Source: an uncultured Thermoleophilaceae bacterium (GTDB lineage Bacteria; Actinomycetota; Thermoleophilia; Solirubrobacterales; Thermoleophilaceae). From it: a DNA stretch of 64,000 nt. The stretch lies in NCBI GenBank assembly GCA_963828225.1, contig CAWHDX010000006.1, forward strand, positions 125,318-189,317, read 5' to 3'. Of the stretch, positions 1 to 64,000 are shown one piece after another. Position numbers and translations under genes: made by a program. Position 1 is the first letter of the stretch. Every line of letters begins with the position of its first letter. The notes under the pieces are model-generated. The model searched no databases. It was not told the DNA's origin and worked only from the letters and a program-made list of their open reading frames with translations.

Positions 1-1016
1 GCCCGGCCGCTCTCGCCCGCCCGGCCGGTGCGCCCGATGCGGTGCACGTAGACGTCCGGCGAGTTGGGGATGTCGTAGTTGACGACATGGCTGACACCGG
101 TGATGTCGAGCCCGCGCGCGGCGACGTCGGTCGCCACCAGCAGCCGCTCGCGACCGCCCTTGAACGCGATCATCACGCCGTCGCGCTGGCCCTGCGACAT
201 GTCGCCGTGCAGCGCCTTGACGCGCACCCCGGCGTCGCCGAGCCGGCGCGCCAGGCGATCCACGCCGATCTTGGTGCGGGCGAAGACGATCGCCTGCTCG
301 GGGCGCTCCTGCTTCAGCACGTCGACGAGCGCCTCGGGCTTCCCGCGGTCGTCCACCTCGACGTAGAAGTGCTCGACCGTGTCGATCGTGAGCGTCGCCG
401 CGCGCACCTTGATCTCCACCGGGTCGTGCATGAACTGCTCGGCGAGGCGGCGGATCTCCGTGGGGACGGTTGCGCTGAAGAGCGCGGTCTGGCGGCCCAT
501 CGGGGCGCGCCGCAGGATCGCCTCCACGTCCTCGAGGAAGCCAAGGTCGAGCATCTCGTCGGCCTCGTCGAGCACCACGTAGCGGGCCTCGTCGAGGTAC
601 AGGTGGTGGCGGTTGATCATGTCCATGACACGGCCCACCGTGCCGACCGCCACGTGCGCCTCCTTGAGCCGAGCCGCCTGGTCGCGGATCGGCGCTCCGC
701 CGAAGACGGCCACCACCTGGACGCCGCTCGGGTCGCCGTAGGCGCGCAGCGCCTGGGTGACCTGGATGCAGAGCTCGCGCGTCGGAGTCAGCACAAGCGC
801 CTGGATGGCGGTGTGCTCCGGATCGACGTACTCGACCATCGGCAGCCCGAAGGCCGCGGTCTTGCCCGTGCCCGTCTGCGCCTGGCCGATCACGTCGCTG
901 CCGGCGAGCAGCGGCGGGATGGCCTGCTCCTGGATCGGAGTCGGGCGCTCGTACCCGAGATGGGTGAGCGCTTCCACGGTGACCTCGGAGAGACCCAGTT
1001 CGGCGAACGTCGGCAT
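1..1016 (-). CDS. DEAD-box ATP-dependent RNA helicase; C-terminal end lies beyond the window start
   Basis: Reverse-strand translation from ATG (complement of 1014-1016): MPTFAELGLSEVTVEAL...AQTGTGKTAAF...VLDEADEMLDLGF...SATVP...HRIGRTGRAGESGR. Absent from the ORF track because it is open at the window edge. Confidence 0.9.
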   Translation of the reverse strand, partial: MPTFAELGLSEVTVEALTHLGYERPTPIQEQAIPPLLAGSDVIGQAQTGTGKTAAFGLPMVEYVDPEHTAIQALVLTPTRELCIQVTQALRAYGDPSGVQVVAVFGGAPIRDQAARLKEAHVAVGTVGRVMDMINRHHLYLDEARYVVLDEADEMLDLGFLEDVEAILRRAPMGRQTALFSATVPTEIRRLAEQFMHDPVEIKVRAATLTIDTVEHFYVEVDDRGKPEALVDVLKQERPEQAIVFARTKIGVDRLARRLGDAGVRVKALHGDMSQGQRDGVMIAFKGGRERLLVATDVAARGLDITGVSHVVNYDIPNSPDVYVHRIGRTGRAGESGR

Positions 1017-1037
1017 GCGGCGGTTGAGGGTACTCGC

Positions 1038-1922
1038 TCAGCTGCGACGCGCGACGGACACCGAGTAAGCAGGGCCCCGGAAGCGCAGAATGGCGTCGTC
1101 GGACATCTCGATCCCGTCCACCACGCGCGTCGGATCGAAGACCAGCACGTCGCCGCCGCGCTCGCGCTCGAGCTCGGGCCCGTCGAGGACGAGACGGCCG
1201 ACCTCGACGCGCTCGCGCTCCTCGGGCCAGGCGACGGTCGGGTCGTCGACCGCGTCCTCCGGGCCCGCGACGATCACGATCAGCCGGAACGCCGTCTCGC
1301 CGCGCGCCAGGATGTCCTGCTGCAGGTAGTCCGCGCCGAGGGCCTTGGCGTCCTCGCCCGACAGCGTCCGCTCGCCGGCCTCGGGCTCCCAGCGGTAGCG
1401 CACGAAGCGCGACTCGCCGTCCGGCCCGGTCCAGCGGAACGAGTGGATCGAGTTGAACGTGCAGTTGGCGTACGAGGCGGGCGGATCCGCTCCCAGCGCG
1501 GCCTGGATCGCCGTCAGCGCCTCCGGATGGGCGCCGAGCCAGTCCGGCATCAGCCGCTCCGGATCGAGTCGTGCCTTGGTGAAGGAGAGGAAGTCCTCCG
1601 GCGTGCGCACGAAGAAGCACGGCAGCGAGAGCGACACGATGTCGGTCTTGGCGCCCTCGGGGAGGTAGATCTTGACCGCCAGGCCGCGGCCCTCGCGGGC
1701 GTAGTCGGGGATGCCGGGGTCGCCGCCCCCGTTCGAGAGGCGGGCGGTTACGCGCAGCGCGTCGCCCTGCATGTGGGGCGCGGTCGTCAGCGCCGCGCCG
1801 GCGCCGTTGGGCGCAAAGCTGCCCGAGAGCAGCGTGCCCTTCGCGTGGGCCGCCCGGTGGCCGGGATGGACGCCCGAGATCTCGTTGATGGCATCGACGA
1901 TCTCCTCCGCGAGCGTGCTCAT
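1038..1922 (-). CDS. small catalase-related haem protein (catalase-family peroxidase)
   Basis: 294-aa ORF with GHRAAHAKG, FFVRTPEDF and SRFVRYRWEP segments typical of the about 300-aa catalase-core-only family. Confidence 0.8.
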   Translation of the reverse strand: MSTLAEEIVDAINEISGVHPGHRAAHAKGTLLSGSFAPNGAGAALTTAPHMQGDALRVTARLSNGGGDPGIPDYAREGRGLAVKIYLPEGAKTDIVSLSLPCFFVRTPEDFLSFTKARLDPERLMPDWLGAHPEALTAIQAALGADPPASYANCTFNSIHSFRWTGPDGESRFVRYRWEPEAGERTLSGEDAKALGADYLQQDILARGETAFRLIVIVAGPEDAVDDPTVAWPEERERVEVGRLVLDGPELERERGGDVLVFDPTRVVDGIEMSDDAILRFRGPAYSVSVARRS

Positions 1923-2058
1923 GGGCTGACACTAAGCGACGGGCGCCCCGCGATGGAGCGCCCGTGCTGCCTCACCCGTGCGAGAGCCTGTGTGCCCCCG
2001 CGATGCTGGGACCACGTCCCGGCTGCTGATACACCGCGATTGTAACTTCGGTTACGAG

Positions 2059-2826
2059 TCAGCGCGACTCTGCGATCGCGCGGATGACCGCCTCGTAGAA
2101 CCCCTCGCTCATCGCGGCCTCGGTCCGCTCCGCGCCCGGCGCCTCCATGACCTCGGCGTTGGCCACCAGGAAGAAGCGCCCGACCACCTCGGCCACGTCG
2201 AGGTCCTCGCGCGAGTCGCCCACGCCGATGCACTCCTCGCGCTCGTACCCGCGCGCGCGCATGTGCGCGGCCACGGCCGCCGCTTTGGACGACACGGCCG
2301 GGATCAGGTGGTAGGCATGCAGGCCGCCCTCGATGCCGCCGTTGTCGACCAGCCGCACCACCTCGTGCCCCTCCGCCGCCAGCAGGTCGTTCGCCTCGCC
2401 CACGTCGATCAGGCCGCGAAACAGGTGCGACACCTCGCGGCCGCGGTGCCAGGGCGAGTGCGGCTCCAGGCGACCGGCGTAGAGCTCCAGCAGCAGCCCC
2501 GGGGCGCCCAGCTGCTCGATCTGAGCGTGGATGCTCGCGTCCTCGCGCGGCTGCAGGTCGCCGGTCAGGAAGGTCAGCTCCCCGTCCACCACCAAGCCGC
2601 TGCCGACCTCGAAGATGTACGAGCTCTGGCCCATCAGGCGCGCGTCCTCCATCACCTGCGCGCGCCGCCGGCCCGACTTGATGACCACCTCGGCGCCGGC
2701 GCGGTGGCAGGCCTCGAGCGCGCGCGCCGCCAGCAGCGTGAAGTCGCCCTCGGCGGTGCGGAACAGCGACGCGCCCTGGCCGAGCAGGGTCCCGTCGAGG
2801 TCGGTGTAGACGCACCTGATGGCCAC
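2059..2826 (-). CDS. HAD-superfamily phosphatase, mannosyl/glucosyl-3-phosphoglycerate phosphatase-like
   Basis: GTG at 2826 shares one base with the gpgS stop (TAGTG). It has YTDLDGTLLG (HAD motif I) and GVGDSREDLDV (motif IV). The upstream part of track ORF 2059..3306 belongs to gpgS. Confidence 0.75.
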   Translation of the reverse strand: MAIRCVYTDLDGTLLGQGASLFRTAEGDFTLLAARALEACHRAGAEVVIKSGRRRAQVMEDARLMGQSSYIFEVGSGLVVDGELTFLTGDLQPREDASIHAQIEQLGAPGLLLELYAGRLEPHSPWHRGREVSHLFRGLIDVGEANDLLAAEGHEVVRLVDNGGIEGGLHAYHLIPAVSSKAAAVAAHMRARGYEREECIGVGDSREDLDVAEVVGRFFLVANAEVMEAPGAERTEAAMSEGFYEAVIRAIAESR

Positions 2827-3721
2827 TAGGCGCGAGCCCGCAGGGTCGCGTAGGGCGGGCGCTCGACGAGCTCCACCTCGATCAGCCTCCCGTCGGCGGT
2901 CCGCAGCGGCGGCACGCCGTCGTCGAGCAGGCGCCCCTCGGCGTGCAGGCGATCGAGGATCACGCGCAGCACCGTGTACGCCATCGGCGCGAGCGCCGTC
3001 AGCGGCTGGTGGTGGTTGCGGCGCTCCTCCAGGTCCACCTGCGCGATGCCCTCGCGTCCCGCCCAGCGCGTCGCGGACGTGCAGCAGCATCGAGGTCTCG
3101 ACCGCGTAGCCGGTGGCGAACGGCAGCTCGTCGAGCAGCTCGCGCCGAGCGGCGACCTCGCCGGCCAGCGGCTGAGCCAGCGCGGCGAGCTCGGGATAGA
3201 AGGCCGACAGCAGCGGCCGTGCGGTCAGCTCGGTCACGCGGCCGCCGTCTGCCGGCCGCGCCTCGCCCTCGACGGCCGCGAACGGACGGCGGAAGTGGCC
3301 CTTCACGAAGCGCGACCTCGTCCTCGGCGCAGATCAGCGGGCCCAGCAGCCCGGTGGCGAAGTGGGACGAGAAGTCGCGCGTGTCGGAGTCGAGGTAGAC
3401 GATCAGCTCGCCGCGGGCCGCGGACAGAGCGCGCCACATCGCGTCGCCCTTCCCCAGCACCGCGCCGAAGCCGGGCAGCAGCGCGGCTTCCTGGTGGACC
3501 TCGGCGCCGAGCGAGGCGGCGATCTCGGCGGTCCCGTCGGCGGATTGCGCGTCGACCACGAGCACCTGGTCGATCAGCCCGTCGAGCGCGAGCAGGCGCT
3601 CCACGATCGGCCCGATCGTGTCGGCCACGGCGCGCGTGGGCAGCACCACCGTGATCGGCTCGCGCTTGCGCTCGAGCAGCAGCTCGAGCGGGAACTGCGA
3701 GTGATGGAGGGAGCGGATCAA
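2826..3721 (-). pseudogene. gpgS: glucosyl-3-phosphoglycerate synthase (GT81), frame broken near 3048 and 3307
   Basis: Three collinear pieces in three frames. They read [13 protein letters not shown]...VVLPTR...VVDAQSADGT...YLDSD, then VKGHFRRPF...GGRVTELTARPLL...PFATGYAVE, then IAQVDLEERRNHHQPL...ATLRARA*. Each junction is one extra base. Confidence 0.75.
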
Positions 3722-3743
3722 GGCGCTCGTACTATGGCAAGCC

Positions 3744-6015
3744 GTGGCCCGTGTCCAGACGCCCTATCCGTGGGATCCCGTGCTCGAGAACGCGGCCGAG
3801 GGCGAGGTCGTCGCGGTGGCGCGCGAGACCGCGCGGGCGGGCGTCACGACGCCGCTGCCGGAGGACCTCCACCCCGCCCTCGCCGACTCGCTCGCGGCGG
3901 CCGGGATCGAGGTGCTCTGGTCGCACCAGGCGGACGCGCTCGAGGCCGCACGGCGCGGCCACGCGATCGTCACGACCGGCACCGCGAGCGGCAAGTCGCT
4001 CGCCTTCAACCTGCCGGTGCTGGACACGCTCGCGGGCGATCCGTCGGCGCGCGCGTTCTACCTCTACCCGACCAAGGCGCTCGCCCAGGACCAGGCGCGC
4101 AAGCTGAGCGAGCTCGGGGGGCGCTGGCTGCGCCACGCGATCTACGACGGCGACACGCCGCGCGAGGAGCGGCGCGCGATCCGCGGGCGCTCGAACCTGA
4201 TCCTCACGAACCCCGACATGCTCCACGTGGGGGTGCTGCCCAACCACCGCGCCTGGGGCGACGTGCTGGCGAACCTCGCCTGGATCGTGGTCGACGAGGC
4301 GCACGTCTACCGCGGCGTCTTCGGCTCGCACGTGGCCAACGTGCTGCGCCGGCTGCGGCGCCTTGCGCGCGCCTACGGCGCCGAGCCGCGCTTCGTCCTG
4401 ACCAGCGCCACGATCGCCAACCCGCGCCAGCTCGCGGAGAGCCTCACCGGGCTCGAGATGCTGCTCGTCGACCGCGACGGCGCGCCGCACGCCGAGCGAC
4501 AGGTGGTGATGTGGAACCCGCCGCTCGGTGGACGAGCAGCTCGGCAAGCGCGCCTCCGCGCTAGGCGAGGCCGCCAAGCTGCTCGCGGAGCTGGTGTCGC
4601 GCGACGTGCGCACGATCTGCTTCCTCAAGTCGCGCCGCGGCGTCGAGCTGATCCAGCGCTTCGCGCGGCTGCGGCTGGAGGACATGGGCCGCCTCGACGC
4701 CGCCGAGCGGATCGCGCCCTATCGCGCCGGCTACACGCCCACGCAGCGACGCGACATCGAGCGCCGGCTGGCCGAGGGCGACCTGCTGGCGGTCGTGGCT
4801 ACCGACGCCCTCGAGCTCGGCATCGACGTCGGCGAGCTCGACGCGGCGATCTGCGTGACGTTCCCCGGCACCGTCGCGAGCCTGCGCCAGATGTGGGGCC
4901 GCGCCGGACGCCGCGACGCCGGGCTCGCGATGTACGTGGCGGGCGAGGACGCGCTCGACCAGTTCTTCTGCCGCCACCCCGACGAGTTCCTCGAGCGCCC
5001 GGTGGAGCGAGCGATCCTCGACCACGAGTCGGAGGAGATCCACCTCGCGCATCTGACCGCGGCGGCCTACGAGCTGCCGCTGACGCCCGAGGACGAGGAC
5101 GTGTTCGGCGAGCACTGGGAGCGGAACGCCAAGCGCCTCGTCAAGCAGGGCCGCCTGCGCGAGCGCGGTGGGCGCTACCTGCCGCGCGGCCCGGGCTACC
5201 CGGCCGCCGAGATCGCGCTGCGGTCGGCATCGCCGGACTCGGTGGCGATCGTGGAGGCGGTCGGCGGCGAGGTGATCGGCACGGTCGAGGCGGCGCGGGC
5301 GCACTCGGCGGTGCACCACGGCGCGGTGTACCTGCACATGGGCGTCCCCTACGAGGTCGAGGACCTGGACCTGGCGCAGCGGCGCGCGCTCGTGCGGCCG
5401 TTCGAGGGCGACTGGTACACGCAACCCAAGCGCGAGTCAGAGACCTGGATCGAGCAGGTGCGCGAGCGCCGGGACTCCTGCGGGGTGGTGCTGTCGTTCG
5501 GGATCGTGTCGGTGACCGAGCAGGTCGTCGCCTACCAGAAGAAGCGCGTCAGCGACCACGCCGTGATCGACCTGCTCGCGCTCGACATGCCCGAGCAGGA
5601 ATTCGTGACCCAGGCGCTCTGGTACGAGCTGCCGGACGAGCTGTTGCGCGAGGAGTTCCCGCTCGACGTGCTCCAGGGCTCGCTGCACGCGGCCGAGCAC
5701 GGGCAGATCGCGGTGCTCCCGCTGATCGCCATGTGCGACCGCTGGGACATCGGCGGCCTGTCGACCGCCTTCCACCGCCAGACCGGACGCTCGACGATCT
5801 TCATCTACGACGGCCACCCGGGCGGCGTGGGCATCACGCGGGTCGGCTACGAGCGATTCGAGTCGCTCGTCGACGACGCCCTGCGGCTGATCTCGGAGTG
5901 CCGCTGCCGCGCCGGCTGCCCCTCGTGCGTGCAGTCGCCCAAGTGCGGCAACCTCAACGAGCCGCTCAACAAGCGCGGCGCGGTCGAGCTGCTCAGCCGG
6001 ATGGCGTCGCGCTAG
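3744..6015 (+). pseudogene. DEAD/DEAH-box helicase with C-terminal DUF1998 Zn module (MrfA/SftH type), one frame break near 4527
   Basis: N-terminal part has [12 protein letters not shown] and VVDEAH. After ...MWNPPL the sense continues in ORF 4528..6015 ([10 protein letters not shown]...), which ends in [18 protein letters not shown]. An extra G sits in CCGCTCGGTGGAC. Confidence 0.85.
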
Positions 6016-6548
6016 TGGGCGTCGGTACCGGCAAGGTGGTAGTGAACAGGGCGATGTCGCTGGACGGCTTCATCGCCGGTCCTGGCCACGCGATGGACTG
6101 GATCTTCGAATACCTGACTGCGGACGCGTTCCCGGAGGTGATGGCGGCCACGGGCGCCATGCTCATCGGCCGGGGCACGTACGAGGTCGGCAAGCGTATG
6201 GCCGATCAGGACACCACCTACGAAGGGGGAGCACGGTTCGTCCTCACCCACGAGCCTCCCGACGAGCCGGACCCCACCGTCACATTCCTCACCTGTGGCC
6301 CTGAGGAAGCCGTTGTCACGGCACGCAGCGCCGCGGGCGACAAGAACCTGGAGATCCTCGGTGCCGACGTGGCCGCTCAGTGCCTGCAGCGCGGGCTCGT
6401 CGACGAGATCTTGGTGTATGTCCTACCGGTGCTGCTCGGCGATGGCGTTCGCTTCTCGCCCCCAAGCCTCGACCGGATCGACCTGGAACCTCTCGGCAAC
6501 ACCCAGTCGGGCGCCGTCACGATGCTCCGCTTCCGCGTGCGAAAGTAG
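6015..6548 (+). CDS. dihydrofolate-reductase-family protein (RibD C-terminal domain type)
   Basis: GTG shares one base with the helicase stop (TAGTG). Sequence [19 protein letters not shown]...LIGRGTYE...[29 protein letters not shown]. Confidence 0.8.
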
Positions 6549-6556
6549 GCGCGCGT

Positions 6557-7048
6557 TCAGGACGGCGCGCCAGCCATCCCGCGCGCCGCGGCCTCGATCA
6601 CCGAGCGCCGGTTCTTGTGCCCGGGCTCGTACAGGCTCACGGCCGCGGCCGCCGCGGGCGAGCCGGCGCGCAGCCGGTCGATGACGTCGGCGGCGCGCAT
6701 GCGGTCGTAGCCCGGCCACGGCTCCTCGACGCTGATCTCCGCGCCGGCGCCGTCCTCGGCGCCCTGCTCGGCGACCTCGGCGACCAGCACCGGCTCCTCG
6801 CTCACGTGCTCGGGCTCGGGCGGGTCCGGCATCAGGCCGGGATCCGGCTGCGGGGCGGAAGCGCGGCGCGGCGGAGGCGGCGGCGGCTGCGGCTGGCGCT
6901 CGAATCGCGGTCGCGGCGGGACGCGCACCGGTGTCTCCGCCGGCCCGTCGCCGCCCAGGCCGACGATCCCGGCGGCGCGCTTCGCGACTCCCATGCCGAG
7001 GTCGAGCGGGATCCGGATCAGGGCTTGGGGCAGACGGAGGAGGCGCAT
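6557..7048 (-). CDS. hypothetical Pro-rich protein with conserved C-terminal PWPGYD...YE..HKNR motif
   Basis: ORF 6557..7222; ATG at 7048 chosen as start and the true start is uncertain. No family assignment. Confidence 0.45.
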   Translation of the reverse strand: MRLLRLPQALIRIPLDLGMGVAKRAAGIVGLGGDGPAETPVRVPPRPRFERQPQPPPPPPRRASAPQPDPGLMPDPPEPEHVSEEPVLVAEVAEQGAEDGAGAEISVEEPWPGYDRMRAADVIDRLRAGSPAAAAAVSLYEPGHKNRRSVIEAAARGMAGAPS

Positions 7049-7268
7049 GGCTTTCGCGCTACCCGCCCACTCGCGGACGAAACGGGGCGCCCTGCTGAAA
7101 GTTCGGTTGCGCCGGATCAGACGGCCGCCGGCGCGGCCGATGCGAAGAGGGCGATGCGACTTCGCCCCCCGGGGCCTCGCCGTAGCCGCGGCCGTGCCAG
7201 CAGCATTGGGGCCGCCTGGCACGGGCGTGCGCTCGGCGAGGCCGGGGGCGATGCCGCACCGCGCCGCC

Positions 7269-8761
7269 TCAGTCGAAGGTCAGCTTGAACTTGCCCTTGA
7301 GACCGTCGGTGGCCGTGGTCACCGATCCGCGCAGCTCCCCGAACGGGCGCGCGAACACCGGCACCAACGCGGCTGGGATGCCGAACTGCGGCGCCAGCTG
7401 CGCCAGCACCTGACGGGCGATGCCCTCGGCGTCGGCGCGCACCACGAGCGAGCCCGCGGCGTCCTCGACCGGCGCCGGCTGGGCGGCGGCCATCTGGGCG
7501 GCGCGCGCTGCGCGTCGGTGGCGACCACGAACGCGTCGTTGCGGATGCCGAAGACGAAGCCGCCGCCGTCGGAGGAGGTCAGCTCGTAGAGGTCGCCGCG
7601 CCGACGGACGTCGCCGAGGCCGAGGTCCGGCAGTGCCTTCACCACCTTCGCGAAGGTGGCCGAGAAGGCCGCCGGGTCCTTGAGCTCCGCGCGCGCGCCG
7701 AACTCGCCCTCGAGCGTGACCGAGACGGACACGTCGGTCAGCTGGTCGACCACGTCGCGCTGCACGTCGATGTCGAGCTGGCTCTCGATCGCGCGCTTGC
7801 CCTGCTCGTAGTCGCCGGAGGTGTCGGGATCGACCGCCTGGAGGGCGGACTCGAAGAACGCGAACAGCTGACTGGGGTCGCGCAGCCCCACGCCGATCTC
7901 CTTCGGACGCTGCACCACCTCGGCGGCCTCGTCGCCGGTGGCGAGCGGCAGGTCGTCCTCGGTCAGGTCGTCGCCCTCGGTGCGCGCGTTGAACTCGACG
8001 TCGATCGAGCTCTTGGTCGCGGAGAGGGTCAGGCCGAGCGTGCTCAGCGCGTCGACCCACTCGATCTTGCGCGCGTCCGCGGCGCCCTCGCTCTGCGTCA
8101 GCAATGCGCCGACGTCCACGTAGAGCCGGGCGAGAGCGTCGTCAGGCAGGCCCTCGAGGCCCGCCTCGAAGTCGTCCTCGGAGAGGCTGTCGCCGCCGTC
8201 GGCGCGCTTGAGCGCCGCCTCGAGCAGGTCGCGAGAGCCGGCGAGGACGATGACGTCGTCGGCTACCGCGAAGTAGGTGTCGCCGTCCTGGTAGACGGTC
8301 GCGCCGGCCACCTCGCCGAGGTCCTTGGGCTTCGTGCGGTCGACCAGCTTGTCGAGCGCATCCTTGTCGGAGGCCTGCAGCGCGGCCACGAACCCGGCCT
8401 CGCCGGAGTCCGACAGGAACGAACCGACGTCGGCGGCGCTGACGACGGCGGGGTTGCCGAGCAGCGGCTTGATGTCGCGGTCGAACTCGATGCCCTCGTG
8501 GCCGAACGACAGCTGCGACTTGAGCAGCGCCTTGATCGTGTCGGCGCCCGGGAAGCGGTTGAGGATGGCGTCGAGCGACTTGTACTGCTCGCCGTCCAGA
8601 TCGGTGTCGACCTCGACGGCGAAGGGCGTGTCGGCCGGAACGTACGAGAGGACGGTGCCGAGTCCGCTCGAGCTCTCGTCGTCGCCGCCACAGCCGGTGG
8701 CGGCGACCGCGAAGGCGCCCACGCAGGCGAGCAGGGCGACCAGAAAGCGCAGCTTCGTCAT
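7269..8761 (-). pseudogene. DUF3352-type secreted lipoprotein, frame break near 7503
   Basis: Lipobox LVALLACVGAFAVAATGCGG. The body is ORF 7319..8761. After ...FVVATDAQRA the sense continues in the 7269..8060 frame (AQMAAAQPAPVED...KGKFKLTFD*). Confidence 0.75.
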
Positions 8762-8777
8762 AACGGCGCGAGTCTAG

Positions 8778-9206
8778 CTAGCCGTCGTCGCGCTCCCGCT
8801 GGTCGCCTACCTGCTCGACGAGGTCGTCGAGCGCCGCCTCGGGGTCCGCAACGCCTTCGTCGTGGAGGGCGGCCTCGACCGTCGGCGCGGGCTTCTCCTT
8901 CGAGTTCGTGAGAATGAACGCGCTGGCGATGACGACCGCCGCGAAGACGCCGTGCAGCGCCATCGCGGCGACCAGCAGCAGCCAATTGTCGAGCGCCAGC
9001 GACGCCACGACGCCCACCAGCAGCAGCACGGCGCCGACGATGAGCAGCAGCAGCCGGGACGTCGGCATCGCGGCGCCGATGCCGCCGGAGCGGCGACCGA
9101 GCGCCCGCTCGACGTCGAGATCGGCGCCCTTCACCGCCTCGTCGCCGACCACCTCGCGCAGCTCGCCGACGAGCAGCTCGCGACTGCGCTCCGTCTGCTC
9201 GCTCAT
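8778..9206 (-). CDS. small membrane protein (two predicted TM helices)
   Basis: ATG at 9206 is preceded by GAGGAGGGG. Hydrophobic stretches LLLLIVGAVLLLVGVVASLAL and LLLVAAMALHGVFAAVVIASAFIL. Confidence 0.6.
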   Translation of the reverse strand: MSEQTERSRELLVGELREVVGDEAVKGADLDVERALGRRSGGIGAAMPTSRLLLLIVGAVLLLVGVVASLALDNWLLLVAAMALHGVFAAVVIASAFILTNSKEKPAPTVEAALHDEGVADPEAALDDLVEQVGDQRERDDG

Positions 9207-9498
9207 CGACCGCCCCTCCTCTGGCGCGGCAAGTAGAGCGCGCAGCCGCGGTGGTAGCGCGAGCCGCGCAACGGGTAGCGTCGTCGTCGCGGATCGGGCG
9301 GCCGCAGGCGGGGCAGCCGGGCGCCTTGGAACGGGCGCCAAGCGTGCGCATCGCGGCCCGGACCCTGAAATCGAGATTGGTGCCCAACGAAAGCCTCCTG
9401 GATGTGGATTAGGAGGGTCCGTCGTGGGCTTCCCGTGCCGGGCTGCGCGCCGTCCCCGTCTGCGCTCTGCTGGTTCCCCGAGCCGGGGCGGGGCAAAC

Positions 9499-9811
9499 TC
9501 AGGCCAGCGGCGAAGGCGGGATGCGCGGCTGCCCCTGGACCGCCGTGATCCTCATCGCGACCTCGTCGATCACGCACCACGACCAATCCTCGCCCGGCTC
9601 GAATCGAGCGCATGATCGGGTGCTCGCTGGCGGAGGCGTGCCCGGAGGCGTGGCGCATCGGCGAGGAGTCGCAGCAGCCCACGTGGCCGCACTCGAGGCA
9701 GATGCGCAGGTGGAACCACTCGGTGCCCGCCGCGAGACAGTCCTCGCAGCCCTCCACGGACTCGGGCAGCTCCAGGAGCTGGACGTGGTCTAGGTGAGTG
9801 CAGTCGGCCAT
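9499..9811 (-). pseudogene. UBP-type zinc-finger protein, 1-nt frame break near 9604
   Basis: MADCTHLDHV...CEDCLAAG..WFHLRICLECGHVGCCDSSPMRHASGHASASEHPIMRS. Removing one base then gives FEPGEDWSWCVIDEVAM...PLA*. Confidence 0.8.
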
Positions 9812-9824
9812 GGGTTCCTCGCGA

Positions 9825-11222
9825 TCAGGATTGGGTGAGGGGGAGCCAGACTTTGAAGGTGGTGCGGCCCGGCTCCGAGTCGACCGTCAGGGTGCCGCCG
9901 TGGCGGTCGACCACGATCCGGTGGGCGGTGGCGAGGCCGAGCCCGGTGCCGTGCCCGACGTCCTTGGTGGTGAAGAACGAGTCGAAGACGCGGTCGCGGA
10001 TGTCGGCCGGTATGCCGGGGCCGTCGTCCGAGACCTTCACGCAGACGCCGCCGCTGAGCTGCGCGGTGGCGATCGTGATCGTGCCGCTCTCGCCGAGCGC
10101 GTCGATCGCGTTCTCGATCAGGTTCGTCCAGACCTGGTTGAGCTCGCCGCCGCGCACGGTCAGGCGCGGCAACTCGCGGTCGTACTCGCGCACCACCGCG
10201 ATCGAGGTGTGCTTGAGCCGGTGCCCGAGCACCGCCAGCGTGGTCTCGATGCCCTCGTGCAGGTCGACCTCGAGCAGGTCGCCGCGGTCCATGTAGGCGT
10301 AGGACTTGACCGCGCCGACCAGCTCCGACATCCGCTTGGTGGACTCCTGCAGCTCGCCGGCGAGGCCGCGCGCGGTCAGCGTGGCCGCCACCCACGCGAC
10401 CGCCGCGCCGGTGGCGGGGCCGGCCAGCCCTGCGAGCCGGTCGAGCCAGGCGCGGTCGACCCCGGCGGCGGCGAGCGGCTCGGCGAGGCGCCACGGCTCG
10501 GGCACGTCCAGCTCCTCCAGGCGCGCGGTCAGGTCGTCCTCGGCGTCGGCCACGTCCAGGGCGTCGAGGGCGGTGCGCTCGCGCGCGCCCGCGAGCGCCT
10601 CGCGCTGCAGGGCCACGAGCCCCTCCGCCTGCTCGCGCTCGATGCCCGACTCGACGAAGTGCCCGATCGTCGAGGCGATCACGTCGAGCGCCTCCTCCAT
10701 CTGGGCGGCGGCGCGGCGGGCCGCGGCGGCCGGGTTGTTGAGCTCGTGGGCGAGCCCGGCGGCCATCGTGCCGAGCGAGGCCAGCCGCTCGCGGTTCTGC
10801 TCCATGACCGTGATGCGCGACATCACGGGCGCCACCTGCTGCATCACGCGTCGGTGGACGACCGGCTGGGCGAACGCCAGCCGGCGGAAGTCCTCGGACT
10901 CGATCAGCGCGACCACGCAGTCGGTCTCGGCGTACATGCGCACCCCGAGCGCGCCCTCGGTAAGCACCGCGATCGCGCCCATCCAGGTCGGCGCCTGCTG
11001 GCGGCTGACCGGCTCGTGGCGATCTCCCTCGACCAGCTCGGCCTGCGCCTGGCCCTCCAGCAGCAGCTTGAGGCCGGGCGGCTCCACGTCCTGCTCGAAG
11101 ATGAGGTCGCCCGGTGCGAGGCGCTCGACGGTCGCCACCGCCGCCCAGTCGGCCAGCTGCCCCTCGTCGAGATCGTCGAACAGGTCGACCGTGCGCAGCT
11201 CGGCGACCGTGACCGCGGTCAT
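9825..11222 (-). CDS. sensor histidine kinase with N-terminal cyclic-nucleotide-binding-like domain
   Basis: ATG at 11222 overlaps the upstream stop (ATGA). H-box LGTMAAGLAHELNNP, N-box NLIENAIDA, G-boxes DDGPGIP and GTGLGLA. The N-terminal about 130 aa resemble a cNMP-binding fold. Confidence 0.85.
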   Translation of the reverse strand: MTAVTVAELRTVDLFDDLDEGQLADWAAVATVERLAPGDLIFEQDVEPPGLKLLLEGQAQAELVEGDRHEPVSRQQAPTWMGAIAVLTEGALGVRMYAETDCVVALIESEDFRRLAFAQPVVHRRVMQQVAPVMSRITVMEQNRERLASLGTMAAGLAHELNNPAAAARRAAAQMEEALDVIASTIGHFVESGIEREQAEGLVALQREALAGARERTALDALDVADAEDDLTARLEELDVPEPWRLAEPLAAAGVDRAWLDRLAGLAGPATGAAVAWVAATLTARGLAGELQESTKRMSELVGAVKSYAYMDRGDLLEVDLHEGIETTLAVLGHRLKHTSIAVVREYDRELPRLTVRGGELNQVWTNLIENAIDALGESGTITIATAQLSGGVCVKVSDDGPGIPADIRDRVFDSFFTTKDVGHGTGLGLATAHRIVVDRHGGTLTVDSEPGRTTFKVWLPLTQS

Positions 11223-12872
11223 GTGCCGGCCAGGTACTGGTGGATCAGGGAGACCGCCATCGAGCCCTCGCCGACGGCGCTCGCCACGCGCTTGATCGAG
11301 CGGGCGCGCACGTCGCCCGCGACGAACACGCCCGGCACGCTCGTCTCGAGCGGGTACGGGTCGCGGTTGAGCTGCCAGCCCTGCTCCTGCACGTCGGGGC
11401 CGGCGAGGATGAAGCCGCGCTCGTCGCGGGCGACGACGCCGTCGAGCCAGTCGGTGCGCGGCGAGGCGCCGATGAAGACGAAGCAGGCGTCGATCTCGAG
11501 CGCCTCCTCGCCGTCCGGGCCGCGCACCTGCAGGCGGCGCAGGCGCCCATCCTCCCCCTCGGCGGCGGTCGCGCTGCTGCCGGTCCGGACCTCCACGTTC
11601 GGCAGGGCGGCGATCTGCTCGATCAGGTAGTGCGACATCGAGCGCTCGAGCGACGGGCCGCGCACCAGCATCGTCACGCGCGCGGCGTAGCCGCTGAAGT
11701 AGACGGCGGCCTGGCCGGCGGAGTTGGCGCCGCCGATGATCGCCACGTGCTGGTCCGAGCAGGAGCGCGCCTCCGCGAGCGCGGCGCCGTAGTAGATGCC
11801 GGCCCCGGTGAAGTCGCCGAACCCGGGCGCGTCGAGCTGGCGGTACGAGACGCCGGAGGCGACCAGCACGCAGTTGGCGCTCAGCTCGCCGCCGTCGGTC
11901 AGCTCGACGAACCGGCCGGCGCCCTCGGCGCGCAGGCCGGCGGCGTCCTGGACCGTGAGCAGCTCCGCACCCAGGCGGCGCGCCTGGTCGGTGGCGCGGC
12001 GGGCCAGGTCGGAGCCGCTGAGGCCGTTGGGGAAGCCGAGGTAGTTCTCGATGCGGCTCGACTGTCCCGCCTGCCCGCCCGGGCGCCTCGCGCTCGACCA
12101 TCACGGTCCTCAGACCCTCCGAGGCCCCGTAGACCGCGGCCGCCAGCCCGGCGGGGCCGCCGCCGACGATGACGAGGTCGTAGTGGTCCTGGGCGGGCTG
12201 GCCGGCGACACCGAGCCGCTCGGCCAGCTCGAGCACCGTCGGGCGCTCCAGCACGGAGCCGTCCTCGAGCAGGGCGACCGGCAGGCGGTCCTCGGGGACG
12301 CCGACGACCTGGAGCAGCTCGCGCGCCTCGCCGTCGCGCTCGACGTCGAGCCAGCGCGCCGGGACGCGGTTGCGGGCCAGGAAGTCGCGCAGGTCGTGGG
12401 AGTCGCGCGAGAAGCGGTGGCCGACGATGCGCACGCCGCCGGCCTCGAGCGACGCGCCGGCCTCCCAGGTGGCGAGCAGGTCCTCGACGACCGGGTAGAG
12501 CTGCTCTTCGGGCGGGTCCCACGGCTTGAGCAGGTAGTAGTCGAGCGAGACGTCGTTGATCGCCGAGATCGCAGCCTCGGTGTCGGCGTACGCGGTCAGC
12601 AGCACGCGCTTGGCGTCGGGGACGACGGTGCGCGCCTGGACCAGGTAGTCGGTGCCGGACATGCCGGGCATGCGCTGGTCGGCGATCAACAGGGCGGCTT
12701 GGTCGCCACGCGTGCGCAGCTCCGTGAGCAGCTCGAGCGCCTCGGCGCCGGAGCCGGCGCGCAGGATGCGGTAGCGCTCGCCGAATCCGCGCCGCAGGTC
12801 GCGGGCGACGGCGCCGAGCACGGCCGGCTCGTCGTCGACCGCCACGATCGCGGGGCGTCGCTCGGAGGGCAT
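11219..12872 (-). pseudogene. response-regulator receiver fused to a thioredoxin-reductase-like FAD/NAD(P) oxidoreductase, frame break near 12080
   Basis: REC domain (IVAVDDEP...IADQRMPGMSG...LLKPWD), then DLVIVGGGPAGLAAAVYGASEG. Sense jumps frame at CCCGGGC to GGQAGQSSRIENYLGFPNG and joins ORF 11219..11869 (...VFVAGDVR...). Confidence 0.85.
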
Positions 12873-12898
12873 CGACCGGTAAGACTTGCAGACCGCCC

Positions 12899-13231
12899 AT
12901 GGCCTACGACCACGATCTGGCGAACCGCGTGCGCGAGCAGCTGGCCGCCGAGGACACGCTCGGCGAGATGGAGATGTTCGGCGGCGTCGCGTTCCTGCTG
13001 AACGGCAACATGGCCGTCGGCGTGACGCACGACGACCTGATGGTCCGGGTGGGCAAGGGGCGCTCGGACGAGGCGGCGGCGGAGCCGCACGCCCGGCCCT
13101 TCGAGATGAGCGGGCGCCCGATGCGGGCGTGGGTGCTGGTGGAGCCGGAGGGCGTGGCCACCGACGCGCAGCTGCGCGCCTGGGTCGAGCGCGGCGCGGC
13201 GTTCGCGAAGTCGCTTCCCCCGAAGGGCTAG
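12899..13231 (+). CDS. TfoX/Sxy N-terminal-domain family protein
   Basis: 110-aa ORF: LANRVREQL...EMFGGVAFLLNGNMAVGV..DDLMVRV. Confidence 0.7.
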   Translation: MAYDHDLANRVREQLAAEDTLGEMEMFGGVAFLLNGNMAVGVTHDDLMVRVGKGRSDEAAAEPHARPFEMSGRPMRAWVLVEPEGVATDAQLRAWVERGAAFAKSLPPKG

Positions 13232-13704
13232 GGCCCGACGAGCTTCGCCAGCGCGTCGAGCAGGGGCAGCTGCCCCTTCACGAGCTTGCGCCGGGCGTCG
13301 TCGAGGCCGAGCCACTCGGCGCGATCGATCTCGGGGAACGCCTGCCGCCGGCCCGAGCGCGGCGGCCACTCGATCTCGAAGGTGTTGCTGCGCACGGTCG
13401 ACGCGTCGAAGTCGGCCTCGATCGCCCAGGCCACGACGCGCTTGCCGCCCGACTGCCTGACCTCGCCGAGCTCGAGCGGCTCGCCCGGCGGCGCGGGGCT
13501 GCCCGTCTCCTCCTGGAACTCGCGCCGGGCCGCGGCCAGCGGGTCCTCGCCGTCGGCGTACTCGCCCTTGAAGATCGACCAGCCGCCCTCGTCGCGCTTG
13601 GCCCAGAAGGGGCCGCCCATGTGGCCGATCAGGACCTCGGTGCCGGCGTCGCCGCGACGGAACAGAAGCAGGCCGGCACTGCGAGTGGGCACCCCGGAAG
13701 TCAT
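13228..13704 (-). CDS. NUDIX hydrolase
   Basis: Nudix box GEYADGEDPLAAARREFQEETG; ATG at 13704 within ORF 13228..13779. Confidence 0.8.
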   Translation of the reverse strand: MTSGVPTRSAGLLLFRRGDAGTEVLIGHMGGPFWAKRDEGGWSIFKGEYADGEDPLAAARREFQEETGSPAPPGEPLELGEVRQSGGKRVVAWAIEADFDASTVRSNTFEIEWPPRSGRRQAFPEIDRAEWLGLDDARRKLVKGQLPLLDALAKLVGP

Positions 13705-13717
13705 ATAGCCTGAGCCG

Positions 13718-15135
13718 ATGCGCGAAGTCAGTCCTGGCTCTGGCGGCGGTGATCTGCCTCTGCGCGGCCGGCTCGGCATCGGCCGCCGCTCCGCAGCTGG
13801 AGGTCGACGGCAAGCGCCTCGTGGACGCCGGCAGCGGCAAGACCTTCGTGCCGCGCGGCGTGAACTGGCCGAGCTTCGAGTACGCCTGCTACTACGGCTA
13901 CGCGTACTCGGACGAGGGCGATCCGAAGACCACCCACCCGACTGCCGCCAGCGCGCGCAAGATCGCGAGCTGGCACATCAACACCGTGCGGGTGCCGCTC
14001 AACGAGGCGTGCTGGCTGGGGGTGGACGGCCAGCCGGCGTTCGGCGACGTGGACGGCTACCGCGCGGCGGTGCAGAACTGGGTCACGCTGCTGCATCGCG
14101 CCGGTCTCGCGGTGATCCTCGACCTGCACTGGTCGGCGCCGCCGGGTGTCGGCGCCGAGGGCCAGCGCGCGATGCCGGACTCCCGGTCGCCCGCGTTCTG
14201 GACGTCGGTGGCGACCACGTTCAAGGACGATCGCGCGGTGATCTTCGACCTCTTCAACGAGCCCTACTCGCGCTACGACGACAACGACACGCTCGTGTTC
14301 GACCTGAGCTGGGACTGCTGGCTCGAAGGCGGCTGCACGCCGCCGGCCGTCAACGACGGCGAGCCGGTCAACGGCGCCACCTACCCGGCCACCGGGATGA
14401 GGGCGCTGGTCGAGGCCGTGCGCTCGGCGGGCGCCACCCAGCCGATCATGCTCGGCGGGCGCGACTACGCGAACGACCTCGGCGAGTGGCTCCAGCACCT
14501 GCCCGAGGACGACCAGCTCGTGGCGAGCTTCCACAACTACAAGGCGCAGGCGTGCAACACGACGGCGTGCTGGAACCGGACGATCGCGCCGGTCGCCGAG
14601 CAGGTGCCGGTGGTGACCGGCGAGTTCGGCGAGACCGACTGCAGGAGCTCGCACGTGAACAGCTACATGCGCTGGGCGGACAAGCGCGGCATCGGCTACC
14701 TCGCGTGGGCGTGGTGGGTGCTGCCCAAGAAGGGCTGCAAGGAGCTGTCGGTGCTCGCCGACCGAAGCGGCACGCCGAAGGCCCCCAACGGCACGGCGCT
14801 CAAGAGCCACCTCGCGGAGCTCGCCGGGCCGCGGATCTCGCTGAGCGGATCGGCGCGGCAGTCGCTCGACGGCGCGATCGAGGTCCAGGTGCGCTGCAGC
14901 AGGGCATGCCGCGTGCGGGCGGGCGGCACGCTCGCGCATCGGCGGCCAGAGCTTCAGGCTGCGCACGGCGTGCGCTCGCTGCCGGCCCGGCGCACCCGCA
15001 CGATCGCGGTGCGAATCCCGGGCAGCGCCGCGCGAGGCCGCGGCGTCGGCGCTGAGCGCCGGGCGGCGGGTGAGCGCAAGCGTCAAGGTCAGCGCCGGGG
15101 GCGCGACCAAGGTCCGCAGGATCCGGCTGACCTAG
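13718..15135 (+). pseudogene. secreted glycoside hydrolase family 5 (cellulase-like), probable frame breaks near 13724 and 15035
   Basis: The catalytic body lies in ORF 13749..16067 (NTVRVPLNE..., FDLFNEP, VVTGEFGE). ATG 13718 plus removal of one base gives signal peptide MRKSVLALAAVICLCAAGSASA. The C-terminal sense continues in another frame to TAG 15133-15135 (...RRVSASVKVSAGGATKVRRIRLT*). Confidence 0.75.
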
Positions 15136-15962
15136 CCGTCCTTCACGCTCCCGCCGCTCGCCTCGATCAGCTCCACGGTCTTCTCGTAGCCCTCGCGCAC
15201 CCACTCGACGGGATCCCATCCGTCCGGGGCCGGCTCGAGCTCGACCGCGATCGTGCCGTCGAAGCCCGTGGCCACGAGGGCGTCCATGTACTCGCCCAGC
15301 GGCGCTGTCTTGCGCCCGGGCGGGAAGTTGCGGTAAACGATGCCGTCGCAGTCCGAGATGTGTGCGTGCGCGATCCGGCCGGCGAGCTTGTCGAGCTCAC
15401 GCGCGTCGATCTTCATCGGCCAGAGGTGCGCAAGGTCGGCGTTGGCCTTCATCGCCGGAACGCCGACGTCGTCGAGCATCCGCACCATCTCGTCGACGGA
15501 GTTGACGTAGGACCACTCGTAGGGCTCCAGCTCGAGCGCGATGTCGAGGCCCAGCGACCCCGCGTGAGTGGCGATCTCGCGCAGGTTCTCGACCGCCCAG
15601 CCCCATTGCTCCTCCGGAGGGATGACCTCCTTCTTCCAGATGTAGTCGCCGATCACCATCAGCATGTTCGAGGCACCGACGCGCGCCGCGAAGTCCACGT
15701 GCCGCAGCGCGCGCTCCGTGTGGAAGCGCCTGACCGACGGGTTGAAGTCCGTGATCCCGAGACTCACGCAGATACCCGCCGCGACGGGCAACGGCCCGGA
15801 CGTCGCGTCCTCGACTGCCGCGGCCAGCTCCTCGTCGGTGAGGTCGAGCGGGTCCGTGACGACGTCGACGCTCCCGTAGCCGATCTCCCGTGCGAGCTCG
15901 GCTCCGCGCCGGCCCTCGTACCCACTGCCCTCCCAGACAGCCTCTATCAGTCCGACACGCAT
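15132..15962 (-). CDS. sugar phosphate isomerase/epimerase (xylose-isomerase-like TIM barrel)
   Basis: 276-aa intact ORF, first gene downstream of the ABC importer genes. Confidence 0.8.
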   Translation of the reverse strand: MRVGLIEAVWEGSGYEGRRGAELAREIGYGSVDVVTDPLDLTDEELAAAVEDATSGPLPVAAGICVSLGITDFNPSVRRFHTERALRHVDFAARVGASNMLMVIGDYIWKKEVIPPEEQWGWAVENLREIATHAGSLGLDIALELEPYEWSYVNSVDEMVRMLDDVGVPAMKANADLAHLWPMKIDARELDKLAGRIAHAHISDCDGIVYRNFPPGRKTAPLGEYMDALVATGFDGTIAVELEPAPDGWDPVEWVREGYEKTVELIEASGGSVKDG

Positions 15963-15990
15963 CGGTTCTTCCTTCCTTCGCAGGTACAGG

Positions 15991-16779
15991 TCAACGGCGG
16001 TAGAGGAACTGCTCGATCCGCCCGAATCGCACGACGAGCAGCAGCACGCAGCTGGCGACGACGATGAACAGCACGGCCACGGCGGCGAGGAACGGGGACA
16101 CCGTGGTGCGGATCCCCGAGTAGACGAACACGGGGAGCGTCAGGTTGTTCAGGTTGACGAGGATCGCGCTGATCACGAACTCCGTCAGCCCGAGCACGAA
16201 CACCATCAGCCCGCCGGTGATCACGCCCGGAGCGAGCCCCGGCATCGTGACGAACAGGAACTGCTGGATCTCCTCGGCACCGAGCGTCGCGGCCGCCTTC
16301 TCGAGGTCGGTGCCGAGGTCGAGGATGCTCGAGGCGACGGCCCAGAGCATGAAGGGCAGGTTCACGATCGCGATCGCGACGGCCACGGCGGTCAGGTGCC
16401 GCAGAACGTGCAGCTCTGTCAGGACGATCAGGAACCCGACCGCCGACACGATGAACGGCGTGGCGAGCCCGATCGAGAGGTAAGCGGTGACAACGGTGCC
16501 CGCGCGTATGCGCCGGCGGTGCACGGCCAGCATCGCGGGAACGGCGACCGCCACGTCGATGACGACCGACACCAACCCCACGTAGAGGCTGTTGCGAAGC
16601 GTCTCCCAGACCGTCCCGCTGCTCAGCATGTCGCCGTACCAGCTCAGCGTGAAGCCGTCGGGTGGGAACGAGATCTGCTGCCCCGCCGAGAAGGAGGAGA
16701 CGACGATGATCAGCGTCGGCAGCGACAGGTAGAGGACCGTCGCGCCGACGATCGTCTTGAGACCGAGTCCCAGCTTCAT
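15991..16779 (-). CDS. ABC transporter permease (PotC-like)
   Basis: 262-aa intact ORF with multiple TM segments and an EAA-like loop (EKAAATLGAEEIQQF). Confidence 0.85.
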   Translation of the reverse strand: MKLGLGLKTIVGATVLYLSLPTLIIVVSSFSAGQQISFPPDGFTLSWYGDMLSSGTVWETLRNSLYVGLVSVVIDVAVAVPAMLAVHRRRIRAGTVVTAYLSIGLATPFIVSAVGFLIVLTELHVLRHLTAVAVAIAIVNLPFMLWAVASSILDLGTDLEKAAATLGAEEIQQFLFVTMPGLAPGVITGGLMVFVLGLTEFVISAILVNLNNLTLPVFVYSGIRTTVSPFLAAVAVLFIVVASCVLLLVVRFGRIEQFLYRR

Positions 16780-17729
16780 CGCGCCGGCCTCGGCTCGACG
16801 TGCTCGAGCGGATCGCCCCCGCGACTACGGCCCAGGAGCAGCAGGACGCTCACGAACACCATCACGACGACGAGCAGCGCGAGTCCGATCGCTGAGCCGA
16901 GGTAGATGTTGTCGCGTCCGAGAACGACGCTCTGGACGAGGTTCGCCACGTAGTCGCGAACACCCTGGCCCAGGAGCCCGGGATTCGCGAAGTCGGTCAT
17001 CGAGATCGTGATGCAGACCGCCGCGGCCCCCGTGATGCCGGGCCGCACGAGCGGCAGGATCACCCGCGTCCAGACCCGGATCGGCCCCGCTCCGAGGGTC
17101 GCGGCCGCCTGCTCGAGCTGCGTGTCGACGCGCTGGAACGCGGGCAGCAGGATCACCACGGACAGCGGGATCAGGATCTGCACGCTGCCGATCCCCACGG
17201 CCCACAGCGTGCCGAGCATGCCCGGATCGCCGCCGATCACCCAGGACAGCAATCCCTCGCGACCCAGTAGCACGAGCCAACCGTAGGCACGCGCGATGTC
17301 TCCGGTGAGGATCGGCAGGAAGATCGTCACGAGCAGCAGCAGCCGCACCGACCGCCGCCTCGTGCGCGTCATGACGTAGGCGAGGGGGAGTGCGATCAGG
17401 ATCGCGATCGCCGTCGCCACGAGCGTGACCAGCAGCGTGCGCACGAACACCGTCCTGATCAGCGAGTCGTCCAGGACCTCCCGGTAGTTGGCCGTGGAGA
17501 AGCCGCCCTGCCGGAACAGGAACGGATCGAAGGAGTGGAAGCTCTTCCACGCGAGCAGGACCAATCCGGCGGCCAGCAGCGAGACGACCGCCATCGCCGG
17601 CAGCACCATCAGGACCGCGGACATCCGGCCGCTGACGGGGCCGACGCGGCGCTTGACCGCGATCAAGGCGTCGATGACCCTCCAGCCGAGGGCCACATCG
17701 CGATCGCGCCCGGCGGTCGCTCCGCTCAC
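16776..17729 (-). CDS. ABC transporter permease (PotB-like)
   Basis: ORF 16776..17786. GTG at 17729 overlaps the ATPase stop (GTGA). EAA loop LEQAAATLGAGPIRVW. Confidence 0.8.
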   Translation of the reverse strand: MSGATAGRDRDVALGWRVIDALIAVKRRVGPVSGRMSAVLMVLPAMAVVSLLAAGLVLLAWKSFHSFDPFLFRQGGFSTANYREVLDDSLIRTVFVRTLLVTLVATAIAILIALPLAYVMTRTRRRSVRLLLLVTIFLPILTGDIARAYGWLVLLGREGLLSWVIGGDPGMLGTLWAVGIGSVQILIPLSVVILLPAFQRVDTQLEQAAATLGAGPIRVWTRVILPLVRPGITGAAAVCITISMTDFANPGLLGQGVRDYVANLVQSVVLGRDNIYLGSAIGLALLVVVMVFVSVLLLLGRSRGGDPLEHVEPRPAR

Positions 17730-18817
17730 GACGGCGGCGCCCCCGGCGGGAGCACCGGCGCGCCGGCGGCGTTCCAGGCGATCCATACCGGTTCGCCGAT
17801 GCCGATCGTCGCGCTGCCGCCCTGGACGAGCACCTTGACCGTCAGGCCGTCGCTCGTACTCGCCTCGTAGTAGGTGCCGGTCCCCTCGAAGGCCGCCAGC
17901 TCGACCTTCGCCTCCAGGCGGTTGTCGAACACGCCGGCGGGCGGCGGCGAGGTCGAGAGGGTCACGTTCTCGCTGCGCAGCACGAGCGTCCCGGCCCCCG
18001 GCTCCGCGTCGTCGACCACGCGGATGCGCAGCGACCCGCGTTCGAGCCAGCGCTCGCCGCCGTCGGCGACGACCTCGCCGGCGATCAGCACGGGGTCGCC
18101 GAGGAAGGCCGCGACGAAGATCGTCGCCGGGTCGCGGTAGAGCTGCTCCGGAGTGGCGACCTGGACGACGCTGCCGTCGTGCATGATCCCGATCCGGTCG
18201 CTGAGCATCAGCGCCTCGCGCTGGTCGTGCGTGACGTTCACGATCGTGACGTCGAGATCCCGGTGCAGGCGCATCAGCTCGATCTGCATGTCCTCCCGCA
18301 GCCGCCGGTCGAGCGCGCCGAGCGGTTCGTCGAGCAGCAGCAGCGGCGGCTCGTAGACGAGCGCCCGCGCAAGGGCGATGCGTTGACGCTGGCCGCCGCT
18401 GAGGTCGCCGACGTTGCGGTGCTCTACATGGGGCAGGCGGACGATCTCGAGCGCGGCACGCACGCGTTGTGCGATCTCCGCGCGTCCGACTCGGCGCATC
18501 CGGAGCGGGAAGGCGACGTTCGAGAAGACGTCCATGTGCGGGAACAGCGCCAGCGACTGGAAGACCATCCCGAGGTTGCGGTCGTACGGCGGCTCCCGCG
18601 TGACCTCTCGCCCCTCGATCATGACGCTGCCGCTGGTCGGGGCGGTCAACCCCGCCAGCACGTGCAGGAGCGTCGTCTTGCCCGAGCCCGAAGGCCCGAG
18701 GAGAGTGAGGAACTCCCCCCGGGCCACTTGGAGGTGGACGTCGGCTACGGCGTCAACGCCGCCATAGGTCTTCGTGATCCCCTTCCATTCGGCGATCTGG
18801 TCGGCGCCGACCGCCAC
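17726..18817 (-). CDS. ABC transporter ATP-binding protein (PotA-like)
   Basis: Walker A GPSGSGKTT, signature LSGGQRQR, Walker B LLLLDEP. GTG at 18817 shares one base with the binding-protein stop. Confidence 0.85.
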   Translation of the reverse strand: MAVGADQIAEWKGITKTYGGVDAVADVHLQVARGEFLTLLGPSGSGKTTLLHVLAGLTAPTSGSVMIEGREVTREPPYDRNLGMVFQSLALFPHMDVFSNVAFPLRMRRVGRAEIAQRVRAALEIVRLPHVEHRNVGDLSGGQRQRIALARALVYEPPLLLLDEPLGALDRRLREDMQIELMRLHRDLDVTIVNVTHDQREALMLSDRIGIMHDGSVVQVATPEQLYRDPATIFVAAFLGDPVLIAGEVVADGGERWLERGSLRIRVVDDAEPGAGTLVLRSENVTLSTSPPPAGVFDNRLEAKVELAAFEGTGTYYEASTSDGLTVKVLVQGGSATIGIGEPVWIAWNAAGAPVLPPGAPPS

Positions 18818-19962
18818 TACTTGACGGCTTGGTCGAACGCCGCCTGCCACGCATCCTGATTCCGCGCCATGGCGGGAATCGGGGCGACGATCGCCGACGC
18901 CTCGATCTGCTCCTCGGTCAGCGGGAACACCTTCGGCTCCTTCTCCATGTACGCGGGCACCGAGGCGTTCGGGTTGACCGGGATCACGCCCAGCGCGTCG
19001 GCGATCTTCGTCTGCTGCTCCTCGCTGAGGCACTCGTTGATGAACACCTGCGCGTAATAGGCAGAGTTCGCCGGGATCCCCTTGTGGATGTAGACGGCGT
19101 CGCCGAGCAGCAGGATGCCCTCCTTCGGAACCACGTTCGCGACCGGCGCTCCGGCCTTCTCGGCCTCGATCTTGTCGAAGACCCCGTGGATGGAGATGTC
19201 GACCTCGCCCTCGGTCAGCCCCTTGACAGCCGCCGCGTCATCGCCGAGCACCGCGATGTTCGGCTTGGCGGTCGCGATCTTGTCCCAGACCGGGTCCATG
19301 CTGGCCGCATCGTCCTCCTTGGGCTCGACGCCCAGCGCCTTGGCAACGGAGAACGCCGTGCTCGCGTATTGCTGGTCCCACTCGATCGCGTCCTTGAAGC
19401 GCGGATCGAACAGGTCGTTCCAGGACTTGATCGACTTCGGATCCACCTTGTCCGTTCGAACGATCACGGGAATCGTGAAGCTGTAGACGTTCGCGTAGTC
19501 CCAGCCGTTCTCGGCGGGCAGGTTCGGCGGCTTGGAGACACTCTCGTTCACGACGTCGAGGTTCGGGGCGACCTTCGGCGAGATCGGCACGACCAGCTTC
19601 TGCACGCCGCTCAGATAGCCCCGGGTCTGCAGCTGGAAGCTGAGGTCCACCGGCGGCCGCTGGCCGGCCCTGATGGCGTTGTTGACCTTGGTGTGGATCG
19701 CGCCCTCGTCGGACGTGTCCCACTTGATCGGGATCCCGGTCTTCTCGGTGAAAGACGCTCCACACGATTCGGCGATCCCGTCCTTGAGCGTCCCCGCCCA
19801 GATTCGGACGGTCAGGTTCGCCGGCTTCGTCGCGGGCTTCGCGACCGAGGCAGCCCCGCCCCCTCCGCCGCCGTCGTCGCCGCCTTCGTCGTCGTCGCCG
19901 CCGCAGCCGGCCACGAGGAGGGCGGTAACGCCCGCCAATGCCAAGACCTCTTTGAAGCGCAT
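18817..19962 (-). CDS. ABC transporter substrate-binding lipoprotein
   Basis: ATG at 19962 is preceded by AGGAGGAGAGAGA. Lipobox LLVAGCGG. Confidence 0.85.
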   Translation of the reverse strand: MRFKEVLALAGVTALLVAGCGGDDDEGGDDGGGGGGAASVAKPATKPANLTVRIWAGTLKDGIAESCGASFTEKTGIPIKWDTSDEGAIHTKVNNAIRAGQRPPVDLSFQLQTRGYLSGVQKLVVPISPKVAPNLDVVNESVSKPPNLPAENGWDYANVYSFTIPVIVRTDKVDPKSIKSWNDLFDPRFKDAIEWDQQYASTAFSVAKALGVEPKEDDAASMDPVWDKIATAKPNIAVLGDDAAAVKGLTEGEVDISIHGVFDKIEAEKAGAPVANVVPKEGILLLGDAVYIHKGIPANSAYYAQVFINECLSEEQQTKIADALGVIPVNPNASVPAYMEKEPKVFPLTEEQIEASAIVAPIPAMARNQDAWQAAFDQAVK

Positions 19963-20231
19963 TCTCTCTCCTCCTGATCGCCCATTCCGGCGGTCCGTGC
20001 AACCGGACGAAACCGTGGAGCTAATTCCCAAGCGAACCTAACTCTGCGTGCCGCGCGGAGCCTAGACCCGTCCTTAGTCGCTTGTCAAGGCGTGATGTAG
20101 GCTGGAGGGGTGGCTTCTGAGCCGCATATAGTTTCTAACTGGAACCAAAATCACCGGCGCGTGGTTCCGCCCGCCGCAGCTCAGCTGGTAGCGGGTAGAT
20201 TCGGCTGCTGCCAATGGCGGGCTTTTGAGCA

Positions 20232-21517
20232 ATGAGGACCGAGCGCCGCGCACCTACGCTCGTGGGCAACCGCACCACCAGCGATTGGAAGAACGCTGCC
20301 GCCCGCAACGTCCTGCTGCGCGAGATCCGGCTACGGGCGCCGATCTCCAGGATCGACCTCTCGAAGCGCACGGGGATCAGCAAGCCCGCAGTCACGCGCG
20401 GTGTGGCTGCGTTGATCGACGAAGGGCTGGTGGCGGAGACGAGCCTGGGCGACGCCGGCAGCGCCGGCGGGCGGCGCCCGCGAATGCTCGAGCTCGTACC
20501 GAGCGCCGCGGCCGGCCTCGGGTTCATGCTCAAGGTCGGCCGGATGGTCGGCGGCATCGCGGGCTTCGACGGCCGGCTCGAGCGGCGCGTAGAGCTCGAT
20601 TTCGATCCGCTGGGCGACCCGCGCCAGAGCCTCGACCAGGTGGTCGAGCTGCTCGAGCTCCTGATGGCGGACAACCCGGCCGACCGGCCTCTACTCGCGG
20701 CGGGTGTCAGCGTTCCCGGCCTGGTCGACGAGCTCGGGCGGATAGTGACCTTCCCCCACATGCCGAGCTGGCGCGGCCTGCCGCTGTCGCAGCTGCTCGA
20801 GGACCGGCTCGGCATGCCCATCTATCTCGACAACGAGAGCCGTGTCCAGGCGATCGCGGAGGCGTGGTTCGGGGACGCGCAGTCGGTGCGCAACTTCGTC
20901 TGCCTGGAGGCCGGCGCCGGGATCAGCGCGGGAATCGTCGTCAACGGGGAGCTCTGGCGCGGCGCCCATTCGCTCGCCGGCGAGACGGGACACGCGAGCA
21001 TGACCGCCGACGGCGCCCGGTGTCACTGCGGCAGCCGTGGTTGCTGGGAGATGGCCGCCTCCACCACACAGCTGCTGAACAACGTCCGCGCGGCCTCCAT
21101 CGCGGCGTCCGACGAGATCGCGTCCAACGACGCGGAGTTGACCGTGGAGCGAGTCGTCGCCGCCGCCGACGCACGCGACGAGGTCGCCCTACGCGAGATC
21201 GGTGCTCACGCGGATGCGTTGGCCGCCGGGATCTGCAACCTGATCCTCGCCTACGACCCCGAGCGGATAATCCTGCACGGGCAGTCCGTGCTGCTCGGGC
21301 CGAGACTGGAGGAGATGCTCCGTACGCGCGTCGCGGAGCGCTTCCGACTGTGGCTCGATTACGACCCGCCCATCCGGCTGACCCGAGCTGGGCACCGAGG
21401 GCGCGCTGACCGGCGCCTTGAGCCTCGCGCTCCACGCCGCGTGGGGCTTCGGGGACCCGACCGCCGAGGCAGGCGGAACCGTCGTCCCCCGCCCGGAGTC
21501 GGACGCAGGCCGGCTAG
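20232..21517 (+). pseudogene. ROK-family transcriptional regulator, frame break near 21383; exact 3' end uncertain
   Basis: HTH ISRIDLSKRTGISKPAVTRGV. ROK Zn motif CHCGSRGCWE. After ...PIRLT the sense continues one frame over (ELGTEGALTGALSLALHAAW). Confidence 0.8.
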
Positions 21518-22391
21518 CGGGGCCGCGCGGCGTCGGCCGCCGCCATGCTCCAGGCGACGACGCCGAGCGCCGTGACGACCATGGCGCCGCCGGCGAGCTG
21601 CCGCGTAGAAAGCTCCTCGCCGAGGATGACGTAGGCCAGCACTGCCACGAGCACCGGCTCGACGGCGACCACCGCACCGGCCGTGAACGCGGAGGTCGCG
21701 CCGAGGCCGACGCCCGCCAGCAGCGCCCAACCCGCTGCCGAGACCCCGATCGCCAGCAGCAGCGGGAGCGACAGCGCCGCCGGGCCAGTCGAACGCGCCG
21801 ACTGGGTCCGTCAGCAGGACCGTCAGGGCAGCGCCGAGCATGGCGAGTGGAAACGCGAGCGCCGCCGCAACGTGCTGGCGCCGCTCGAGCACCAGCAGGA
21901 AGGCCGCGAAGCCGGCGGCGCTGGCGAGTCCCGCGAAGACCCCGACGAGGTCGACGGAGCCTCCGATCGGCGCGGCCATCACCGCGACGCCCGCGACGAT
22001 CCCAATGGTGGTGACGCGTTCGACGAGCGTCGGCGCCTGCCCCGTCCGCGCCCAGTAGAACGCGGCGATCCACATCGGGGTGGTGGCGAGCAGCAGCGCG
22101 AGCATGCCGGCCGGCAGCCTGGCGAGGCCCTCCAGCTCGGCGCGCGCGTTCAGCCAGAGCAGCGCTCCGGCCGCGACGGCGACAGCGGCCGCGCGCGCCG
22201 ATGATGGCCCCCCGCGCGCGCAGTAGAAGAGGCAGGGCCACGGCCACGCACGGGGCCGCGATCAGCATCCGGACGGCGAGAATCCCGCCTGGGTCGGCGC
22301 CCTCGGCATACGCCTGCTTGATCGCGATCACCCCGCACGAGATCGACGCGGCGGCAAGCACCAGCGCCGCGAAGCCCGCCCTGGGGCCCAT
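21514..22391 (-). pseudogene. EamA/DMT-family transporter, frame breaks near 21781 and 22192
   Basis: Three collinear hydrophobic pieces in three frames. They read MGPRAGFAALVLAAASISCGVIAIK..., then AAVAVAAGALLWLN...MLALLLATTPMWIAAFYW..., then ALSLPLLLAIGVSAAGWALLAG...VVAWSMAAADAARPR*. Confidence 0.75.
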
Positions 22392-22403
22392 GGAGGCGCG
22401 CGG

Positions 22404-23417
22404 TCAGGCCTGGGCGCGTTCCCGCTCGAGGCTGGTGAGCGTCGGCGGGTCCGTGAGCCAGGAGAGGGAGGCGCTCGGCTCCTGCCAGAGAGCGCTTCGG
22501 AGGATCTCGACCGTGCGCTCGAGCCCCTCCATGATCGGAGCGAGCGGATCCTCGTGCTCGATGCTCACGACACCGTCGTAGCCGACGGTGCGCAGCACCG
22601 CGGCCAGCTGCCTCCAGAACCCGACGTCGTGGCCGTAGCCGATCGTCGCGAACCGCCAGGAGCGACCGGGCGTCTCGGGTGCCGACGTGGCGAGCAGGCC
22701 GTCGCGAGCGGCGACCGCCTGGTCGATGTAGGTGTCCTTCGCATGCACGTGGAAGAGCATCCCGGAGCGCCCCAGTTCCTCGGCGACGACCAGCGGGTCC
22801 ATCCCCTGCCACCAGAGGTGGCTCGGGTCGAAGTTGACCCCGACATTCTCGCCGCAGCCCTCGCGCAGCCGACGCATCGACGGCCCGTTGAAGACGCAGT
22901 CGCCCGGATGCGGCTCGAACGCCAAGCGCACCCCGTGCTCGCCGGCGAACGCGGCGCCCTCGCGCCAGAACGGGATGATCTTCTCCTCCCACTGCCACTC
23001 GAGGAGCTCCTCGTAGTAGCCCGGCCACCCCGTGGAGACCCAGTTCGGATACTCGCCTCCGTCGGGGGTCCCGGGGCAACCGGCGAACAGGACGACCTGG
23101 CGCACGCCGAGCTTCTCGGCGGCGAGCACGGTCTTGCGGAACACGGCCCCCGCACGATCCGCGTAGGCGGGGTTCGGGTGGAGCGGATTGCCGTGACAGC
23201 TGAGCGCGCTGATCTCGAGGCTGCGGGCGTCGAGGTCGCGCTGGAGCGTCTCCACCGCCTTCGGGTCGTCGACGACGGCGTCGAGCCCGACGTGCCAGTC
23301 CGACGAGAACTCGCCGGTCCCGAGCTCGACCGCGTCCAGGCCGAGCTCCGCGCAGATGTCGAAGGCCCTCGCTCGATCATGATCGCCGAGCACTCCCGTC
23401 AGCAGTCCAAGCTTCAT
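22404..23417 (-). CDS. sugar phosphate isomerase/epimerase (xylose-isomerase-like TIM barrel)
   Basis: 337-aa intact ORF. Confidence 0.85.
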   Translation of the reverse strand: MKLGLLTGVLGDHDRARAFDICAELGLDAVELGTGEFSSDWHVGLDAVVDDPKAVETLQRDLDARSLEISALSCHGNPLHPNPAYADRAGAVFRKTVLAAEKLGVRQVVLFAGCPGTPDGGEYPNWVSTGWPGYYEELLEWQWEEKIIPFWREGAAFAGEHGVRLAFEPHPGDCVFNGPSMRRLREGCGENVGVNFDPSHLWWQGMDPLVVAEELGRSGMLFHVHAKDTYIDQAVAARDGLLATSAPETPGRSWRFATIGYGHDVGFWRQLAAVLRTVGYDGVVSIEHEDPLAPIMEGLERTVEILRSALWQEPSASLSWLTDPPTLTSLERERAQA

Positions 23418-23541
23418 CCGTGTCTCCTCCTCAAGAAAGTTTCTATATGACTCGAATTACGAGGTCGAGGTGCGGCGACTATACAGCTGCGGGCTTGTCT
23501 GAGCCGCGTGCTGGACTCGCGCGGCGCAGATTGGTTCCGAT

Positions 23542-24483
23542 ATGGAACTATTGTTACCGGTGGAGCTCAGTCTCATGATCGAGTCGCAGGAGGGCGTCAG
23601 CTGGTCACAGTGGCGGGCGATCGCGGCCGCCGCCGAGGAGCACGGGCTGCAGGGGCTGTACGGATCCGACCATTACCTGTCGGAGCTACCCGGGAGCGAC
23701 CGCGACGCGCTCGACATCTGGGGAACGATCTGCGGCCTCGCGGCGGTCACTTCGCGCATCCGCCTCGGCACGCTCGTCTCGCCTGCGACCTTCCGCCATC
23801 CCTCGGTGCTCGCCAAGCTCGTCGTGACCGCCGATCACCTGTCAGGGGGTAGGGTCGACCTGGCGATGGGCACCGGCTGGTTCGAGGCGGAGCACCAGGC
23901 GTACGGCTTCCCGTTTCCGTCCCAGCGCGAGCGCATGGATGTCCTCGAGGAGCAGGTGGAGATCATCCGCCGCAGCTGGGGCACCGAGCGGTTCTCGTTC
24001 CGCGGCTCGCACTACGAGATCGTCGACCTCGACGCGCGCCCCAAGCCGTTGCGCCCGGGACGCCCGCGCCTCGTGATCGGCGGCGGCGGCGGACCGCGCA
24101 GCCTGGCGCTCGCAGCCGATTGGGCCGACGAGTACAACACGCCCCTGTCCACGGACGCCCTGCTCCGCCGCCTCCTGGAGGACCTGCGCGCGGCGTTCGA
24201 GCGCGCCGGCCGCGATCCCGCGACCGCACGGGTGTCCGTGATGACGCCGATCGTGGTCGGGGTGAATCACCGCGAGGTGGAGCAGCGTGTTGCGCGGGCC
24301 CGGCGGCTGCGGGGTGCGACGAGCCCTCCGGAGACATGGATCGTCGGCACCCCAGCCCAGGTGGTCGAGCGGCTGCACGAACTCGAGGCGCTCGGGGTGG
24401 CACACGCCGTCGTCGAGGCAGTCGACCACGCGGACCTCGAGATGGTCGCGCTCCTCGGGCGCGCAGTGCTCCCCGAGCTATGA
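23542..24483 (+). CDS. LLM-class (luciferase-like) F420-dependent oxidoreductase
   Basis: 313-aa intact ORF: LGTLVSPATFRHP..LAK...DHLSGGRVDLAMGTGW. Confidence 0.85.
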   Translation: MELLLPVELSLMIESQEGVSWSQWRAIAAAAEEHGLQGLYGSDHYLSELPGSDRDALDIWGTICGLAAVTSRIRLGTLVSPATFRHPSVLAKLVVTADHLSGGRVDLAMGTGWFEAEHQAYGFPFPSQRERMDVLEEQVEIIRRSWGTERFSFRGSHYEIVDLDARPKPLRPGRPRLVIGGGGGPRSLALAADWADEYNTPLSTDALLRRLLEDLRAAFERAGRDPATARVSVMTPIVVGVNHREVEQRVARARRLRGATSPPETWIVGTPAQVVERLHELEALGVAHAVVEAVDHADLEMVALLGRAVLPEL

Positions 24484-24932
24484 CCCGGGCGGGTCTCGAT
24501 GCGTTGGAGCTCGAGCTGCTCGATGCGGTGCTGGAGCGTCTGATCCCGTCGGACGGGCTCGGCGCGGGTGCGCGCGAGGCCTGCGTGTCGCGCTACCTGA
24601 CGAGGCGGCTCGCCGGGCCCTATCGCCACCACCTGGAGACGTACGCCGACGGCCTGCACCGCCTCGAGGCAGAATCGCGACAGCGCCACGGAGCCGGTTT
24701 CGCGAGCCTCGGCCCGGAACGGCAGGACGCGCTGCTGCACGCTGCCGCCACCCGCTCCGACGACGGCGACCCGTTCTTCGAGCTCCTCCTTGCGCACGCG
24801 CTCGAGGGGATGTTCGCGGACCCCTCCCACGGCGGCAACGCCGACCGTGTCGGCTGGCAGCTGATCGGGTACCCGGGCCCGCGCGCGGTGTGGAGCGAGG
24901 CGGACCAGCGGCTCGGCACGACGGACCCGTGA
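24480..24932 (+). CDS. gluconate 2-dehydrogenase subunit-3-family protein
   Basis: ATG overlaps the upstream stop (ATGA). Sequence LDAVLERLIPSD...FFELLLAHALEGMFADPSHGGN. Confidence 0.75.
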   Translation: MTRAGLDALELELLDAVLERLIPSDGLGAGAREACVSRYLTRRLAGPYRHHLETYADGLHRLEAESRQRHGAGFASLGPERQDALLHAAATRSDDGDPFFELLLAHALEGMFADPSHGGNADRVGWQLIGYPGPRAVWSEADQRLGTTDP

Positions 24933-26569
24933 CGCCGTCGACCGGTCGAGCCGCGGACGTGATCGTCGTGGGACTCGGCGCAGCGGGCAGCGTCGCCGCG
25001 CACGTCCTGACGCAAGCCGGACTGCGGGTCGTCGCCATCGAGGCCGGGCCGCGACTCCGCCGCGCGGACATGACGTTCGACGAGCTCCGAAACGACGTCG
25101 ACCAGTGGATGGGTGCACCCAAGTCCGCGGGAGAGGTGCCGACGTTCCGGACCGGCGTCGGCGAGCCGACCGCACCTGCGCCGTACCCGGCGGTGATGGT
25201 CAACGCGGTGGGCGGCTCAGCGCTGCACTACCCCGGGACGAGCCCGCGTCTGCTGCCGTGGAACTTCCGCGCGCGGTCGCTCACAGTGGAGCGGTACGGA
25301 GAGGGGGCCGTTCCCGCGGACTCCACGCTCGTCGACTGGCCGCTGGACTACGACGAACTCGAGCCGTACTACGACCTGGTCGAGCGGGCGATCGGCATCA
25401 GCGGCGCGGCGGGCGCCAACCCGTACGAGGGTCCGCGCAGCGGTCCGTACCCGATGCCCCCGCTGCGTCGCACCGGTCTCACGGAGCTGATGACCCGAGG
25501 CGCGCGCGAGCTCGGGTGGCATCCGTACCCCGCGCCCGCGGCGATCAACTCGATCCCTTTCAATGGCAACCCCGCCTGCACCTACTGCGGGTTCTGCGAG
25601 AACAACGGCTGCCACAACGGCGCGAAGGGCTCACCCGACAACAACCTGCTGCCCCTCGCCGAGGCGACCGGAAAGCTCGAGGTGATCGAGTCGGCGCGGG
25701 TGACGCGGATCGAGGTCGATCGCGGTGGCCGGGCCACAGGCGTCGCGTACGTGCAGCACGGCGAAGCCCGGGTTCAGCGCGCCGCGGCGGTGTTGCTGGG
25801 CGCGCATACGTACGAGAACGTGCGGCTGCTGCTGCTCTCCGGGATCGACGGGCGCGGGCAGGTCGGTCGGCACTTCATGCCCCACATCAACCCCGAGGTC
25901 TTCGGGCTGTTCCCCGGCATCGACCTGAAGATGGCGACGGGCTCGTGGGGACAGGGGGTCTCCGTCGACGACTTCAACGGCGACAACTTCGACCATGCCG
26001 GGCTCGGCTTCATCTCGGGCGGGATGTTCACGGCGGCTCACGAGCTCCTGAAGCCGATCCTGCTCAGCCAGACCGTGCCGCCCGGGCGTCCGCGCTGGGG
26101 ACCCGAGTGGAAGCTCTGGCTTGCGCGCCACGGCCGCTCGATCGCGATGACGCTCGCGCAGGTGGACGTGCTTCCCTACCGGACCAACATGCTCGACCTG
26201 GACCCGGTGGCCAAGGATCGCAACGGCATGCCGCGCGTGCGCGTGACCTTCAAGCCGCACGCGAGCGAGGCGCGCGCCCGCCGCTTCCTGATTGGGAAGC
26301 TCGCCGAGTGGCTGCGGGCGGCCGGCGCCACCGAGACATGGGCGCGGCCGGGAGAAGCGATCGAGCTGCGCACGGCGTACGGTGGCGCGAGGATGGGCGC
26401 CGACCCGAGCACCTCCGTCGTCGATCCCTTCGGCTTCGCCCACGGGATCGAGAACCTGGGTCTGCTCGGCAGCTGCCTCTTCCCGACCGCCGGGGGGCAC
26501 AACCCGACGCTCACTCTGCAGGCACTCGCCTGGCGCACGAGCGAGCGGCTCGTGGCGGACCTGACGTGA
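24929..26569 (+). CDS. GMC-family FAD oxidoreductase
   Basis: GTG overlaps the upstream stop (GTGA). Sequence DVIVVGLGAAGSVAA...; C-terminal ...GGHNPTLTLQALA. Intact in the 24287..26569 frame. Confidence 0.85.
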   Translation: MTPSTGRAADVIVVGLGAAGSVAAHVLTQAGLRVVAIEAGPRLRRADMTFDELRNDVDQWMGAPKSAGEVPTFRTGVGEPTAPAPYPAVMVNAVGGSALHYPGTSPRLLPWNFRARSLTVERYGEGAVPADSTLVDWPLDYDELEPYYDLVERAIGISGAAGANPYEGPRSGPYPMPPLRRTGLTELMTRGARELGWHPYPAPAAINSIPFNGNPACTYCGFCENNGCHNGAKGSPDNNLLPLAEATGKLEVIESARVTRIEVDRGGRATGVAYVQHGEARVQRAAAVLLGAHTYENVRLLLLSGIDGRGQVGRHFMPHINPEVFGLFPGIDLKMATGSWGQGVSVDDFNGDNFDHAGLGFISGGMFTAAHELLKPILLSQTVPPGRPRWGPEWKLWLARHGRSIAMTLAQVDVLPYRTNMLDLDPVAKDRNGMPRVRVTFKPHASEARARRFLIGKLAEWLRAAGATETWARPGEAIELRTAYGGARMGADPSTSVVDPFGFAHGIENLGLLGSCLFPTAGGHNPTLTLQALAWRTSERLVADLT

Positions 26570-26593
26570 CGGCCCGGCAGCCGCACCCGGCTG

Positions 26594-28048
26594 CTAGTCG
26601 GCGGCGGCCGGCGCGGCGGCGCCCGCCCGCAGCGTTGCCATAGACGGCAGCACCAGCAGCGCCACCGCGAGGCCGACCGCGAAGATCCCGGCGGCCCACC
26701 AGAAGGCGGTGGTGTAGCCGTGCACCGCGGCCGCCTGCGCCAGTCCCGGGCCGGGCGCGTGGCTCGCCGCGTAGCTCGACGCGGCGCTTGCGAACAGCGT
26801 GCTGAGCAGCGCCGTGCCGACCGATCCGCCGACCTGCTGGGAGGTGTTCACCATCGCCGAGGCGACGCCGGCCTCGGTGCGGTCCACGCCGAGCGTCGCG
26901 GTCCCGAACGCCGGAGCGAAGATGTTGCCCATCCCGAAGCCGATCAGGAGCAGACCCGGGAGCACGTGGCTCGCGTAGCCGCCGTCGGGGGTCAGCCGCG
27001 TGAAGAAGACCATCGCCAGCACCCCGAAGGTCATGCCGATCGAGACCAGCACCTTGGCGCCGACGCGGTGGAGCAGGCGCGTCTGGACAGTGGTCGCGGT
27101 GACGACGATCGTGGCCGTCATCGGCAGGAAGGCGACGCCGGTCTCGAGCGGCGACAGCCCGAGCGTCTGCTGCATGTAGAACGTGAGGAAGAGAAAGACG
27201 CCGAAGACGCCCGAGCCGGCGAGCGCGATCGAGGCGTAGGCGCCGCCGCGGGCGCGGTCCCACACGACGTGCAGCGGCAGCAGCGGATGCGCGGCGCGGC
27301 GCTCGATCGCGACGAAGGCGATCAGCAGCACGACGCTCGCGCCGAGCGAGAAGACGGTGAGCGGCGCAGTCCAGGAATCGGTCTCCGCGTTGGAGAACCC
27401 GTAGACCAGGCCGAACAGCCCGGCCGACCCGGCGACGACGCCCGGCACGTCGATGCGCGGTCGCTGCGGATGGCCCTGGTTGACGAGCAGGCGGAGCGCC
27501 ACCAGCGCCGCGGGCACCGCGATCACGAGGTTCACGTAGAGGCACCAGCGCCACGACAGGGCCTCGGTGAGGATGCCGCCGAGGATCAGGCCGACCGATG
27601 CGCCGCCGCCGGCGAGCGCGCCGAAGATGCCGAACGCCTTGGCGCGGTCGGGCGAGTCGGCGAACGTGACTGTCAGCAGGGAGAGCGCCGAGGGGGCGAG
27701 CAGCGCGCCGAAGGCGCCCTGGAGGGCGCGCGCCGCGACCAGAACGCCGAACGATCCGGCGAGCCCGCCGATCGCGGAGGCGATGGCGAAGCCCAGCAGG
27801 CCGGCGATGAAGGTCCACTTGCGGCCGAACAGATCGCCGAGCTTGCCGCCGAGCAGCAGCAGGCTGCCGAAGGCCAGCGCGTAGGCGGTGATGATCCACT
27901 GGCGCTGGTCGGTTCCGAAGCCGAGCGCGTCCTGAGCCGAGGGCAGGGCGATGTTCACGATGGTCGCGTCGAGCACCACCATGAGCTGCGCGGTGCCGAG
28001 GAGCGCCAGCACGGCCCAGCGGTTCGGTTCGCGGGCTCGTTCGGTCAT
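26594..28048 (-). CDS. MFS transporter (DHA2/EmrB-QacA type, 14 TM)
   Basis: ORF 26594..28066, ATG at 28048. Sequence VLDATIVNIALPS and LGGKLGDLFGRK. Confidence 0.85.
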   Translation of the reverse strand: MTERAREPNRWAVLALLGTAQLMVVLDATIVNIALPSAQDALGFGTDQRQWIITAYALAFGSLLLLGGKLGDLFGRKWTFIAGLLGFAIASAIGGLAGSFGVLVAARALQGAFGALLAPSALSLLTVTFADSPDRAKAFGIFGALAGGGASVGLILGGILTEALSWRWCLYVNLVIAVPAALVALRLLVNQGHPQRPRIDVPGVVAGSAGLFGLVYGFSNAETDSWTAPLTVFSLGASVVLLIAFVAIERRAAHPLLPLHVVWDRARGGAYASIALAGSGVFGVFLFLTFYMQQTLGLSPLETGVAFLPMTATIVVTATTVQTRLLHRVGAKVLVSIGMTFGVLAMVFFTRLTPDGGYASHVLPGLLLIGFGMGNIFAPAFGTATLGVDRTEAGVASAMVNTSQQVGGSVGTALLSTLFASAASSYAASHAPGPGLAQAAAVHGYTTAFWWAAGIFAVGLAVALLVLPSMATLRAGAAAPAAAD

Positions 28049-28100
28049 GCCACTCACACTACGCACGCCAGAGATCGGGATTTCGGGTTAGTGTCGCCCG

Positions 28101-28469
28101 ATGAACAACCGCCTCGTAGTCGTGCTGGCCGCCCTGCTCCTGCTTCCCGCCGCCCTTCTCGGAGCCGGCTGCGGCGGCGACGACTCGAGCGGGGACGACG
28201 CGCCCTCGCCGGCCGAGGCCGCGGAGAAGGCGAAGGACCTCGACATCCCGACGGACGCCGACGAGCTGAAGGCGACGTGCGTGGACGAGTTCACCCAGAG
28301 CGGCCGGTCCGAGTCCGAGGCCGAGAAGCTGTGCACGGTCCCCGACGACGAGGAGATCGACGCGCAGGTCGAGAAACTCGTCAAGGACTGCCTCGAGGTG
28401 GCCAAGTCCCTCCCGGACGGCGACGTGCAGGAGCAGGCCGAGCAGGACTGCCGCGACAGCGGCCAGTAG
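28101..28469 (+). CDS. small secreted lipoprotein, acidic, four extra Cys
   Basis: Lipobox LLGAGCGG; 122 aa; no family recognised. Confidence 0.6.
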   Translation: MNNRLVVVLAALLLLPAALLGAGCGGDDSSGDDAPSPAEAAEKAKDLDIPTDADELKATCVDEFTQSGRSESEAEKLCTVPDDEEIDAQVEKLVKDCLEVAKSLPDGDVQEQAEQDCRDSGQ

Positions 28470-28479
28470 CGGGCCGCGC

Positions 28480-29143
28480 TCAGGCGCGCAGCAGCTGGAC
28501 GCGGAGCGTCTCCATGAACCAGCGCTGCCACTGCTCCGGGCTCCAGTCGCGCTCGTGCACCAGCAGCTGCCAGACGTCGGGGTGGTTCAGCGTCCACAGG
28601 ATGTCGGTCGCGCGATGCACGTCCAGGCCGCGGCGCAGGGCCTTGCGCTCGTGCAGGACTTCCACGATCGCGCGCTGGTTGTCATAGAAGTCCGACTGGA
28701 TGCGGTCCCATAGCTGGGCGCTGTCGCGATCGACTGCGGCGGCGCTGCGGATCACGCCGAGGAGCGGCCCGATGCGCTCCTTGACGATCCGCGAGTTCTT
28801 CGCGATCAGCCGGACCTGACGCTGCGGGTCGCGCTCGTCGAGTAGCTCGCGATACCAGGCACGGTCGCCCATCGGTGCCTCCGCGTCGTCGCCGCGCAGC
28901 CGGAGGTTCCACAGGGCGCGCAGCACGCCGCTCTTGCTCTCGAACGCGAGGTAGACGGTCTTCAGCGACACGCCCGCTTCGGTCGCGATCGCCGCCATCG
29001 TGGTCGCGGACCACCCGGCGCGCTCGAACAGGCGCTGCGCCGCCTCGAGGATCTGCCCGCGCGTGGCCGCCGCCTGCTCGCGGCGCCGCGGCGAGTTGTA
29101 GCGCCGCTTCTTGACAGGGTCGGCGATTTCGGTAGTGTCGCAC
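28480..29143 (-). pseudogene. TetR-family transcriptional regulator; start codon out of frame by one base (about 29140)
   Basis: The HTH region KKRRYNSPRRREQAAATRGQILEAAQRLFERAGWSATTMAAIATEAGVSLKTVY is continuous with ORF 28480..28998 but has no in-frame start. GTG at 29143 is in frame if one base is removed. Confidence 0.75.
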
Positions 29144-29181
29144 GGAATTCATTACATGTATGGGGTAGGGAAAGGACCGTC

Positions 29182-30030
29182 ATGGAAGCCGGCAGCGAGC
29201 TCCGCAGGAACCTCCACGGGATCTGGGCCTCGGTTGCGACCGGCTGGGGTGAGCACGCCGACTACGCCGACGAGCGCGCCACGCCCATCACCGAGAAGCT
29301 GCTCGAGCTGTCCGAGCCGCGACCGGGCGACGGGGTTCTCGAGCTGGCCTGCGGGCCTGGCGGTCTGGGACTCGCGGCGGCCGAGCGGGTGCTCCCCGAC
29401 GGCGAGGTCGTGCTCTCGGACGTCGTGGAGGAGATGACGGCGATCGCGGCGGGTCGAGCCGCAGAGCGCGGCCTCGGCAATGTCGCGACCGAGGTGCTGG
29501 ACCTCGAGGAGATCGACCAGCCCGACGCGTCATACGACGTGGTGCTCTGCCGGGAAGGCCTCATGTTCGCCGTCGAGCCGGAGCAGGCCGCTCGGGAGAT
29601 TCGGCGGGTCCTGCGTCCCGCCGGGCGCGCCGCGGTCGCGGTCTGGGGGCCGCGGGCGCGCAACCCGTGGCTCGGGGCGGTGCTCGACTCGGTCAGCGCG
29701 CAGATCGGGGTGCCGATCCCGCCGCCGGGCATCCCGGGGCCGTTCGCCCTCGAGGACGCCGAGCGGCTGAGCGCGATCCTGACCGGCGCCGGGCTCGCGG
29801 GCGCGTCCGTCTCAGAGGTGGACGTGCGGTTGCGGGCCGGCTCGTTCGACGAGTGGTGGGAGCGGACAACTGCACTTGCGGGCCCGCTGGCGAGAATGCT
29901 CGAGGCCCTGGACGCGGGTGCGGCCGAGGAGCTGCGCGCTCGCGCCGAGGCGGCCGCAGAGCCCTACCGGACCGAGGCAGGCCTCGACTTCCCGGGCGTC
30001 ACGCTGGTCGGATTCGGCCGGCGGGTGTAG
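29182..30030 (+). CDS. class I SAM-dependent methyltransferase
   Basis: Motif I VLELACGPGGLG; 282-aa intact ORF. Confidence 0.8.
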   Translation: MEAGSELRRNLHGIWASVATGWGEHADYADERATPITEKLLELSEPRPGDGVLELACGPGGLGLAAAERVLPDGEVVLSDVVEEMTAIAAGRAAERGLGNVATEVLDLEEIDQPDASYDVVLCREGLMFAVEPEQAAREIRRVLRPAGRAAVAVWGPRARNPWLGAVLDSVSAQIGVPIPPPGIPGPFALEDAERLSAILTGAGLAGASVSEVDVRLRAGSFDEWWERTTALAGPLARMLEALDAGAAEELRARAEAAAEPYRTEAGLDFPGVTLVGFGRRV

Positions 30031-30044
30031 CGCCCGCCTCGCGC

Positions 30045-30392
30045 TCAGCTTGGCGGGACGTAGAGCTGGAGGTCGTTGCCGTCCGGGTCCTTGAAGGGGA
30101 CGATGCGGCCCCAGGGGTGCTCGGAGATCCGGTCCGAGAAGGTGACGCCGGCGCGCTCGAGCCGAGCCACCTCGTCCTCGAGGTCGCCGTCGGGCTGGAA
30201 GGCGATCAGCGCCCCGCCGTCGCCGCCCGGCGACTCGCTGCCGTTGAGGCCGATCTTCACCCCGTTGGCGTCGACCTCGCTCCAGTCGTCGTCGTGCTCG
30301 AGCACCTCGAGGCCGAGCGTGTCGCCGTAGAAGGCGACGGCCCGGGCCATGTCGTCGACGGGCAGCCAGACGGCCGCGACTCCCTTGATCAT
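30045..30392 (-). CDS. VOC (glyoxalase/bleomycin-resistance) family protein
   Basis: 115-aa intact ORF. Confidence 0.8.
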   Translation of the reverse strand: MIKGVAAVWLPVDDMARAVAFYGDTLGLEVLEHDDDWSEVDANGVKIGLNGSESPGGDGGALIAFQPDGDLEDEVARLERAGVTFSDRISEHPWGRIVPFKDPDGNDLQLYVPPS

Positions 30393-30471
30393 TTGCAGAC
30401 CTCCGAGTTGGTGTCCGGGCTGACCTTGTGCCCGGGTCTCGAGGGAGTACGGATCAGGGGGCGAGCGGGAT

Positions 30472-32706
<2,235 letters not shown>

Positions 32707-32756
32707 TCAAGATCGGAGATATCACCTCGGGCGTAGGTTGGCAGGACGGCCGCGTC

Positions 32757-32787
32757 AGGGGGGTGGGGAAGACCACCCCTCTGGGTG
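32757..32787 (+). promoter_or_regulatory. conserved G-arm/C-arm hairpin element, copy a
   Basis: AGGGGGGTGGGGAAGACCACCCCTCTGGGTG. The CCACCCC arm ends 46 nt before ATG 32825. Confidence 0.5.
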
Positions 32788-32824
32788 CTACTCCCGGCCG
32801 CCCGCGGCGAGGAGGGTGGACCAT

Positions 32825-34465
32825 ATGCCGATGCGCGCCGTCCCCCTCGTCCTGGCCACCATCCTGCTCGCGATCGTCGCGGCGCCGGGCGCGGCCGCTC
32901 CCGGCGACCTGGATACGTCCTTCGACGGCGACGGCGTGCGGACCGTCGACTGGGGCGGTGAGGCCGACGCAGCTCGGGACGTGCTGGTCCAGCCGGACGG
33001 CAAGATCGTGGTGGTGGGCACCGGCTTCGCCCCGCCCGTGGACATGGGAATCACTCGCCTCGCTCCCGACGGGAGCTTGGACAACGGCTTCAACGCCGAC
33101 GGCACCGCGTCGGTCGCGCTGGGGGACGTCGAGAACGGCAGCGCCGTGGCCATGGCGCCGGACGACAAGATCGTGACGGTAGGCCGGACGGCCGCGGGGC
33201 AGCGCGGGCTGGTCGCGCGCCATCTCCCGGACGGGACGCCGGACAACACCTTCGGGGTCGCCGGATCGATGACCCTGGAGTACGGCGGCGACGACAGCCT
33301 GCAGGACGTGGTGGTCCAGCCTGACAGCAAGATCGTGACGGTCGGCCAGGGCGGCGCCACGAACAACCTCGTCGTCACCCGCCTGATTGCGACGGGGCTG
33401 CCGGACGGGGCCTTCAACAGCGGCGCCGGCTCGGTGTCGTTCGACTTCGGCGCGATCGAAACCGGACAGGCGGTCGTCCTGCAGCCCGACGGCAAGATCC
33501 TCGCCGCCGGCAACACCAGCGCGGGCATGCAAGCGGCGGTCATCGTGCGCCTGAACGCGAACGGCACGCCGGACGCGAGCTTCGACGGGGACGGCCGCCT
33601 GACGGTCCCGGGCCCGGCGGGGAACGTCGTGCGGGACATGATGCTCCAGCCCGACGGCAAGATCGTGCTTGCGGGGTTCGTCAGCACGGACTTCACCGGG
33701 GGCGGCGTGTTTCGTGTGACTCGGCTCAACTCGGACGGGACGCTCGACAGCGGGTTCGGCACGAACGGCGCCGTCAGCTTCGCATTCAGCGATGAGGGCT
33801 TCGCGACCGCGGCAGCCCTGCTCGCCAACGGCAAGATCGTCATCACCGGCATGAACGGAAACCAGGCGGCGGTCGCGCGACTGCAGCCGGGCGGGACCCT
33901 CGACACCACCTTCGGGGCTGGCGGCAAGGCGAACGTCCCCGGGACCTTCGTCTTCCCGGAGGGGCTGGCGCTCCAGGCCAACGGGCGGATCATCCTCGCC
34001 GGCCGAAACCCGTTGGGAACACCGTGGGACGTGGCCATCGCCCGGATCGACAACGATTCGCCGGCCGCGGGCGGGGGCCCGGGCGGTGGCGGACCCGGTG
34101 GCGGACCCGGCGGCGGCGGCAAGTCGGTGCCGCGCTGCGCGGGCAAGCGCGCCACCATCGTCGGCTCGAACCGCTCAGACCGGCTCAAGGGCACGCGCCG
34201 CGCCGACGTGATCGTCGCCCTCGGCGGCAACGACCGGATCGCCGCCGGGCGCGGCAACGACGTCATCTGCGCCGGCAACGGCAACGACCGGATCGACGGC
34301 GGCTCCGGAAACGATCGCCTGTCCGGCGGCTCCGGAAACGACCGCCTCGCCGGCGGCTCCGGCAAGGACCGCCTGTCCGGCGAGACCGGCAAGGACAAGC
34401 TGATCGGCGGCTCGGGGCGCGACAAGCTCAGCGGCGGCCCGGGGCGCGACAGCCAGCAGCAGTAG
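32825..34465 (+). CDS. secreted delta-60-type beta-propeller repeat protein with Gly/Pro linker and C-terminal RTX (GGxGxDxLx) block
   Basis: ATG is preceded by GGAGGG. Signal peptide MPMRAVPLVLATILLAIVAAPGAAA. About eight repeats of the D.SF...G...QPDGKIV..G type, then GGNDRIAAGRGNDVI...GGSGNDRLSGGSGNDRLAGGSGKDRLS...SQQQ*. Confidence 0.8.
   Translation: MPMRAVPLVLATILLAIVAAPGAAAPGDLDTSFDGDGVRTVDWGGEADAARDVLVQPDGKIVVVGTGFAPPVDMGITRLAPDGSLDNGFNADGTASVALGDVENGSAVAMAPDDKIVTVGRTAAGQRGLVARHLPDGTPDNTFGVAGSMTLEYGGDDSLQDVVVQPDSKIVTVGQGGATNNLVVTRLIATGLPDGAFNSGAGSVSFDFGAIETGQAVVLQPDGKILAAGNTSAGMQAAVIVRLNANGTPDASFDGDGRLTVPGPAGNVVRDMMLQPDGKIVLAGFVSTDFTGGGVFRVTRLNSDGTLDSGFGTNGAVSFAFSDEGFATAAALLANGKIVITGMNGNQAAVARLQPGGTLDTTFGAGGKANVPGTFVFPEGLALQANGRIILAGRNPLGTPWDVAIARIDNDSPAAGGGPGGGGPGGGPGGGGKSVPRCAGKRATIVGSNRSDRLKGTRRADVIVALGGNDRIAAGRGNDVICAGNGNDRIDGGSGNDRLSGGSGNDRLAGGSGKDRLSGETGKDKLIGGSGRDKLSGGPGRDSQQQ
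34128..34465 (+). repeat. RTX-module direct repeat, copy 1 (pairs with 36860-37196)
   Basis: The 3' end of the gene is collinear with the 3' end of gene 35814..37196. I see only two differences in the last about 110 nt, and similarity stops at the TAG. Confidence 0.8.
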
Positions 34466-34474
34466 CAGGTCGGG

Positions 34475-34528
34475 GACAGCAGCCCGCCCATCACCGTGCC
34501 CCGGTGGTTCGCGTGCCGGCCCTCGGCG
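34475..34528 (-). pseudogene. fragment of a PaaI/hotdog thioesterase gene (paralogous to 38608..39000)
   Basis: GACAGCAGCCCGCCCATCACCGTGCCCCGGTGGTTCGCGTGCCGGCCCTCGGCG aligns with 38846-38899. By hand the first 20 nt are identical and about 84 percent overall. It encodes LAEGRHANHRGTVMGGLLS versus LAEERHANRRGTVMGGLLS. Confidence 0.7.
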
Positions 34529-34532
34529 AGTC

Positions 34533-34562
34533 GAGGGGTGCGAGATACCACCCCTCTGGGGG
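34533..34562 (+). promoter_or_regulatory. conserved G-arm/C-arm hairpin element, copy b
   Basis: GAGGGGTGCGAGATACCACCCCTCTGGGGG with a perfect 8-bp stem. The CCACCCC arm ends 47 nt before ATG 34601 and 35 nt before ATG 34589. Confidence 0.5.
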
Positions 34563-34588
34563 TTAGCGGCGCCCCCGACTTGCGGCGT

Positions 34589-35491
34589 ATGTTCGCGACC
34601 ATGCGCATTCCCCGTTCCGTCGCCCTGGTCGGCGCCGTCCTGGGCCTTGCCGTCTCGGCCGGCCCGGCCTCTGCCGCAGGCCACATCACCTACAGCGTCG
34701 GGGAGGAGGACCTGCTCCTGCGCGTGGCGGCTCGTGCCGGAGCGACGCCGCAGGACGTTTCCGCCGGGCTCGACCGCCGCTTTCCCGGCGGCGGCGACCA
34801 GTTCCTCAACCAGTCGCCCGACGGCAAGGCGCTCGTCCTCCAGAGCGAGCGCTTCGGCTGCGGCGGCTACCCGTGCCTCGCAGTCGTGTCGAGCAACCTC
34901 AGGGCCGGCAAGGCCGTGCGTGGCGGCACGGTGCACGTCGAGGGCTTCTCGGCGGTCGGTAACGGCGGGCGCGTGGTGGTCTATCCGGCGCGGTCGAGCG
35001 ACGACCGGATCGACCTGTTCGTCAGCCGCAAGACGGGCGGTGCGTGGAGCAAGCCGCGCAACGTGACCAAGGGGTCACCGATAAAGGTCCACACCCATCC
35101 GGCCATCTCGGAGGACTCGAAGCGCGTGCTGCACGACTGCGGCGACGCGGGCGACCCCTCCATGGGCACGATTTCGGTGTGCGAGTCGCGCCTCGACGGC
35201 AAGGGAACGCGGATCCGGATGCGCCCGTCCGACGGCCGCAAACCGCAGGACCCGGCCTTCGGCCCGGGCAGCCTTCACCACGGGGACTACCTCGGGCGCG
35301 GCAAGGGGCTCGTGTTCGAATCGCAGTGGTGCTGCGAGGGCGAGTCCATCTGGTGGCTACCCAAGGGGAAGCGCGCGCCCAAGCACGTGCGCAGCGCCGG
35401 CGGCAACATCGTCGCGCCGTGCGGCCTGCCTGACGGCCGCGTGGTGACCCTCGACCTGAGCCGGCCGCGGGCGGGGGCGTCCACGAGCTGA
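34589..35491 (+). CDS. secreted protein, PD40/TolB-like beta-propeller features
   Basis: Signal peptide (MFAT)MRIPRSVALVGAVLGLAVSAGPASA. Motifs SPDGKALVL and DLFVSRKTGGAWSKP. Alternative start at 34601. Confidence 0.65.
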   Translation: MFATMRIPRSVALVGAVLGLAVSAGPASAAGHITYSVGEEDLLLRVAARAGATPQDVSAGLDRRFPGGGDQFLNQSPDGKALVLQSERFGCGGYPCLAVVSSNLRAGKAVRGGTVHVEGFSAVGNGGRVVVYPARSSDDRIDLFVSRKTGGAWSKPRNVTKGSPIKVHTHPAISEDSKRVLHDCGDAGDPSMGTISVCESRLDGKGTRIRMRPSDGRKPQDPAFGPGSLHHGDYLGRGKGLVFESQWCCEGESIWWLPKGKRAPKHVRSAGGNIVAPCGLPDGRVVTLDLSRPRAGASTS

Positions 35492-35749
35492 TGATCACCT
35501 CGCCGACGTCAAGGAAGAGGACCTTCGTGCTGCCGCCGGGAATCGACGTGAACGACAGCGGGATCGGCTGCGGGGCCTAGCCGGCGTCTCCCTTCCAGCG
35601 CCTGGCCTCTCGCTGCACGGTCCCGTACCGGTCGGGGCACCGCGCCCAGGGGAGCGTCGAGATCCGTATCGGTCGGCCTTGTCGGCGAGTTTGGGCTGCA
35701 CTCCTGTGGCCACCGTGCTCGGGGAGCCCGTGATCGCGGGCTAGAAGGC

Positions 35750-35778
35750 GGGGTGGAGAAGTCCACCCCTCAGGGGGG
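35750..35778 (+). promoter_or_regulatory. conserved G-arm/C-arm hairpin element, copy c
   Basis: GGGGTGGAGAAGTCCACCCCTCAGGGGGG. The CCACCCC arm ends 45 nt before ATG 35814. Confidence 0.5.
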
Positions 35779-35813
35779 TTTCGTCGCCGCGCCTGGTGCA
35801 CGACGCTCATCCC

Positions 35814-37196
35814 ATGCCCAGGGCCACCCTCCGCCGAGTATCGCTGACCGTGATCGCGCTGACCTGCGCCGGGGCGCCCGCCGTCCAGGCGGCGCCCGGC
35901 GGCGACGCCTTCGTCGAGGAGACGACCGTCTCGGTGCCGGCCATGGAGTCGGCATCGGCGGCCGCCGCTTGCCCGGACGGATCGCGCGTCGTGGGAGGCG
36001 GCGTGGACGCGATCGCCGGCTTCCTCTCACTCGACCGGTTCCCGGACTACGTCGTGCAGATGAGCGGGCCTGTCGACGACACCGGCTCCTGGGCGAACAC
36101 GGAGGACGGTGAGGTCGCGCGCCAGTGGCTCGCCTACTGGCGCAACTCGTCCACGCAGACCCTGGACTTCAAGGTCTTCGCGCTCTGCTCGCGCAGCTCC
36201 GACGCCACGATCGAGACGACGCGGCGCGACGGCGTGGCGAGCAGGACCGCCGCGCCCCTTGCGACGACGTGCCCATCGGGATCGCGCGTGGTGGGCGGCG
36301 GACTCGGGACGAACGGCCCGATGCCCACGGGGGAGGGAGGCAACACCTACGTGCTGCAGATGAGCGGACCCGTGGACGACACGGGCACGTTCATCTCCAC
36401 CGAGGACGGGGACGTCGCCCCCAGTTGGTGGACCTACGCGTTGAACCAATGGCTCGACCCGGTCGCGTACAAGGTCTTCGCGCTCTGCTCGCGCCAATCC
36501 GACGCCACCATCGAGGCGACCGCGTTCGAGCTGCCCACGGCGCTCTCGTTCGCGGGGGCCGCCGCCTGCCCCGCCGGGAAGCGGGTGCTGGGCGGCGGGG
36601 TCGGCTCGCACGGCCCCGCGCCGGGCGGAATGAACCTGAACTACATCGTCCAAGCGGCCGGCCCCGAGGACGAGACGGACTCCAGCCGAAACACCGTCGA
36701 CGGAGACGTCGCGCGACGCTTCTACGGCTACGTCGACAACCGCTCCGGGGCCACGCAGACATTCAAGGTGCTCGCGCTGTGCGCAACCGATGACATGCAG
36801 GCGGGCGGCGGCGGGCCGGGAGGCGGGCCGGGTGGCGGCGGGCCGGGAGGTGGCGACGGACCGCGCTGCGGCGGCAAGGTCGCCACGATCGTCGGCAGCA
36901 ACCGCTCGGAGCGCATCTCCGGCACCCGGCGGGCCGACGTGATCGTGGCGCTCGGCGGCAACGACCGCATCAAGGGCGGCCGCGGCAACGACGTCATCTG
37001 CGCCGGCAACGGCAACGACCGGATCGACGGCGGCAGCGGCAACGACCGCCTCGCCGGCGGCTCCGGAAACGACCGCCTCGCCGGCGGGTCCGGCAAGGAC
37101 CGCCTGTCCGGCCAGACCGGCAAGGACAAGCTGATCGGCGGCTCGGGGCGCGACAAGCTCAGCGGCGGCCCGGGGCGCGACAGCCAGCAGCAGTAG
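35814..37196 (+). CDS. secreted protein: three tandem Cys-bracketed repeats of about 100 aa, Gly/Pro linker, C-terminal RTX block
   Basis: Signal peptide MPRATLRRVSLTVIALTCAGAPAVQA. Each repeat runs CP.GSRVVGGG ... QMSGPVDDTG ... DG.VA..W ... FKVFALCSR. DNA period is exactly 300 nt between 36171 and 36471. The RTX tail is nearly identical to that of 32825..34465. Confidence 0.8.
   Translation: MPRATLRRVSLTVIALTCAGAPAVQAAPGGDAFVEETTVSVPAMESASAAAACPDGSRVVGGGVDAIAGFLSLDRFPDYVVQMSGPVDDTGSWANTEDGEVARQWLAYWRNSSTQTLDFKVFALCSRSSDATIETTRRDGVASRTAAPLATTCPSGSRVVGGGLGTNGPMPTGEGGNTYVLQMSGPVDDTGTFISTEDGDVAPSWWTYALNQWLDPVAYKVFALCSRQSDATIEATAFELPTALSFAGAAACPAGKRVLGGGVGSHGPAPGGMNLNYIVQAAGPEDETDSSRNTVDGDVARRFYGYVDNRSGATQTFKVLALCATDDMQAGGGGPGGGPGGGGPGGGDGPRCGGKVATIVGSNRSERISGTRRADVIVALGGNDRIKGGRGNDVICAGNGNDRIDGGSGNDRLAGGSGNDRLAGGSGKDRLSGQTGKDKLIGGSGRDKLSGGPGRDSQQQ
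36860..37196 (+). repeat. RTX-module direct repeat, copy 2 (pairs with 34128-34465)
   Basis: See copy 1. Both end ...GGSGRDKLSGGPGRDSQQQ*. Confidence 0.8.
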
Positions 37197-37284
37197 CCGG
37201 CGCGGCGACGCGCGGAGAAATTACGAGAGCGCCCTGCGGCTGCACGTCTTTCCTCGGCCAGGGCGGCTCAAGCTGTCTACGACT

Positions 37285-37331
37285 GATGGCGAGGGCCGGA
37301 ATCGAACCGGCGACACCACGATTTTCAGTCG
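37285..37331 (-). repeat. 47-nt perfect copy of the tRNA-Phe 3' half (anticodon loop to discriminator), att-like
   Basis: GATGGCGAGGGCCGGAATCGAACCGGCGACACCACGATTTTCAGTCG is identical to 38370-38416 in the same orientation. No 5' half is present. Confidence 0.85.
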
Positions 37332-37601
37332 AGGCCAGCGGTTGCGGCTGTTTGCGGTTTCTAGGCGTACAGCGGGACTGCGGCGCCTGGCACCCGAATG
37401 ATTTGCGGGGTTTCCGGGTGTCGTGTTGCCCAGCCGTTGCCCAGACCGGGCATAGCGGACCGCTCTCGCGTTGCATGGAAAGGAGCACTGCGCCCAAGAG
37501 CGAGAGCGCGTGCTGCTCGCAGGCGGATGCGAAAGATAGCTCCGGATGGTTCGAGCAGCGAGCGGCGCGTGGGGCAATGGCGCAGCATTTAGGCTGGCCG
37601 C

Positions 37602-38147
37602 ATGCGCAGACTCCGCCCCTCACCCGCCATGACCGTTGCTCTGATCGCCTTGTTCGTGTCGCTGGGAGGCACGGGCTACGCGGCGCTGAAGCTGCCGAGG
37701 AACAGCGTGGGACCGAGGCAGTTGCAGGCCAACAGCGTCACCTCGACCAAGGTGAAGCAGGGGTCGCTGGCGCTGAGCGACATCAGGTCGTCGGCCCGCA
37801 CCGGCCTGCGCGGACCGGAGGGGCCGCGCGGGGCGCAGGGCCCGCAGGGGCCGAGCGGGACGAGCAAGATCGTGATGCGCAAGGGATCGACGGGCTTCGC
37901 GGCGGCCAACGACTTCGGCACCGCCGACGCGTCGTGCAAGGCGGGCGAGCGCGCGACCGGGGGAGGGGCCATCCCGGCCAACCGGTTTTACCTGCGCGTT
38001 TCGGGCAGCTATCCGCTGCCGAACCCCGTGGCGGCCCCGTCGACCGGCGATGGCCTGACCCCGACCGGCTGGCGCGTCTTCGTGGTGAACGAGAACACGA
38101 CGACTGGCTTCGACTTCGAGGCGTACGTGATCTGCGCGTCGCCGTAG
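37602..38147 (+). CDS. membrane-anchored collagen-like protein carrying one Cys-bracketed domain
   Basis: N-terminal anchor MTVALIALFVSLGGTGYAA and Gly-X-Y run GLRGPEGPRGAQGPQGPSG. The C-terminal CKAGERATGGG...W...FEAYVICASP matches the repeat unit of 35814..37196. Confidence 0.75.
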   Translation: MRRLRPSPAMTVALIALFVSLGGTGYAALKLPRNSVGPRQLQANSVTSTKVKQGSLALSDIRSSARTGLRGPEGPRGAQGPQGPSGTSKIVMRKGSTGFAAANDFGTADASCKAGERATGGGAIPANRFYLRVSGSYPLPNPVAAPSTGDGLTPTGWRVFVVNENTTTGFDFEAYVICASP

Positions 38148-38154
38148 GAGGTGA

Positions 38155-38197
38155 TAGCTCCGGATGGATTCGAACCATCGACCTCACGATTATGAGT
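38155..38197 (-). pseudogene. tRNA-Met(CAT)-like 3' half only
   Basis: The reverse complement ACTCATAATCGTGAGGTCGATGGTTCGAATCCATCCGGAGCTA has a CAT anticodon loop, T arm and acceptor 3' strand. No matching 5' half is present. Confidence 0.7.
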
Positions 38198-38371
38198 TGA
38201 GGCTGGTGGTTGCGGCTGTTGGTGGTTGCTAGGCCCAGCGCGTGATCGGGCCGGGGAGGCGGACCCTCCTTCCCGGGCTAGGCTGCGCCGGTGCCGGTCT
38301 GGGGGTGGATCGCGGTCGGGCGAGTCGCGGGTCGCAGCGGAGAATCGAACGGCTTGCAGGCATTTCGTCGA

Positions 38372-38444
38372 TGGCGAGGGCCGGAATCGAACCGGCGACA
38401 CCACGATTTTCAGTCGTGTGCTCTACCAACTGAGCTACCTCGCC
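38372..38444 (-). tRNA. tRNA-Phe (anticodon GAA)
   Basis: The reverse complement GGCGAGGTAGCTCAGTTGGTAGAGCACACGACTGAAAATCGTGGTGTCGCCGGTTCGATTCCGGCCCTCGCCA folds as a 73-nt cloverleaf. CCA is not encoded. Confidence 0.95.
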
Positions 38445-38607
38445 GCGCACCGCGCAGCCTAGCGGCGAAGCGCATTTTGGCGAGTTGTCCGGCCTATGGA
38501 CCGGATAACGCAACACGAATCGCGGCGGCGCGGACGTTCACGTTGCGTTTCACCCCCTGGAGGGGGGCAAACGCAGCAAGAATCGAAGGGCGCCAGGGCG
38601 CGCGCCC

Positions 38608-39000
38608 TCAGCCCACCACCACGAACACCGCCCGCGCGCGCACGATCTCCGTGTCGCCGACGCTCAGCACGCAGTCCGCGAACGACAGCGTGCGGCCGAC
38701 GCGGTCGACGCCGGTGCGCGCTTCGATCCAGTCGCCCGGCTCCGCGGGCTTCAGGTAGTCGACCGTCAGGCTGACCGTCGCGCGCTCGTGGTCGTCGGTC
38801 GCATCGGCCTCGATCGCCCGCCCCAGCGCGAAGTCGGCCAGCGTCGACAGCAGCCCGCCCATCACGGTCCCGCGGCGGTTGGCGTGCCGCTCCTCGGCCA
38901 GCAGCCCCAGCACCGCCTGATCTCCGTCCGAGCGGACGTGGATCGGGCCGACGTGCTCCAGGAACGGGCCCTGCCCCGGAAAAGGCGAGAAGCCCTCGGG
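38608..39000 (-). CDS. PaaI-family (hotdog fold) thioesterase; start codon not resolved
   Basis: C-terminal part of track ORF 38608..39660: IPEGFSPFPGQGPFLEHVGPIHV...HANRRGTVMGGLLSTLADFALG...LTVDYLKPA. There is no canonical start just upstream of IPEGF. Confidence 0.7.
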   Translation of the reverse strand, partial: PEGFSPFPGQGPFLEHVGPIHVRSDGDQAVLGLLAEERHANRRGTVMGGLLSTLADFALGRAIEADATDDHERATVSLTVDYLKPAEPGDWIEARTGVDRVGRTLSFADCVLSVGDTEIVRARAVFVVVG

Positions 39001-39005
39001 GATGG

Positions 39006-39524
39006 CTACGCCAGCCCCTCGCTCTTGTACTCGCGCAGGAAGCCCTCGAACAGCCGCCGGTGGCCCTCCTCGTCGCGGAGGATCGCCGTGACCATGTCCT
39101 GCGTCACCGGGTCCTTGCCCTCGCAGAACTCGATGACCTGGTTGTAGTGCTCGATCGCGCCGGTCTCGGCCTCGATCACGCCCTTGATGACGTGGACGAT
39201 GTCGATCTGGTCGTCGGGCGGCTGCAGGTAGGACTGCTCGGCGCTGAAGTCGAGCGACCCGGGCACAACGCCGTAGAGCTCCTTGATCCGCTCGCCGAAC
39301 TGGCGCGCGTGCCCGAGCTCCTCCTGGATGTCCTCCTCGAGCGACTCGATGATCTCCTGCGCGCGCACGCCCTCGGGGTTGATCGAGTTCGCGATGTAGC
39401 TCATCACGGTCTCGATCTCCATCCAGTAGGCCGTGGTCAGCAGCTCGATGAGCTGCTCGCGCTCTCCGCTCAGCTCGTCGCTGAGGATCCCATGGCGCAG
39501 AGTGGTGTTGGTGTCGGTGGCCAT
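39006..39524 (-). CDS. ferritin-like domain protein
   Basis: 172-aa intact ORF: ELLTTAYWMEIETVMSY...EELGHARQF...EGHRRLFE. Confidence 0.8.
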   Translation of the reverse strand: MATDTNTTLRHGILSDELSGEREQLIELLTTAYWMEIETVMSYIANSINPEGVRAQEIIESLEEDIQEELGHARQFGERIKELYGVVPGSLDFSAEQSYLQPPDDQIDIVHVIKGVIEAETGAIEHYNQVIEFCEGKDPVTQDMVTAILRDEEGHRRLFEGFLREYKSEGLA

Positions 39525-39571
39525 AACGACATGGTCCCCATGGCCTCGCCCACCAAACTAGGCTGCGCACC

Positions 39572-40241
39572 ATGAGAACCGGCGCGCACCTCACCCTCCT
39601 GGCCCTGCTGCTCGTGCTCGTGGCGGTCCCCGTCGCCACGGCCACCGACCCGACGAGCAAGACCCCCGCTCAGATCACCGAGTTCTACTCGTCGGGCGCC
39701 TGGAACAAGGCGGTCGCCAAGCAGGCCAAGAAGGCGAAGGCCTGGCTCGAGAAGCGCACCAGCGCCCGCAAGGCGCCCGAAGAAGCCGGCGCTCGTGCTC
39801 GACATCGACGAGACCAGCCTCAACAACTACCCCTGCTTCGTCGAGAAGGGCGGCATCCCCTACGACTCGGCGATCAACGCCGGCTGCGTCGTCGCCTACG
39901 ACGCCCCCGCCATCAAGCCCATCCTCGGCCTCTACAAGCGCGCCAAGGCGCTCGGCGTGAAGGTCTTCTTCGTCACCGGCCGCCCCGAGGCGGAGTCGCT
40001 GCGCACCGGCACGGTCAAGAACCTCCACGACGCCGGCTACAAGGGCAAGATCGAGCTGACGATGACCCCGTCGGGCTACGCCGACGAGTCGCTCGTCCCC
40101 TACAAGAGCGGCGCGCGGCGCAAGATCCAGAAGCGCGGCTTCAAGATCCTCGCCAACGTGGGCGACCAGCAGAGCGACCTCAAGGGCGGCTTCTCGGAGC
40201 GCACGTACAAGCTGCCGAACCCGATCTACTTCACGCCATAG
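39572..40241 (+). pseudogene. secreted HAD class-B acid phosphatase, frame break near 39778
   Basis: Signal peptide MRTGAHLTLLALLLVLVAVPVATA. After ...RKAP the sense continues in ORF 39795..40241 (KKPALVLDIDETSLNNY...FFVTGRPE...GDQQSDL). Confidence 0.8.
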
Positions 40242-40361
40242 AGCACCTCGAACGCCCGCCGCGCTCGCTCTGGGACCGCCTGCTGGCGCAACCGGAGCGG
40301 GCGCCGGAGCTGATCGCGCTGGCCGCGTCGGATCGGTTCGGGCCCGCAGGCGGCGGAGTGG

Positions 40362-40865
40362 GTGCGCGTGGCCGGCGCGGGGCAGACGCCGGAGAAGCTG
40401 GCCAAGATCGCCTACCGCAAGCACGTCCGCATCGCGCGGCTCGAGGGCGGCGTGCTCGGCGTCGGCGGCGTGCTCACGGCGGCGCCGGACGTCGTCGCTC
40501 TGCTGTGGATCCAGAGCCGGATGGTCTTCTACATCGCGGCCGCCCACGGCTACGACCCGCTGCACCCGATGCGGCCGGCCGAGCTGCTCGCGCTGCAGGG
40601 CGTCTACGACACCCCCGCCGAGGCGCGCGCGGCGCTCGACGGCATGGGCAAGCCGATGGCCCAGGCCATGGTCGAGAAGGCGCTCGCTGGGCGGCAGGAC
40701 GAGCACCTGCACCGCCGGCTGCTCAAGTACCTCGCCAAGCGCATGGCGAGGCGCTACGCGGGCCGGCTGATCCCGCTCATCGGCGCGCCGCTCGGCGCGA
40801 TGCAGAACGCCGGCGTCACGAAGGAGCTCGGCCAGCGCGCGCTGTCCTACTACGCGCGCCCGTAG
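40362..40865 (+). pseudogene. EcsC-family protein; N-terminal extension appears to lie in another frame upstream (break near 40343)
   Basis: Sequence LEGGVLGVGGVLTAAPDVVALLWIQSRMVFYIAAAHGYD. The upstream text ...PELIALAASDRFGP joins QAAEWVRVAGAG if one C is removed. Confidence 0.65.
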
Positions 40866-41520
40866 ACCGGGATGGCGGCGCCGCTGGTCGGCGCGGAGTC
40901 GTCGGAGACGAGGTGGCGCACCACCTTGGCGATCTCCTCGGGCTTGACCCACTTCGAGAAGTCGGCGTCGGGCTGCGCCTCGCGGTTGGGCGGCGTGTCG
41001 ATCACGCTCGGCAGGATCGCGTTGCAGCGGATGCCGTCGCCCTTGTACTCGGCGTCGAGCGCCTGGATCAGGGCGAGCAGCGCGGCCTTGCCCGCGATGT
41101 ACGCGGCCGCGCCCGGGAACGGCCGCAGCGCGGCGCGCGCGGACACCCCGACGAACGCGCCGCCGCCGCGCTCGATCAGCCGCGGCATCGCCGCGCGCGC
41201 GAGCAGGAAGGCCGGCTTCACGTTGAGTCTGCAGCAGCGCGTCGAACTGCTCCGGGTCGGTCTCGTGCACGCGCGGGCCCTGGGCGTAGCCGCCGACCAG
41301 GTTCACGACCGCCTCGAGCTCCGCGACGCCCGCGACGGCGGCCTGCGTCGGCGTCCGCGTCGAACAGGTCCGCCTCGACCAGCTCGACGTCCTCGGACGC
41401 CAGCCGCTCGCGCTCGCGCTCGGCCACCCAGGTGGCCGTGACCGCGTAGCCGGAGGCGAGCAGCTCGCGCACCACGGCGGTGCCGAGAAAGCCCGTTCCC
41501 CCGGCGACGAGCACCGTCAT
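40850..41520 (-). pseudogene. SDR-family NAD(P)-dependent oxidoreductase, frame breaks near 41229 and 41343
   Basis: Three pieces: MTVLVAGGTGFLGTAVV..., then AAVAGVAELEAVVNLVGGYAQGP...FDALLQ, then LNVKPAFLLARAAMPRL...YIAGKAAL... Confidence 0.8.
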
Positions 41521-41590
41521 GAGGCCGGGGGGCGAGTCCATTCAGCGGCAGGCTATCCCGTCCGGGTTCGGTTCTACCGTGGCCTTCCAG

Positions 41591-42582
41591 ATGGAGCAGC
41601 CCACGCTCACCCCGGCGAAGTGCTTCGTGCGCGACCTCGTGGACGGCCAGGAGGTCGACGCGATCTTCGTCGTGCGGGCCCGCAACCGCCGCCAGAAGCG
41701 CAACGGCGAGGCCTTCCTGAAGCTCCAGCTCGGGGACGTCACGGGCTCGGTGGAAGGGCGTCGTCTGGGACGGCGTCGACGAGCTCGACGGCGCTCTGCC
41801 AGGGCGGCGCCGTCGTGCGCGTGCTGGGTCGCTACTCGGTCGACGAGCGCTACGGCGCCGGCATCACGATCCGGCGCATGCGCGCCGCGATCGAGGGCGA
41901 GTACCAGCTCGCCGACCTCGCCGAGTGCGCCGCCGGTTCCCTACGGGCAGATGGCGGCCGACCTGACGTCGCTCGTCGAGACGGTCCAGCGCCCGCACCT
42001 GCGCGAGCTGCTCGACCGGCTGGTCGACCCGGCCACGCCGATCGGGCGGGCCTACCACGAGGCGCCGGCGGCCAAGTACTACCACCAGGCCTACCGCCAC
42101 GGGCTGCTCGAGCACTGCCTGTCGGTGGCCCAGGGCGTGAGCGCGCTGGCCGCGACCTTCCCCGGGATCGACCGCGACGTCGCGGTCTCCGGCGCGCTGC
42201 TGCACGACATCGGCAAGGTCGAGACCTACCGCTCGCGCAACGGCGCGATCGAGCTCACCGACGCCGGCAAGCTGCTCGGCGAGATCCCGCTCGGCTACTA
42301 CCGCGTCCGGCGCACGATCGAGCAGATCGAGGGCTTCCCGCGCCCCGACGCCGAGGCGCTGCTCCACATCATCCTCAGCCACCACGGCAAGCTCGAGCAC
42401 GGCAGCCCGGTGTGCCCTGCACGCGCGAGGCCACGCTGGTGCACTTCATCGACAACCTGGGCGGCAACCTGGGCAGCTTCGACCGCATCGAGAAGGCGCT
42501 CGCCGAGGGCGCCAGCTGGTCGGACTTCGACCGCGGCCTGGCGACCGCGGCCTACTTCGGCGCGCGCGAGCAGGCCGCTTAG
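41591..42582 (+). pseudogene. OB-fold plus HD-domain 3'-5' exoribonuclease (YhaM-like), at least four frame breaks
   Basis: Pieces in alternating frames. They read FVRDLVDGQEVDAIFVV..., GVVWDGVDELDGAL, QGGAVVRVLGRYSV..., PVPYGQMAADL...LLHDIGKVE...ILSHHGKLEHGSPV, and PCTREATLVHFIDNLGG... Confidence 0.8.
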
Positions 42583-42649
42583 CTCGCAAATTGCGGGGCC
42601 ACGCGGGGGCGTGACGCCCGCGGTTTCCCGCTTATCTTCGGGACCGCCC

Positions 42650-44687
42650 ATGGCCAAGGACACCGAGAAGCTCATCCGTCAGCTGTCGCTGATCTCGTTC
42701 CTGATGGCGGAGCGCCGGCCGGTGTCCGCGCTCGAGATCAAGCAGGACGTCGAGGGCTACTCGCAGATGAACGACGAGGCCTTCGCGCGGCGCTTCTACG
42801 CCGACCGCGCGGAGCTCGACTCGCTCGGCATCCACCTCAAGGTCGACAAGCCCGCCGAGGGCTACTACGAGGCCGAGAACTACTCGCTGCCGCCCGAGAA
42901 CTTCTACCTCCCGGCGATCGAGTTCACCGACGAGGAGCTGGGCGCGCTGCGCATGTCGCTGTCGCTGCTCGACGGCGAGTTCGCCTACGCCGAGCCGCTG
43001 CGGCTCGCGCTGCAGCAGCTCTCCTGGGGCAAGCCGTCGCCGCTCGACGCGCCCGAGGAGCTGTCGGTGGCGCTGGCCGTCACCGCCGGCGCCGGCGGGC
43101 GCGACCTGTCGCAGCGCCTGTCGAAGGTCGAGACCGCGATCTTCCGGCGCAAGACGATCGTGTTCGACTACTACACGATCGGCCGCGACACGGTGGAGCC
43201 GCGCAAGGTCGACCCCTACCACCTGCTCTACAAGGGCGGGCAGTTCTACCTGATCGGCCACTCGCACGAGCGCGACGACACGCGCGTGTTCCGCGTCTCG
43301 CGCATCCGCGGCAAGGTCGGCTACTCGTCCAAGGCCGAGCACGACTTCAACCGCCCCGAGGACTTCGACCCGCGCGACTACGCGATCCGCACCGACTGGC
43401 AGCTGGGCGAGCCGATCGGGCGCGCCCGCATCTGGCTGAGCGACCGCATCGACTGGCTGGCGCTGCGCCACTTCGGCCACGCCGGCGAGGTGACCGAGGT
43501 CGACGACGGCGTCATCTTCGAGACCGACTACGCCAACGCGCGCCAGATGGTCTCCTGGGTGCTCGGCCTCGGCCGAGCACGCGCGCGTCGAGGGCCCGCC
43601 CGAGCTGGTGGAGGAGGCGCGCGCGCGGCTCGAGCTGATCGCCGAGCGCCACGCCAACCCGCCGGAGCTCGCCGCCGGCGCGCCGCCGGTCGTGGAGGAG
43701 GTCGAGGAGGACGACGACCGCGAGAGCTCGCCGATCCGCCCCGAGCGCTTCGCCCGGCTGGTCACGCTCGCCGGCATCCTGATCGACACCGCGCGCGAGG
43801 GCCGCAAGCTCGAGCTGTCCGAGCTGTGCGAGCGCCTCCAGAGTCAGCGAGCAGGAGCTGCGCCAGGACGTCGACGTGCTCAACGTCGTCAACTTCGGCG
43901 GCGGCTCGTACGTGCTCTACGCGGAGGTGCAGGGCGACCAGATCGAGGTCGACCCCGAGCCCTACGGCGACAACTTCGCGCGCCCGGCGCGGCTGCTGCC
44001 GCTCGAGGCAAAGGCGCTGGTGGCGGCGATCGACCTGATCGGCGAGCACCTGCCCGAGGGGTCGCTGCAACAGCGCGCGCCAGAAGATCGTCGACGCGCT
44101 CGGCCAGGACCCCGCGCAGGAGGGCCTCCAGATCACCACCGCCAAGGGCGACGACTCGGAGATCGCCCGGGTCGTCAGCGGCGCGATCGCGGCGCACCGG
44201 ATGCTCGAGATCGAGCACTACAAGGAGGAGCTCGACGAGTTCACCAAGCGCCGCATCGAGCCCTACAAGCTGATGAACGGCCAGGAGGGCTGGTACGTGC
44301 ACGCGTGGGATCCCGACAAGGACGACACGCGCTCGTTCCGGCTCGACCGGATCCGCTCGGCGACCGTCCTCGACGAGAGCTTCGAGCCGCGGCCGGGGAT
44401 CGAGCCCGACGTCCACGGCTGGCCGCGCACCGGCGAGGTCGCCGACGCCCGGCTGCGCCCGCGTCTGGATGGCGCCCGAGCGCGCGCGCTGGGCGCGCGA
44501 GGACAAGCGCGTCGTGTCAGAGCTGGCCGACGGCGCGGTGATCGTCGAGCTGCCCTACGCCGGGCACCGCTACCTGGCGCGCGAGCTGCTCAAGGAGGCC
44601 GGCGACGCGGTCGTGCTCGAGCCCGAGGACGCCCGCCAGGCGGTGCTGGAAGCCGCCGAGGTGCTGGCGGGCGCCGTCAAGGGCTAG
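42650..44687 (+). pseudogene. fused PafB/PafC-like regulator (two HTH-WYL-WCX units in one reading unit), about four frame breaks
   Basis: First unit is intact (MAKDTEKLIRQLSLISFL..., IVFDYYTIGRD..YHLLYKGGQFYLIGH). Sense then hops frames near 43573, 43841, 44068 and 44458, through a second HTH, a second WYL (IEPYKLMNGQEGWYVHAWD) and ...VLAGAVKG*. I saw no stop between the two units in the reconstructed frames. Confidence 0.75.
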
Positions 44688-44900
44688 CGCCGGTCGGGGC
44701 AGCGCCCCGGGAGAGGTCGCGCGGTGCCGATCGCAAATCGACCCCACCCCCTCTCCTCGAAGGGGGGTGGGCACGTTTGTCGCCCTCTGACGATGCAAAA
44801 CGCTCCCAGGCCCTCGCGCCCACCGGCCGTGGGCGCGATTGTGGTCCGATGGGAAGCGAAGCGGTCCCACCCCCGCCGGGCTGCCCTTTGATGCTGCCGT

Positions 44901-47393
44901 TTAGCGCGGCCGGGGGCCCGGCGGCGGAAGCCGACCGCGCCGAAGCCCGCCTAGCCGGCCGCCTTCGCCGCGCGCGATCGCCGCCCGGCTGCAGACCCGG
45001 CCGACGTCGATGCGGTCGCCGCGGTCCACGACCACGTCGCGCATCGCGCGCACGCGGCCCTCCTCGTCCTCGCAGGTCAGCTGCCAGGCCTCCTTGGGCC
45101 CGTAGAAGCGCGGCGTCGGGCTGCGGAACATCACGTTGCCGCCGCTCCAGTCGTCGAGGCGGCGCCGTCGACCTGGTCGAAGTTGACCACGTGGGCGACG
45201 TACTGCCCGGGCGGCGGGTCGACCAGCACGGCGTCCTCGGTCGTGTCGCCGAACGAGGCCGACTGCGTGACGACCTCACCGCCGGGCCTGACCACGTACA
45301 GGTCCCAGTCGGTCTCGGGGTTGCCCCACTCGATGTGCACGGTCATGCGGCCGTTGTCCACGGCCGGCGGCCCGGCACGGTGAACGGGATCGCCTCGTAG
45401 GCGCCCGGCGGCGTAGTCGCCCTCGATGTTCTCGGCGGGCTGGCCGGCCGGGTTCGCGAGCGCGATGTCGCGCCTGCTTCGGCCCGACGGGGTCACGCCC
45501 GTTGCGGCCGGCCACGACCGGCCGGGTCGACGGGTTCACGTGCCAGTCGAAGCGCCCGCCGTCCGAGCTGATAGCGGTAGTCGAGCGCGTCCGGGAACAG
45601 CTGCGCCGGCCCGGTCTCGTTGCCGAAGTGTCCGTGCCACACCGGCGACGTGGTCGTCATGAAGCTCTTGTGGATGCCCAGCGTCCAGCCCTTCGGCGCC
45701 TTGCCCGTGATCAGCGAGTGGTCGCGCCGTTGGCCGTGGACTTCAGCATCTCGTAGTAGGCCTCGCGGTTGCCGCCCTTGCCGGCGCCCGCCGCGGGCGT
45801 CAGCCCGAGGTACTCGGCGACCACGCCCTGCTGGTAGGGCGGGTGGAACTCGACGTCGCCGATCTCGAACGTGTAGCCGAGGCTGCCGGCGGCCCAGAAC
45901 GTCCAGTCCTCCGTCGAGCCGGTCGTGTCGTACAGCCCGTAGCCCGGGATGTTCGAGTAGCCGTTGTGGCCGGCCATGCGCGCGCCGAGGTCCTTCATCA
46001 GCGGGTCCTCGAGCGGCGGCCCCACGTCCACGACGCCCGGCGGGCGCAGGATCAGGTTCGAGAACGTGTGGTTGGTGATCAGGTTGGTGATCCCGCGCGT
46101 GGACTGCAGCTCGCGGATGTTCTGGCTCTCCGGCTCCGAGAACGGGCCGGTGCCGCGGAAGGTCTCGTCGAGCGGGTCGATGCTCGCGCCCGGGCCGCCC
46201 CAGAAGGCGCCGTAGTTGCGGTTGATGTCCACGCCCAGCAGGCGACCCGACGGAGCTGTTCTCGCAGGTGCCCGTCTGCCCCGGGTCGGGCCAGCAGTTC
46301 TTGCGCTTCATCTCGTAGGAGAACGGGTCGAACTCGGTCTCGGGCGGCGCGTCGGGCGCCTCGCGCGAGATGTTGAAGCCGTCCGGGTTCACGACCGGGA
46401 TCACGATGTTGCGCGTGGCGCTGACGAGCCTCGTCGTGCGGCGCTGCTTGCCGTAGTTGGTCAGCAGGTCGTAGGCCCACTCGATCGTGTGCTCGGCCGA
46501 GGGCCACTCGCGCGCGTGGTGCGTGCCCATGTTCGCGAAGATCGGCTTGCCGTCGTTCAGGTTGAACGGGTCGGTGGCGATCTCGATGCCGACCACGTCA
46601 CGGCCGAGGTGCGTGCGGTGCGCCAGCGTGAACGGCCGCACGAGCCGCGGGTAGCGCTTCGCGAGCAGCTTCAGCTCGAGCTCGTAGTCGGCGAGGTGGC
46701 GGTAGCTGGTGCGCCCGCTCGGCAGCGCGCTGCCGCCGGCCTGCGCGGCGCGCGCGGCGTAGCGGCGGTCGGCGCGCCGGTTGGCCTCGACCCGCTTCTC
46801 GAGGTCGGCGATGCGGACCGTGTAGCGGAACTTCGCCGCGCGCAGCTTCTGCGCGTCCTGCTCGCCGTAGAGCACGACGTCGATCGAGTCGGCGTCGCCG
46901 TGCTCGGTCAGGTCCAGGCCGAGGCGCTGCAGCCGCTGCTTGTCGGCGTGCGTCGGGGTCGAGACCTCGACGACCTGCGTGGCGCCGGAGTTGCCGGGCT
47001 TGCGTCTGGGCGATGAACGACACCGACACGCGCGCACGCGAGGAGCGCCCGGCGAAGCGGCACGCCTTGACGATCAGGCGCTGGCCCTTGGTGACGTAGC
47101 CCTCGGCGAGCTCGTTGCCGCGGAAGGCGGCCGAAGCCGGCCACCAGGCGCTTCGTCCGCGCGTCGAAGACGGCGAGGTCCCAGTCGCCGCGGCTGCGGA
47201 GCCGCGCGCGCACCAGTCCCTCGGCGGAGGAGGTGACCCGCAGTCTCTCGGTGGCCGCGGCCTTGCCCGCGAGGCGCGTCTGACAGCCCTTGGCCACGGA
47301 CTTCGAGGCGGTGACTGTGGTGGACGGGGCGGCGGCTGCGCTCGCCGGGAGGGCCGCGAGGCCGACCGTGAGCGCCAGAATCCCTCTCCTCAT
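44901..47393 (-). pseudogene. secreted M14-family zinc carboxypeptidase with extra N- and C-terminal domains, at least eight frame breaks; 3' end uncertain (44901 or about 44951)
   Basis: Signal peptide MRRGILALTVGLAALPASAAAA. Zn motif GTHHAREWPS, then DINRNYG and NHTFSNLILRPPG. The pieces are spread over ORFs 46908..47393, 46598..47029, 45493..47037, 45711..46232, 45276..45539, 45131..45496 and 44901..45134. Confidence 0.75.
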
Positions 47394-47424
47394 ATGCCGC
47401 GACTACCCGGTTACGCTGCGGCCT

Positions 47425-47913
47425 ATGCCATCGCGCCGCGACCAGATCTCGATGACCGAGGACGAGCTGCTGGCCTTCCTCGGCGAGCAGATGGTCATGC
47501 AGTGCGCGACCAGCGGGCCGCGCGGGCTGCCCGCACATGATGCCGCTGTGGTTCGTCAGCGAGATCCCCGACGCGGCCGAGCCGCGCTTCGGCATCGAGC
47601 TGCTCGGCTGGACCTACGCGAAGTCGCAGAAGGCGCGAACCTGGAGCGCGATCCGCGCGCGACGATCGGCATCGAGGACGGCGTCCTCTACCACGAGCTG
47701 CGCGGCGTGACGTTCGAGTGCGACGTCGAGCTCGAGCGGGAACCGGAGCGAGTCGAGGCGTATGGACTTAGGCTCTTCGAGCGTTATGCCGGTGAGCTCA
47801 CGCCCGAGATCCGCGACATGGTCGCCCAGCAGGCCCGCAAGCGCGTCGGCATGCGCTTCGTCCCGGTTCGCACGATGAGCTGGGACCACGGCAAGCTCGG
47901 CGGCACGTACTAG
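47425..47913 (+). CDS. PPOX-class (pyridoxamine 5'-phosphate oxidase-like) F420-type protein; about 30 internal codons appear out of frame
   Basis: ATG at 47425 within open ORF 47290..47913. Between about 47533 and 47632 an adjacent frame reads HMMPLWFVSEIPDAAEPRFGIELLGWTYAKSQK, which fits the family better. Confidence 0.75.
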   Translation: MPSRRDQISMTEDELLAFLGEQMVMQCATSGPRGLPAHDAAVVRQRDPRRGRAALRHRAARLDLREVAEGANLERDPRATIGIEDGVLYHELRGVTFECDVELEREPERVEAYGLRLFERYAGELTPEIRDMVAQQARKRVGMRFVPVRTMSWDHGKLGGTY

Positions 47914-47915
47914 CC

Positions 47916-48982
47916 ATGCGCGGCCTGATCCTGTCCGGCGGCAAGGGGACCCGCCTGCGGCCCCTGACCCACACGAGCGCCAAGCAGCTCGTGCCGGTCG
48001 CCAACAAGCCCGTGCTCTTCTACGGCATCGAGGCGATGGCCGCCGCCGGGATCGAGGAGATCGGCATCATCATCGCCCCCGAGACCGGCGACGAGATCCG
48101 CGCGGCCGACCGGCGACGGCGACGCCTTCGGCGTGTCGATCGAGTACATCGAGCAGGACGCGCCGAGCGGCCTGGCGCACGCCGTGCTCACCGCGGAGAA
48201 GTTCATCGGCGACTCGCCGTTCGTGATGTACCTCGGCGACAACCTGCTGCGCGACGGGATCGTCGACCTGGTCGAGACGTTCCGCAGCGACCAGCCCGAC
48301 GCGCTGATCCTGCTGACGCCGGTGTCCGACCCGGAGCACTACGGCGTCGCCGAGCTCGAGGACGGGCGGGTGTCGCGCGCCTGGTCGAGAAGCCGAAGGA
48401 GCCGAAGACCGACCTCGCGCTGGTCGGCGTGTACATGTTCAACACCTCGATCTTCGACGCCGCGCGCGCGATCGAGCCGTCCTGGCGCGGCGAGCTCGAG
48501 ATCACCGACGCGATCCAGGCGCTGGTCGACCGCGGCCTGCGCGTCGACCCCCACATCGTGCACGGCTGGTGGAAGGACACCGGCCAGGTGCAGGACATGC
48601 TCGAGGCCAACCGCCTGATCCTGGACGACATCGAGGAGAGCCTCGGCCGGCGAGCTCGTGGACACGCGCGTCGAGGGCCGCGTCTGCATCGCCGAGGGCG
48701 CGCGGCTCGAGCGCGCGACCGTGCGCGGCCCGGCGATCGTCGGCCGCGGCAGCCGCATCACGAACGCCTACATCGGCCCGTACACGGCGATCGGCGAGGA
48801 CGTGACGATCGACGGCGCCGAGCTCGAGCACTCGATCGTGCATGTCGGGCTCCTCGATCTCCGACCTGGACTACCGCATCGAGGCGAGCCTGATCGGCAA
48901 GAACGTGCGCATCGGCCGCGGCCCGGCCGCTCCCGAAGGCCTACCGCTTCGTGGTCGGCGACAACGCGGACGTGCAGATCCT

Positions 48983-48986
<4 letters not shown>
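47916..48986 (+). pseudogene. rmlA: glucose-1-phosphate thymidylyltransferase (long form with left-handed beta-helix tail), about five frame breaks
   Basis: MRGLILSGGKGTRLRPLT..SAKQLVPVANKP, then pieces in ORFs 48133, 47916, 48658 and 48842, ending ...YRFVVGDNADVQIL*. Confidence 0.85.
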
Positions 48987-50742
<1,756 letters not shown>

Positions 50743-50746
<4 letters not shown>

Positions 50747-52092
50747 CCGGCGGGCAGCACGTTGGCGTTGAGCCGGAAGAAGTTCTCCGGGTCGTAGGTC
50801 GCCTTCACCTCGGCCAGCCGCTGGAGGTTGCGCCCGAAGGCGGTCTCCACGCCGGCCTGCGGCGCCTCGTCGGCGCGGCCCGTGAAGTTGAGGTACACGG
50901 AGCCGTTGCCGAACTCGCCGATCGCCGACCAGGTCGAGCGGACCCAGTCGATGTTGGCCCGGTCGTCGGCCGCGGAGGACCACATGCCGTCGATCGAGGT
51001 CATGTACGGCGACGTCCGCTCGGCGAACGCCGTGTCCTCCTCGCCGACGTTCCCGATCGCCCCGCCCATGTGGAACATGTTGACCAGCGTCAACGGAGCC
51101 GGCCGGTCCTGCGCCTTCGCGGCGAACACGTCGATCGCGCCGTCGCTCAGCTCGTCGAGGTACTGCGACTTCCAGTAGGCCCGCAGCGCGTCCCGCGGGA
51201 AGAGCGGGTCGAAGCCGGTCTGGACGCCGGTGAACGGCGTCGGGCCGGACATGTCGAACAGCACCGTGCCGAGCTCGCGCAGGGGCTGCATCTCGGCGAG
51301 GCCCGCCTCGACGCCGCCGGTGTGGACGCCGCCGATGATCGCGACGGGCCGGTCGTGGACCGCCGCCGGCATGTCGGGGTTCGCCGGGAAGGTGATCGTC
51401 ACGCACGTCGACGTCACCTCGTCCGGGGCCTGCTCCACGTACTCGCGCCAGCCGCGCAGCACCTGGCCGACCTCCTCGACCGGGTACATCGTCGCCGCGA
51501 AGGCCACGTCCGGTCCGAGCGGGTGCAGGGCGAACGTGAACGACGTGACGATGCCGAAGTTGCCGCCGCCGCCGCGGATCGCCCAGTACAGGTCGGGGTT
51601 CGACGCGGCCGACGCGATCCGGACCTCGCCGTCCGCGCACACGACCTCGGCCTCGACGACGCTGTCGCACGAGAGGCCGTACTTGCGCCGCACCCAGCCG
51701 TAGCCGCCGCCGAGCGTGAGGCCGGCGACGCCGGTGTCGGAGACCACGCCGCCCGGGGCGACCAGGCCGAAGGGCTGGGTCGCGGCGTCGACGTCGCTCC
51801 AGAGCGCGCCGCCGCCGACGAGCGCCAGGCGCTGGCCGGGATCGACCTCGACGGTCGACATCGGCGCGAGGTCGATCAGCATGCCGCCCTCGATCGTCGA
51901 GTGCCCGGCGATCGAGTGACCGCCGCCGCTGACCGCGACGCGCAGCCCGCGCCGGCGGGCCTCGTCGACGGCCGCCACCACGTCGGCGGTGCTGTGGCAG
52001 GTCGCGACCACGTCGGGCCGGCTGCGATGCATCGCGTTGAAGACCGCTCGGGTCTCGGCAGGCGCGGTCGCCTGCGCTGCTTGGGTGGACAT
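50743..52092 (-). CDS. FAD-binding oxidoreductase with berberine-bridge-like C-terminal domain
   Basis: 449-aa intact ORF: VAVSGGGHS..., C-terminal YDPENFFRLNANVLP. Confidence 0.85.
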
Positions 52093-52182
52093 GACTGTCC
52101 CCTTTCATTGGAGTCCACGGTGCAGGCTGGCGGCTGCGGGGAAGCCGCTGTGTGCGACTGATCACGACCGCTAACGTCGAAC

Positions 52183-52917
52183 GTGGTGTTCCGTGACGAG
52201 CCAGCGCCCGCTCTCGAGCTGCGCGGGCTGACCAAGCGCTACGACGACGGCACCGTCGCGCTCGAGCAGTTCGACCTCGAGATCCCGGCCGGCGCCTTCT
52301 TCGGCCTGCTCGGCCCCAACGGAGCGGGCAAGACCACGCTGATCAGCGCGGTCTGCAACCTGGTGCGGATCACCGACGGCGACATCCGCGTGTTCGGCGA
52401 GCCGCACGACTCGCTCGACGCCCGCCGCTGGATCGGGCTGGCCGAGCAGGACATCAACCTCGATCGCTTCCTCACGGTGCGCGAGACGCTGCTCTACCAC
52501 GGCGGCTACTGGGGCATGCGGGAGCCGGAGGACCGCGCCGACGAGCTGATCGATGCCTTCGGCCTGGGCCACAAGCGCGACACGCGCGCCCCGCGCCTGT
52601 CCGGCGGGCAGCGCCGCCGCCTGCTGCTGGCGCGCGCGCTCATGCACCGGCCGCGGCTGGTGATCCTCGACGAGCCCACGGCAGGGGTCGACTTCGAGCT
52701 GCGCCAGGAGCTGTGGCGCTACATCCGCGGGCTGCACGCCGAGGGCACGACGATCCTGCTCACCACGCACTACCTCGAGGAGGCCGAGGAGCTGTGCGAC
52801 GAGATCGCCCTGATCCGCGACGGGCGGCTGATCGCGCGCGACAACGCCGAGGGGCTGCGCGAGCACTTCGGCGTGACCCGGCTGCAGGACGTCTACGTGA
52901 AGGCGATGGCGTCGTGA
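52183..52917 (+). CDS. ABC-2-type exporter ATP-binding protein
   Basis: Walker A GPNGAGKTT, signature LSGGQRRR, Walker B LVILDEP. Confidence 0.85.
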   Translation: MVFRDEPAPALELRGLTKRYDDGTVALEQFDLEIPAGAFFGLLGPNGAGKTTLISAVCNLVRITDGDIRVFGEPHDSLDARRWIGLAEQDINLDRFLTVRETLLYHGGYWGMREPEDRADELIDAFGLGHKRDTRAPRLSGGQRRRLLLARALMHRPRLVILDEPTAGVDFELRQELWRYIRGLHAEGTTILLTTHYLEEAEELCDEIALIRDGRLIARDNAEGLREHFGVTRLQDVYVKAMAS

Positions 52918-53669
52918 GCCCGTTCGTCTGGCTGTGCAAGCGCGAGACGCTGCGCGTCTCGAAGCTGTGGACGCAGACGGTGCTCGCGCCGGTGGTCTCG
53001 TCGATGCTGTTCATCCTCGTCTTCGGGCTCTCGCTCGGCGGGCGCATCAAGCAGGTCGGCGACGTGGACTACGAGGTCTTCATCGTCCCCGGGCTGATCA
53101 CGATGGGGATGGTCCAGGCGGCGTACGCGAACAACGCGTCGTCGATCTTCCAGGCCCGCTTCGACCGCTACATCCACGACGTGCTGTCGGCGCCGATGCG
53201 CGCCTGGCAGATGGCGCTCGGCTACACCGTCGGCGGCGTCTTCCGGGCGCTCGCGATCGGCGGGTCGCTGATGATTCTCGCGCTCGTCCTGGTCGACGTG
53301 CCGGTGAGGCAGCCGTTCGCGCTGGCGGCCGCCGTCGCGCTCGGCCTGGCGCTGTTCAGCTCGCTCGGCGTGGTCGTCGGCATCTACGCCGAGACGTGGG
53401 ACCACACGACCTTCATCGCCAACATCGTGATCCTGCCGCTGGCGTTCGTCGGCGGGGTCTTCTACTCGGTCGACGTCCTGCCCGCGCCCTGGCACGAGCT
53501 GTCGCACGTCAACCCCGTCTTCTATCTCGTCAACGCCGTGCGCTTCGGCTTCCTGGGCGAGAGCGACGTGTCGATCTGGCTCTCGCTGGGAGTGACCGCC
53601 GCGCTGGCGATCCCCGTGTACCTCTGGTGCCTGTGGCTGTTCCGGACCGGCAGGCGCTTGAAGGACTAG
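52914..53669 (+). CDS. ABC-2-type transporter permease
   Basis: GTG overlaps the ATPase stop (GTGA). Six hydrophobic segments, in the 52713..53669 frame. Confidence 0.8.
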   Translation: MSPFVWLCKRETLRVSKLWTQTVLAPVVSSMLFILVFGLSLGGRIKQVGDVDYEVFIVPGLITMGMVQAAYANNASSIFQARFDRYIHDVLSAPMRAWQMALGYTVGGVFRALAIGGSLMILALVLVDVPVRQPFALAAAVALGLALFSSLGVVVGIYAETWDHTTFIANIVILPLAFVGGVFYSVDVLPAPWHELSHVNPVFYLVNAVRFGFLGESDVSIWLSLGVTAALAIPVYLWCLWLFRTGRRLKD

Positions 53670-54335
53670 AGGCCGAGGTCGTCCGCTGCCGGCGCTGCCC
53701 GCGCCTGGTGGAGTGGCGCGAGCTCGTCGCGCGCGAGAAGCGCGCGGCCTTCCGCGACGAGGAGTACTGGGGCCGCCCGGTGCCCGGCTTCGGCGACCCG
53801 GAGGCGAGCGTCTACGTGCTCGGCCTCGCCCCCGCCGCCCACGGCGGCAACCGCACCGGCCGCGTGTTCACCGGCGACCGCTCGGGCGACTGGCTGTTCG
53901 GCGCGATGCACCGGACCGGCTTCGCGAACCAGCCGACCTCGACCCACGTCGGCGACGGGCTGCGCCTGATCGACGCCTTCGTCGGCGCCGCGGTGCGCTG
54001 CGCGCCCGCCCGCCAACAAGCCGCTGCCCTCCGAGCGCGACGCCTGCCTCCCCTATGCGCGCGAGAGAGCTCGAGCTGCTGCGCGCCGGCCGTGATCGTG
54101 TGCCTGGGCGCCTTCGCTTGGGACGCCGCCTGCCGGCTGCTGAGCCTGCGCCCGCGAGCCGCGCTTCGGGCACGGCGCCGAGCACGCCGTCGCGGACGGG
54201 CCGGTCCTGCTCGGCACCTACCACCCGAGCCAGCAGAACACGTTCACCGGGAAGCTCACCGAGCCGATGCTCGACGCCGTCTTCGACAGGGCTCGCGAAC
54301 TCGCCGGGGGCCTTGCTAACGTGCCGCGCTCGTAA
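53626..54335 (+). pseudogene. uracil-DNA glycosylase, family 4/5 (UdgB-like, Fe-S type), about four frame breaks
   Basis: VRCRRCPRLVEW and GLAPAAHGGNRTGRVFTGDRSGDWLF. Beyond about 54012 the sense hops frames (PANKPLPSERDACLPYA / VIVCLGAFAWDAACRLL / PRFGHGAEH...[15 protein letters not shown]...). Confidence 0.75.
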
Positions 54336-54349
54336 GGAGCTATGCCGAG

Positions 54350-54480
54350 TCCCGCGCCGCCGAGCGGCACGGGAACGGGGGACCCACAGTTTTCGGGGCG
54401 AATCGCGGTCCTAGGCCGTGTAGCGCCGCTCTTCTGGCGCGAGCCCGTCAGCTAACCCCGTAGGCGCCGAAGAAGAGATA
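54350..54480 (+). promoter_or_regulatory. c-di-AMP riboswitch candidate (ydaO-yuaA class)
   Basis: It contains ACGGGGGACCCA, GGGGCGAATC and GAGCCCGTCAGCTAACCCCGTAGGCG. I recall these as the conserved blocks of the ydaO motif (B. subtilis: ...GGGGGACCCA...GGGGUGAAUC...CCCGUCAGCUAACCUCGUAAGCG). It lies just 5' of SD AGGAG and ATG 54494. Confidence 0.7.
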
Positions 54481-54493
54481 GGAGCACCTACGC

Positions 54494-55236
54494 ATGCACA
54501 GGACGTTGCAGGCGGGAGCGACGCTCGTCGCCATCGCCCTGCTGCCCACAGCCGGCGCGGCCGCCGCGCCGTACGCCAGCCGGACGCTCGCCAAGGGAAC
54601 CTCCGGCGGCGACGTGGAGAAGCTTCAGCGCTACCTCGACGACGCCGGCTACGAGACGGCGCCGGACGGCGAGTTCGGCCCCGCCACGGCGCGCAGCGTG
54701 CGCAGCTTCGAGGCGGCTGAGCAGCGGTCGGTGGACGGGCGCGCCACGCGCTCCGACCAGCGCCTGGTCCGCACGCGCGCCGACGAGGTCGCAGCCGCGA
54801 CCCGGTCGCCGAGACCGAGCCGGCCGGCGAGGAGGCCTACATCGGCGATGACGGCCTCGCGGTCGCGCCGGCGTCCGCGCCCGAAGAGGTCCAGGAGATC
54901 ATCGAGGCCGGCAACCGGATCGCCGCCAAGCCGTACAGGTACGGCGGCGGCCACGGCCGCTTCCGCGACTCCGGCTACGACTGCTCGGGGTCGGTCTCCT
55001 TCGCGCTTCACGGCGCCGACCTGCTCGACACGCCGCTCGACTCCACCGGCTTCATGCGCTGGGGCGACCGCGGCCGGGGCGAGTGGGTCTCGATCTACGC
55101 GAACGCCGGCCACGCGTACATGACGGTGGCCGGGCTGCGCTTCGACACGAGTGCGCGCAAGGCGTCCGGCAACCGCTGGACGGAGCAGACGCGGTCCGCG
55201 CGCGGGTACCGCGTCCGACACCCGGAGGGACTCTGA
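54494..55236 (+). pseudogene. secreted peptidoglycan-binding-domain protein with NlpC/P60-like (C40) domain, frame break near 54787
   Basis: Signal peptide, then PG_binding-like GGDVEKLQRYLDDAGYETAPDGEFGPATARSVRSFE. After about 54787 the next frame reads ...AKPYRYGGGHGRFRDSGYDCSGSVSFAL...GHAYMTVAGLRFDTS... Confidence 0.75.
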
Positions 55237-55451
55237 TGGCTCTCGTCGCACTGCTTGCGTTGATGTTCGGCACGTTCGCCGGGCTGCTGATCGGCAGATG
55301 GGCGGCGGTCGCGCCGCTGGCGGCCGCGGGCGGCGCGGCGGCCCTGCTGGGCGGCCCAGAGGCGGGCGCGGTGATCGCGCTGGCGGCCGTCGGACTGCTC
55401 GCCGGAGTCCACCTGCATCGCGCCGTCGCGGAGCAGTTCGCCCCGCGCTAG
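55236..55451 (+). CDS. small hydrophobic membrane protein
   Basis: ATG shares one base with the upstream stop (TGATG). 71 aa with two hydrophobic helices. Confidence 0.55.
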   Translation: MALVALLALMFGTFAGLLIGRWAAVAPLAAAGGAAALLGGPEAGAVIALAAVGLLAGVHLHRAVAEQFAPR

Positions 55452-55720
55452 GGCAGCCGCTCGCGCAGCTCCCTGCGCAGCCGCTCGATCTCCTCGCGGA
55501 CGTCCTCGCCGCGCCCGCGCGCGTCGTGCTCGAGCCGGCGTAGCCGCCGCCGGATCTTGAGCTGCTCTGCCTGATCGCGCACCTGGTCGACGGCGTCCTG
55601 CGCCGTGTCGCGCAGCTCGTTCGCGCGATCCTGCGCGTGGTCGGTGGCGCCGCATCCGGCGGCCAGCGCGGCGGCCGCCAGGGCCAGCGCGATCGGGCGT
55701 CTGATGGCGCGCCCGGTCAT
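55448..55720 (-). CDS. small lipoprotein with coiled-coil-like charged tail
   Basis: ATG at 55720 within ORF 55448..55810. Lipobox ALAAGCGA. Confidence 0.6.
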   Translation of the reverse strand: MTGRAIRRPIALALAAAALAAGCGATDHAQDRANELRDTAQDAVDQVRDQAEQLKIRRRLRRLEHDARGRGEDVREEIERLRRELRERLP

Positions 55721-55748
55721 CTGCCGGAAGTGTCCACGCGATACGCTC

Positions 55749-58700
55749 GTGGGTCGCTTGGCTTCGGATCCGCTCGCATCGTTCACCCCGCAGGTACGTG
55801 ATTGGTTCACGCGTTCCTTCGAGCGGCCGACCGCCGCTCAGGAGCAGGCCTGGCCGGCGATCGCGGGCGGCGACAACGTGCTGGTCTCCGCCCCCACCGG
55901 CTCGGGCAAGACGCTGGCGGCCTTCCTCTGGGGGCTCGACCGGCTGGTCGCCGAGCCGGGCCACGGGCGGCTGGTCTACGTCTCTCCGCTGAAGGCGCTC
56001 TCGTACGACGTCGAGAAGAACCTGCGCGCGCCGCTGCGCGGGATCGGCGGAGACATCTCGGTCGCGATCCGCACGGGCGACACGCCGCAGCGCGAGCGCC
56101 AGGCGATGCTGCGCAAGCCGCCGGACGTCCTGATCACGACCCCCGAGTCGCTCTACCTGATGCTGACCTCGCGAGCCCGCGAGTTCCTCGCCGAGACCGA
56201 CTCGGTGATCGTCGACGAGATCCACGCGGTGGCGCGCACCAAGCGCGGCGCCCACCTCGCGCTCTCGCTCGAGCGGCTCGAGCACGTCGCCGGGAAGCCA
56301 CTCCAGCGCATCGGCCTCTCCGCGACCCAGCGCCCGCTCGAGGAGGTGGGCCGCTTCCTGGTCGGCCCGCACCGCAAGTGCCGCATCGTCGACGCCGGCG
56401 TGCGCAAGCCGCTCGACCTGAAGATCCAGGTCCCGGTCGACGACATGTCCGAGCCGGGCGCCCACGACGTCATCGATCCGGCCGTCGGCGGCAAGGGGAC
56501 CGCCGCGGGCGGCGGAGACCTCGTCGGCGACGGCCTGGGCGGCGCCGCGCCGGCCGCGGACTCGCGCTCGATCTGGCCCGCGATCTACCCCGAGCTGCTG
56601 GCGCTGGTGCGACAGCACCGCTCCACGATCGTGTTCGTCAACAGCCGCCGCGGCGCGGAGCGACTCGCCGTGCGGCTGAACGACCTCGCGGCGGAGCAGG
56701 ACGGCGAAGACGCGGCCTACGTCGCGCGCGCCCATCACGGGTCGCTCGCGCGCGAGGAGCGGCTCGTCGTCGAGGACCTGCTCAAGTCGGGCGAACTGCC
56801 CTGCCTGGTCGCCACCAGCTCGCTCGAGCTCGGAATCGACATGGGCGCCGTCGACCTCGTCATCCAGGTCGAGTCGCCGAAGTCGGTCACCGCCGGGCTG
56901 CAGCGCATCGGGCGCGCCGGCCACGGCGTGGGCGAGGTCTCGCGCGGTCGCATCTTCCCGAAGTTCCGCGCCGACCTGGTCGAGTGCGCCGTCGTCGCCA
57001 AGCGGATGCGCGACGGCGACATCGAGTCGACCGTCGTGCCGCGCAACCCGCTCGACGTGCTCGCCCAGCAGATCGTGGCCGCCACCGCCGTCGGCGACGA
57101 CTGGAAGGTTCCGGAGCTGCACGACCTGATCCGGCGCGCCTATCCGTTCGCGGAGCTGTCGCGCGAGCTGCTCGACTCGGTGCTCGACATGCTCGACGGG
57201 CGCTACCCCTCGGAGGAGTTCGCCGAGCTGCGGCCGCGCATCGTGTGGGACCGCGTGGACGACACGATCCGCGCCCGCAAGGGATCGCTGCAGCTGGCCG
57301 TGACGAACGCCGGCACGATCCCCGACCGCGGCCTCTACGGCGTGCACCTGCCGGACGGCCGCCGCGTCGGCGAGCTCGACGAGGAGATGGTCTACGAGGC
57401 GCGGCCGGGCCAGACGTTCATGCTGGGCGCCTCGACCTGGCGCATCGAGGAGATCACGCGCGACCGCGTGATCGTGACGCCGGCGCCCGGGGCGCCCGGC
57501 GCGCTCCCGTTCTGGAAGGGCGACGGCATCGGCCGCCCGAAGGAGCTGGGCGAGGCGATCGGCGCCTTCGTGCGCGAGTCGGTCGACCGCGACCCGGCCG
57601 AGCTGGCCGTCGAGTACGACCTCGACGAGCGCGCCGCGCGCAACCTGTCCGCGTTCCTGCGCGAGCAGCGCGACGCCACGCGCGTCGTGCCGAGCGACCG
57701 CACGATCGTGATCGAGCGCTTCCGCGACGAGATCGGCGACTGGCGCCTGTGCGTGCTGTCGCCGTACGGCGGGCGCGTGCACGCCGCCTGGGCGCTCGCG
57801 CTGTCGGCGCGCATCCGCGACGAGTTCGGGCTCGAGTCGGACGCGATCTGGTCGGACGACGGGATCATCGTCCACCTCCCCGACGCCGACGAGGCGCCGG
57901 CCGCCGAGCTCGTGCTGGTGCAGCCCGACGAGCTGGAGGAGCTGGTCGTCAAGGAGCTGTCGGGGTCGGCGCTGTTCGGCGCCCGCTTCCGCGAGAACGC
58001 CGCCCGCGCGCTGCTGCTGCCGCGCTCCCGGCCCGGGCAAGCGCACGCCGCTGTGGCAGCAGCGGCTGAAGGCGCAGTCGCTGCTCGAGGTCGCCAAGCG
58101 CTACGGCCAGTTCCCGATCGTGCTGGAGACCTACCGCGAGTGCCTGCGCGACGTCTTCGACCTGCCCGGGCTGGAGGCGCTGCTGCGCGGCCTGCACACG
58201 CGCGAGCTGTCGCTGGTGGAGGTGGAGACGCAGCGCGCCTCCCCGTTCGCGTCGTCGCTGCTGTTCGACTACGTCGCCACCTACATGTACGAGGGCGACA
58301 CGCCCAACGCCGAGCGGCGCGCCGCCGCGCTCTCGCTCGACCGCGACCTGCTGCGCGAGCTGCTCGGCCAGGAGGAGCTGCGCGACCTGATCGACCCGGC
58401 CGCGCTGGAGGAGGTCGAGGCCGACCTGCAGCGCGTCAGCGAGCGCACCCGCGCGGCGAACGCCGACGGGCTGCACGACGTGCTGCGCGCGCGTCGGCGA
58501 CCTGACGGCCGACGAGGCGGCCGCGCGCTGCCTGCCGGCGGTGTCCGCGAACCGCGATGCTGTCCCAGCTCGAGGACGAGCGCCGCGCGATCCGGATGCG
58601 CATCGCCGGCGAGGAGCGCTGGCTCGCGTCCGAGGACGCCGGGCTCTACCGCGACGCGCTCGGCGCGGTCCCGCCGGGCGGGCTGCCCGAGGTCTTCCTC

Positions 58701-60188
58701 GAGTCGGTCGAGGAGCCGCTCGCGCGGCTGACGCGGCGCTACGCCCGCACCCACGGCCCGTTCACCACCGCCGAGGCGTCCGGCCGCTACGCGATCGATC
58801 TGGGCCCCGTGCTGCGCGACCTGGAGCGCGCCGGCGACCTCGTGCAGGGCGAGCTGCGCCCCGGCGGCAGCGGGCGCGAGTGGTGCGACCCCGAGGTGCT
58901 GCGGCGGCTGCGGCGCGCCTCGCTCGCGACGCTGCGCAAGGAGGTCGAGCCCGCCGAGCAGCGCGCGCTGGCGCGCTTCCTCCCGGCCTGGCAGGGAGTG
59001 GACACCGCGCCGCCCGGCGGCGCCGGCGTGGATCGCCTGCGCGAGCTGCTCGTGCCGCTCCAGGGCGTGGCGCTCGCGCCCGAGGTCTGGGAGCGCGACG
59101 TGCTCCCGCGCCGCACCGGCGCGTACTCGCCCGCGTGGCTGGACCAGCTCTGCGCCAGCGGCGAGCTCGTCTGGGTGGGCGCCGGCGCGGTGGGCAGGCG
59201 CTCCGGGCGAGTCGCGCTGCTGTTCCGCGAGGACGCGCGCTGGATCGGACCGCCGCCGCTCAAGGGCGACCCGCCGTCGGGGCCGCTGCACAGCGCGCTG
59301 CGCGACCGGCTCGCGGCCGGCGCCGCGTTCTGGACCGATCTGCTCGCCGACCTCGGGTCAGCCGAGCCGGTCGAGCTGCAGGAGGCGCTCTGGGACCTGG
59401 TCTGGGCCGGTGAGGCGACCAACGACGCCTTCGCGCCGCTGCGGGCGCCGCGCCTGACGCTGGCCCGGCAGCAGCGCGATGCCGGGCGGCGATTCGCGCG
59501 CCGCCGCCGCCCGGGCGCGCCGCAGGTGCAGGGGCGCTGGTCGCTGACCGCGCCGCTGTTCGCCGACGCCCCGGCGCACGGCCCGCGCATGCGCGCAATC
59601 GCCGAGCTGCTGCTCGAGCGCTACGGGATCGTCACGCGCGAGACGGTGCTCGCCGAGGGGATCCCGGGCGGCTTCGCCGGGCTCTACGGCGAGCTGGCGA
59701 ATCTCGAGACGCTCGGCACCGCGCGCCGCGGCTACTTCGTAGAGGGGCTGGGCGGCGCCCAGTTCGCGCTGCCGGCCGCGATCGAGCGGCTGCGCTCGAT
59801 GCGCAGCGACGAGCCCGTAGGCGCGCAGGTGCTGGCCGCCACCGACCCTGCGAACCCGTTCGGAGCGACGCTTGCGTGGCCGAAGCGCGAGGAGGAGCCG
59901 GGCCGCAGGCCGGCCCGCGTGCCCGGGGCCTACGTGGTGACGCTCGACGCGGAGCCGGTGCTCTACGTCGAGCGCGGCGGGAAGGGGCTGGTGCCGCTGC
60001 GCGCCCCCGACGAGGAGTGGCTGCGACCGGCGCTCGAGGCGCTGGCGGAGGCCGTCAGGCGCTCGCGCGTGCCGCGCCTCGGCATCGAGCGCTTCGACGG
60101 CGAGCCCGTGGTGGGCTCGGAGGCCGGCGCGCTGCTGCTCGAGCTCGGCTTCCGTCAGAGCCCGCGCAAGCTGACGCTGAGCGCGTGA
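55749..60188 (+). pseudogene. lhr: Lhr-type large ATP-dependent helicase, frame breaks near 58030, 58492 and 58555
   Basis: FTPQVRDWF...APTGSGKTLAAFL, VIVDEIHA, RAHHGSLAREER. After LLLPR the sense continues as PGKRTPLWQQRLKAQSLLEVAKRYGQFPIVLETYRE (ORF 58120), then VGDLTADEAAARC, then ORF 58557..60188. Confidence 0.85.
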
Positions 60189-60970
60189 GCGAGCTCAACC
60201 GCGCCTGGTGGGACGAGCGCGTCCCGATCCACGTCGCCTCCGAGTTCTACGACGTCGAGGGCTTCCGCGCGGGCGGGTCGAGCCTGAGGCCGTTCGAGGT
60301 CGAGGAGGTCGGCGACGTCGCGGACCGCTCGCTGCTGCACCTCCAGTGCCATTTCGGCCTCGACACGCTCTCCTGGGCGAGACGAGGCGCCCGCGTCAGC
60401 GGGCTCGACTTCTCGCAGCCGGCCATCGAGGCCGCTCGCGCGCTCGCCGCCGACACCGGCCTCGACGCCGAGTTCTCGGTCGCGGACGTGTACGACGCCC
60501 CGGCCGTGCTCGGCGGCCGGCGCTTCGACGTCGTCTACACCGGCATCGGCGCGCTCAACTGGCTGCCGGACATGGAGCGCTGGGCCCGCGTGGTGGCCGA
60601 GCTGCTCGAGCCCGGCGGCTTCCTCTACCTGAGCGAGTTCCACCCGTTCACCTGGGTCTTCGGCGACGACGAGCTGGTCGTCGAGGAGGACTACTTCCAG
60701 CGCGACGCCTTCGAGTTCGAGGAGGGCGGGACCTACGCGGACCTCGAGGCGGCCACGTCCGAGAACCGCACCGAGGAGTGGCAGCACACGCTCGCGGACG
60801 TGGTCTCGGCGGTGCTCGGCGCGGGGCTGACGCTCGAGCTCCTGCACGAGCACGACCTCACGCTGACGCCGCGCTGGCCGTTCCTGGAGCCTTGCGCCGG
60901 CGGCTACCGGATGCCCGCCGGCCGCCCGCGGCTGCCGCTGATGTTCTCGCTGCGGGCGCGCGCGGCGTGA
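60185..60970 (+). CDS. class I SAM-dependent methyltransferase
   Basis: GTG overlaps the lhr stop (GTGA). Sequence LLHLQCHFGLDTLSWARRGARVSGLDFS, in the 59876..60970 frame. Confidence 0.8.
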   Translation: MSELNRAWWDERVPIHVASEFYDVEGFRAGGSSLRPFEVEEVGDVADRSLLHLQCHFGLDTLSWARRGARVSGLDFSQPAIEAARALAADTGLDAEFSVADVYDAPAVLGGRRFDVVYTGIGALNWLPDMERWARVVAELLEPGGFLYLSEFHPFTWVFGDDELVVEEDYFQRDAFEFEEGGTYADLEAATSENRTEEWQHTLADVVSAVLGAGLTLELLHEHDLTLTPRWPFLEPCAGGYRMPAGRPRLPLMFSLRARAA

Positions 60971-61004
60971 CCGCTTACCGCGCGCGGCTCGTAGCCTTGA
61001 AGGA

Positions 61005-61781
61005 GTGCCAGAGGGCGACACGATCCACTCGGCGGCGCGCCGCGTCGGCGCCGCGCTGATCGGCAGGCCGATCGTCTCGATCGAGACGCCGCAGCCGCGG
61101 CATGCGCTCGATCGCTGGCCCGAGCGGCTGGAGGGCCGGGCCGTGCGAGCGGTCGACGCGCGCGGCAAGCACCTGTTCATCCGCTTCGAGGGCGACCTCA
61201 CGCTGCACTCGCATCTGCGCATGACGGGCGGCTGGGGCGTCTACCGCCGCGGCGAGCGCTGGCGGCGGTCGCCGCGGCGCGCCTGGCTCGTGATCCGCAC
61301 CGACGAGCACGAGGTGGTCGAGTTCGACGGGCCGGTGCTGGAGCTGATGACCGACTCGCGCACCCGCTTCGACCGCCGCTTGGCGGCGCTCGGCCCGGAC
61401 GTGCTCGCGCCCGAGCTCGACGAGCGGCGCTTTCTGGGGCTGCTGCGCTCGGACGACCACACGCGCGGCATCGGCGACGCCCTGCTCGATCAGCGCAACG
61501 TCGCCGGCATCGGGAACATGTGGAAGGCGGAGGGCTGCTTTCTCGCCGGGATCGACCCGTGGCGGCGGCTGGCGGACGTGTCGGACGACGAGGTCCTGGC
61601 GGTCGTGCGCGAGCTGCGGCCGCTGATGCGCGCCTCGGCGGACGGCGGACGCGTCCGAGGCTCGCACTGGGTGTTCGAGCGCGCCGGCCTCCCCTGCCGC
61701 CGCTGCGGGACGCGCATACGCGCGCGCGGGCAGGGCGACGACAATCGCACCACCTACTGGTGTCCCAAGTGCCAGGGTTGA
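61005..61781 (+). CDS. nei: Fpg/Nei-family DNA glycosylase (endonuclease VIII-like)
   Basis: MPEGDTIH N-terminus, H2TH region, C-terminal zinc finger CRRCGTRI...YWCPKCQ. Intact. Confidence 0.85.
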
Positions 61782-62458
61782 TCCGGGTAGGGCACAAGGG
61801 CGCGGACCACGTCGCGCCCGGCAACACCGTCGAGAGCTTCGCGGCGGCGCTGGCGCACGGCGTGGACATGATCGAGTTCGACGTGCTGCGCACGCGCTCC
61901 GGCGAGCTGGTGCTGGCGCACGACCTCGAGGACGCCGAGGGCCGCGAGCCGCTCACGCTCGACGAGGGGCTCGACCTGTTCGCGGGAGCCGACTACGCCG
62001 GCGTGGAGCTGGACGTGGACCTGAAGCGGCCCGGCTACGAGCGCGAGGTCGTCGAGGGACTGGCCGCGCGCGGGCTGCTGGAGCGCTCGCTGGTGTCGAG
62101 CATGTTCACCGAGAGCCTCGACCGACTCGGCGAGCTGGCGCCGGGGCTGCGGCGCGGCTGGTCGGTGCCGCGCGTGCGGCGCGACTACACGCGCTCGCCG
62201 CTGGCGCCGCTGGCGTACGGGCTGGCGCGGGTGTGGCGGGTGCGGCTGCCGCGCCAGGCGGCCGAGCGCATCCGCGCCGGCGGCTGCGAGGCGCTGATGA
62301 CGCACACGATCCTCGTCAGCAGGCGCCTCGTGGAGGCGGTGCACGAGGCGGGCGGGCAGGTCTACGTCTGGACCGTCGACGACGCCCGGCGCATCCGGGC
62401 GCTGGAGGCCCTCGGCGTGGACGGCGTGATCACGAACGACCCGCGCTTGTTCGAGTAG
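61778..62458 (+). CDS. glycerophosphodiester phosphodiesterase-family protein
   Basis: TTG overlaps the nei stop (TTGA). Sequence GHKGA...NTVESF..A...GVDMIEFDV and C-terminal [10 protein letters not shown]. Confidence 0.75.
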
Positions 62459-62470
62459 AGGGCTCGGCGC

Positions 62471-62900
62471 CTAGGCGCCGACGGTGCAGGTGCCGGTCAC
62501 GTGCGTCTCGGAGCGGTTGGTCTCTCCGCTCCAGCGCAGCTCGGCGACGGCGCGCAGCTGGTACTGGTTGCCCGGGGGCACGCTGATGCTGAAGGTCCAG
62601 CCGGCCTGGCCCCAGGTGTACTCGGCCGATCCGGCGGACTGCCAGGGCGAGGTGGCCGATCCGGCGAGCGGCGACCCAGCCGCCGTCCGGCGAGAGCCAC
62701 TGCGCGGTGAAGCGGACCGAGAGGTCCGTCTTCGACCCGTCTCCGGCGAGCTGCGCCCGCGCCCCGAGCTGGGTCGAGCTGCACACGTTCGCCTGCGCCC
62801 ACGACGACGTCAGCTTGTCGCCGGTCTGAGCGTCCGCGACGCCCGTGCCGGTCAACGCCGCGCAGATGGCGGTCAATATCAGCGTCCTACGCACCATCAA
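62471..62900 (-). pseudogene. small secreted protein of unknown function, frame break near 62668
   Basis: Signal peptide MMVRRTLILTAICAALTGTGVADA. After ...GGWVAA the next frame reads AGSATSPWQSAGSAEYTWGQAGWTFSISVPPGNQYQLRAVAELRWSGE...TGTCTVGA*. Confidence 0.6.
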
Positions 62901-62989
62901 TGGATGTTGTCGGCCTCCGCCTACTCCCCCTTGAGGGCAGACTACCGTTTCCCGCCGTGACGAAACGCGCCTAGCCTCGTAGTAGACAC

Positions 62990-63526
62990 GTGAACGAGGC
63001 GCTCGCAGAGCGGATGCCGGTGACGGCCGGAAGCGATACGGACACCTTCGCCGCTCTCTACGAGCGCACCTTCCCGCGCGTGTACGCCTACGTCGCGTCG
63101 CTGCTGCGCGACCGCGCCGCCGCCGAGGACGTCACCGCCCAGGCCTTCGAGCGCGCCTACCGCAAGCGCTCCAGCTACCGGCCTCGCCGCGGCAGCCGCG
63201 AGGCCTGGCTGTTCGGGATCGCCCGCAACGCCGCGCTCGACGAGCTGCGCGGCCGCAAGCGCCGCGCCCGCCTCGAGACGGACCCGGAGGACGTCGACGC
63301 ACGCGGCGCCGACGATCACGCCGAGCTGGCCCTGCAGCGCGAGGCGGTCCGGGCCGCGATGGCCACCCTCGACGGCCACGAGCGCGACCTGCTCGCCCTG
63401 AAGTTCTCCGCCGGCCTCTCCAACGCCGAGATCGCCGCGGTCCTCGACCTCAGCGAGACCGCCGCCGGCACCCGACTGCACCGAACGCTGACGAAGCTGC
63501 GAAAGGCCTGCGATGACGCCTCCTGA
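62990..63526 (+). CDS. ECF-type RNA polymerase sigma-70 family factor
   Basis: Region 2 (FAALYERTFPRVYAYV...DVTAQAFERAY) and region 4 (LSNAEIAAVLDLSETAAGTRLHRTLTKLR). Confidence 0.85.
   Translation: MNEALAERMPVTAGSDTDTFAALYERTFPRVYAYVASLLRDRAAAEDVTAQAFERAYRKRSSYRPRRGSREAWLFGIARNAALDELRGRKRRARLETDPEDVDARGADDHAELALQREAVRAAMATLDGHERDLLALKFSAGLSNAEIAAVLDLSETAAGTRLHRTLTKLRKACDDAS

Positions 63527-64000: not shown

Follow-up and report, generated by a model that had tools for sequence, protein, structure and literature searches.

The window analysed here is a 64-kb stretch of DNA from an uncultured soil actinobacterium (Thermoleophilaceae). At positions 32757-38444, four plus-strand open reading frames with hydrophobic N-termini adjoin a tRNA-Phe gene, forming a block whose GC and GC3 contents are native and match those of the genome. 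Signal peptides were judged by eye from the translations; an RR in both C and D makes these two possible Tat substrates.

32825..34465, plus strand: gene A; signal peptide, seven-blade delta-60/DUF5122 beta-propeller, Gly-rich linker, RTX beta-roll tail
34601..35580, plus strand: gene B; signal peptide, TolB-like beta-propeller
35814..37196, plus strand: gene C; signal peptide, three tandem Cys-bracketed modules of about 100 aa, Gly-rich linker, RTX beta-roll tail
37602..38147, plus strand: gene D; N-terminal membrane anchor or signal, conserved stalk, six G-X-Y triplets, one Cys-bracketed module
38372..38444, minus strand: intact tRNA-Phe(GAA)

Domains and predicted folds of the four products

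An earlier note, made from the sequence alone, had described four consecutive genes with signal or anchor N-termini and had assigned to each, in outline, an architecture like that listed above, which profile and structure searches bear out. Gene A, whose DNA contains seven repeats of about 165 nt each, matches the delta-60 model TIGR02608 with 262.8 bits (cut-off 76.5), DUF5122 with an E-value of 1e-45 and HemolysinCabind with an E-value of 8e-29. Gene B, most likely starting at ATG 34601, matches no Pfam or NCBIfam family, but an AlphaFold2 (AF2) model of an 81%-identical ortholog (pLDDT 72) is related by Foldseek to the TolB propeller (E 3e-9, TMq 0.58) and a distant homolog shows a weak PD40 match; the modelled fold of B is that of a TolB-like propeller. 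The same note's statement that the block is free of frame breaks does not hold, since B has a frameshift from the loss of 1 nt near 35463, the called frame stopping at 35491 while the homologous frame continues to 35580.

The three repeats of C, about 100 aa each, share invariant Cys pairs and precede an RTX match. The AF2 model of C (pLDDT 88) retrieves the PCSK9 C-terminal domain (E 9e-7) and the APC-beta of PLP1 (E 3e-6), although with modest TM-scores to the former (TMt 0.54 at best), so that the modules, as modelled, are beta-sandwiches akin to the PCSK9 V-domain or the APC-beta beta-prism. A double-layered beta-prism with inter-layer disulfides has been described (PMC6294395). In D, the collagen-like segment GLRGPEGPRGAQGPQGPSG is followed by a C-terminus that aligns with a C repeat (hhalign probability 95%, E 2e-8), and several D homologs carry PF01391. 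The products of A-D, which judging from their N-termini are probably exported, belong to uncharacterised families. They would consist of disulfide-containing all-beta binding modules, two of them propellers and one a PCSK9-V/APC-beta-like beta-prism module, with a C-terminal RTX beta-roll attached in A and C and, in D, a short collagen-like stalk. Their function may be conceived as calcium-dependent folding outside the cell followed by ligand or surface binding, with possible trimerisation of D, and an adhesin-like role is conceivable.

At the DNA level, the RTX tail of A is 89% identical to that of C over 300 nt, an instance of the module-level identity between genes that the earlier note had reported. 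The two tails were compared in a three-way alignment of A, C and the ortholog of C in another genome, L001, which delimits the following feature.

34270..34465, plus strand: gene-conversion tract in the RTX tail of A; partner 37000-37196 in C (three-way alignment)

Within the tract, C agrees with A at 58/60 and 60/60 positions, versus 49/60 and 48/60 with its own L001 ortholog; upstream of the tract and past the stop codon the pattern is inverted, C being closer to its ortholog. This shows that the two tails have been homogenised by intragenomic gene conversion.

With their strong nonapeptide matches (HemolysinCabind E about 1e-28), their partial alignments to RTX-toxin models and a tail structurally like CyaA RTX block V, A and C might be taken for classical type I-secreted RTX exoproteins or toxins. 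This is very improbable: both carry N-terminal signal peptides (by eye) and end right after the last repeat, at GRDSQQQ, with no additional C-terminal segment; their scores to NCBIfam RTX-toxin and serralysin models reach 55-75 bits against cut-offs of 500-2000; no gene resembling HlyB or HlyD was seen in the window; and the host belongs to Actinomycetota.

A palindrome and a phased hexamer upstream of A, B and C

Each of the first three genes is preceded by a palindrome of consensus GGGGTGG-N6-CCACCCC-TCTGGGG, followed after 25 nt by a -10-like nAnnnT hexamer lying 6-9 nt before the start codon.

32760..32785, plus strand: operator-like palindrome of A, GGGGTGG-GGAAGA-CCACCCC then TCTGGG (sequence model R1, 48.5 bits over 32750-32826)
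32812..32817, plus strand: -10-like hexamer of A, GAGGGT, 25 nt past the motif and 7 nt before ATG 32825 (sequence; alignment A6 columns 65-70; phasing)
34535..34560, plus strand: operator-like palindrome of B, GGGGTG-CGAGATAC-CACCCC-TCTGGGG (R1 45.6 bits)
34588..34593, plus strand: -10-like hexamer of B, TATGTT, 7 nt before ATG 34601 (sequence; alignment A6)
35750..35775, plus strand: operator-like palindrome of C, GGGGTGGA-GAAG-TCCACCCC-TCAGGGG (R1 48.4 bits; L001 homology from 35749)
35802..35807, plus strand: -10-like hexamer of C, GACGCT, 6 nt before ATG 35814 (sequence; alignment A6)

Three copies of the motif are seen in the 64 kb, versus 0.04 expected, and R1 finds these three sites only (45-48 bits), its next-best matches in the window (at most 12 bits) being reverse-strand matches on the same palindromes. 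Across 1.48 Mb of related sequence, R1 sites occur only in L004 and L083, or about one per 500 kb; one precedes the A homolog, one the B ortholog, and for a third (L004 15254-15312) no gene downstream is confirmed. Among high-GC metagenome matches, 23 of them distinct, nAnnnT lies exactly 25 nt past the motif in 14; when 17 other offsets were examined, each gave 0-1 of 23. Conservation in alignment A6 reaches at least 90% at A66 and T70. The metagenome genes 3' of the motif begin with signal peptides (read by eye) and belong to several families. Among their products are DUF5122 proteins, some with RTX and some lacking it, a D-like anchored protein, a propeller resembling lactonase and members of unknown families.

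Actinobacteria are known to use TANNNT -10 hexamers and leaderless mRNAs (PMC3898074); here the hexamer usually begins with G, versus the T of TANNNT, and its distance of 6-9 nt from the start codon implies a leaderless or near-leaderless mRNA. The shared hairpin of the earlier note is thus real, but its interpretation as a mobility scar gives way to another: judging from its phasing, the palindrome is the predicted upstream half of a promoter common to secreted-protein genes. In such a promoter, the palindrome would be centred near -55 and separated by a constant 25 nt from the nAnnnT hexamer, and A, B and C would be separate transcription units, each with its own copy. The recurrence of this promoter in related genomes, before signal-peptide proteins of several families, suggests a small secreted-protein regulon, most likely under a putative dimeric DNA-binding regulator that may act at the palindrome. 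No candidate for this regulator was found in the window, which also lacks a homolog of an FHA-LuxR gene located between two motif copies in L004. Two further observations speak against the promoter reading: one L004 copy is situated between convergent genes and might serve there as a terminator-like hairpin, and in L083 the palindrome has a degenerate left arm.

Two other explanations of the motif were considered. It could be a 5'-UTR RNA hairpin, acting as a stabiliser or riboregulator: the copies preceding A and C and the one in L001 are predicted to form a stable GC-rich stem, and the CCCC tract might pair instead with the downstream GGGG. This is improbable, as the arms are merely conserved, with no compensatory variation, the left arm is degenerate and effectively lost in L083, no Rfam match was obtained, and the palindrome would be untranscribed if the phased hexamer is the -10. 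In addition, the fold differs among copies, with mostly insignificant z-scores, and this inconsistent conservation of leader folding argues against an RNA element, while not proving a DNA operator.

Just as improbable is that the hairpins are recombination sites of an integron-like or REP-like system, with A, B and C as mobile single-gene cassettes. The genes are indeed co-oriented, each with its palindrome, and homology to copies in other genomes begins at or in the palindrome, its end lying no more than 16 nt from the stop codon: the L001 copy of C (92% nt identity) is homologous to window positions 35749-37212 only, and the L083 copy of B (83%) to 34542-35574 only, its homology starting inside the B palindrome. 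In L090, related RTX and D-like genes occur singly between housekeeping genes. However, the motif is missing from these L090 genes, the palindrome shows nothing of the structure of attC, neither IntI nor RAYT-type genes were found, and the motif is rare in relatives, unlike REP elements. The 25-nt phasing to a hexamer near the start codon is predicted by a promoter and not by a crossover site.

tRNA scars and a variable stretch at tRNA-Phe

The partial tRNA copies and the thioesterase fragment mentioned in the earlier note were both recovered, together with element arms and the genes that border the block.

37286..37332, minus strand: exact 47-nt copy of the tRNA-Phe 3' half, anticodon loop to 3' end; attR-type scar
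37333..37377, minus strand: element arm beside the tRNA-Phe scar (repeat family D3), homologous to the arm at 38201-38245
37534..37555, minus strand: degenerate short second fragment resembling a tRNA-Met-like 3' end (read directly from sequence)
38152..38200, minus strand: 3' half of another tRNA, anticodon loop CTCATAA; attR-type scar of a related element
38201..38245, minus strand: element arm beside the tRNA-Met-type scar
34475..34530, minus strand: 56-nt internal fragment of a thioesterase gene, between the A stop and the B promoter
38608..39003, minus strand: hotdog-fold (4HBT) thioesterase between tRNA-Phe and Dps; source family of the 34475 fragment
39006..39524, minus strand: Dps-like ferritin, first gene of the conserved flank (profile matches, synteny)
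30472..32673, minus strand: katG (catalase-peroxidase), left neighbour, divergent from A (ORF and translation)
8970..38371, no strand: lineage-specific variable stretch anchored at tRNA-Phe (blastn, 80 related loci against the window)

The loop CTCATAA gives the anticodon CAT, hence Met or Ile2, and a second scar with a homologous arm points to a family of elements. At least two related tyrosine-integrase-type elements, one targeting tRNA-Phe and one tRNA-Met, probably once integrated here or gave DNA, leaving half-tRNA attR-type scars with homologous arms while their integrases were lost. The thioesterase fragment is 86% identical to 38846-38901, a score reached by 0 of 300 shuffles, and the 4HBT gene itself is missing from that position in 80/80 relatives.

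Comparison by blastn with 80 related Dps/tRNA-Phe loci shows synteny to be kept only on the Dps side (39006 to about 49000). The stretch of about 29 kb on the other side (about 8970-38371) is missing in relatives, or the interval is filled otherwise; in L008, L024, L030, L036, L038 and L056, synteny resumes, 1.3-7 kb past tRNA-Phe, at window positions from about 8967 to 1285. Besides katG, this stretch holds accessory metabolic genes of ordinary kinds; its tRNA-proximal end is the four-gene block. The block is consequently not a unit wedged between katG and tRNA-Phe, as the earlier note had it, katG lying inside the same variable stretch, with no katG homolog within 10 kb of Dps in the 80 relatives. 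An A homolog occurs near tRNA-Phe in one of the 80 loci only (L004), and B, C and D homologs at that position in none.

These data bear on whether the whole block could be the cargo of one degenerate tRNA-Phe island, its integrase lost, perhaps mobilisable in trans. The block adjoins tRNA-Phe and an exact 47-nt att-type repeat; in L003, a different, low-GC island of 8.3 kb, encoding Zeta toxin and DUF4041/T5orf172 proteins, occupies the same tRNA-Phe with a 43-nt repeat at its bounds; and the C copy in L001 adjoins tRNA-Ser and what is probably the C-terminal remnant of an integrase (PF00589 positions 140-168, E 0.006). This explanation is nevertheless unlikely, being weakened first by the geometry of the repeat, which bounds 37286-38444 only, that is, 1.1 kb with gene D and the tRNA-Met-type scar, while A, B and C lie outside and no further att-type repeat exists elsewhere in the window. 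Moreover, composition is native, L004 has A linked to tRNA-Phe without B, C or D, and the B ortholog sits amid beta-oxidation genes and not at a tRNA. No recombinase-like gene was seen in the window (translations inspected; tblastn with an integrase fragment), the earlier note having recognised none in the block, and no excisionase or transfer gene was found there. Nor was an att repeat found at the left end of the 29-kb region, which may therefore result from ordinary rearrangement and not integration.

The flanks of the C and B copies in L001 and L083 are unrelated to the window, and gene-sized units (promoter and ORF) would thus have moved between genomes and sites by recombination. Of the mobile or fast-evolving locus that had been proposed, what stands is an accessory and recombining region with tRNA scars and gene conversion; what does not is mobility of the whole, only 1.1 kb being att-bounded and GC and GC3 being native. 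We consider it fairly probable that all these features belong together, as a tRNA-Phe-anchored recombining region with scars of integrase-less elements, own promoters for A, B and C, shuffled gene units and homogenised RTX tails.

Comparison with known systems

The locus is a tRNA-linked variable region with uncharacterised exoproteins, made up of known kinds of parts and not a novel type of system. In genomic islands and integration hot spots associated with tRNA genes, tyrosine-integrase elements target the segment of the tRNA gene from the anticodon loop to the 3' end, as in the pheV/pheU islands of enterobacteria. The intact tRNA-Phe with its displaced exact 3'-half copy, the second scar with a homologous arm and the site content that varies among relatives are all reminiscent of such islands. 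In contrast to these, there is no integrase here, the att-bounded piece is 1.1 kb long, composition is native, the greater part of the block falls beyond the repeat and the 29-kb stretch has no left-hand repeat.

The tails of A and C have the GGxGxD nonapeptides of RTX beta-rolls (CyaA block V, serralysin, lipase C-terminal domains), and the AF2 tail model superposes on CyaA block V with an rmsd of 1.3-1.9 A over about 90 residues. They differ in their N-terminal Sec-type (or Tat-type) signals, in having neither a C-terminal type I secretion (T1SS) segment nor a linked T1SS, and in the conserved Cys pair that caps the roll. Gene B aligns, through the model of its ortholog, with the six-bladed TolB/PD40 propellers (E 3e-9, TMq 0.58, at a moderate pLDDT of 72), but has no TolB N-terminal domain, Pfam/NCBIfam match or Tol-Pal context. 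Like the PCSK9 V-domain and APC-beta, C has three tandem beta-rich repeats of about 100 aa with conserved cysteines in each, and Foldseek E-values range from 1e-6 to 5e-6 over about 300 aligned columns; yet no sequence similarity was detected, TM-scores are modest, and C is bacterial and RTX-tailed, with one Cys pair per repeat and a module that also occurs singly in D, after the collagen-like segment. Finally, D has six triplets only, no LPXTG and a head of another family than the bacterial collagen-like surface proteins Scl1/2, BclA and Lcl, with weak matches to the Scl and Lcl models (16-17 bits versus cut-offs of 325-500), but it shares with these proteins the succession of an N-terminal anchor or signal, G-X-Y triplets and a globular C-terminal beta domain.

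The variable region next to tRNA-Phe

Genes A to D are four plus-strand genes found between katG and tRNA-Phe (about 32757-38444), in a window whose GC content is ~72%.

Features of the locus and its flanks (window positions)
7319-8773: DUF3352 lipoprotein gene, in the flank where the synteny of relatives resumes
30472-32673, minus strand: katG, left edge of the four-gene interval
32825-34465, plus strand: gene A, ORF
35814-37196, plus strand: gene C, ORF
37602-38147, plus strand: gene D, ORF
38372-38444, minus strand: tRNA-Phe(GAA), directly adjoining the block
38608-39003: hotdog thioesterase gene, between Dps and tRNA-Phe

The locus was compared with that of relatives, i.e., uncultured Thermoleophilaceae and other Solirubrobacterales MAGs, by scanning with the adjacent Dps-like ferritin and keeping one genome per species, which gave 80 loci with at most 95% amino acid identity. 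On the Dps side, ~10 kb of synteny with the window is kept, and tRNA-Phe directly follows Dps in most of the closer relatives; past tRNA-Phe, all relatives in this set differ from the window. Synteny returns 1.3-7 kb past tRNA-Phe in six relatives (L008, L024, L030, L036, L038, and L056), where it runs from window position ~8967 down to ~1285 and includes the DUF3352 lipoprotein gene, so that window positions ~8970-38371 (~29 kb) are lineage-specific. This stretch contains katG, an MFS/TetR pair, genes for a methyltransferase, a glyoxalase, sugar uptake and an isomerase, a GH5-like glycosidase, a histidine kinase, and a response-regulator/thioredoxin-reductase fusion. Two segments of lower GC within it (15001-20000 and 23001-24000; 0.66-0.69 versus ~0.72) cover sugar ABC-transporter genes.

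B, C, and D are missing from all 80 related loci and A is present in L004 only, in keeping with the accessory character that an earlier note, made from the sequence alone, had ascribed to the katG to tRNA-Phe interval. In L004 (92% Dps identity), the A homologue lies 2.2 kb from tRNA-Phe, with ankyrin and DUF2867 genes in place of B to D. In the closest relative, L003 (95% Dps identity), another island, 8.3 kb long (10636-19000) and of lower GC (61-68%), is flanked by tRNA-Phe on one side and by a 43-nt repeat of its 3' half on the other; a Zeta toxin, a DUF4041/T5orf172 protein, and proteins of unknown families are encoded there, and no integrase of at least 110 aa was seen in it. As an integration site, tRNA-Phe is a true hot spot.

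The partial tRNA copies reported earlier within the block were recovered. A 47-nt exact copy of the tRNA-Phe 3' half, from the anticodon loop to the 3' end, occupies 37286-37332, and a second, different half-tRNA lies at 38152-38200, with the anticodon loop CTCATAA and hence the anticodon CAT (Met or Ile2). Each half-tRNA is adjoined by ~45 nt (37333-37377 and 38201-38245), and these two flanks share homology, so that the half-tRNAs are attR-type scars of two related elements with different tRNA targets. The 47-nt exact repeat bounds only 37286-38444, i.e., gene D and the Met-type scar, with A, B, and C outside it, and no third copy was found in the window. The proposal that the block is a discrete unit is thereby weakened: the four genes do not appear to form a bounded island. 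Their composition is not distinctive either, with a GC content of 0.69-0.74, as is usual across the window, and a GC3 of 0.90-0.92, as in neighbouring genes.

The earlier failure to recognise a recombinase was reproduced, none being seen by inspection among translations across 8774-38600; Pfam was run on A to D, the thioesterase, Dps, and two other window ORFs. Likewise, the thioesterase fragment described in the block is real: a 56-nt internal piece at 34475-34530 is 86% identical to the gene beyond the tRNA, with a score reached by 0 of 300 shuffles. A second candidate fragment, upstream of C (repeat family D15), was dropped, as 44 of 300 shuffles reach its score. With a threshold as loose as E 1e-2, the thioesterase itself still has no homologue at the 80 related loci; gene and fragment are both lineage-specific.

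The block had also been described as free of frame breaks, which is wrong for B. Twenty B homologues are ~325 aa long, the C-terminus that B lacks continues in the +1 frame as far as 35580, and alignment with the ortholog of locus L083 places a 1-nt deletion near 35463, which may reflect either an error of long-read sequencing or a genuine mutation. Outside the block, frame shifts break or fuse many genes (9825-13277, 13572-16067, 41480-44038, and elsewhere), for example in the histidine kinase, the response-regulator/thioredoxin-reductase region, and an 852-aa chimeric ORF. Frame breaks across the window, including that in B, are consistent with indel errors of long-read MAG assembly.

A palindrome phased with a -10-like hexamer

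The hairpin that the earlier note saw upstream of several genes is a palindrome of 20-26 nt lying 5' of each of the A, B, and C ORFs. It has three copies in 64 kb, always upstream of one of these genes, versus 0.04 expected, and in 1.48 Mb of related sequence its loose form, CACCCCTNTGGGG, is confined to positions upstream of genes of the A, B, and C families. A search at other loci, made by scanning public metagenome contigs for GGGTG-N8-CACCCCTCTGGG, returned 77 loci. In the high-GC matches, the motif stands 30-80 nt upstream of ORFs that start with signal peptides; they encode three DUF5122 propellers (two with RTX tails), one lactonase-like seven-blade propeller, several unknown families, and one D-like anchored protein.

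In an alignment of 20 sites, GGgTg...CACCCCTctGGG is invariant. Further on, two more positions, an A and, four bases later, a T, are each kept in at least 90% of sites, with no conserved base between them; the resulting pattern, nAnnnT, is that of -10 elements in actinobacteria (TANNNT; PMC3898074). When counted without selection, nAnnnT falls exactly 25 nt after the motif in 14 of the 23 distinct high-GC matches, versus 0-1 of 23 at each of 17 other offsets; at 25 nt, it is found in 3 of 46 low-GC matches. The distance from hexamer to start codon is mostly 6-9 nt, implying leaderless or near-leaderless mRNAs, with the palindrome centre near -55. Leaderless mRNAs are common in Actinobacteria (PMC3898074).

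The -10-like hexamers of the three genes (window positions)
Gene A: GAGGGT, 32812-32817; ATG at 32825
Gene B: TATGTT, 34588-34593; ATG at 34601
Gene C: GACGCT, 35802-35807; ATG at 35814

The alignment was turned into a sequence model, R1. In the window, R1 recognises the three known sites (45-48 bits) and no others, the next-best scores (at most 12 bits) being reverse-strand matches on the same palindromes; across the 1.48 Mb from relatives, its only sites are those in L004 and L083. A role as RNA element was judged unlikely, the folds of six leaders being inconsistent and showing no compensatory change, and Rfam gave no match at the hairpins, either at the gathering threshold or, within the block, at a permissive E-value. 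Nor is the locus an integron: in such gene-cassette arrays, the cassettes are promoterless and attC sites stand at their 3' ends, whereas here the palindrome is 5' of each ORF and phased with the -10 hexamer, and no integrase was found. A promoter and terminator scan with models of the E. coli type yielded nothing useful. We conclude from the sites and their spacing that palindrome and hexamer are a putative DNA operator and core promoter marking a small regulon of secreted proteins. On a limited literature check, this signature appears undescribed.

Two arrangements in other loci are worth recording. In L004 (14580-15312), a gene for an FHA-LuxR-type regulator is flanked by two palindrome copies, one common to the divergent A homologue and the other (15254-15312, 27.9 bits) between convergent genes; this family is a possible candidate regulator, and the window holds no homologue of the L004 gene. 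In L153 (3765-3801) and L104 (486-522), two operator-promoter copies stand back to back on opposite strands, ~36 nt apart, in what looks like a divergent promoter pair. Elsewhere in the window, an ORF at ~54721-55236 is preceded by a c-di-AMP riboswitch of the ydaO/yuaA type (54333-54481, plus strand; 82.6 bits, gathering score 38).

Individual genes also recur with their promoters in unrelated surroundings. The metagenome contig L001 has a 92%-identical copy of window positions 35749-37212, from the palindrome to 16 nt beyond the C stop codon, and nothing else in common with the window. This copy adjoins tRNA-Ser(CGA) and a 49-aa remnant that aligns with the final 30 positions in the Phage_integrase profile (E 0.006, below the curated cut-off) and that gave no match in the window by tblastn. 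Similarly, the L083 B ortholog shares 83% nucleotide identity with 34542-35574 only, amid beta-oxidation genes on a 4.2-Mb contig. On this sequence evidence, promoter-plus-gene units apparently move between genomic contexts.

Relatives of C and D are found in other settings as well. In Gaiellaceae, C-family genes have a conserved chromosomal neighbourhood, in which another RTX/Cys-domain protein and a GH5 cellulase are encoded; in L084/L085 (6002-11100), this cluster comprises two adjacent RTX proteins, both bearing the Cys module, small unknown proteins, and the cellulase, and it recurs on 18 contigs. The cluster hints at a link to polysaccharide binding or degradation. The GH5-like gene of the window lies at ~13700-14900. 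D-family genes are single, among housekeeping genes. In a lower-GC relative (L090, 2032-6504), a gene for a 504-aa RTX protein lies between the genes for the large and B12-binding subunits of methylmalonyl-CoA mutase, and a D homologue follows; both are single-gene insertions in a housekeeping cluster and are without the motif.

Gene products and the Cys module

The N-termini of A to D all show, by eye, a charged region, a hydrophobic stretch, and an AxA-like site. RR is present in those of C and D, for which Tat export may be possible. A matches the delta-60 model TIGR02608 (262.8 bits, cut-off 76.5), DUF5122 (PF17164; E 1e-45, 154 bits, cut-off 27), and the RTX repeat PF00353 (E 8e-29), and its seven DNA repeats of ~165 nt indicate seven blades. 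In C, the family scan gave an RTX match alone (PF00353, E 4e-28), preceded by three repeats of ~100 aa (repeat families D7, D9, and D13).

The module-level DNA identity noted earlier between genes is borne out by the RTX-coding DNA of A and C, which is 89% identical over 300 nt (family D1). In a three-way alignment of window A, window C, and the L001 ortholog of C, the first ~240 columns of C resemble its ortholog (58/60 versus 52/60 with A), while from ~37000 to the stop codon C resembles A (58/60 and 60/60, versus 49/60 and 48/60 with the ortholog); past the stop codon, it is again like its ortholog. This pattern marks a ~200-nt intragenomic gene-conversion tract in the RTX tail of C, with A as partner, which accounts for the module-level identity.

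Structure prediction and remote-homology searches, suggested in the earlier note, gave matches for C, a B ortholog, and D. The AF2 model of C (62 homologues, pLDDT 88) shows three beta modules of six strands each, followed by a disordered linker rich in Gly and by a beta-roll, and the Cys pairs C53/C125, C153/C225, and C252/C323, one per repeat, are invariant. With Foldseek against the PDB, it matches the PCSK9 C-terminal V-domain (E 9e-7 to 1e-4) and APC-beta of the apicomplexan PLP1 (E 3-4e-6), each over ~300 columns, with TMt 0.25-0.54 and rmsd 6-8 A; its tail matches the CyaA RTX block V. Sequence homology to PCSK9 or APC-beta was not found, a profile search of PDB sequences matching the RTX tail only and returning no solved structure among the sequence relatives of C. 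A phage-tail origin was rejected, the C model giving no convincing match to viral models by Foldseek (TM at most 0.3).

D has six G-X-Y triplets, no significant match in the family scan, and a C-terminal Cys module of 78 residues (hhalign 95%, E 2e-8). It has more than 600 relatives, some with Pfam Collagen, which D itself does not match, and in PHROGs it finds just low-complexity collagen matches to tail fibres. Among 1.84 billion representative clusters, the three-repeat profile of C matches 2,606 with E<=1e-3, of which 211 reach E<=1e-30, and no Pfam model covers the Cys module. This is a large unannotated domain family, with a predicted fold so far described only in eukaryotic proteins (PCSK9, apicomplexan perforin-like). 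We infer that the module could form a threefold head, with three copies in one chain in C and one copy per chain, trimerised through the stalk, in D.

B has no family match in Pfam or NCBIfam, and a profile search against the PDB gave E 0.26-0.39. The AF2 model of its 81%-identical ortholog (pLDDT 72) is a TolB-like propeller (Foldseek E 3e-9, TMq 0.58). Beyond these fold assignments, the proteins may act in binding, undergo calcium-triggered folding after export, and be located at the surface.

Joint reading and known systems

Thermoleophilia are abundant soil Actinomycetota, almost all of them uncultured; to our knowledge, little is known of their secreted and surface proteins or of their gene regulation. 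Taken together, these data raise the possibility, which we hold only tentatively, that the Cys module is an undescribed and widespread bacterial threefold beta-prism head and that a regulon with a new operator exists. C-type proteins might then be pseudo-trimers in one chain and D-type proteins true homotrimers formed via the collagen-like stalk, a distinction put forward with less than even confidence. Equally tentative is a regulon that would unite secreted propellers and Cys-module genes under an operator-plus-leaderless-promoter signature in uncultured soil Thermoleophilia. If true, it would let cells remodel their repertoire of exported, calcium-dependent binding proteins. The signature is sharply defined, making the secreted-protein regulon listable in related genomes or metatranscriptomes. 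The locus, which does not overturn current understanding, is also a worked example of how a tRNA-linked region gathers scars, shuffles promoter-gene units, and homogenises repeats by gene conversion.

With tRNA-integrating islands of the tyrosine-integrase type, the locus shares tRNA adjacency and presence or absence among relatives, but it differs in integrase and composition, and of its four genes only D is bounded by the tRNA repeat. The propeller, RTX, and collagen-like parts are of known kinds. Nothing relevant came out of a literature search that covered the delta-60 repeat, DUF5122, and resistin/PCSK9-like collagen proteins of bacteria. A and C share RTX nonapeptides with type I-secreted exoproteins. 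The latter, however, have no N-terminal signal, carry a C-terminal signal past the repeats, and come with linked ABC/MFP genes, whereas A and C have an N-terminal hydrophobic signal and end at the last repeat; their architecture led us to reject them as T1SS substrates. No HlyB- or HlyD-like ORF was found in the window, and RTX-toxin models score A and C far below cut-offs. Compared with the collagen-like proteins Scl, Lcl, and BclA, D scores 16-17 bits versus cut-offs of 325-500 and has only six triplets and no LPXTG. A belongs with the delta-60/DUF5122 propellers, its tandem ~55-aa repeats scoring above the curated cut-off, while B shares with the TolB/PD40 family the six-bladed propeller fold, as modelled for its ortholog, and not a sequence match. 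Finally, the PCSK9 V-domain and APC-beta are a distinct subgroup of double-layered beta-prisms, with pseudo-threefold symmetry and disulfides joining the layers (PMC6294395); C shares with them three tandem beta-rich subdomains with conserved Cys pairs.

Follow-up and report, generated by a model that had tools for sequence, protein, structure and literature searches.

The window analysed here is a stretch of 64 000 nucleotides on a contig of ∼762 kb from an uncultured Thermoleophilaceae soil bacterium. Three consecutive genes on its plus strand (a, b and c) are each preceded by a G/C-rich inverted repeat, followed by a tail and by a hexamer of the −10 type. The features, in order of position, are as follows.

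30472–32673, minus strand: peroxidase gene (katG).
32760–32787, plus strand: motif copy a, with G-arm GGGGTGG (32760–32766), loop GGAAGA (32767–32772), C-arm CCACCCC (32773–32779) and tail TCTGGGTG (32780–32787); 57.9 bits with R2, the sequence model of the motif.
32788–32793, plus strand: weak −35-like block CTACTC of copy a, placed by its −10 spacing, 18 nt upstream of the −10.
32812–32817, plus strand: predicted −10 hexamer GAGGGT of promoter a, 24 nt past the tail and 7 nt before the ATG at 32825.
32825–34465, plus strand: gene a, encoding a secreted protein of 546 aa with a signal peptide, a delta-60-repeat (DUF5122) β-propeller and RTX sequence.
34535–34562, plus strand: motif copy b, with G-arm GGGGTGC, loop GAGATA, C-arm CCACCCC (34548–34554) and tail TCTGGGGG (34555–34562); 38.4 bits with R2.
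34588–34593, plus strand: predicted −10 hexamer TATGTT of promoter b, 25 nt past the tail and 7 nt before the ATG at 34601; no Shine–Dalgarno (SD) sequence.
34601–35491, plus strand: gene b, whose secreted product (296 aa, signal peptide present) belongs to no known family; the 3′ end of the gene is probably frameshifted.
35750–35777, plus strand: motif copy c, with G-arm GGGGTGG, loop AGAAGT, C-arm CCACCCC (35763–35769) and tail TCAGGGGG (35770–35777); 46.2 bits with R2.
35802–35807, plus strand: predicted −10 hexamer GACGCT of promoter c, 24 nt past the tail and 6 nt before the ATG at 35814; no SD sequence.
35814–37196, plus strand: gene c, whose secreted product contains three internal repeats and a C-terminal RTX domain.

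The start of gene a is shared with its orthologues P0002 and P0004, which begin at the same Met, and the C-terminal RTX domain of gene c has ∼88% DNA identity to that of gene a. The three copies, which share the pattern GGGGTG-N7-CCACCCC-TC(T/A)GGG with a 6 nt loop in each, are the only ones in the window. Their recurrence exceeds chance: the window has the exact 13-mer CCACCCCTCWGGG three times, always within a motif copy; the remaining matches to it each require two mismatches, and the next-highest R2 match in the window scores 9.9 bits with filters off. The hairpin strings given in a preliminary description of this DNA (a, 32757–32787; b, 34533–34562; c, 35750–35778) were all recovered, together with its spacing of 46, 47 and 45 nt from C-arm to ATG (32779 to 32825, 34554 to 34601 and 35769 to 35814) and the divergent orientation of katG relative to copy a.

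Beyond the window, the search of related genomes suggested in that description found the motif again in Thermoleophilaceae genomes and soil metagenomes, with its orientation and start-codon spacing kept. We aligned 26 instances, which represent about 12 independent gene families. The family-wide composite (GGGNTGG, 6 nt, CCACCCC, T(C/G/A)T, GG(G/T)(G/T)G) consists of three related G/C half-sites, which form a GGGNTGG-N6-CCACCCC repeat (7-6-7) and, between C-arm and tail, the repeats CACCC-N4-GGGTG (also present in copy a) and CCACC-N5-GGTGG. Inverted half-sites of this size suit a dimer of helix–turn–helix (HTH) proteins, as in operators of the LuxR/GerE family. We know of no described box that matches the GGGNTGG half-site in a 7-6-7 arrangement with a third site at 3 nt spacing. 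The genes downstream of the motif in related loci encode either proteins with a signal peptide, of which many are paralogous to the product of gene a, or a regulator or small FHA proteins.

A hexamer NANNNT lies 24 nt (20 instances) or 25 nt (six instances) past the motif tail in all 26 aligned instances, against a background for −10-type hexamers of 0.018 per position. Its consensus is [G/T]ANNNT, with A2 and T6 invariant (26/26) and a first base that is mostly G (GANNNT) and not T; GAGGCT or GAGGGT accounts for 15 of the 26. The distance from the hexamer to the start codon varies: 6–11 nt in 19 instances, 15–22 nt in six and 37 nt in one (L003), where a separate AGGAGGA SD sequence stands 30 nt beyond the hexamer. 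Since the spacing to the motif is constant and that to the start codon is not, the hexamer is tied to the motif. We read it as the actinobacterial −10 box of σA-type promoters. In Actinobacteria, where more than 20% of genes are leaderless, TANNNT ∼12 nt before the start codon is a published hallmark of such genes (PMC3160421). GAGGGT, TATGTT and GACGCT begin 13, 13 and 12 nt before their ATGs, as in leaderless σA promoters (PMC3160421), and copies b and c also resemble these in having no SD sequence; the promoters of the motif family differ from ordinary leaderless ones in the predominance of G as first base and in their strongly conserved upstream element. We infer that mRNAs a, b and c are leaderless, with the start codon 6–7 nt after the −10. 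The ‘fixed 45–47 nt’ between the motif and the three ATGs then follows from the constant motif-to-(−10) spacing combined with a leaderless start. One promoter family (L015p, L146a and L137a) has an SD-like GGAGGAG between hexamer and ATG and fits a longer leader better; in copy a, GGAGG overlaps the −10 hexamer.

The −35 regions are weak. Compared with TTGACN at 16–19 nt upstream of the −10, the family consensus at 18 nt spacing is nT[G/A]TCn with a nearly invariant T2 (alignment A3), and a generic consensus promoter scan of the region reported no promoter. A weak −35 is consistent with an activator-dependent promoter. Numbered from the predicted start, the motif would occupy about −38 to −65, upstream of the −35 and outside the transcript. 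With its centre near −55, the GGGGTGG/CCACCCC repeat does not occupy a classical activator position; solely the C-arm/tail repeat is centred near −43/−44. Operators of the lux-box, NarL, DosR and GerE types often adjoin or overlap a weak −35 in a class-II-like position near −42.

The motif is linked to the gene of a conserved regulator of 223 residues, in which an FHA domain at the N terminus is followed by a LuxR/GerE HTH domain at the C terminus (Pfam). FHA domains bind phosphothreonine. The FHA–GerE gene adjoins motif matches that were found from the DNA pattern alone (L003, L006, L144, L156 and L157). In loci fetched by protein (148 kb), 14 of 15 R2 matches at E < 1e-4 fall within ∼125 nt of the regulator gene ends in the expected orientation, and among the 12 such loci with a regulator identity of 68% or more, 11 have the motif beside the regulator; none was detectable near homologues at or below 64% identity (Paraconexibacter, Solirubrobacteraceae). 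It is placed in the divergent promoter region of the regulator gene and, again, just past its stop codon before a small FHA-only gene, the hexamer of this latter group being GATGTT. The regulator orthologues themselves have CACAAT, GACAAT, CAGAAT or GATGAT 6–8 nt before the start codon, and their neighbours include one or two Ser/Thr kinase genes. Such linkage of a site to the gene of its putative reader is also found for LuxR/GerE-family operators. No regulator homologue was found within the 64 kb window, so that the protein would have to act there in trans, encoded on another part of the contig.

Taken with the promoter geometry, this tight and repeated linkage favours one of the candidates named in the preliminary description, an operator for one regulator. 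We consider it probable (roughly 0.68) that the motif is a DNA site, an operator or activator site for a regulon of secreted delta-60/RTX proteins governed by the FHA–LuxR regulator, and not an RNA element. The 223-residue protein is most likely the binder, and it would act positively.

An unlikely alternative is that RNA polymerase itself reads the motif, as an extended −35 or UP-like element or as the target of an alternative σ factor, the FHA–LuxR gene being a fellow member of the regulon. The constant distance from the motif to the −10 and its position abutting the −35 would fit, and the unusually uniform −10 with its initial G could mark a non-housekeeping σ factor. The loops are often GGAAC or GGAAG, which we take to resemble −35 elements of ECF σ factors, but the loop is the least conserved part of the motif. 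The conserved bases, at −38 to −65, are too distant to be the −35 hexamer of the identified −10, and the symmetry of an inverted repeat with three half-sites is typical of dimeric HTH proteins. A σ or anti-σ gene is linked at no examined locus, whereas a DNA-binding regulator is.

We regard as improbable a regulatory RNA in the 5′-UTR, in which the C-arm, transcribed in a leader of ∼65 nt, would pair alternatively with the G-arm, the G-run or an SD-like block and in this way control translation or stability. The motif has a constant orientation relative to the gene and its hairpin would be stable if transcribed (−36 to −45 kcal mol−1 per 80 nt segment); any read-through from an upstream gene would form it in RNA. 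In many copies C-arm and TCT are complementary to blocks of the GAGAGG/GGAGGGTGG type, and the family with GGAGGAG 3′ of the putative −10 has a good SD sequence. The stem, however, shows no compensatory change across seven pairs in 26 sequences; 19 cells are unpaired, and covariation scores 0.000 compared with 0.007 in shuffles. Every arm variant disrupts pairing; the uncompensated GGGCTGG/CCACCCC is kept in at least six orthologous loci, and further examples are GGGATGG/CCAGCCC, GGGATGG/CTAGCCC, GGGGTAG/CCACCCC and TGGGTAC/CCACCCC. The region has no match in Rfam 15 at the gathering threshold, in line with the earlier remark that the element was not recognized as a known riboswitch class, and at E ≤ 10 it gives noise (for example mir-7558, 20 bits against a gathering score of 80). 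A loop–tail pseudoknot finds no support in the 26 sequences. The alternative CCCC-TCT-GGGG helix of the preliminary description can be drawn on paper and differs from the predicted fold.

For the SD region of copy a, described earlier as complementary to the C-arm, the −10 hexamer GAGGGT is the better reading. Of this block only A2 and T6 survive in copy b (TATGTT) and copy c (GACGCT); it is likewise a mere A-N3-T in the small-FHA-gene group and is spaced by 24–25 nt from the motif and not from the ATG; L003, as noted, carries its SD sequence elsewhere. Many copies also lack space for an upstream promoter. In L015 the motif and the upstream stop codon overlap; in L016, L147, L139 and L141 the motif lies 13–16 nt past a stop codon, and in most loci it is 21–29 nt from the divergent regulator start (∼60 nt in L168 and L170). 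The several copies that abut or overlap a stop codon or lie 13–29 nt from a divergent start codon leave no room for a promoter before them. The proposal of a shared 5′-UTR regulatory RNA is thus disfavoured by the missing covariation, the lack of promoter space and the predicted start; transcription beginning downstream of the element had been named in advance as an argument against an RNA role, and the −10 position would place it there. RNAs of the preQ1-I type share with the motif a length of ∼30 nt, a conserved single-stranded tail after a hairpin and a fixed orientation upstream of genes; the motif differs in showing no covariation, no Rfam match and no supported pseudoknot and in its predicted transcription start, which lies downstream.

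A terminator or 3′-end stabilizer of the upstream gene, perhaps also insulating cistrons, would suit the GC-rich stem and the many copies that begin 0–16 nt past a co-directional stop codon. It is very improbable: no copy has a U-tract, in agreement with the lack of a T-tail noted earlier; a terminator scan was negative at the three sites; copy a and all regulator-divergent copies have no co-directional gene upstream; conservation is in sequence, with arm changes left uncompensated; and the constant spacing is to the downstream −10. Integron attC sites are imperfect inverted repeats of 57–141 bp with RYYYAAC/GTTRRRY cores at cassette 3′ ends and a nearby integrase. A REP- or MITE-like repeat or an attC-like cassette end, as the preliminary description had also considered, is scarcely credible despite one short inverted repeat before three consecutive genes and the near-identical 3′ domains of genes a and c, since there are three copies in 64 kb and exclusively promoter-position copies in ∼470 kb of related sequence (325 kb of related loci and the 148 kb of protein-fetched loci), always in a single orientation and kept at orthologous promoters across genera, and since this 20 bp repeat has no GTTRRRY-type cores and no integrase or transposase was found among the neighbouring genes.

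If the motif is the operator of the FHA–LuxR regulator, a Ser/Thr kinase signal sensed by the FHA domain(s) would control binding or oligomerization of the regulator on the half-sites. Beside the weak −35, at the C-arm/tail palindrome near −43/−44, the regulator would recruit RNA polymerase and so activate operons whose products are secreted delta-60/RTX proteins and further exported proteins. It may also regulate itself at the divergent promoter of its gene, where the motif overlaps the −35/spacer region.

Operators of the lux-box, NarL, DosR and GerE types are, like the motif, short GC-containing inverted repeats of ∼20 bp, and theirs are read by dimeric GerE-type HTH domains; in these systems, too, the regulator is often divergent from its target with the site in the common intergenic region. 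The predicted binder differs from known LuxR-family systems in its input domain, which is FHA in place of a receiver or autoinducer-binding domain. A parallel in architecture is EspM of Mycobacterium, an FHA protein with a C-terminal HTH whose gene is divergent from its target and which binds the common intergenic region (PMC7002343). It controls genes linked to protein export, and its FHA domain has been suggested to control oligomerization on DNA (PMC7002343). EspM and the regulator share the order of FHA domain (N-terminal) and HTH (C-terminal), a divergent gene arrangement and, with the predicted targets of the regulator, a link to protein export. EspM is nevertheless a 363-residue repressor of whiB6 with a different HTH region and an unrelated DNA site, and the regulator matches the EspM family NF052403 weakly, at the level of the FHA domain (25.7 bits against a cutoff of 550). 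The best matches to the regulator include the FHA domain of EmbR from M. tuberculosis (PDB entry 2fez), and in EmbR a Ser/Thr kinase (PknH) gates a transcription factor through FHA, as proposed here. EmbR has the reverse domain order, with a SARP/OmpR-type winged helix and a bacterial transcriptional activation domain in place of GerE, and its targets and sites differ.

Thermoleophilia are abundant soil Actinomycetota for which, to our knowledge, essentially no promoters or regulons have been defined experimentally. In organisms with leaderless genes, a promoter-proximal inverted repeat can mimic a 5′-UTR riboregulator, a lesson of use for triage wherever a hairpin lies at a fixed distance from the ATG in a high-GC genome. 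The present analysis offers a promoter architecture (operator, weak −35, [G/T]ANNNT −10 and a putative leaderless start), a candidate regulator with a predicted binding site and a predicted regulon of secreted β-propeller and RTX proteins under Ser/Thr-kinase/FHA control. We suggest, tentatively and at somewhat less than even odds, that these belong to an undescribed module of Thermoleophilaceae/Solirubrobacterales, in which a phosphothreonine-gated FHA–GerE activator, an FHA-only partner and Ser/Thr kinases would act through a three-half-site operator on a delta-60-propeller/RTX secretome expressed from leaderless promoters. If true, this would be the first operator and regulon defined for the FHA–LuxR architecture, hitherto known solely from domain censuses.

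The motif GGGGTG-N7-CCACCCC-TC(T/A)GGG is present in three copies in the window, each consisting of a G-arm, a loop, a C-arm and an 8-nt tail and each followed by a gene for a secreted protein. The positions given for the three hairpin strings in the preliminary description are all exact in the window sequence, and the coordinate differences between the C-arm end and the ATG are 46, 47 and 45 for copies a, b and c, as was claimed. The copies and their downstream genes are as follows.

32760–32787, + strand: copy a, with G-arm GGGGTGG (32760–32766), loop GGAAGA, C-arm CCACCCC (32773–32779) and tail TCTGGGTG (32780–32787)
32825–34465, downstream of copy a: gene a, a delta-60-repeat (DUF5122) β-propeller with a C-terminal RTX domain
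34535–34562, + strand: copy b, with G-arm GGGGTGC (34535–34541), loop GAGATA, C-arm CCACCCC (34548–34554) and tail TCTGGGGG (34555–34562)
34601–35491, downstream of copy b: gene b, without a match to a known family
35750–35777, + strand: copy c, with G-arm GGGGTGG (35750–35756), loop AGAAGT, C-arm CCACCCC (35763–35769) and tail TCAGGGGG (35770–35777)
35814–37196, downstream of copy c: gene c, with three internal repeats and an RTX domain

Within the 64 kb window (G+C content of 72%), the exact core CCACCCCTCWGGG is confined to three sites, copies a–c. A sequence model of the motif (R2) scores the three copies at 58, 46 and 38 bits, with the next best window match at 9.9 bits (filters off).

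All three downstream products start with Sec-type signal peptides, and the gene a family is large, with several paralogues per genome. Genes a and c have a C-terminal Gly-rich linker and RTX domain in common (34060–34465 and 36790–37196), with ∼88% DNA identity over ∼400 nt and unrelated N-terminal parts, which suggests domain shuffling or gene conversion between the secreted paralogues. Gene b stops at TGA 35491, and another frame runs on for ∼30 codons to TAG 35580 across a G-run (region 35440–35580); its 3′ end is probably frameshifted, owing to an assembly error or to pseudogene formation, in which case the apparent 260-nt gap before copy c would be shorter. The katG gene (30472–32673, minus strand; start codon GTG 32673 with an AAGGA Shine–Dalgarno sequence) is divergent from copy a, as previously described. 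Between its start and copy a lies the palindrome CTTGTTGCGCTCAAG (CTTG-N7-CAAG, 32697–32711), a candidate operator for a peroxide-stress regulator. A FUR-family gene (furA) precedes katG in the related locus L159, and no furA adjoins katG in the window. Elsewhere, the window contains a tRNA gene (38372–38444, − strand, 75.9 bits), a large protein with HD, WYL and WCX domains (41450–44038, + strand) and a c-di-AMP riboswitch (ydaO/yuaA leader, RF00379; 54333–54481, + strand, 82.6 bits), downstream of which an ORF starts near 54721. A gene neighbourhood with ferritin, acid phosphatase, EcsC and WCX genes shows synteny with the related locus L157.

The three-copy motif is real and conserved. With one genome per species scanned, a strict pattern matched five Thermoleophilaceae MAGs and Patulibacter, the remaining matches being chance occurrences in unrelated phyla, and a metagenome scan added seven further soil contigs. 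The pattern search of related genomes advised in the preliminary description thus recovered the motif, in the same orientation to the downstream gene throughout. In these related copies the start codon is 44–49 nt after the C-arm; the downstream product has an N-terminal signal peptide and in many cases is orthologous or paralogous to the gene a product ('...AAPGDLDTSFDGDG'). Among the matches listed, a genome-wide 15-mer scan with CCACCCCTCTGGGGG gave almost pure noise, the only useful one being a second copy in the related locus L015; a protein-first scan with gene a matched nothing beyond RTX domains in unrelated MAGs. Pattern matches in L013 (Bacterium HR23) and others outside Thermoleophilia were treated as chance occurrences, lying within coding sequence without a −10 element at 24 nt. 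Tandem units ending ...CCTCTGGGGGTCAAGGCCA in an unrelated metagenome contig (L145, 3280–3400) are a different repeat, with only the CTCTGGGGG core in common with the motif.

When the sequences are aligned at the motif rather than at the ATG, a second conserved block appears after the motif: the hexamer [G/T]A-N3-T, which starts 24 nt (n = 20) or 25 nt (n = 6) after the tail in all 26 instances, compared with a background frequency for NANNNT of 0.018 per position. Its forms include GAGGCT, GAGGGT, TAGGGT, TATGTT, GACGCT, GAAGCT, GAGCCT, GATGGT, GATGTT and GATGCT. The Patulibacter locus (L012), in which a perfect motif precedes a small GerE-only gene and no clean NANNNT is found at 24–25 nt, was excluded from these statistics. 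The start codon follows the hexamer by 6–11 nt in 19 instances, by 15–22 nt in six and by 37 nt in one (L003, which has its own AGGAGGA Shine–Dalgarno sequence adjoining the ATG). Since this distance is variable whereas that to the motif is fixed, the hexamer is geometrically tied to the motif, not to translation; in copy b (TATGTT) and copy c (GACGCT) it is devoid of any Shine–Dalgarno character. Leaderless genes, over 20% of the genes in Actinobacteria, have a published −10 box signature, [T]ANNNT some 12 nt ahead of the start codon (PMC3160421); the window hexamers begin 13, 13 and 12 nt before the ATGs of genes a, b and c. Directly after the G-run, at the −35 position with an 18-nt spacer, is a semi-conserved nT(G/A)TCn, with a nearly invariant T and a weak match to TTGACA. 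Relative to the inferred transcription start, the hairpin and tail would occupy about −38 to −65, which puts the motif upstream of the core promoter and leaves it out of the predicted transcript. The fixed distance from motif to start codon is explained by promoter geometry and leaderless starts, given this inferred start.

The binding protein is likely to be a 223-residue regulator with an FHA domain and a GerE/LuxR helix–turn–helix, judging from gene linkage. Its gene adjoins the motif in five related loci, three found by DNA pattern alone (L003, L006 and L144) and two in which the motif lies beside gene a orthologues (L156 and L157). In a reverse, unbiased test, loci were fetched through the regulator protein only; in three long contigs obtained in this manner, the motif lies on the divergent side ahead of the regulator gene, immediately past its stop codon or at both places, the copy past the stop codon being ahead of an FHA-only gene of 96–110 aa. 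The conserved cluster comprises the regulator, the FHA-only gene and one or two convergent Ser/Thr kinase genes (L159 10001–14413, L161 10001–14501 and L162 10001–14341). Among 23 species-representative loci (148 kb scanned, cutoff E < 1e-4), 14 of the 15 matches are within ∼125 nt of the regulator gene ends in the expected orientation, covering 11 of the 12 loci with a regulator at least 68% identical. No motif was detectable in the fetched loci of homologues with 64% identity or less, and tblastn found no regulator homologue in the 64 kb window. The L159 regulator is flanked divergently by the orthologue of gene a, with furA-katG at a distance of 8 kb, and the window resembles a rearranged form of this neighbourhood that lacks the regulator. 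Five regulator orthologues have CACAAT, GACAAT, CAGAAT or GATGAT 6–8 nt before the start codon, suggesting a leaderless-type promoter at another gene of the lineage. Promoter geometry and the repeated linkage to the FHA-LuxR gene support the earlier proposal of an operator for one regulator, with binding as a prediction. The FHA plus LuxR architecture is listed, with no function assigned, in a census of actinobacterial LuxR proteins (PMC3466318). In L006 (7591–7638, equivalent to L164 2933–2980), the arms of the copy divergent from the regulator carry two changes without compensation (GGGGCGG...CCACCGC). This copy points towards the end of a convergent gene and not towards a start codon, and may be in decay or serve autoregulation only. 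In Patulibacter minatonensis (L012, 3860–4389), the GerE-only gene (LuxR-type HTH, ∼145 aa) is convergent with a 44%-identical FHA-GerE homologue; strain DSM 18081 of this species has one motif copy, adjacent to a regulator homologue.

The unusually uniform −10 element, with G as its first base, would also suit direct recognition of the motif by an alternative sigma factor or the polymerase α subunit. This reading is harder to exclude than an RNA switch but is unlikely, as no sigma gene is linked to the motif whereas a DNA-binding regulator is. A separate ECF-type promoter reading (loop GGAAC as −35 and CTGTC as −10) was rejected: conservation is lowest in the loop, and 24 nt further downstream sits a far better −10.

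A 5′-UTR RNA switch, which would require transcription to start upstream of the motif, is very improbable. One promoter family with an SD-like GGAGGAG after the hexamer, and the GGAGG that overlaps the hexamer in copy a, would agree with it. The hairpin does not behave as the structured RNA that had been envisaged: its seven stem pairs show zero compensatory changes in the 26-sequence alignment, and each of the 19 departures breaks pairing (covariation score 0.000). Several uncompensated arm variants are kept across orthologous loci: at least six loci have GGGCTGG opposite CCACCCC ahead of the small FHA gene, the orthologues closest to promoter a combine CCACCCC with GGGGTAG or TGGGTAC, and GGGATGG occurs together with CCAGCCC or CTAGCCC. 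The C-arm and first tail bases are the most conserved and the G-arm the least. One copy overlaps the preceding gene's stop codon, several are 13–16 nt past a stop and most divergent copies are 21–29 nt from the regulator start codon, leaving no space for a promoter upstream of many copies. The hairpin is predicted to be stable if transcribed, a trivial property of any GC-rich inverted repeat. Rfam gave no match, consistent with the earlier statement that this is not a known riboswitch class, and the motif is probably not a new riboswitch. A loop–tail pseudoknot (purine loop with the T-rich block after the G-run) is possible in three or four copies, is inconsistent across the 26 and was rejected. 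A structured RNA is not supported, and all of these observations fit a DNA site composed of related half-sites and recognized by a protein. With tail variants such as TCTGGGTG and TGTGGTGG, the C-arm and tail form a second palindrome (CACCC-N4-GGGTG or CCACC-N5-GGTGG), centred near −43/−44 relative to the inferred start, compared with −55 for that of the G-arm and C-arm.

A terminator fails, there being no U-tract at the copies (as the reported lack of a T-tail implied), and so does a REP element or the suggested mobile cassette end, the copies being few and always promoter-oriented in the window and in ∼470 kb of related DNA, with no integrase among the neighbouring genes. The motif resembles CRP-like (GTG-N8-CAC) and CsoR-like (CCCC-N3-GGGG) operators; both candidates were rejected, with no such regulator gene linked to the motif.

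As the putative operator of the FHA-LuxR regulator, the motif would abut a weak −35 at target promoters, where a GerE-type dimer or higher oligomer across three half-sites may recruit RNA polymerase, presumably as an activator and not a repressor. Sites centred near −42 are common for LuxR-type activators. In the divergent promoter of the regulator itself, the motif would overlap the −35/spacer region and could mediate autoregulation. Phosphothreonine signalling may control binding or oligomerization, as suggested by the FHA domain, the FHA-only protein encoded alongside and the kinase genes nearby. One of the two closest characterized analogues of the regulator is EmbR, an FHA-gated DNA-binding regulator under the control of the kinase PknH. 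The EmbR FHA domain (PDB 2fez, 'regulatory protein embR') is among the best matches to the regulator. The other is EspM, an FHA and HTH protein: its gene and that of its target whiB6 diverge, and the protein binds the intergenic region between them (PMC7002343).

We interpret the motif as a transcription-factor operator with its regulon, a known type of system, in which the FHA-LuxR protein is the predicted binder. It would provide an operator and regulon in a lineage with none defined before and tie them to an uncharacterized class of FHA-LuxR regulators, a result of moderate relevance for specialists in actinobacterial regulation.

Follow-up and report, generated by a model that had tools for sequence, protein, structure and literature searches.

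A 47-nt repeat of the tRNA-Phe 3′ half in an uncultured Thermoleophilaceae bacterium as the probable scar of a decayed tyrosine-integrase element

The locus described here raises a simple question, namely why the 3′ part of a tRNA-Phe gene should occur twice, without a single difference, at the two ends of a segment of about 1.04 kb that holds no integrase. The window, by which we mean the whole stretch of 64,000 nucleotides that was analysed, is part of contig 6 of a MAG of 3.5 Mb (60% complete, 7 contigs), and the names carried by the homologues and the related contigs are those of Thermoleophilaceae. In our reading, the two copies are very probably the attL and attR cores that were left when an element encoding a tyrosine integrase integrated site-specifically at tRNA-Phe, and that element has since decayed.

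The repeat itself is exact: positions 37285–37331 match 38370–38416 in direct orientation over 47/47 nt, as the earlier note had it, and the match ends abruptly, with zero further identical bases at either edge. When up to 3 mismatches are allowed, the window contains 2 copies, against 0 in 100 dinucleotide shuffles. In tRNA coordinates the repeat starts at position 29, with the last 3 bases of the 5′ strand of the anticodon stem, runs through the discriminator at position 73 and takes in two trailer bases (38370–38371); the earlier note had placed it correctly through the discriminator and had counted one flanking base where there are two. The sole tRNA that ARAGORN calls in the 64 kb is tRNA-Phe(GAA) on the minus strand, and the search with Rfam (E ≤ 1, 36900–38700) matches this gene alone, so that 37285–37331 is a fragment rather than a second gene, and the claim of a single complete tRNA at this place holds. 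No further tRNA-Phe is found in the assembled part of this 60%-complete genome. The arrangement is that of an attL/attR scar, in which the 3′ part of the tRNA is directly repeated and one of the copies belongs to the intact gene:

37285–37331, minus strand: displaced 3′ half of tRNA-Phe, attR-like core (47/47 to 38370–38416; no tRNA score)
38370–38416, minus strand: near-end attachment core, attL-like, being the 3′ part of the intact tRNA-Phe
38372–38444, minus strand: intact tRNA-Phe(GAA) (ARAGORN; Rfam, 75.9 bits)

Between the two copies lie 1,038 nt (37332–38369). The part that adjoins the displaced copy carries three pairs of short direct repeats, which we call the P arm, and the part that adjoins the intact gene is a short spacer:

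37332–37444, no strand assigned: P arm with three pairs of direct repeats, in the same layout as in 13 aligned arms and in integrase-bearing elements
37340–37357: first pair, TTGCGG twice
37402–37418: second pair, TTGCGG and TTCCGG
37425–37444: third pair, GTTGCCC twice
37361–37500, minus strand: tentatively, the probable relic of the tail of an integrase gene (last ~45 codons), suggested by a shared stop position
38246–38369, no strand assigned: spacer of 124 nt adjoining tRNA-Phe, without the GTTGCCC/GTTGACC pair of a P′ arm

An arm of this type lies beside displaced tRNA-Phe halves in four other places (G199, G023, G020:C14 and L172) and beside elongator tRNA-Met halves in three (G201, G166 and G173); it also accompanies the half of a second tRNA with a CAT anticodon (L133), of an initiator-type tRNA-Met (fMet; G196), of tRNA-Lys(CTT) (G024) and, probably, of tRNA-Cys (G192). 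The alignment comprises 13 sequences from Thermoleophilaceae/Solirubrobacterales genomes, next to six different tRNA 3′ halves, in which the window arm is aligned with 12 others and with arms that abut an integrase, and this identifies the DNA beside the displaced copy as element-derived. The layout is constant: the core is followed after ~10 nt by TTGCGG twice (10-nt spacing), after a further 45–60 nt by a second TTGCGG-like pair and, ~8 nt beyond it, by GTTGCCC twice (11-nt spacing). Direct-repeat pairs that are placed about one helical turn apart and conserved beside different cores suggest that all three are putative arm-type binding sites of the integrase. It may also be relevant that tRNA-Phe and tRNA-Met of this genome have an identical anticodon stem (CACGA/TCGTG) and differ at 2/7 loop positions, which may explain how one family of arms serves both targets. 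At the DNA level the similarity of the window arm to that of G020:C14 reaches 37486, and this is also the only arm-bearing genome with which the window has its right flank in common, when the flanks on the two sides are compared as a test of vertical inheritance. A phage origin was considered as well; the search of IMG/VR with the arm motifs gave six matches, all of them low-GC chance matches without tRNA halves, and this possibility was rejected.

Complete elements with the same architecture were found in related genomes. In G173, a tyrosine integrase of 442 aa ends inside the arm, ~50 nt from the displaced tRNA-Met half, and with this protein as query 17 homologous integrases were recovered from Thermoleophilaceae/Solirubrobacterales MAGs. 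A displaced tRNA-Phe half follows the integrase, at a distance of 82 nt to ~3 kb, in 10 of the 17 loci, and in five of these ten (L235, L239, L240, L241 and L247) an intact tRNA-Phe stands 8–10 kb upstream in the same orientation, so that the order is tRNA-Phe, an element of 8–12 kb, integrase, arm and displaced half. The earlier note had proposed a search for full-length islands with tyrosine integrases at this tRNA, and these islands answer it, with the arm architecture of the window. For L247 and L242 the arm can be aligned with that of the window through all three pairs, while the L235 group keeps the three-pair layout with TTTCGG and GTTGACC as variant motifs. The genes of the L235 element specify a TrwC relaxase-helicase of 1040 aa, HTH proteins, an AbiEi/AbiEii pair and an integrase that combines PF00589 with a SAM-like N-terminal domain, a gene content that marks the family as integrative and mobilisable or conjugative and not obviously phage. 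At the other end, the P′ regions of L247, L235, L239–L241 and G199 contain a GTTGCCC/GTTGACC pair. Two of the integrase matches (L247:10001–11139 and L242:649–1803) do not remain in a single open frame and are either pseudogenes or genes with long-read frameshift errors. Integrase remnants also lie beside tRNA-Phe in G020:C3 and G002, in a different layout, with the integrase adjoining the intact tRNA and no conserved arm; these do not belong to the family of the window element.

The comparison of 41 genomes of the genus and order, nearly all of which contain tRNA-Phe, shows that the site has been used repeatedly. A displaced 3′ half is found 1.4 to ~38 kb downstream of the tRNA-Phe 3′ end in 12 or more other genomes, and the cargo that separates the two is different in every relative: examples are TetR/DUF389/DUF6653/SnoaL, an MFS transporter with a dehydrogenase, a CAAX protease, chromate and MFS transporters, ABC/PPK2, RibD_C with a methyltransferase, and two SnoaL genes. 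The start of the repeat falls at tRNA positions 19–49 in 16 comparable loci, and at positions 27–32 in 12 of them. The right flank of the window (39004 onward, beyond the 5′ end of tRNA-Phe) shows synteny with four relatives; the left flank, on the 3′ side, does not. In two related loci the outer edge of the core is the exact point from which homology extends through the tRNA into the upstream flank, with no similarity on the island side, a break that is the signature of site-specific insertion at a tRNA 3′ half. Presence and content thus vary among the species-level relatives compared, and synteny is lost at the core. Arm homology, integrase-bearing relatives and variable cargo all support the earlier proposal that the repeat is the footprint of an element integrated at tRNA-Phe. 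That proposal had also named a partial copy of unvarying content in all relatives as the sign of an old fixed duplication, and no such constancy is seen, either in distance or in cargo.

These results bear directly on a non-mobile origin. That the tRNA 3′ half was duplicated locally long ago, by unequal crossing-over or replication slippage, and became fixed in the lineage without any mobile element would account for the missing integrase and, if the duplication were recent or followed by gene conversion, for a perfect copy, and yet it is scarcely credible, for the copy is joined to an arm of 110–150 nt that recurs beside other tRNA halves and integrases elsewhere, the content between copy and gene is different in every relative, and the boundary at position 29 matches those at 31–32 in integrase-bearing elements.

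The perfect identity of the two copies, which the earlier note considered notable, carries less information than it seems to. The tRNA-Phe of six or more further species of the genus is 100% identical over 71–80 nt, while the flanking genes of these species are 80–88% identical to those of the window, and an element arriving from a related host would consequently bring an identical 3′ half. Across the 16 comparable loci the displaced copy differs from its own tRNA by 0–8 positions, and this number is unrelated to the presence of an integrase (0–5 mismatches in integrase-bearing and 0–8 in integrase-less elements), for which reason perfect identity was rejected as a weak sign of recency. From the 47/47 match it follows only that, barring gene conversion, the displaced copy has diverged neutrally by no more than a few percent; the match is compatible with a fairly recent event and does not prove one.

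An artefact of assembly was also considered, in which the tRNA-Phe regions of two strains would have been joined through the 47 nt common to both. The genome is a MAG, 60% complete and in 7 contigs, and another MAG of the genus carries two tRNA-Phe loci from different organisms, with 88% identical flanks, so that such a chimera is conceivable in principle. It is nevertheless highly improbable, since the same architecture of gene, island, arm and displaced half recurs in many independent assemblies, including single-contig chromosomes, and a chimera would not produce the junction of arm and half with the expected polarity.

The MAG with two loci is G020, where C14 (L032) and C3 (L033) have the same upstream synteny and different islands downstream. 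With flanks only 88% identical, the two were rejected as strain variants, and two species are binned together. In comparison with L032, the window has ~22 kb between the homologue of the left flank (window 13705–14996) and the displaced Phe half, and the accessory region accordingly reaches well beyond the att pair. This stretch of the window (~15000–37284) encodes katG and secreted RTX/DUF5122 proteins, and no further Phe fragment is detectable in it. In a search for contigs of the same species, an exact 23-nt pattern from the left flank found no match in the JGI metagenome contigs.

What the segment contains today is a single gene, fragments of a second tRNA and part of a second arm, as follows:

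37602–38147, plus strand: collagen-like cargo gene (181 aa), the only credible ORF in the segment
37535–37554, minus strand: 20-nt relic of a tRNA-Met 3′ end (20/21 to 38153–38173, with one gap)
38148–38197, minus strand: 3′ half of tRNA-Met(CAT) with 7 trailer bases, a Met-type att core (50/50 to C7:30907–30956)
38199–38245, no strand assigned: truncated Met-type P arm, retaining the first pair only (38208–38225), homologous to 37332–37377

The collagen-like gene (third-position GC 0.92) encodes a membrane-anchored protein in which a short Gly-X-Y stretch of the collagen type is accompanied by a C-terminal domain bracketed by Cys; this protein has no Pfam match. It has 606 homologues, of which those with names belong to Thermoleophilaceae/Solirubrobacteraceae, and the nearest is 54% identical; about 9 paralogues are encoded in its own genome, and in a set of 5.8 billion proteins the protein of the window itself comes from one contig only.

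On both sides of this gene, and within the tRNA-Phe pair, lie direct repeats derived from tRNA-Met. The longer one, 50/50 identical to the tRNA-Met locus that ARAGORN calls at C7:30907–30956 in the same genome, is not scored as a tRNA itself by ARAGORN or Rfam, and with its 7-nt trailer it is unmatched at such length and identity in the other genomes searched. The shorter one comprises the 3′ strand of the T arm, the acceptor, the discriminator and 2 more bases, and its 15-mer core has three copies only in the genome, at 37535–37554, at 38153 and in the real tRNA-Met. The Met-derived pair is a second attachment scar, nested in the first. Since the cargo gene stands between Met repeats, with an incomplete arm of the element family beside one of them, the remnants at this locus come from no fewer than two generations of related elements. 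The nesting may have arisen when related elements resident together recombined, or when an accreted composite was excised.

Two of the collagen-like paralogues in the same genome (C2:238811–240164 and C1:728351–729133) lie less than 400 nt from tRNA-Ser(GGA) and from a 64-nt tRNA-Pro-like call. Beside the C2 paralogue stands a RibD_C gene that shares 94% identity with one from the tRNA-Phe island of G016 (L039:4876–5488); this value is well above the 80–88% usual for shared genes and suggests that island cargo has recently been exchanged across species and across tRNA sites. The window segment shows that the genes for collagen-like surface proteins of these organisms move as island cargo.

The absence of an integrase from the bracketed DNA, to which the earlier note had ascribed only the collagen-like gene and tRNA debris, was confirmed for 37332–38369 by Pfam, by a six-frame search of the genome with PF00589 and by tblastn. 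The island holds neither an integrase of its own, as a functional IME/ICE or prophage does, nor any relaxase, transfer or phage structural gene, and its only ORF is the collagen-like gene. What may remain of the integrase gene is its tail. A minus-strand ORF of 75 codons (37361–37588) ends at a stop (CTA on the plus strand, 37361–37363) that is common to several other arms, and this shared position, between the first and the second pair of the arm, is where the integrases of G173 and L234 stop. The tail of the window ORF has only a GN..AT stretch in common with the integrase tails, and this stretch is encoded by the third pair. Hence the minus strand at 37361–37500 might, at best tentatively, be regarded as a probable relic of the C-terminal codons. 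Upstream of ~37500 nothing like the catalytic domain was found by tblastn with two integrases of the family (E < 1), and a larger integrase remnant inside the island was rejected, since tblastn is blank and the 75-codon ORF shares only the residues that the motif encodes.

The following course of events would account for these observations. An element with a tyrosine integrase would have integrated into the segment of tRNA-Phe that extends from the anticodon loop to the 3′ end, supplying a replacement 3′ half by which the gene stayed intact (38372–38444); the original 3′ half of the host would then have been displaced to the far end (37285–37331), with the P arm of the element beside it (37332–37444). 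The source would be a family whose complete members are integrative mobilisable or conjugative elements of 8–12 kb in Thermoleophilaceae/Solirubrobacterales, built in the order tRNA, P′ arm, cargo including the TrwC relaxase, regulators, integrase, P arm and displaced tRNA half. Integrase, relaxase and the sites of the P′ arm would later have been lost at this locus, leaving scar DNA and one cargo gene between the cores. We infer both this order of events and the loss of mobility.

Whether the segment could still move is the point on which the most serious alternative turns. The far-end site is complete, with the core and all three repeat pairs. At the near end the P′ repeat pair is absent from the 124 nt next to the tRNA and from the rest of the assembled genome, and ~18 nt of this spacer, beside the core, are common to G023 and G039. 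No family integrase is encoded in the assembled 60% of the genome, where the best matches are a Xer-like gene (31% identity) and an integrase of 388 aa. With the integrase gone and the P′ pair missing on the tRNA-proximal side, the most likely reading of the segment is a dead scar rather than a mobilisable cassette, as far as its sequence allows this to be judged; as the MAG is just 60% complete, a cognate integrase could lie in the missing part.

It could be, instead, that the segment is a still-mobilisable, integrase-less cassette of the CIME type, whose 47-nt cores would be recombined by an integrase encoded elsewhere or brought in by a related element, moving the collagen-like gene, with the tRNA-Phe site as a capture platform for small cassettes. 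The complete far-end arm and the two perfect cores agree with this, as do six or more further islands that have this arm and are small, integrase-less and different in cargo (G199, G023, G020:C14, L172, G166 and L133), among which G199 retains repeat motifs on both arms; the position of collagen-like paralogues close to tRNA genes or fragments (less than 400 nt away) at two further loci of the genome points the same way, and so many integrase-less relatives could reflect something besides independent decay. Against it stand the near end of the window segment, from which the family P′ pair is missing, an assembled genome whose closest recombinase is the Xer-like one, and the lack of correlation, among relatives, between repeat identity and the possession of an integrase. 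Moreover, serial decay, combined with turnover where new elements insert, at the end with the intact tRNA, accounts for the integrase-less islands and gives the same pattern without a new mechanism; the P′ arms of these islands align too poorly to be informative (41% mean column identity). We therefore regard the mobilisable cassette as unlikely. Its generalisation, according to which the small arm-bearing islands of seven genomes, at tRNA-Phe and tRNA-Met, would be att-flanked cassettes moved in trans and the tRNA 3′ end an integron-like capture platform in Thermoleophilia, is to our mind improbable too; if true, the nested Met-in-Phe scars would record the shuffling of cassettes between two tRNAs with the same anticodon stem.

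The decayed-element reading places the locus among well-known systems. In actinomycete integrative elements such as pSAM2, SLP1 and pMEA300, and with an attP of the mycobacteriophage L5 type, a tyrosine integrase acts on an att identity of ~40–60 nt that begins in the anticodon loop and reaches the 3′ end of the tRNA; the integrase gene adjoins attP, and arm-type sites are present as direct repeats. In Streptomyces AICEs an FtsK-like transfer protein is typical. The family described here likewise has a tyrosine integrase and an att segment from the anticodon loop to the 3′ end, whereas, unlike the Streptomyces AICEs, the complete relatives of the window element carry a TrwC-type relaxase-helicase and their arm motifs are specific to the family.

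A second comparison is with genomic islands in tRNA genes, which are bounded by a regenerated tRNA and a displaced fragment (Islander; PMC4383910), and with tRNA fragments as attR sites (PMC9897764). As in islands of the Islander type, the repeat of the window is a tRNA 3′ part that starts in the anticodon stem-loop, the intact gene lies at one end and the fragment at the other, and the content varies between relatives. It differs from them in its lack of an integrase and in its size, 1.04 kb being far under that of typical islands, and a search of this type that requires an integrase presumably misses the segment for the former reason.

There is also a correspondence in form with CIMEs, decayed elements that have kept attL and attR and have lost the genes for integration and transfer, described in streptococcal ICE/IME systems (PMC5704250) and listed in ICEberg 2.0 (PMC6323972). 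Like them, the window segment is without integrase and relaxase, is flanked by an att core on each side and occupies a tRNA 3′ end at which related elements integrate repeatedly, and its nested and tandem scars suggest accretion, as in CIMEs. It departs from them in the tRNA-proximal arm, which is without the family repeat pair, so that attL may be incomplete, and from the streptococcal examples in its host, an actinomycetote of the class Thermoleophilia. The definition of a CIME would fit the segment in form, with mobilisability putative.

Taken alone, the segment is an ordinary fossil of horizontal gene transfer, of a common and well-known kind, here with an anatomy that is unusually easy to read. 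Its wider interest lies in what it led to, that is, an element family so far undescribed, with a defined att anatomy of core, three repeat pairs and an integrase that abuts the arm, and a tRNA-Phe gene that is an integration hot spot in Thermoleophilaceae, a poorly studied soil lineage; the att anatomy could guide the annotation of islands and the design of genetic tools for these uncultured bacteria.

Several minor features of the window and the genome deserve mention. The RTX gene at 35796–37196 contains three tandem repeats of 300 nt (35956–36680; 63–90% identity), corresponding to three domains of ~100 aa. The stretch at 34419–34530 has counterparts at 37150–37200 and 38846–38901: two RTX genes agree at 98% over their final 51 nt, and directly after the stop of the first lies a 56-nt copy of part of the thioesterase gene on the other side of tRNA-Phe; the earlier note had put the identity of this thioesterase relic at ~84%, and the relic is real, with 86% between 34475–34530 and 38846–38901. 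Together, the RTX end and the thioesterase piece look like a collapsed duplicate of the interval from RTX end to thioesterase, without the tRNA and the island. Between tRNA-Phe and the thioesterase gene, ~50 nt (38535–38585) that contain a C5/G6 hairpin form a small dispersed repeat, with 90–95% copies at C1:742362, C1:589070 and C7:626517. Finally, at C1:604186–605815 of the same genome, tRNA-Pro(TGG) and tRNA-Arg(TCT) are followed, at most 450 nt away, by a frame of 388 aa with a tyrosine-integrase domain (38.9 bits), which is probably another tRNA-linked element.
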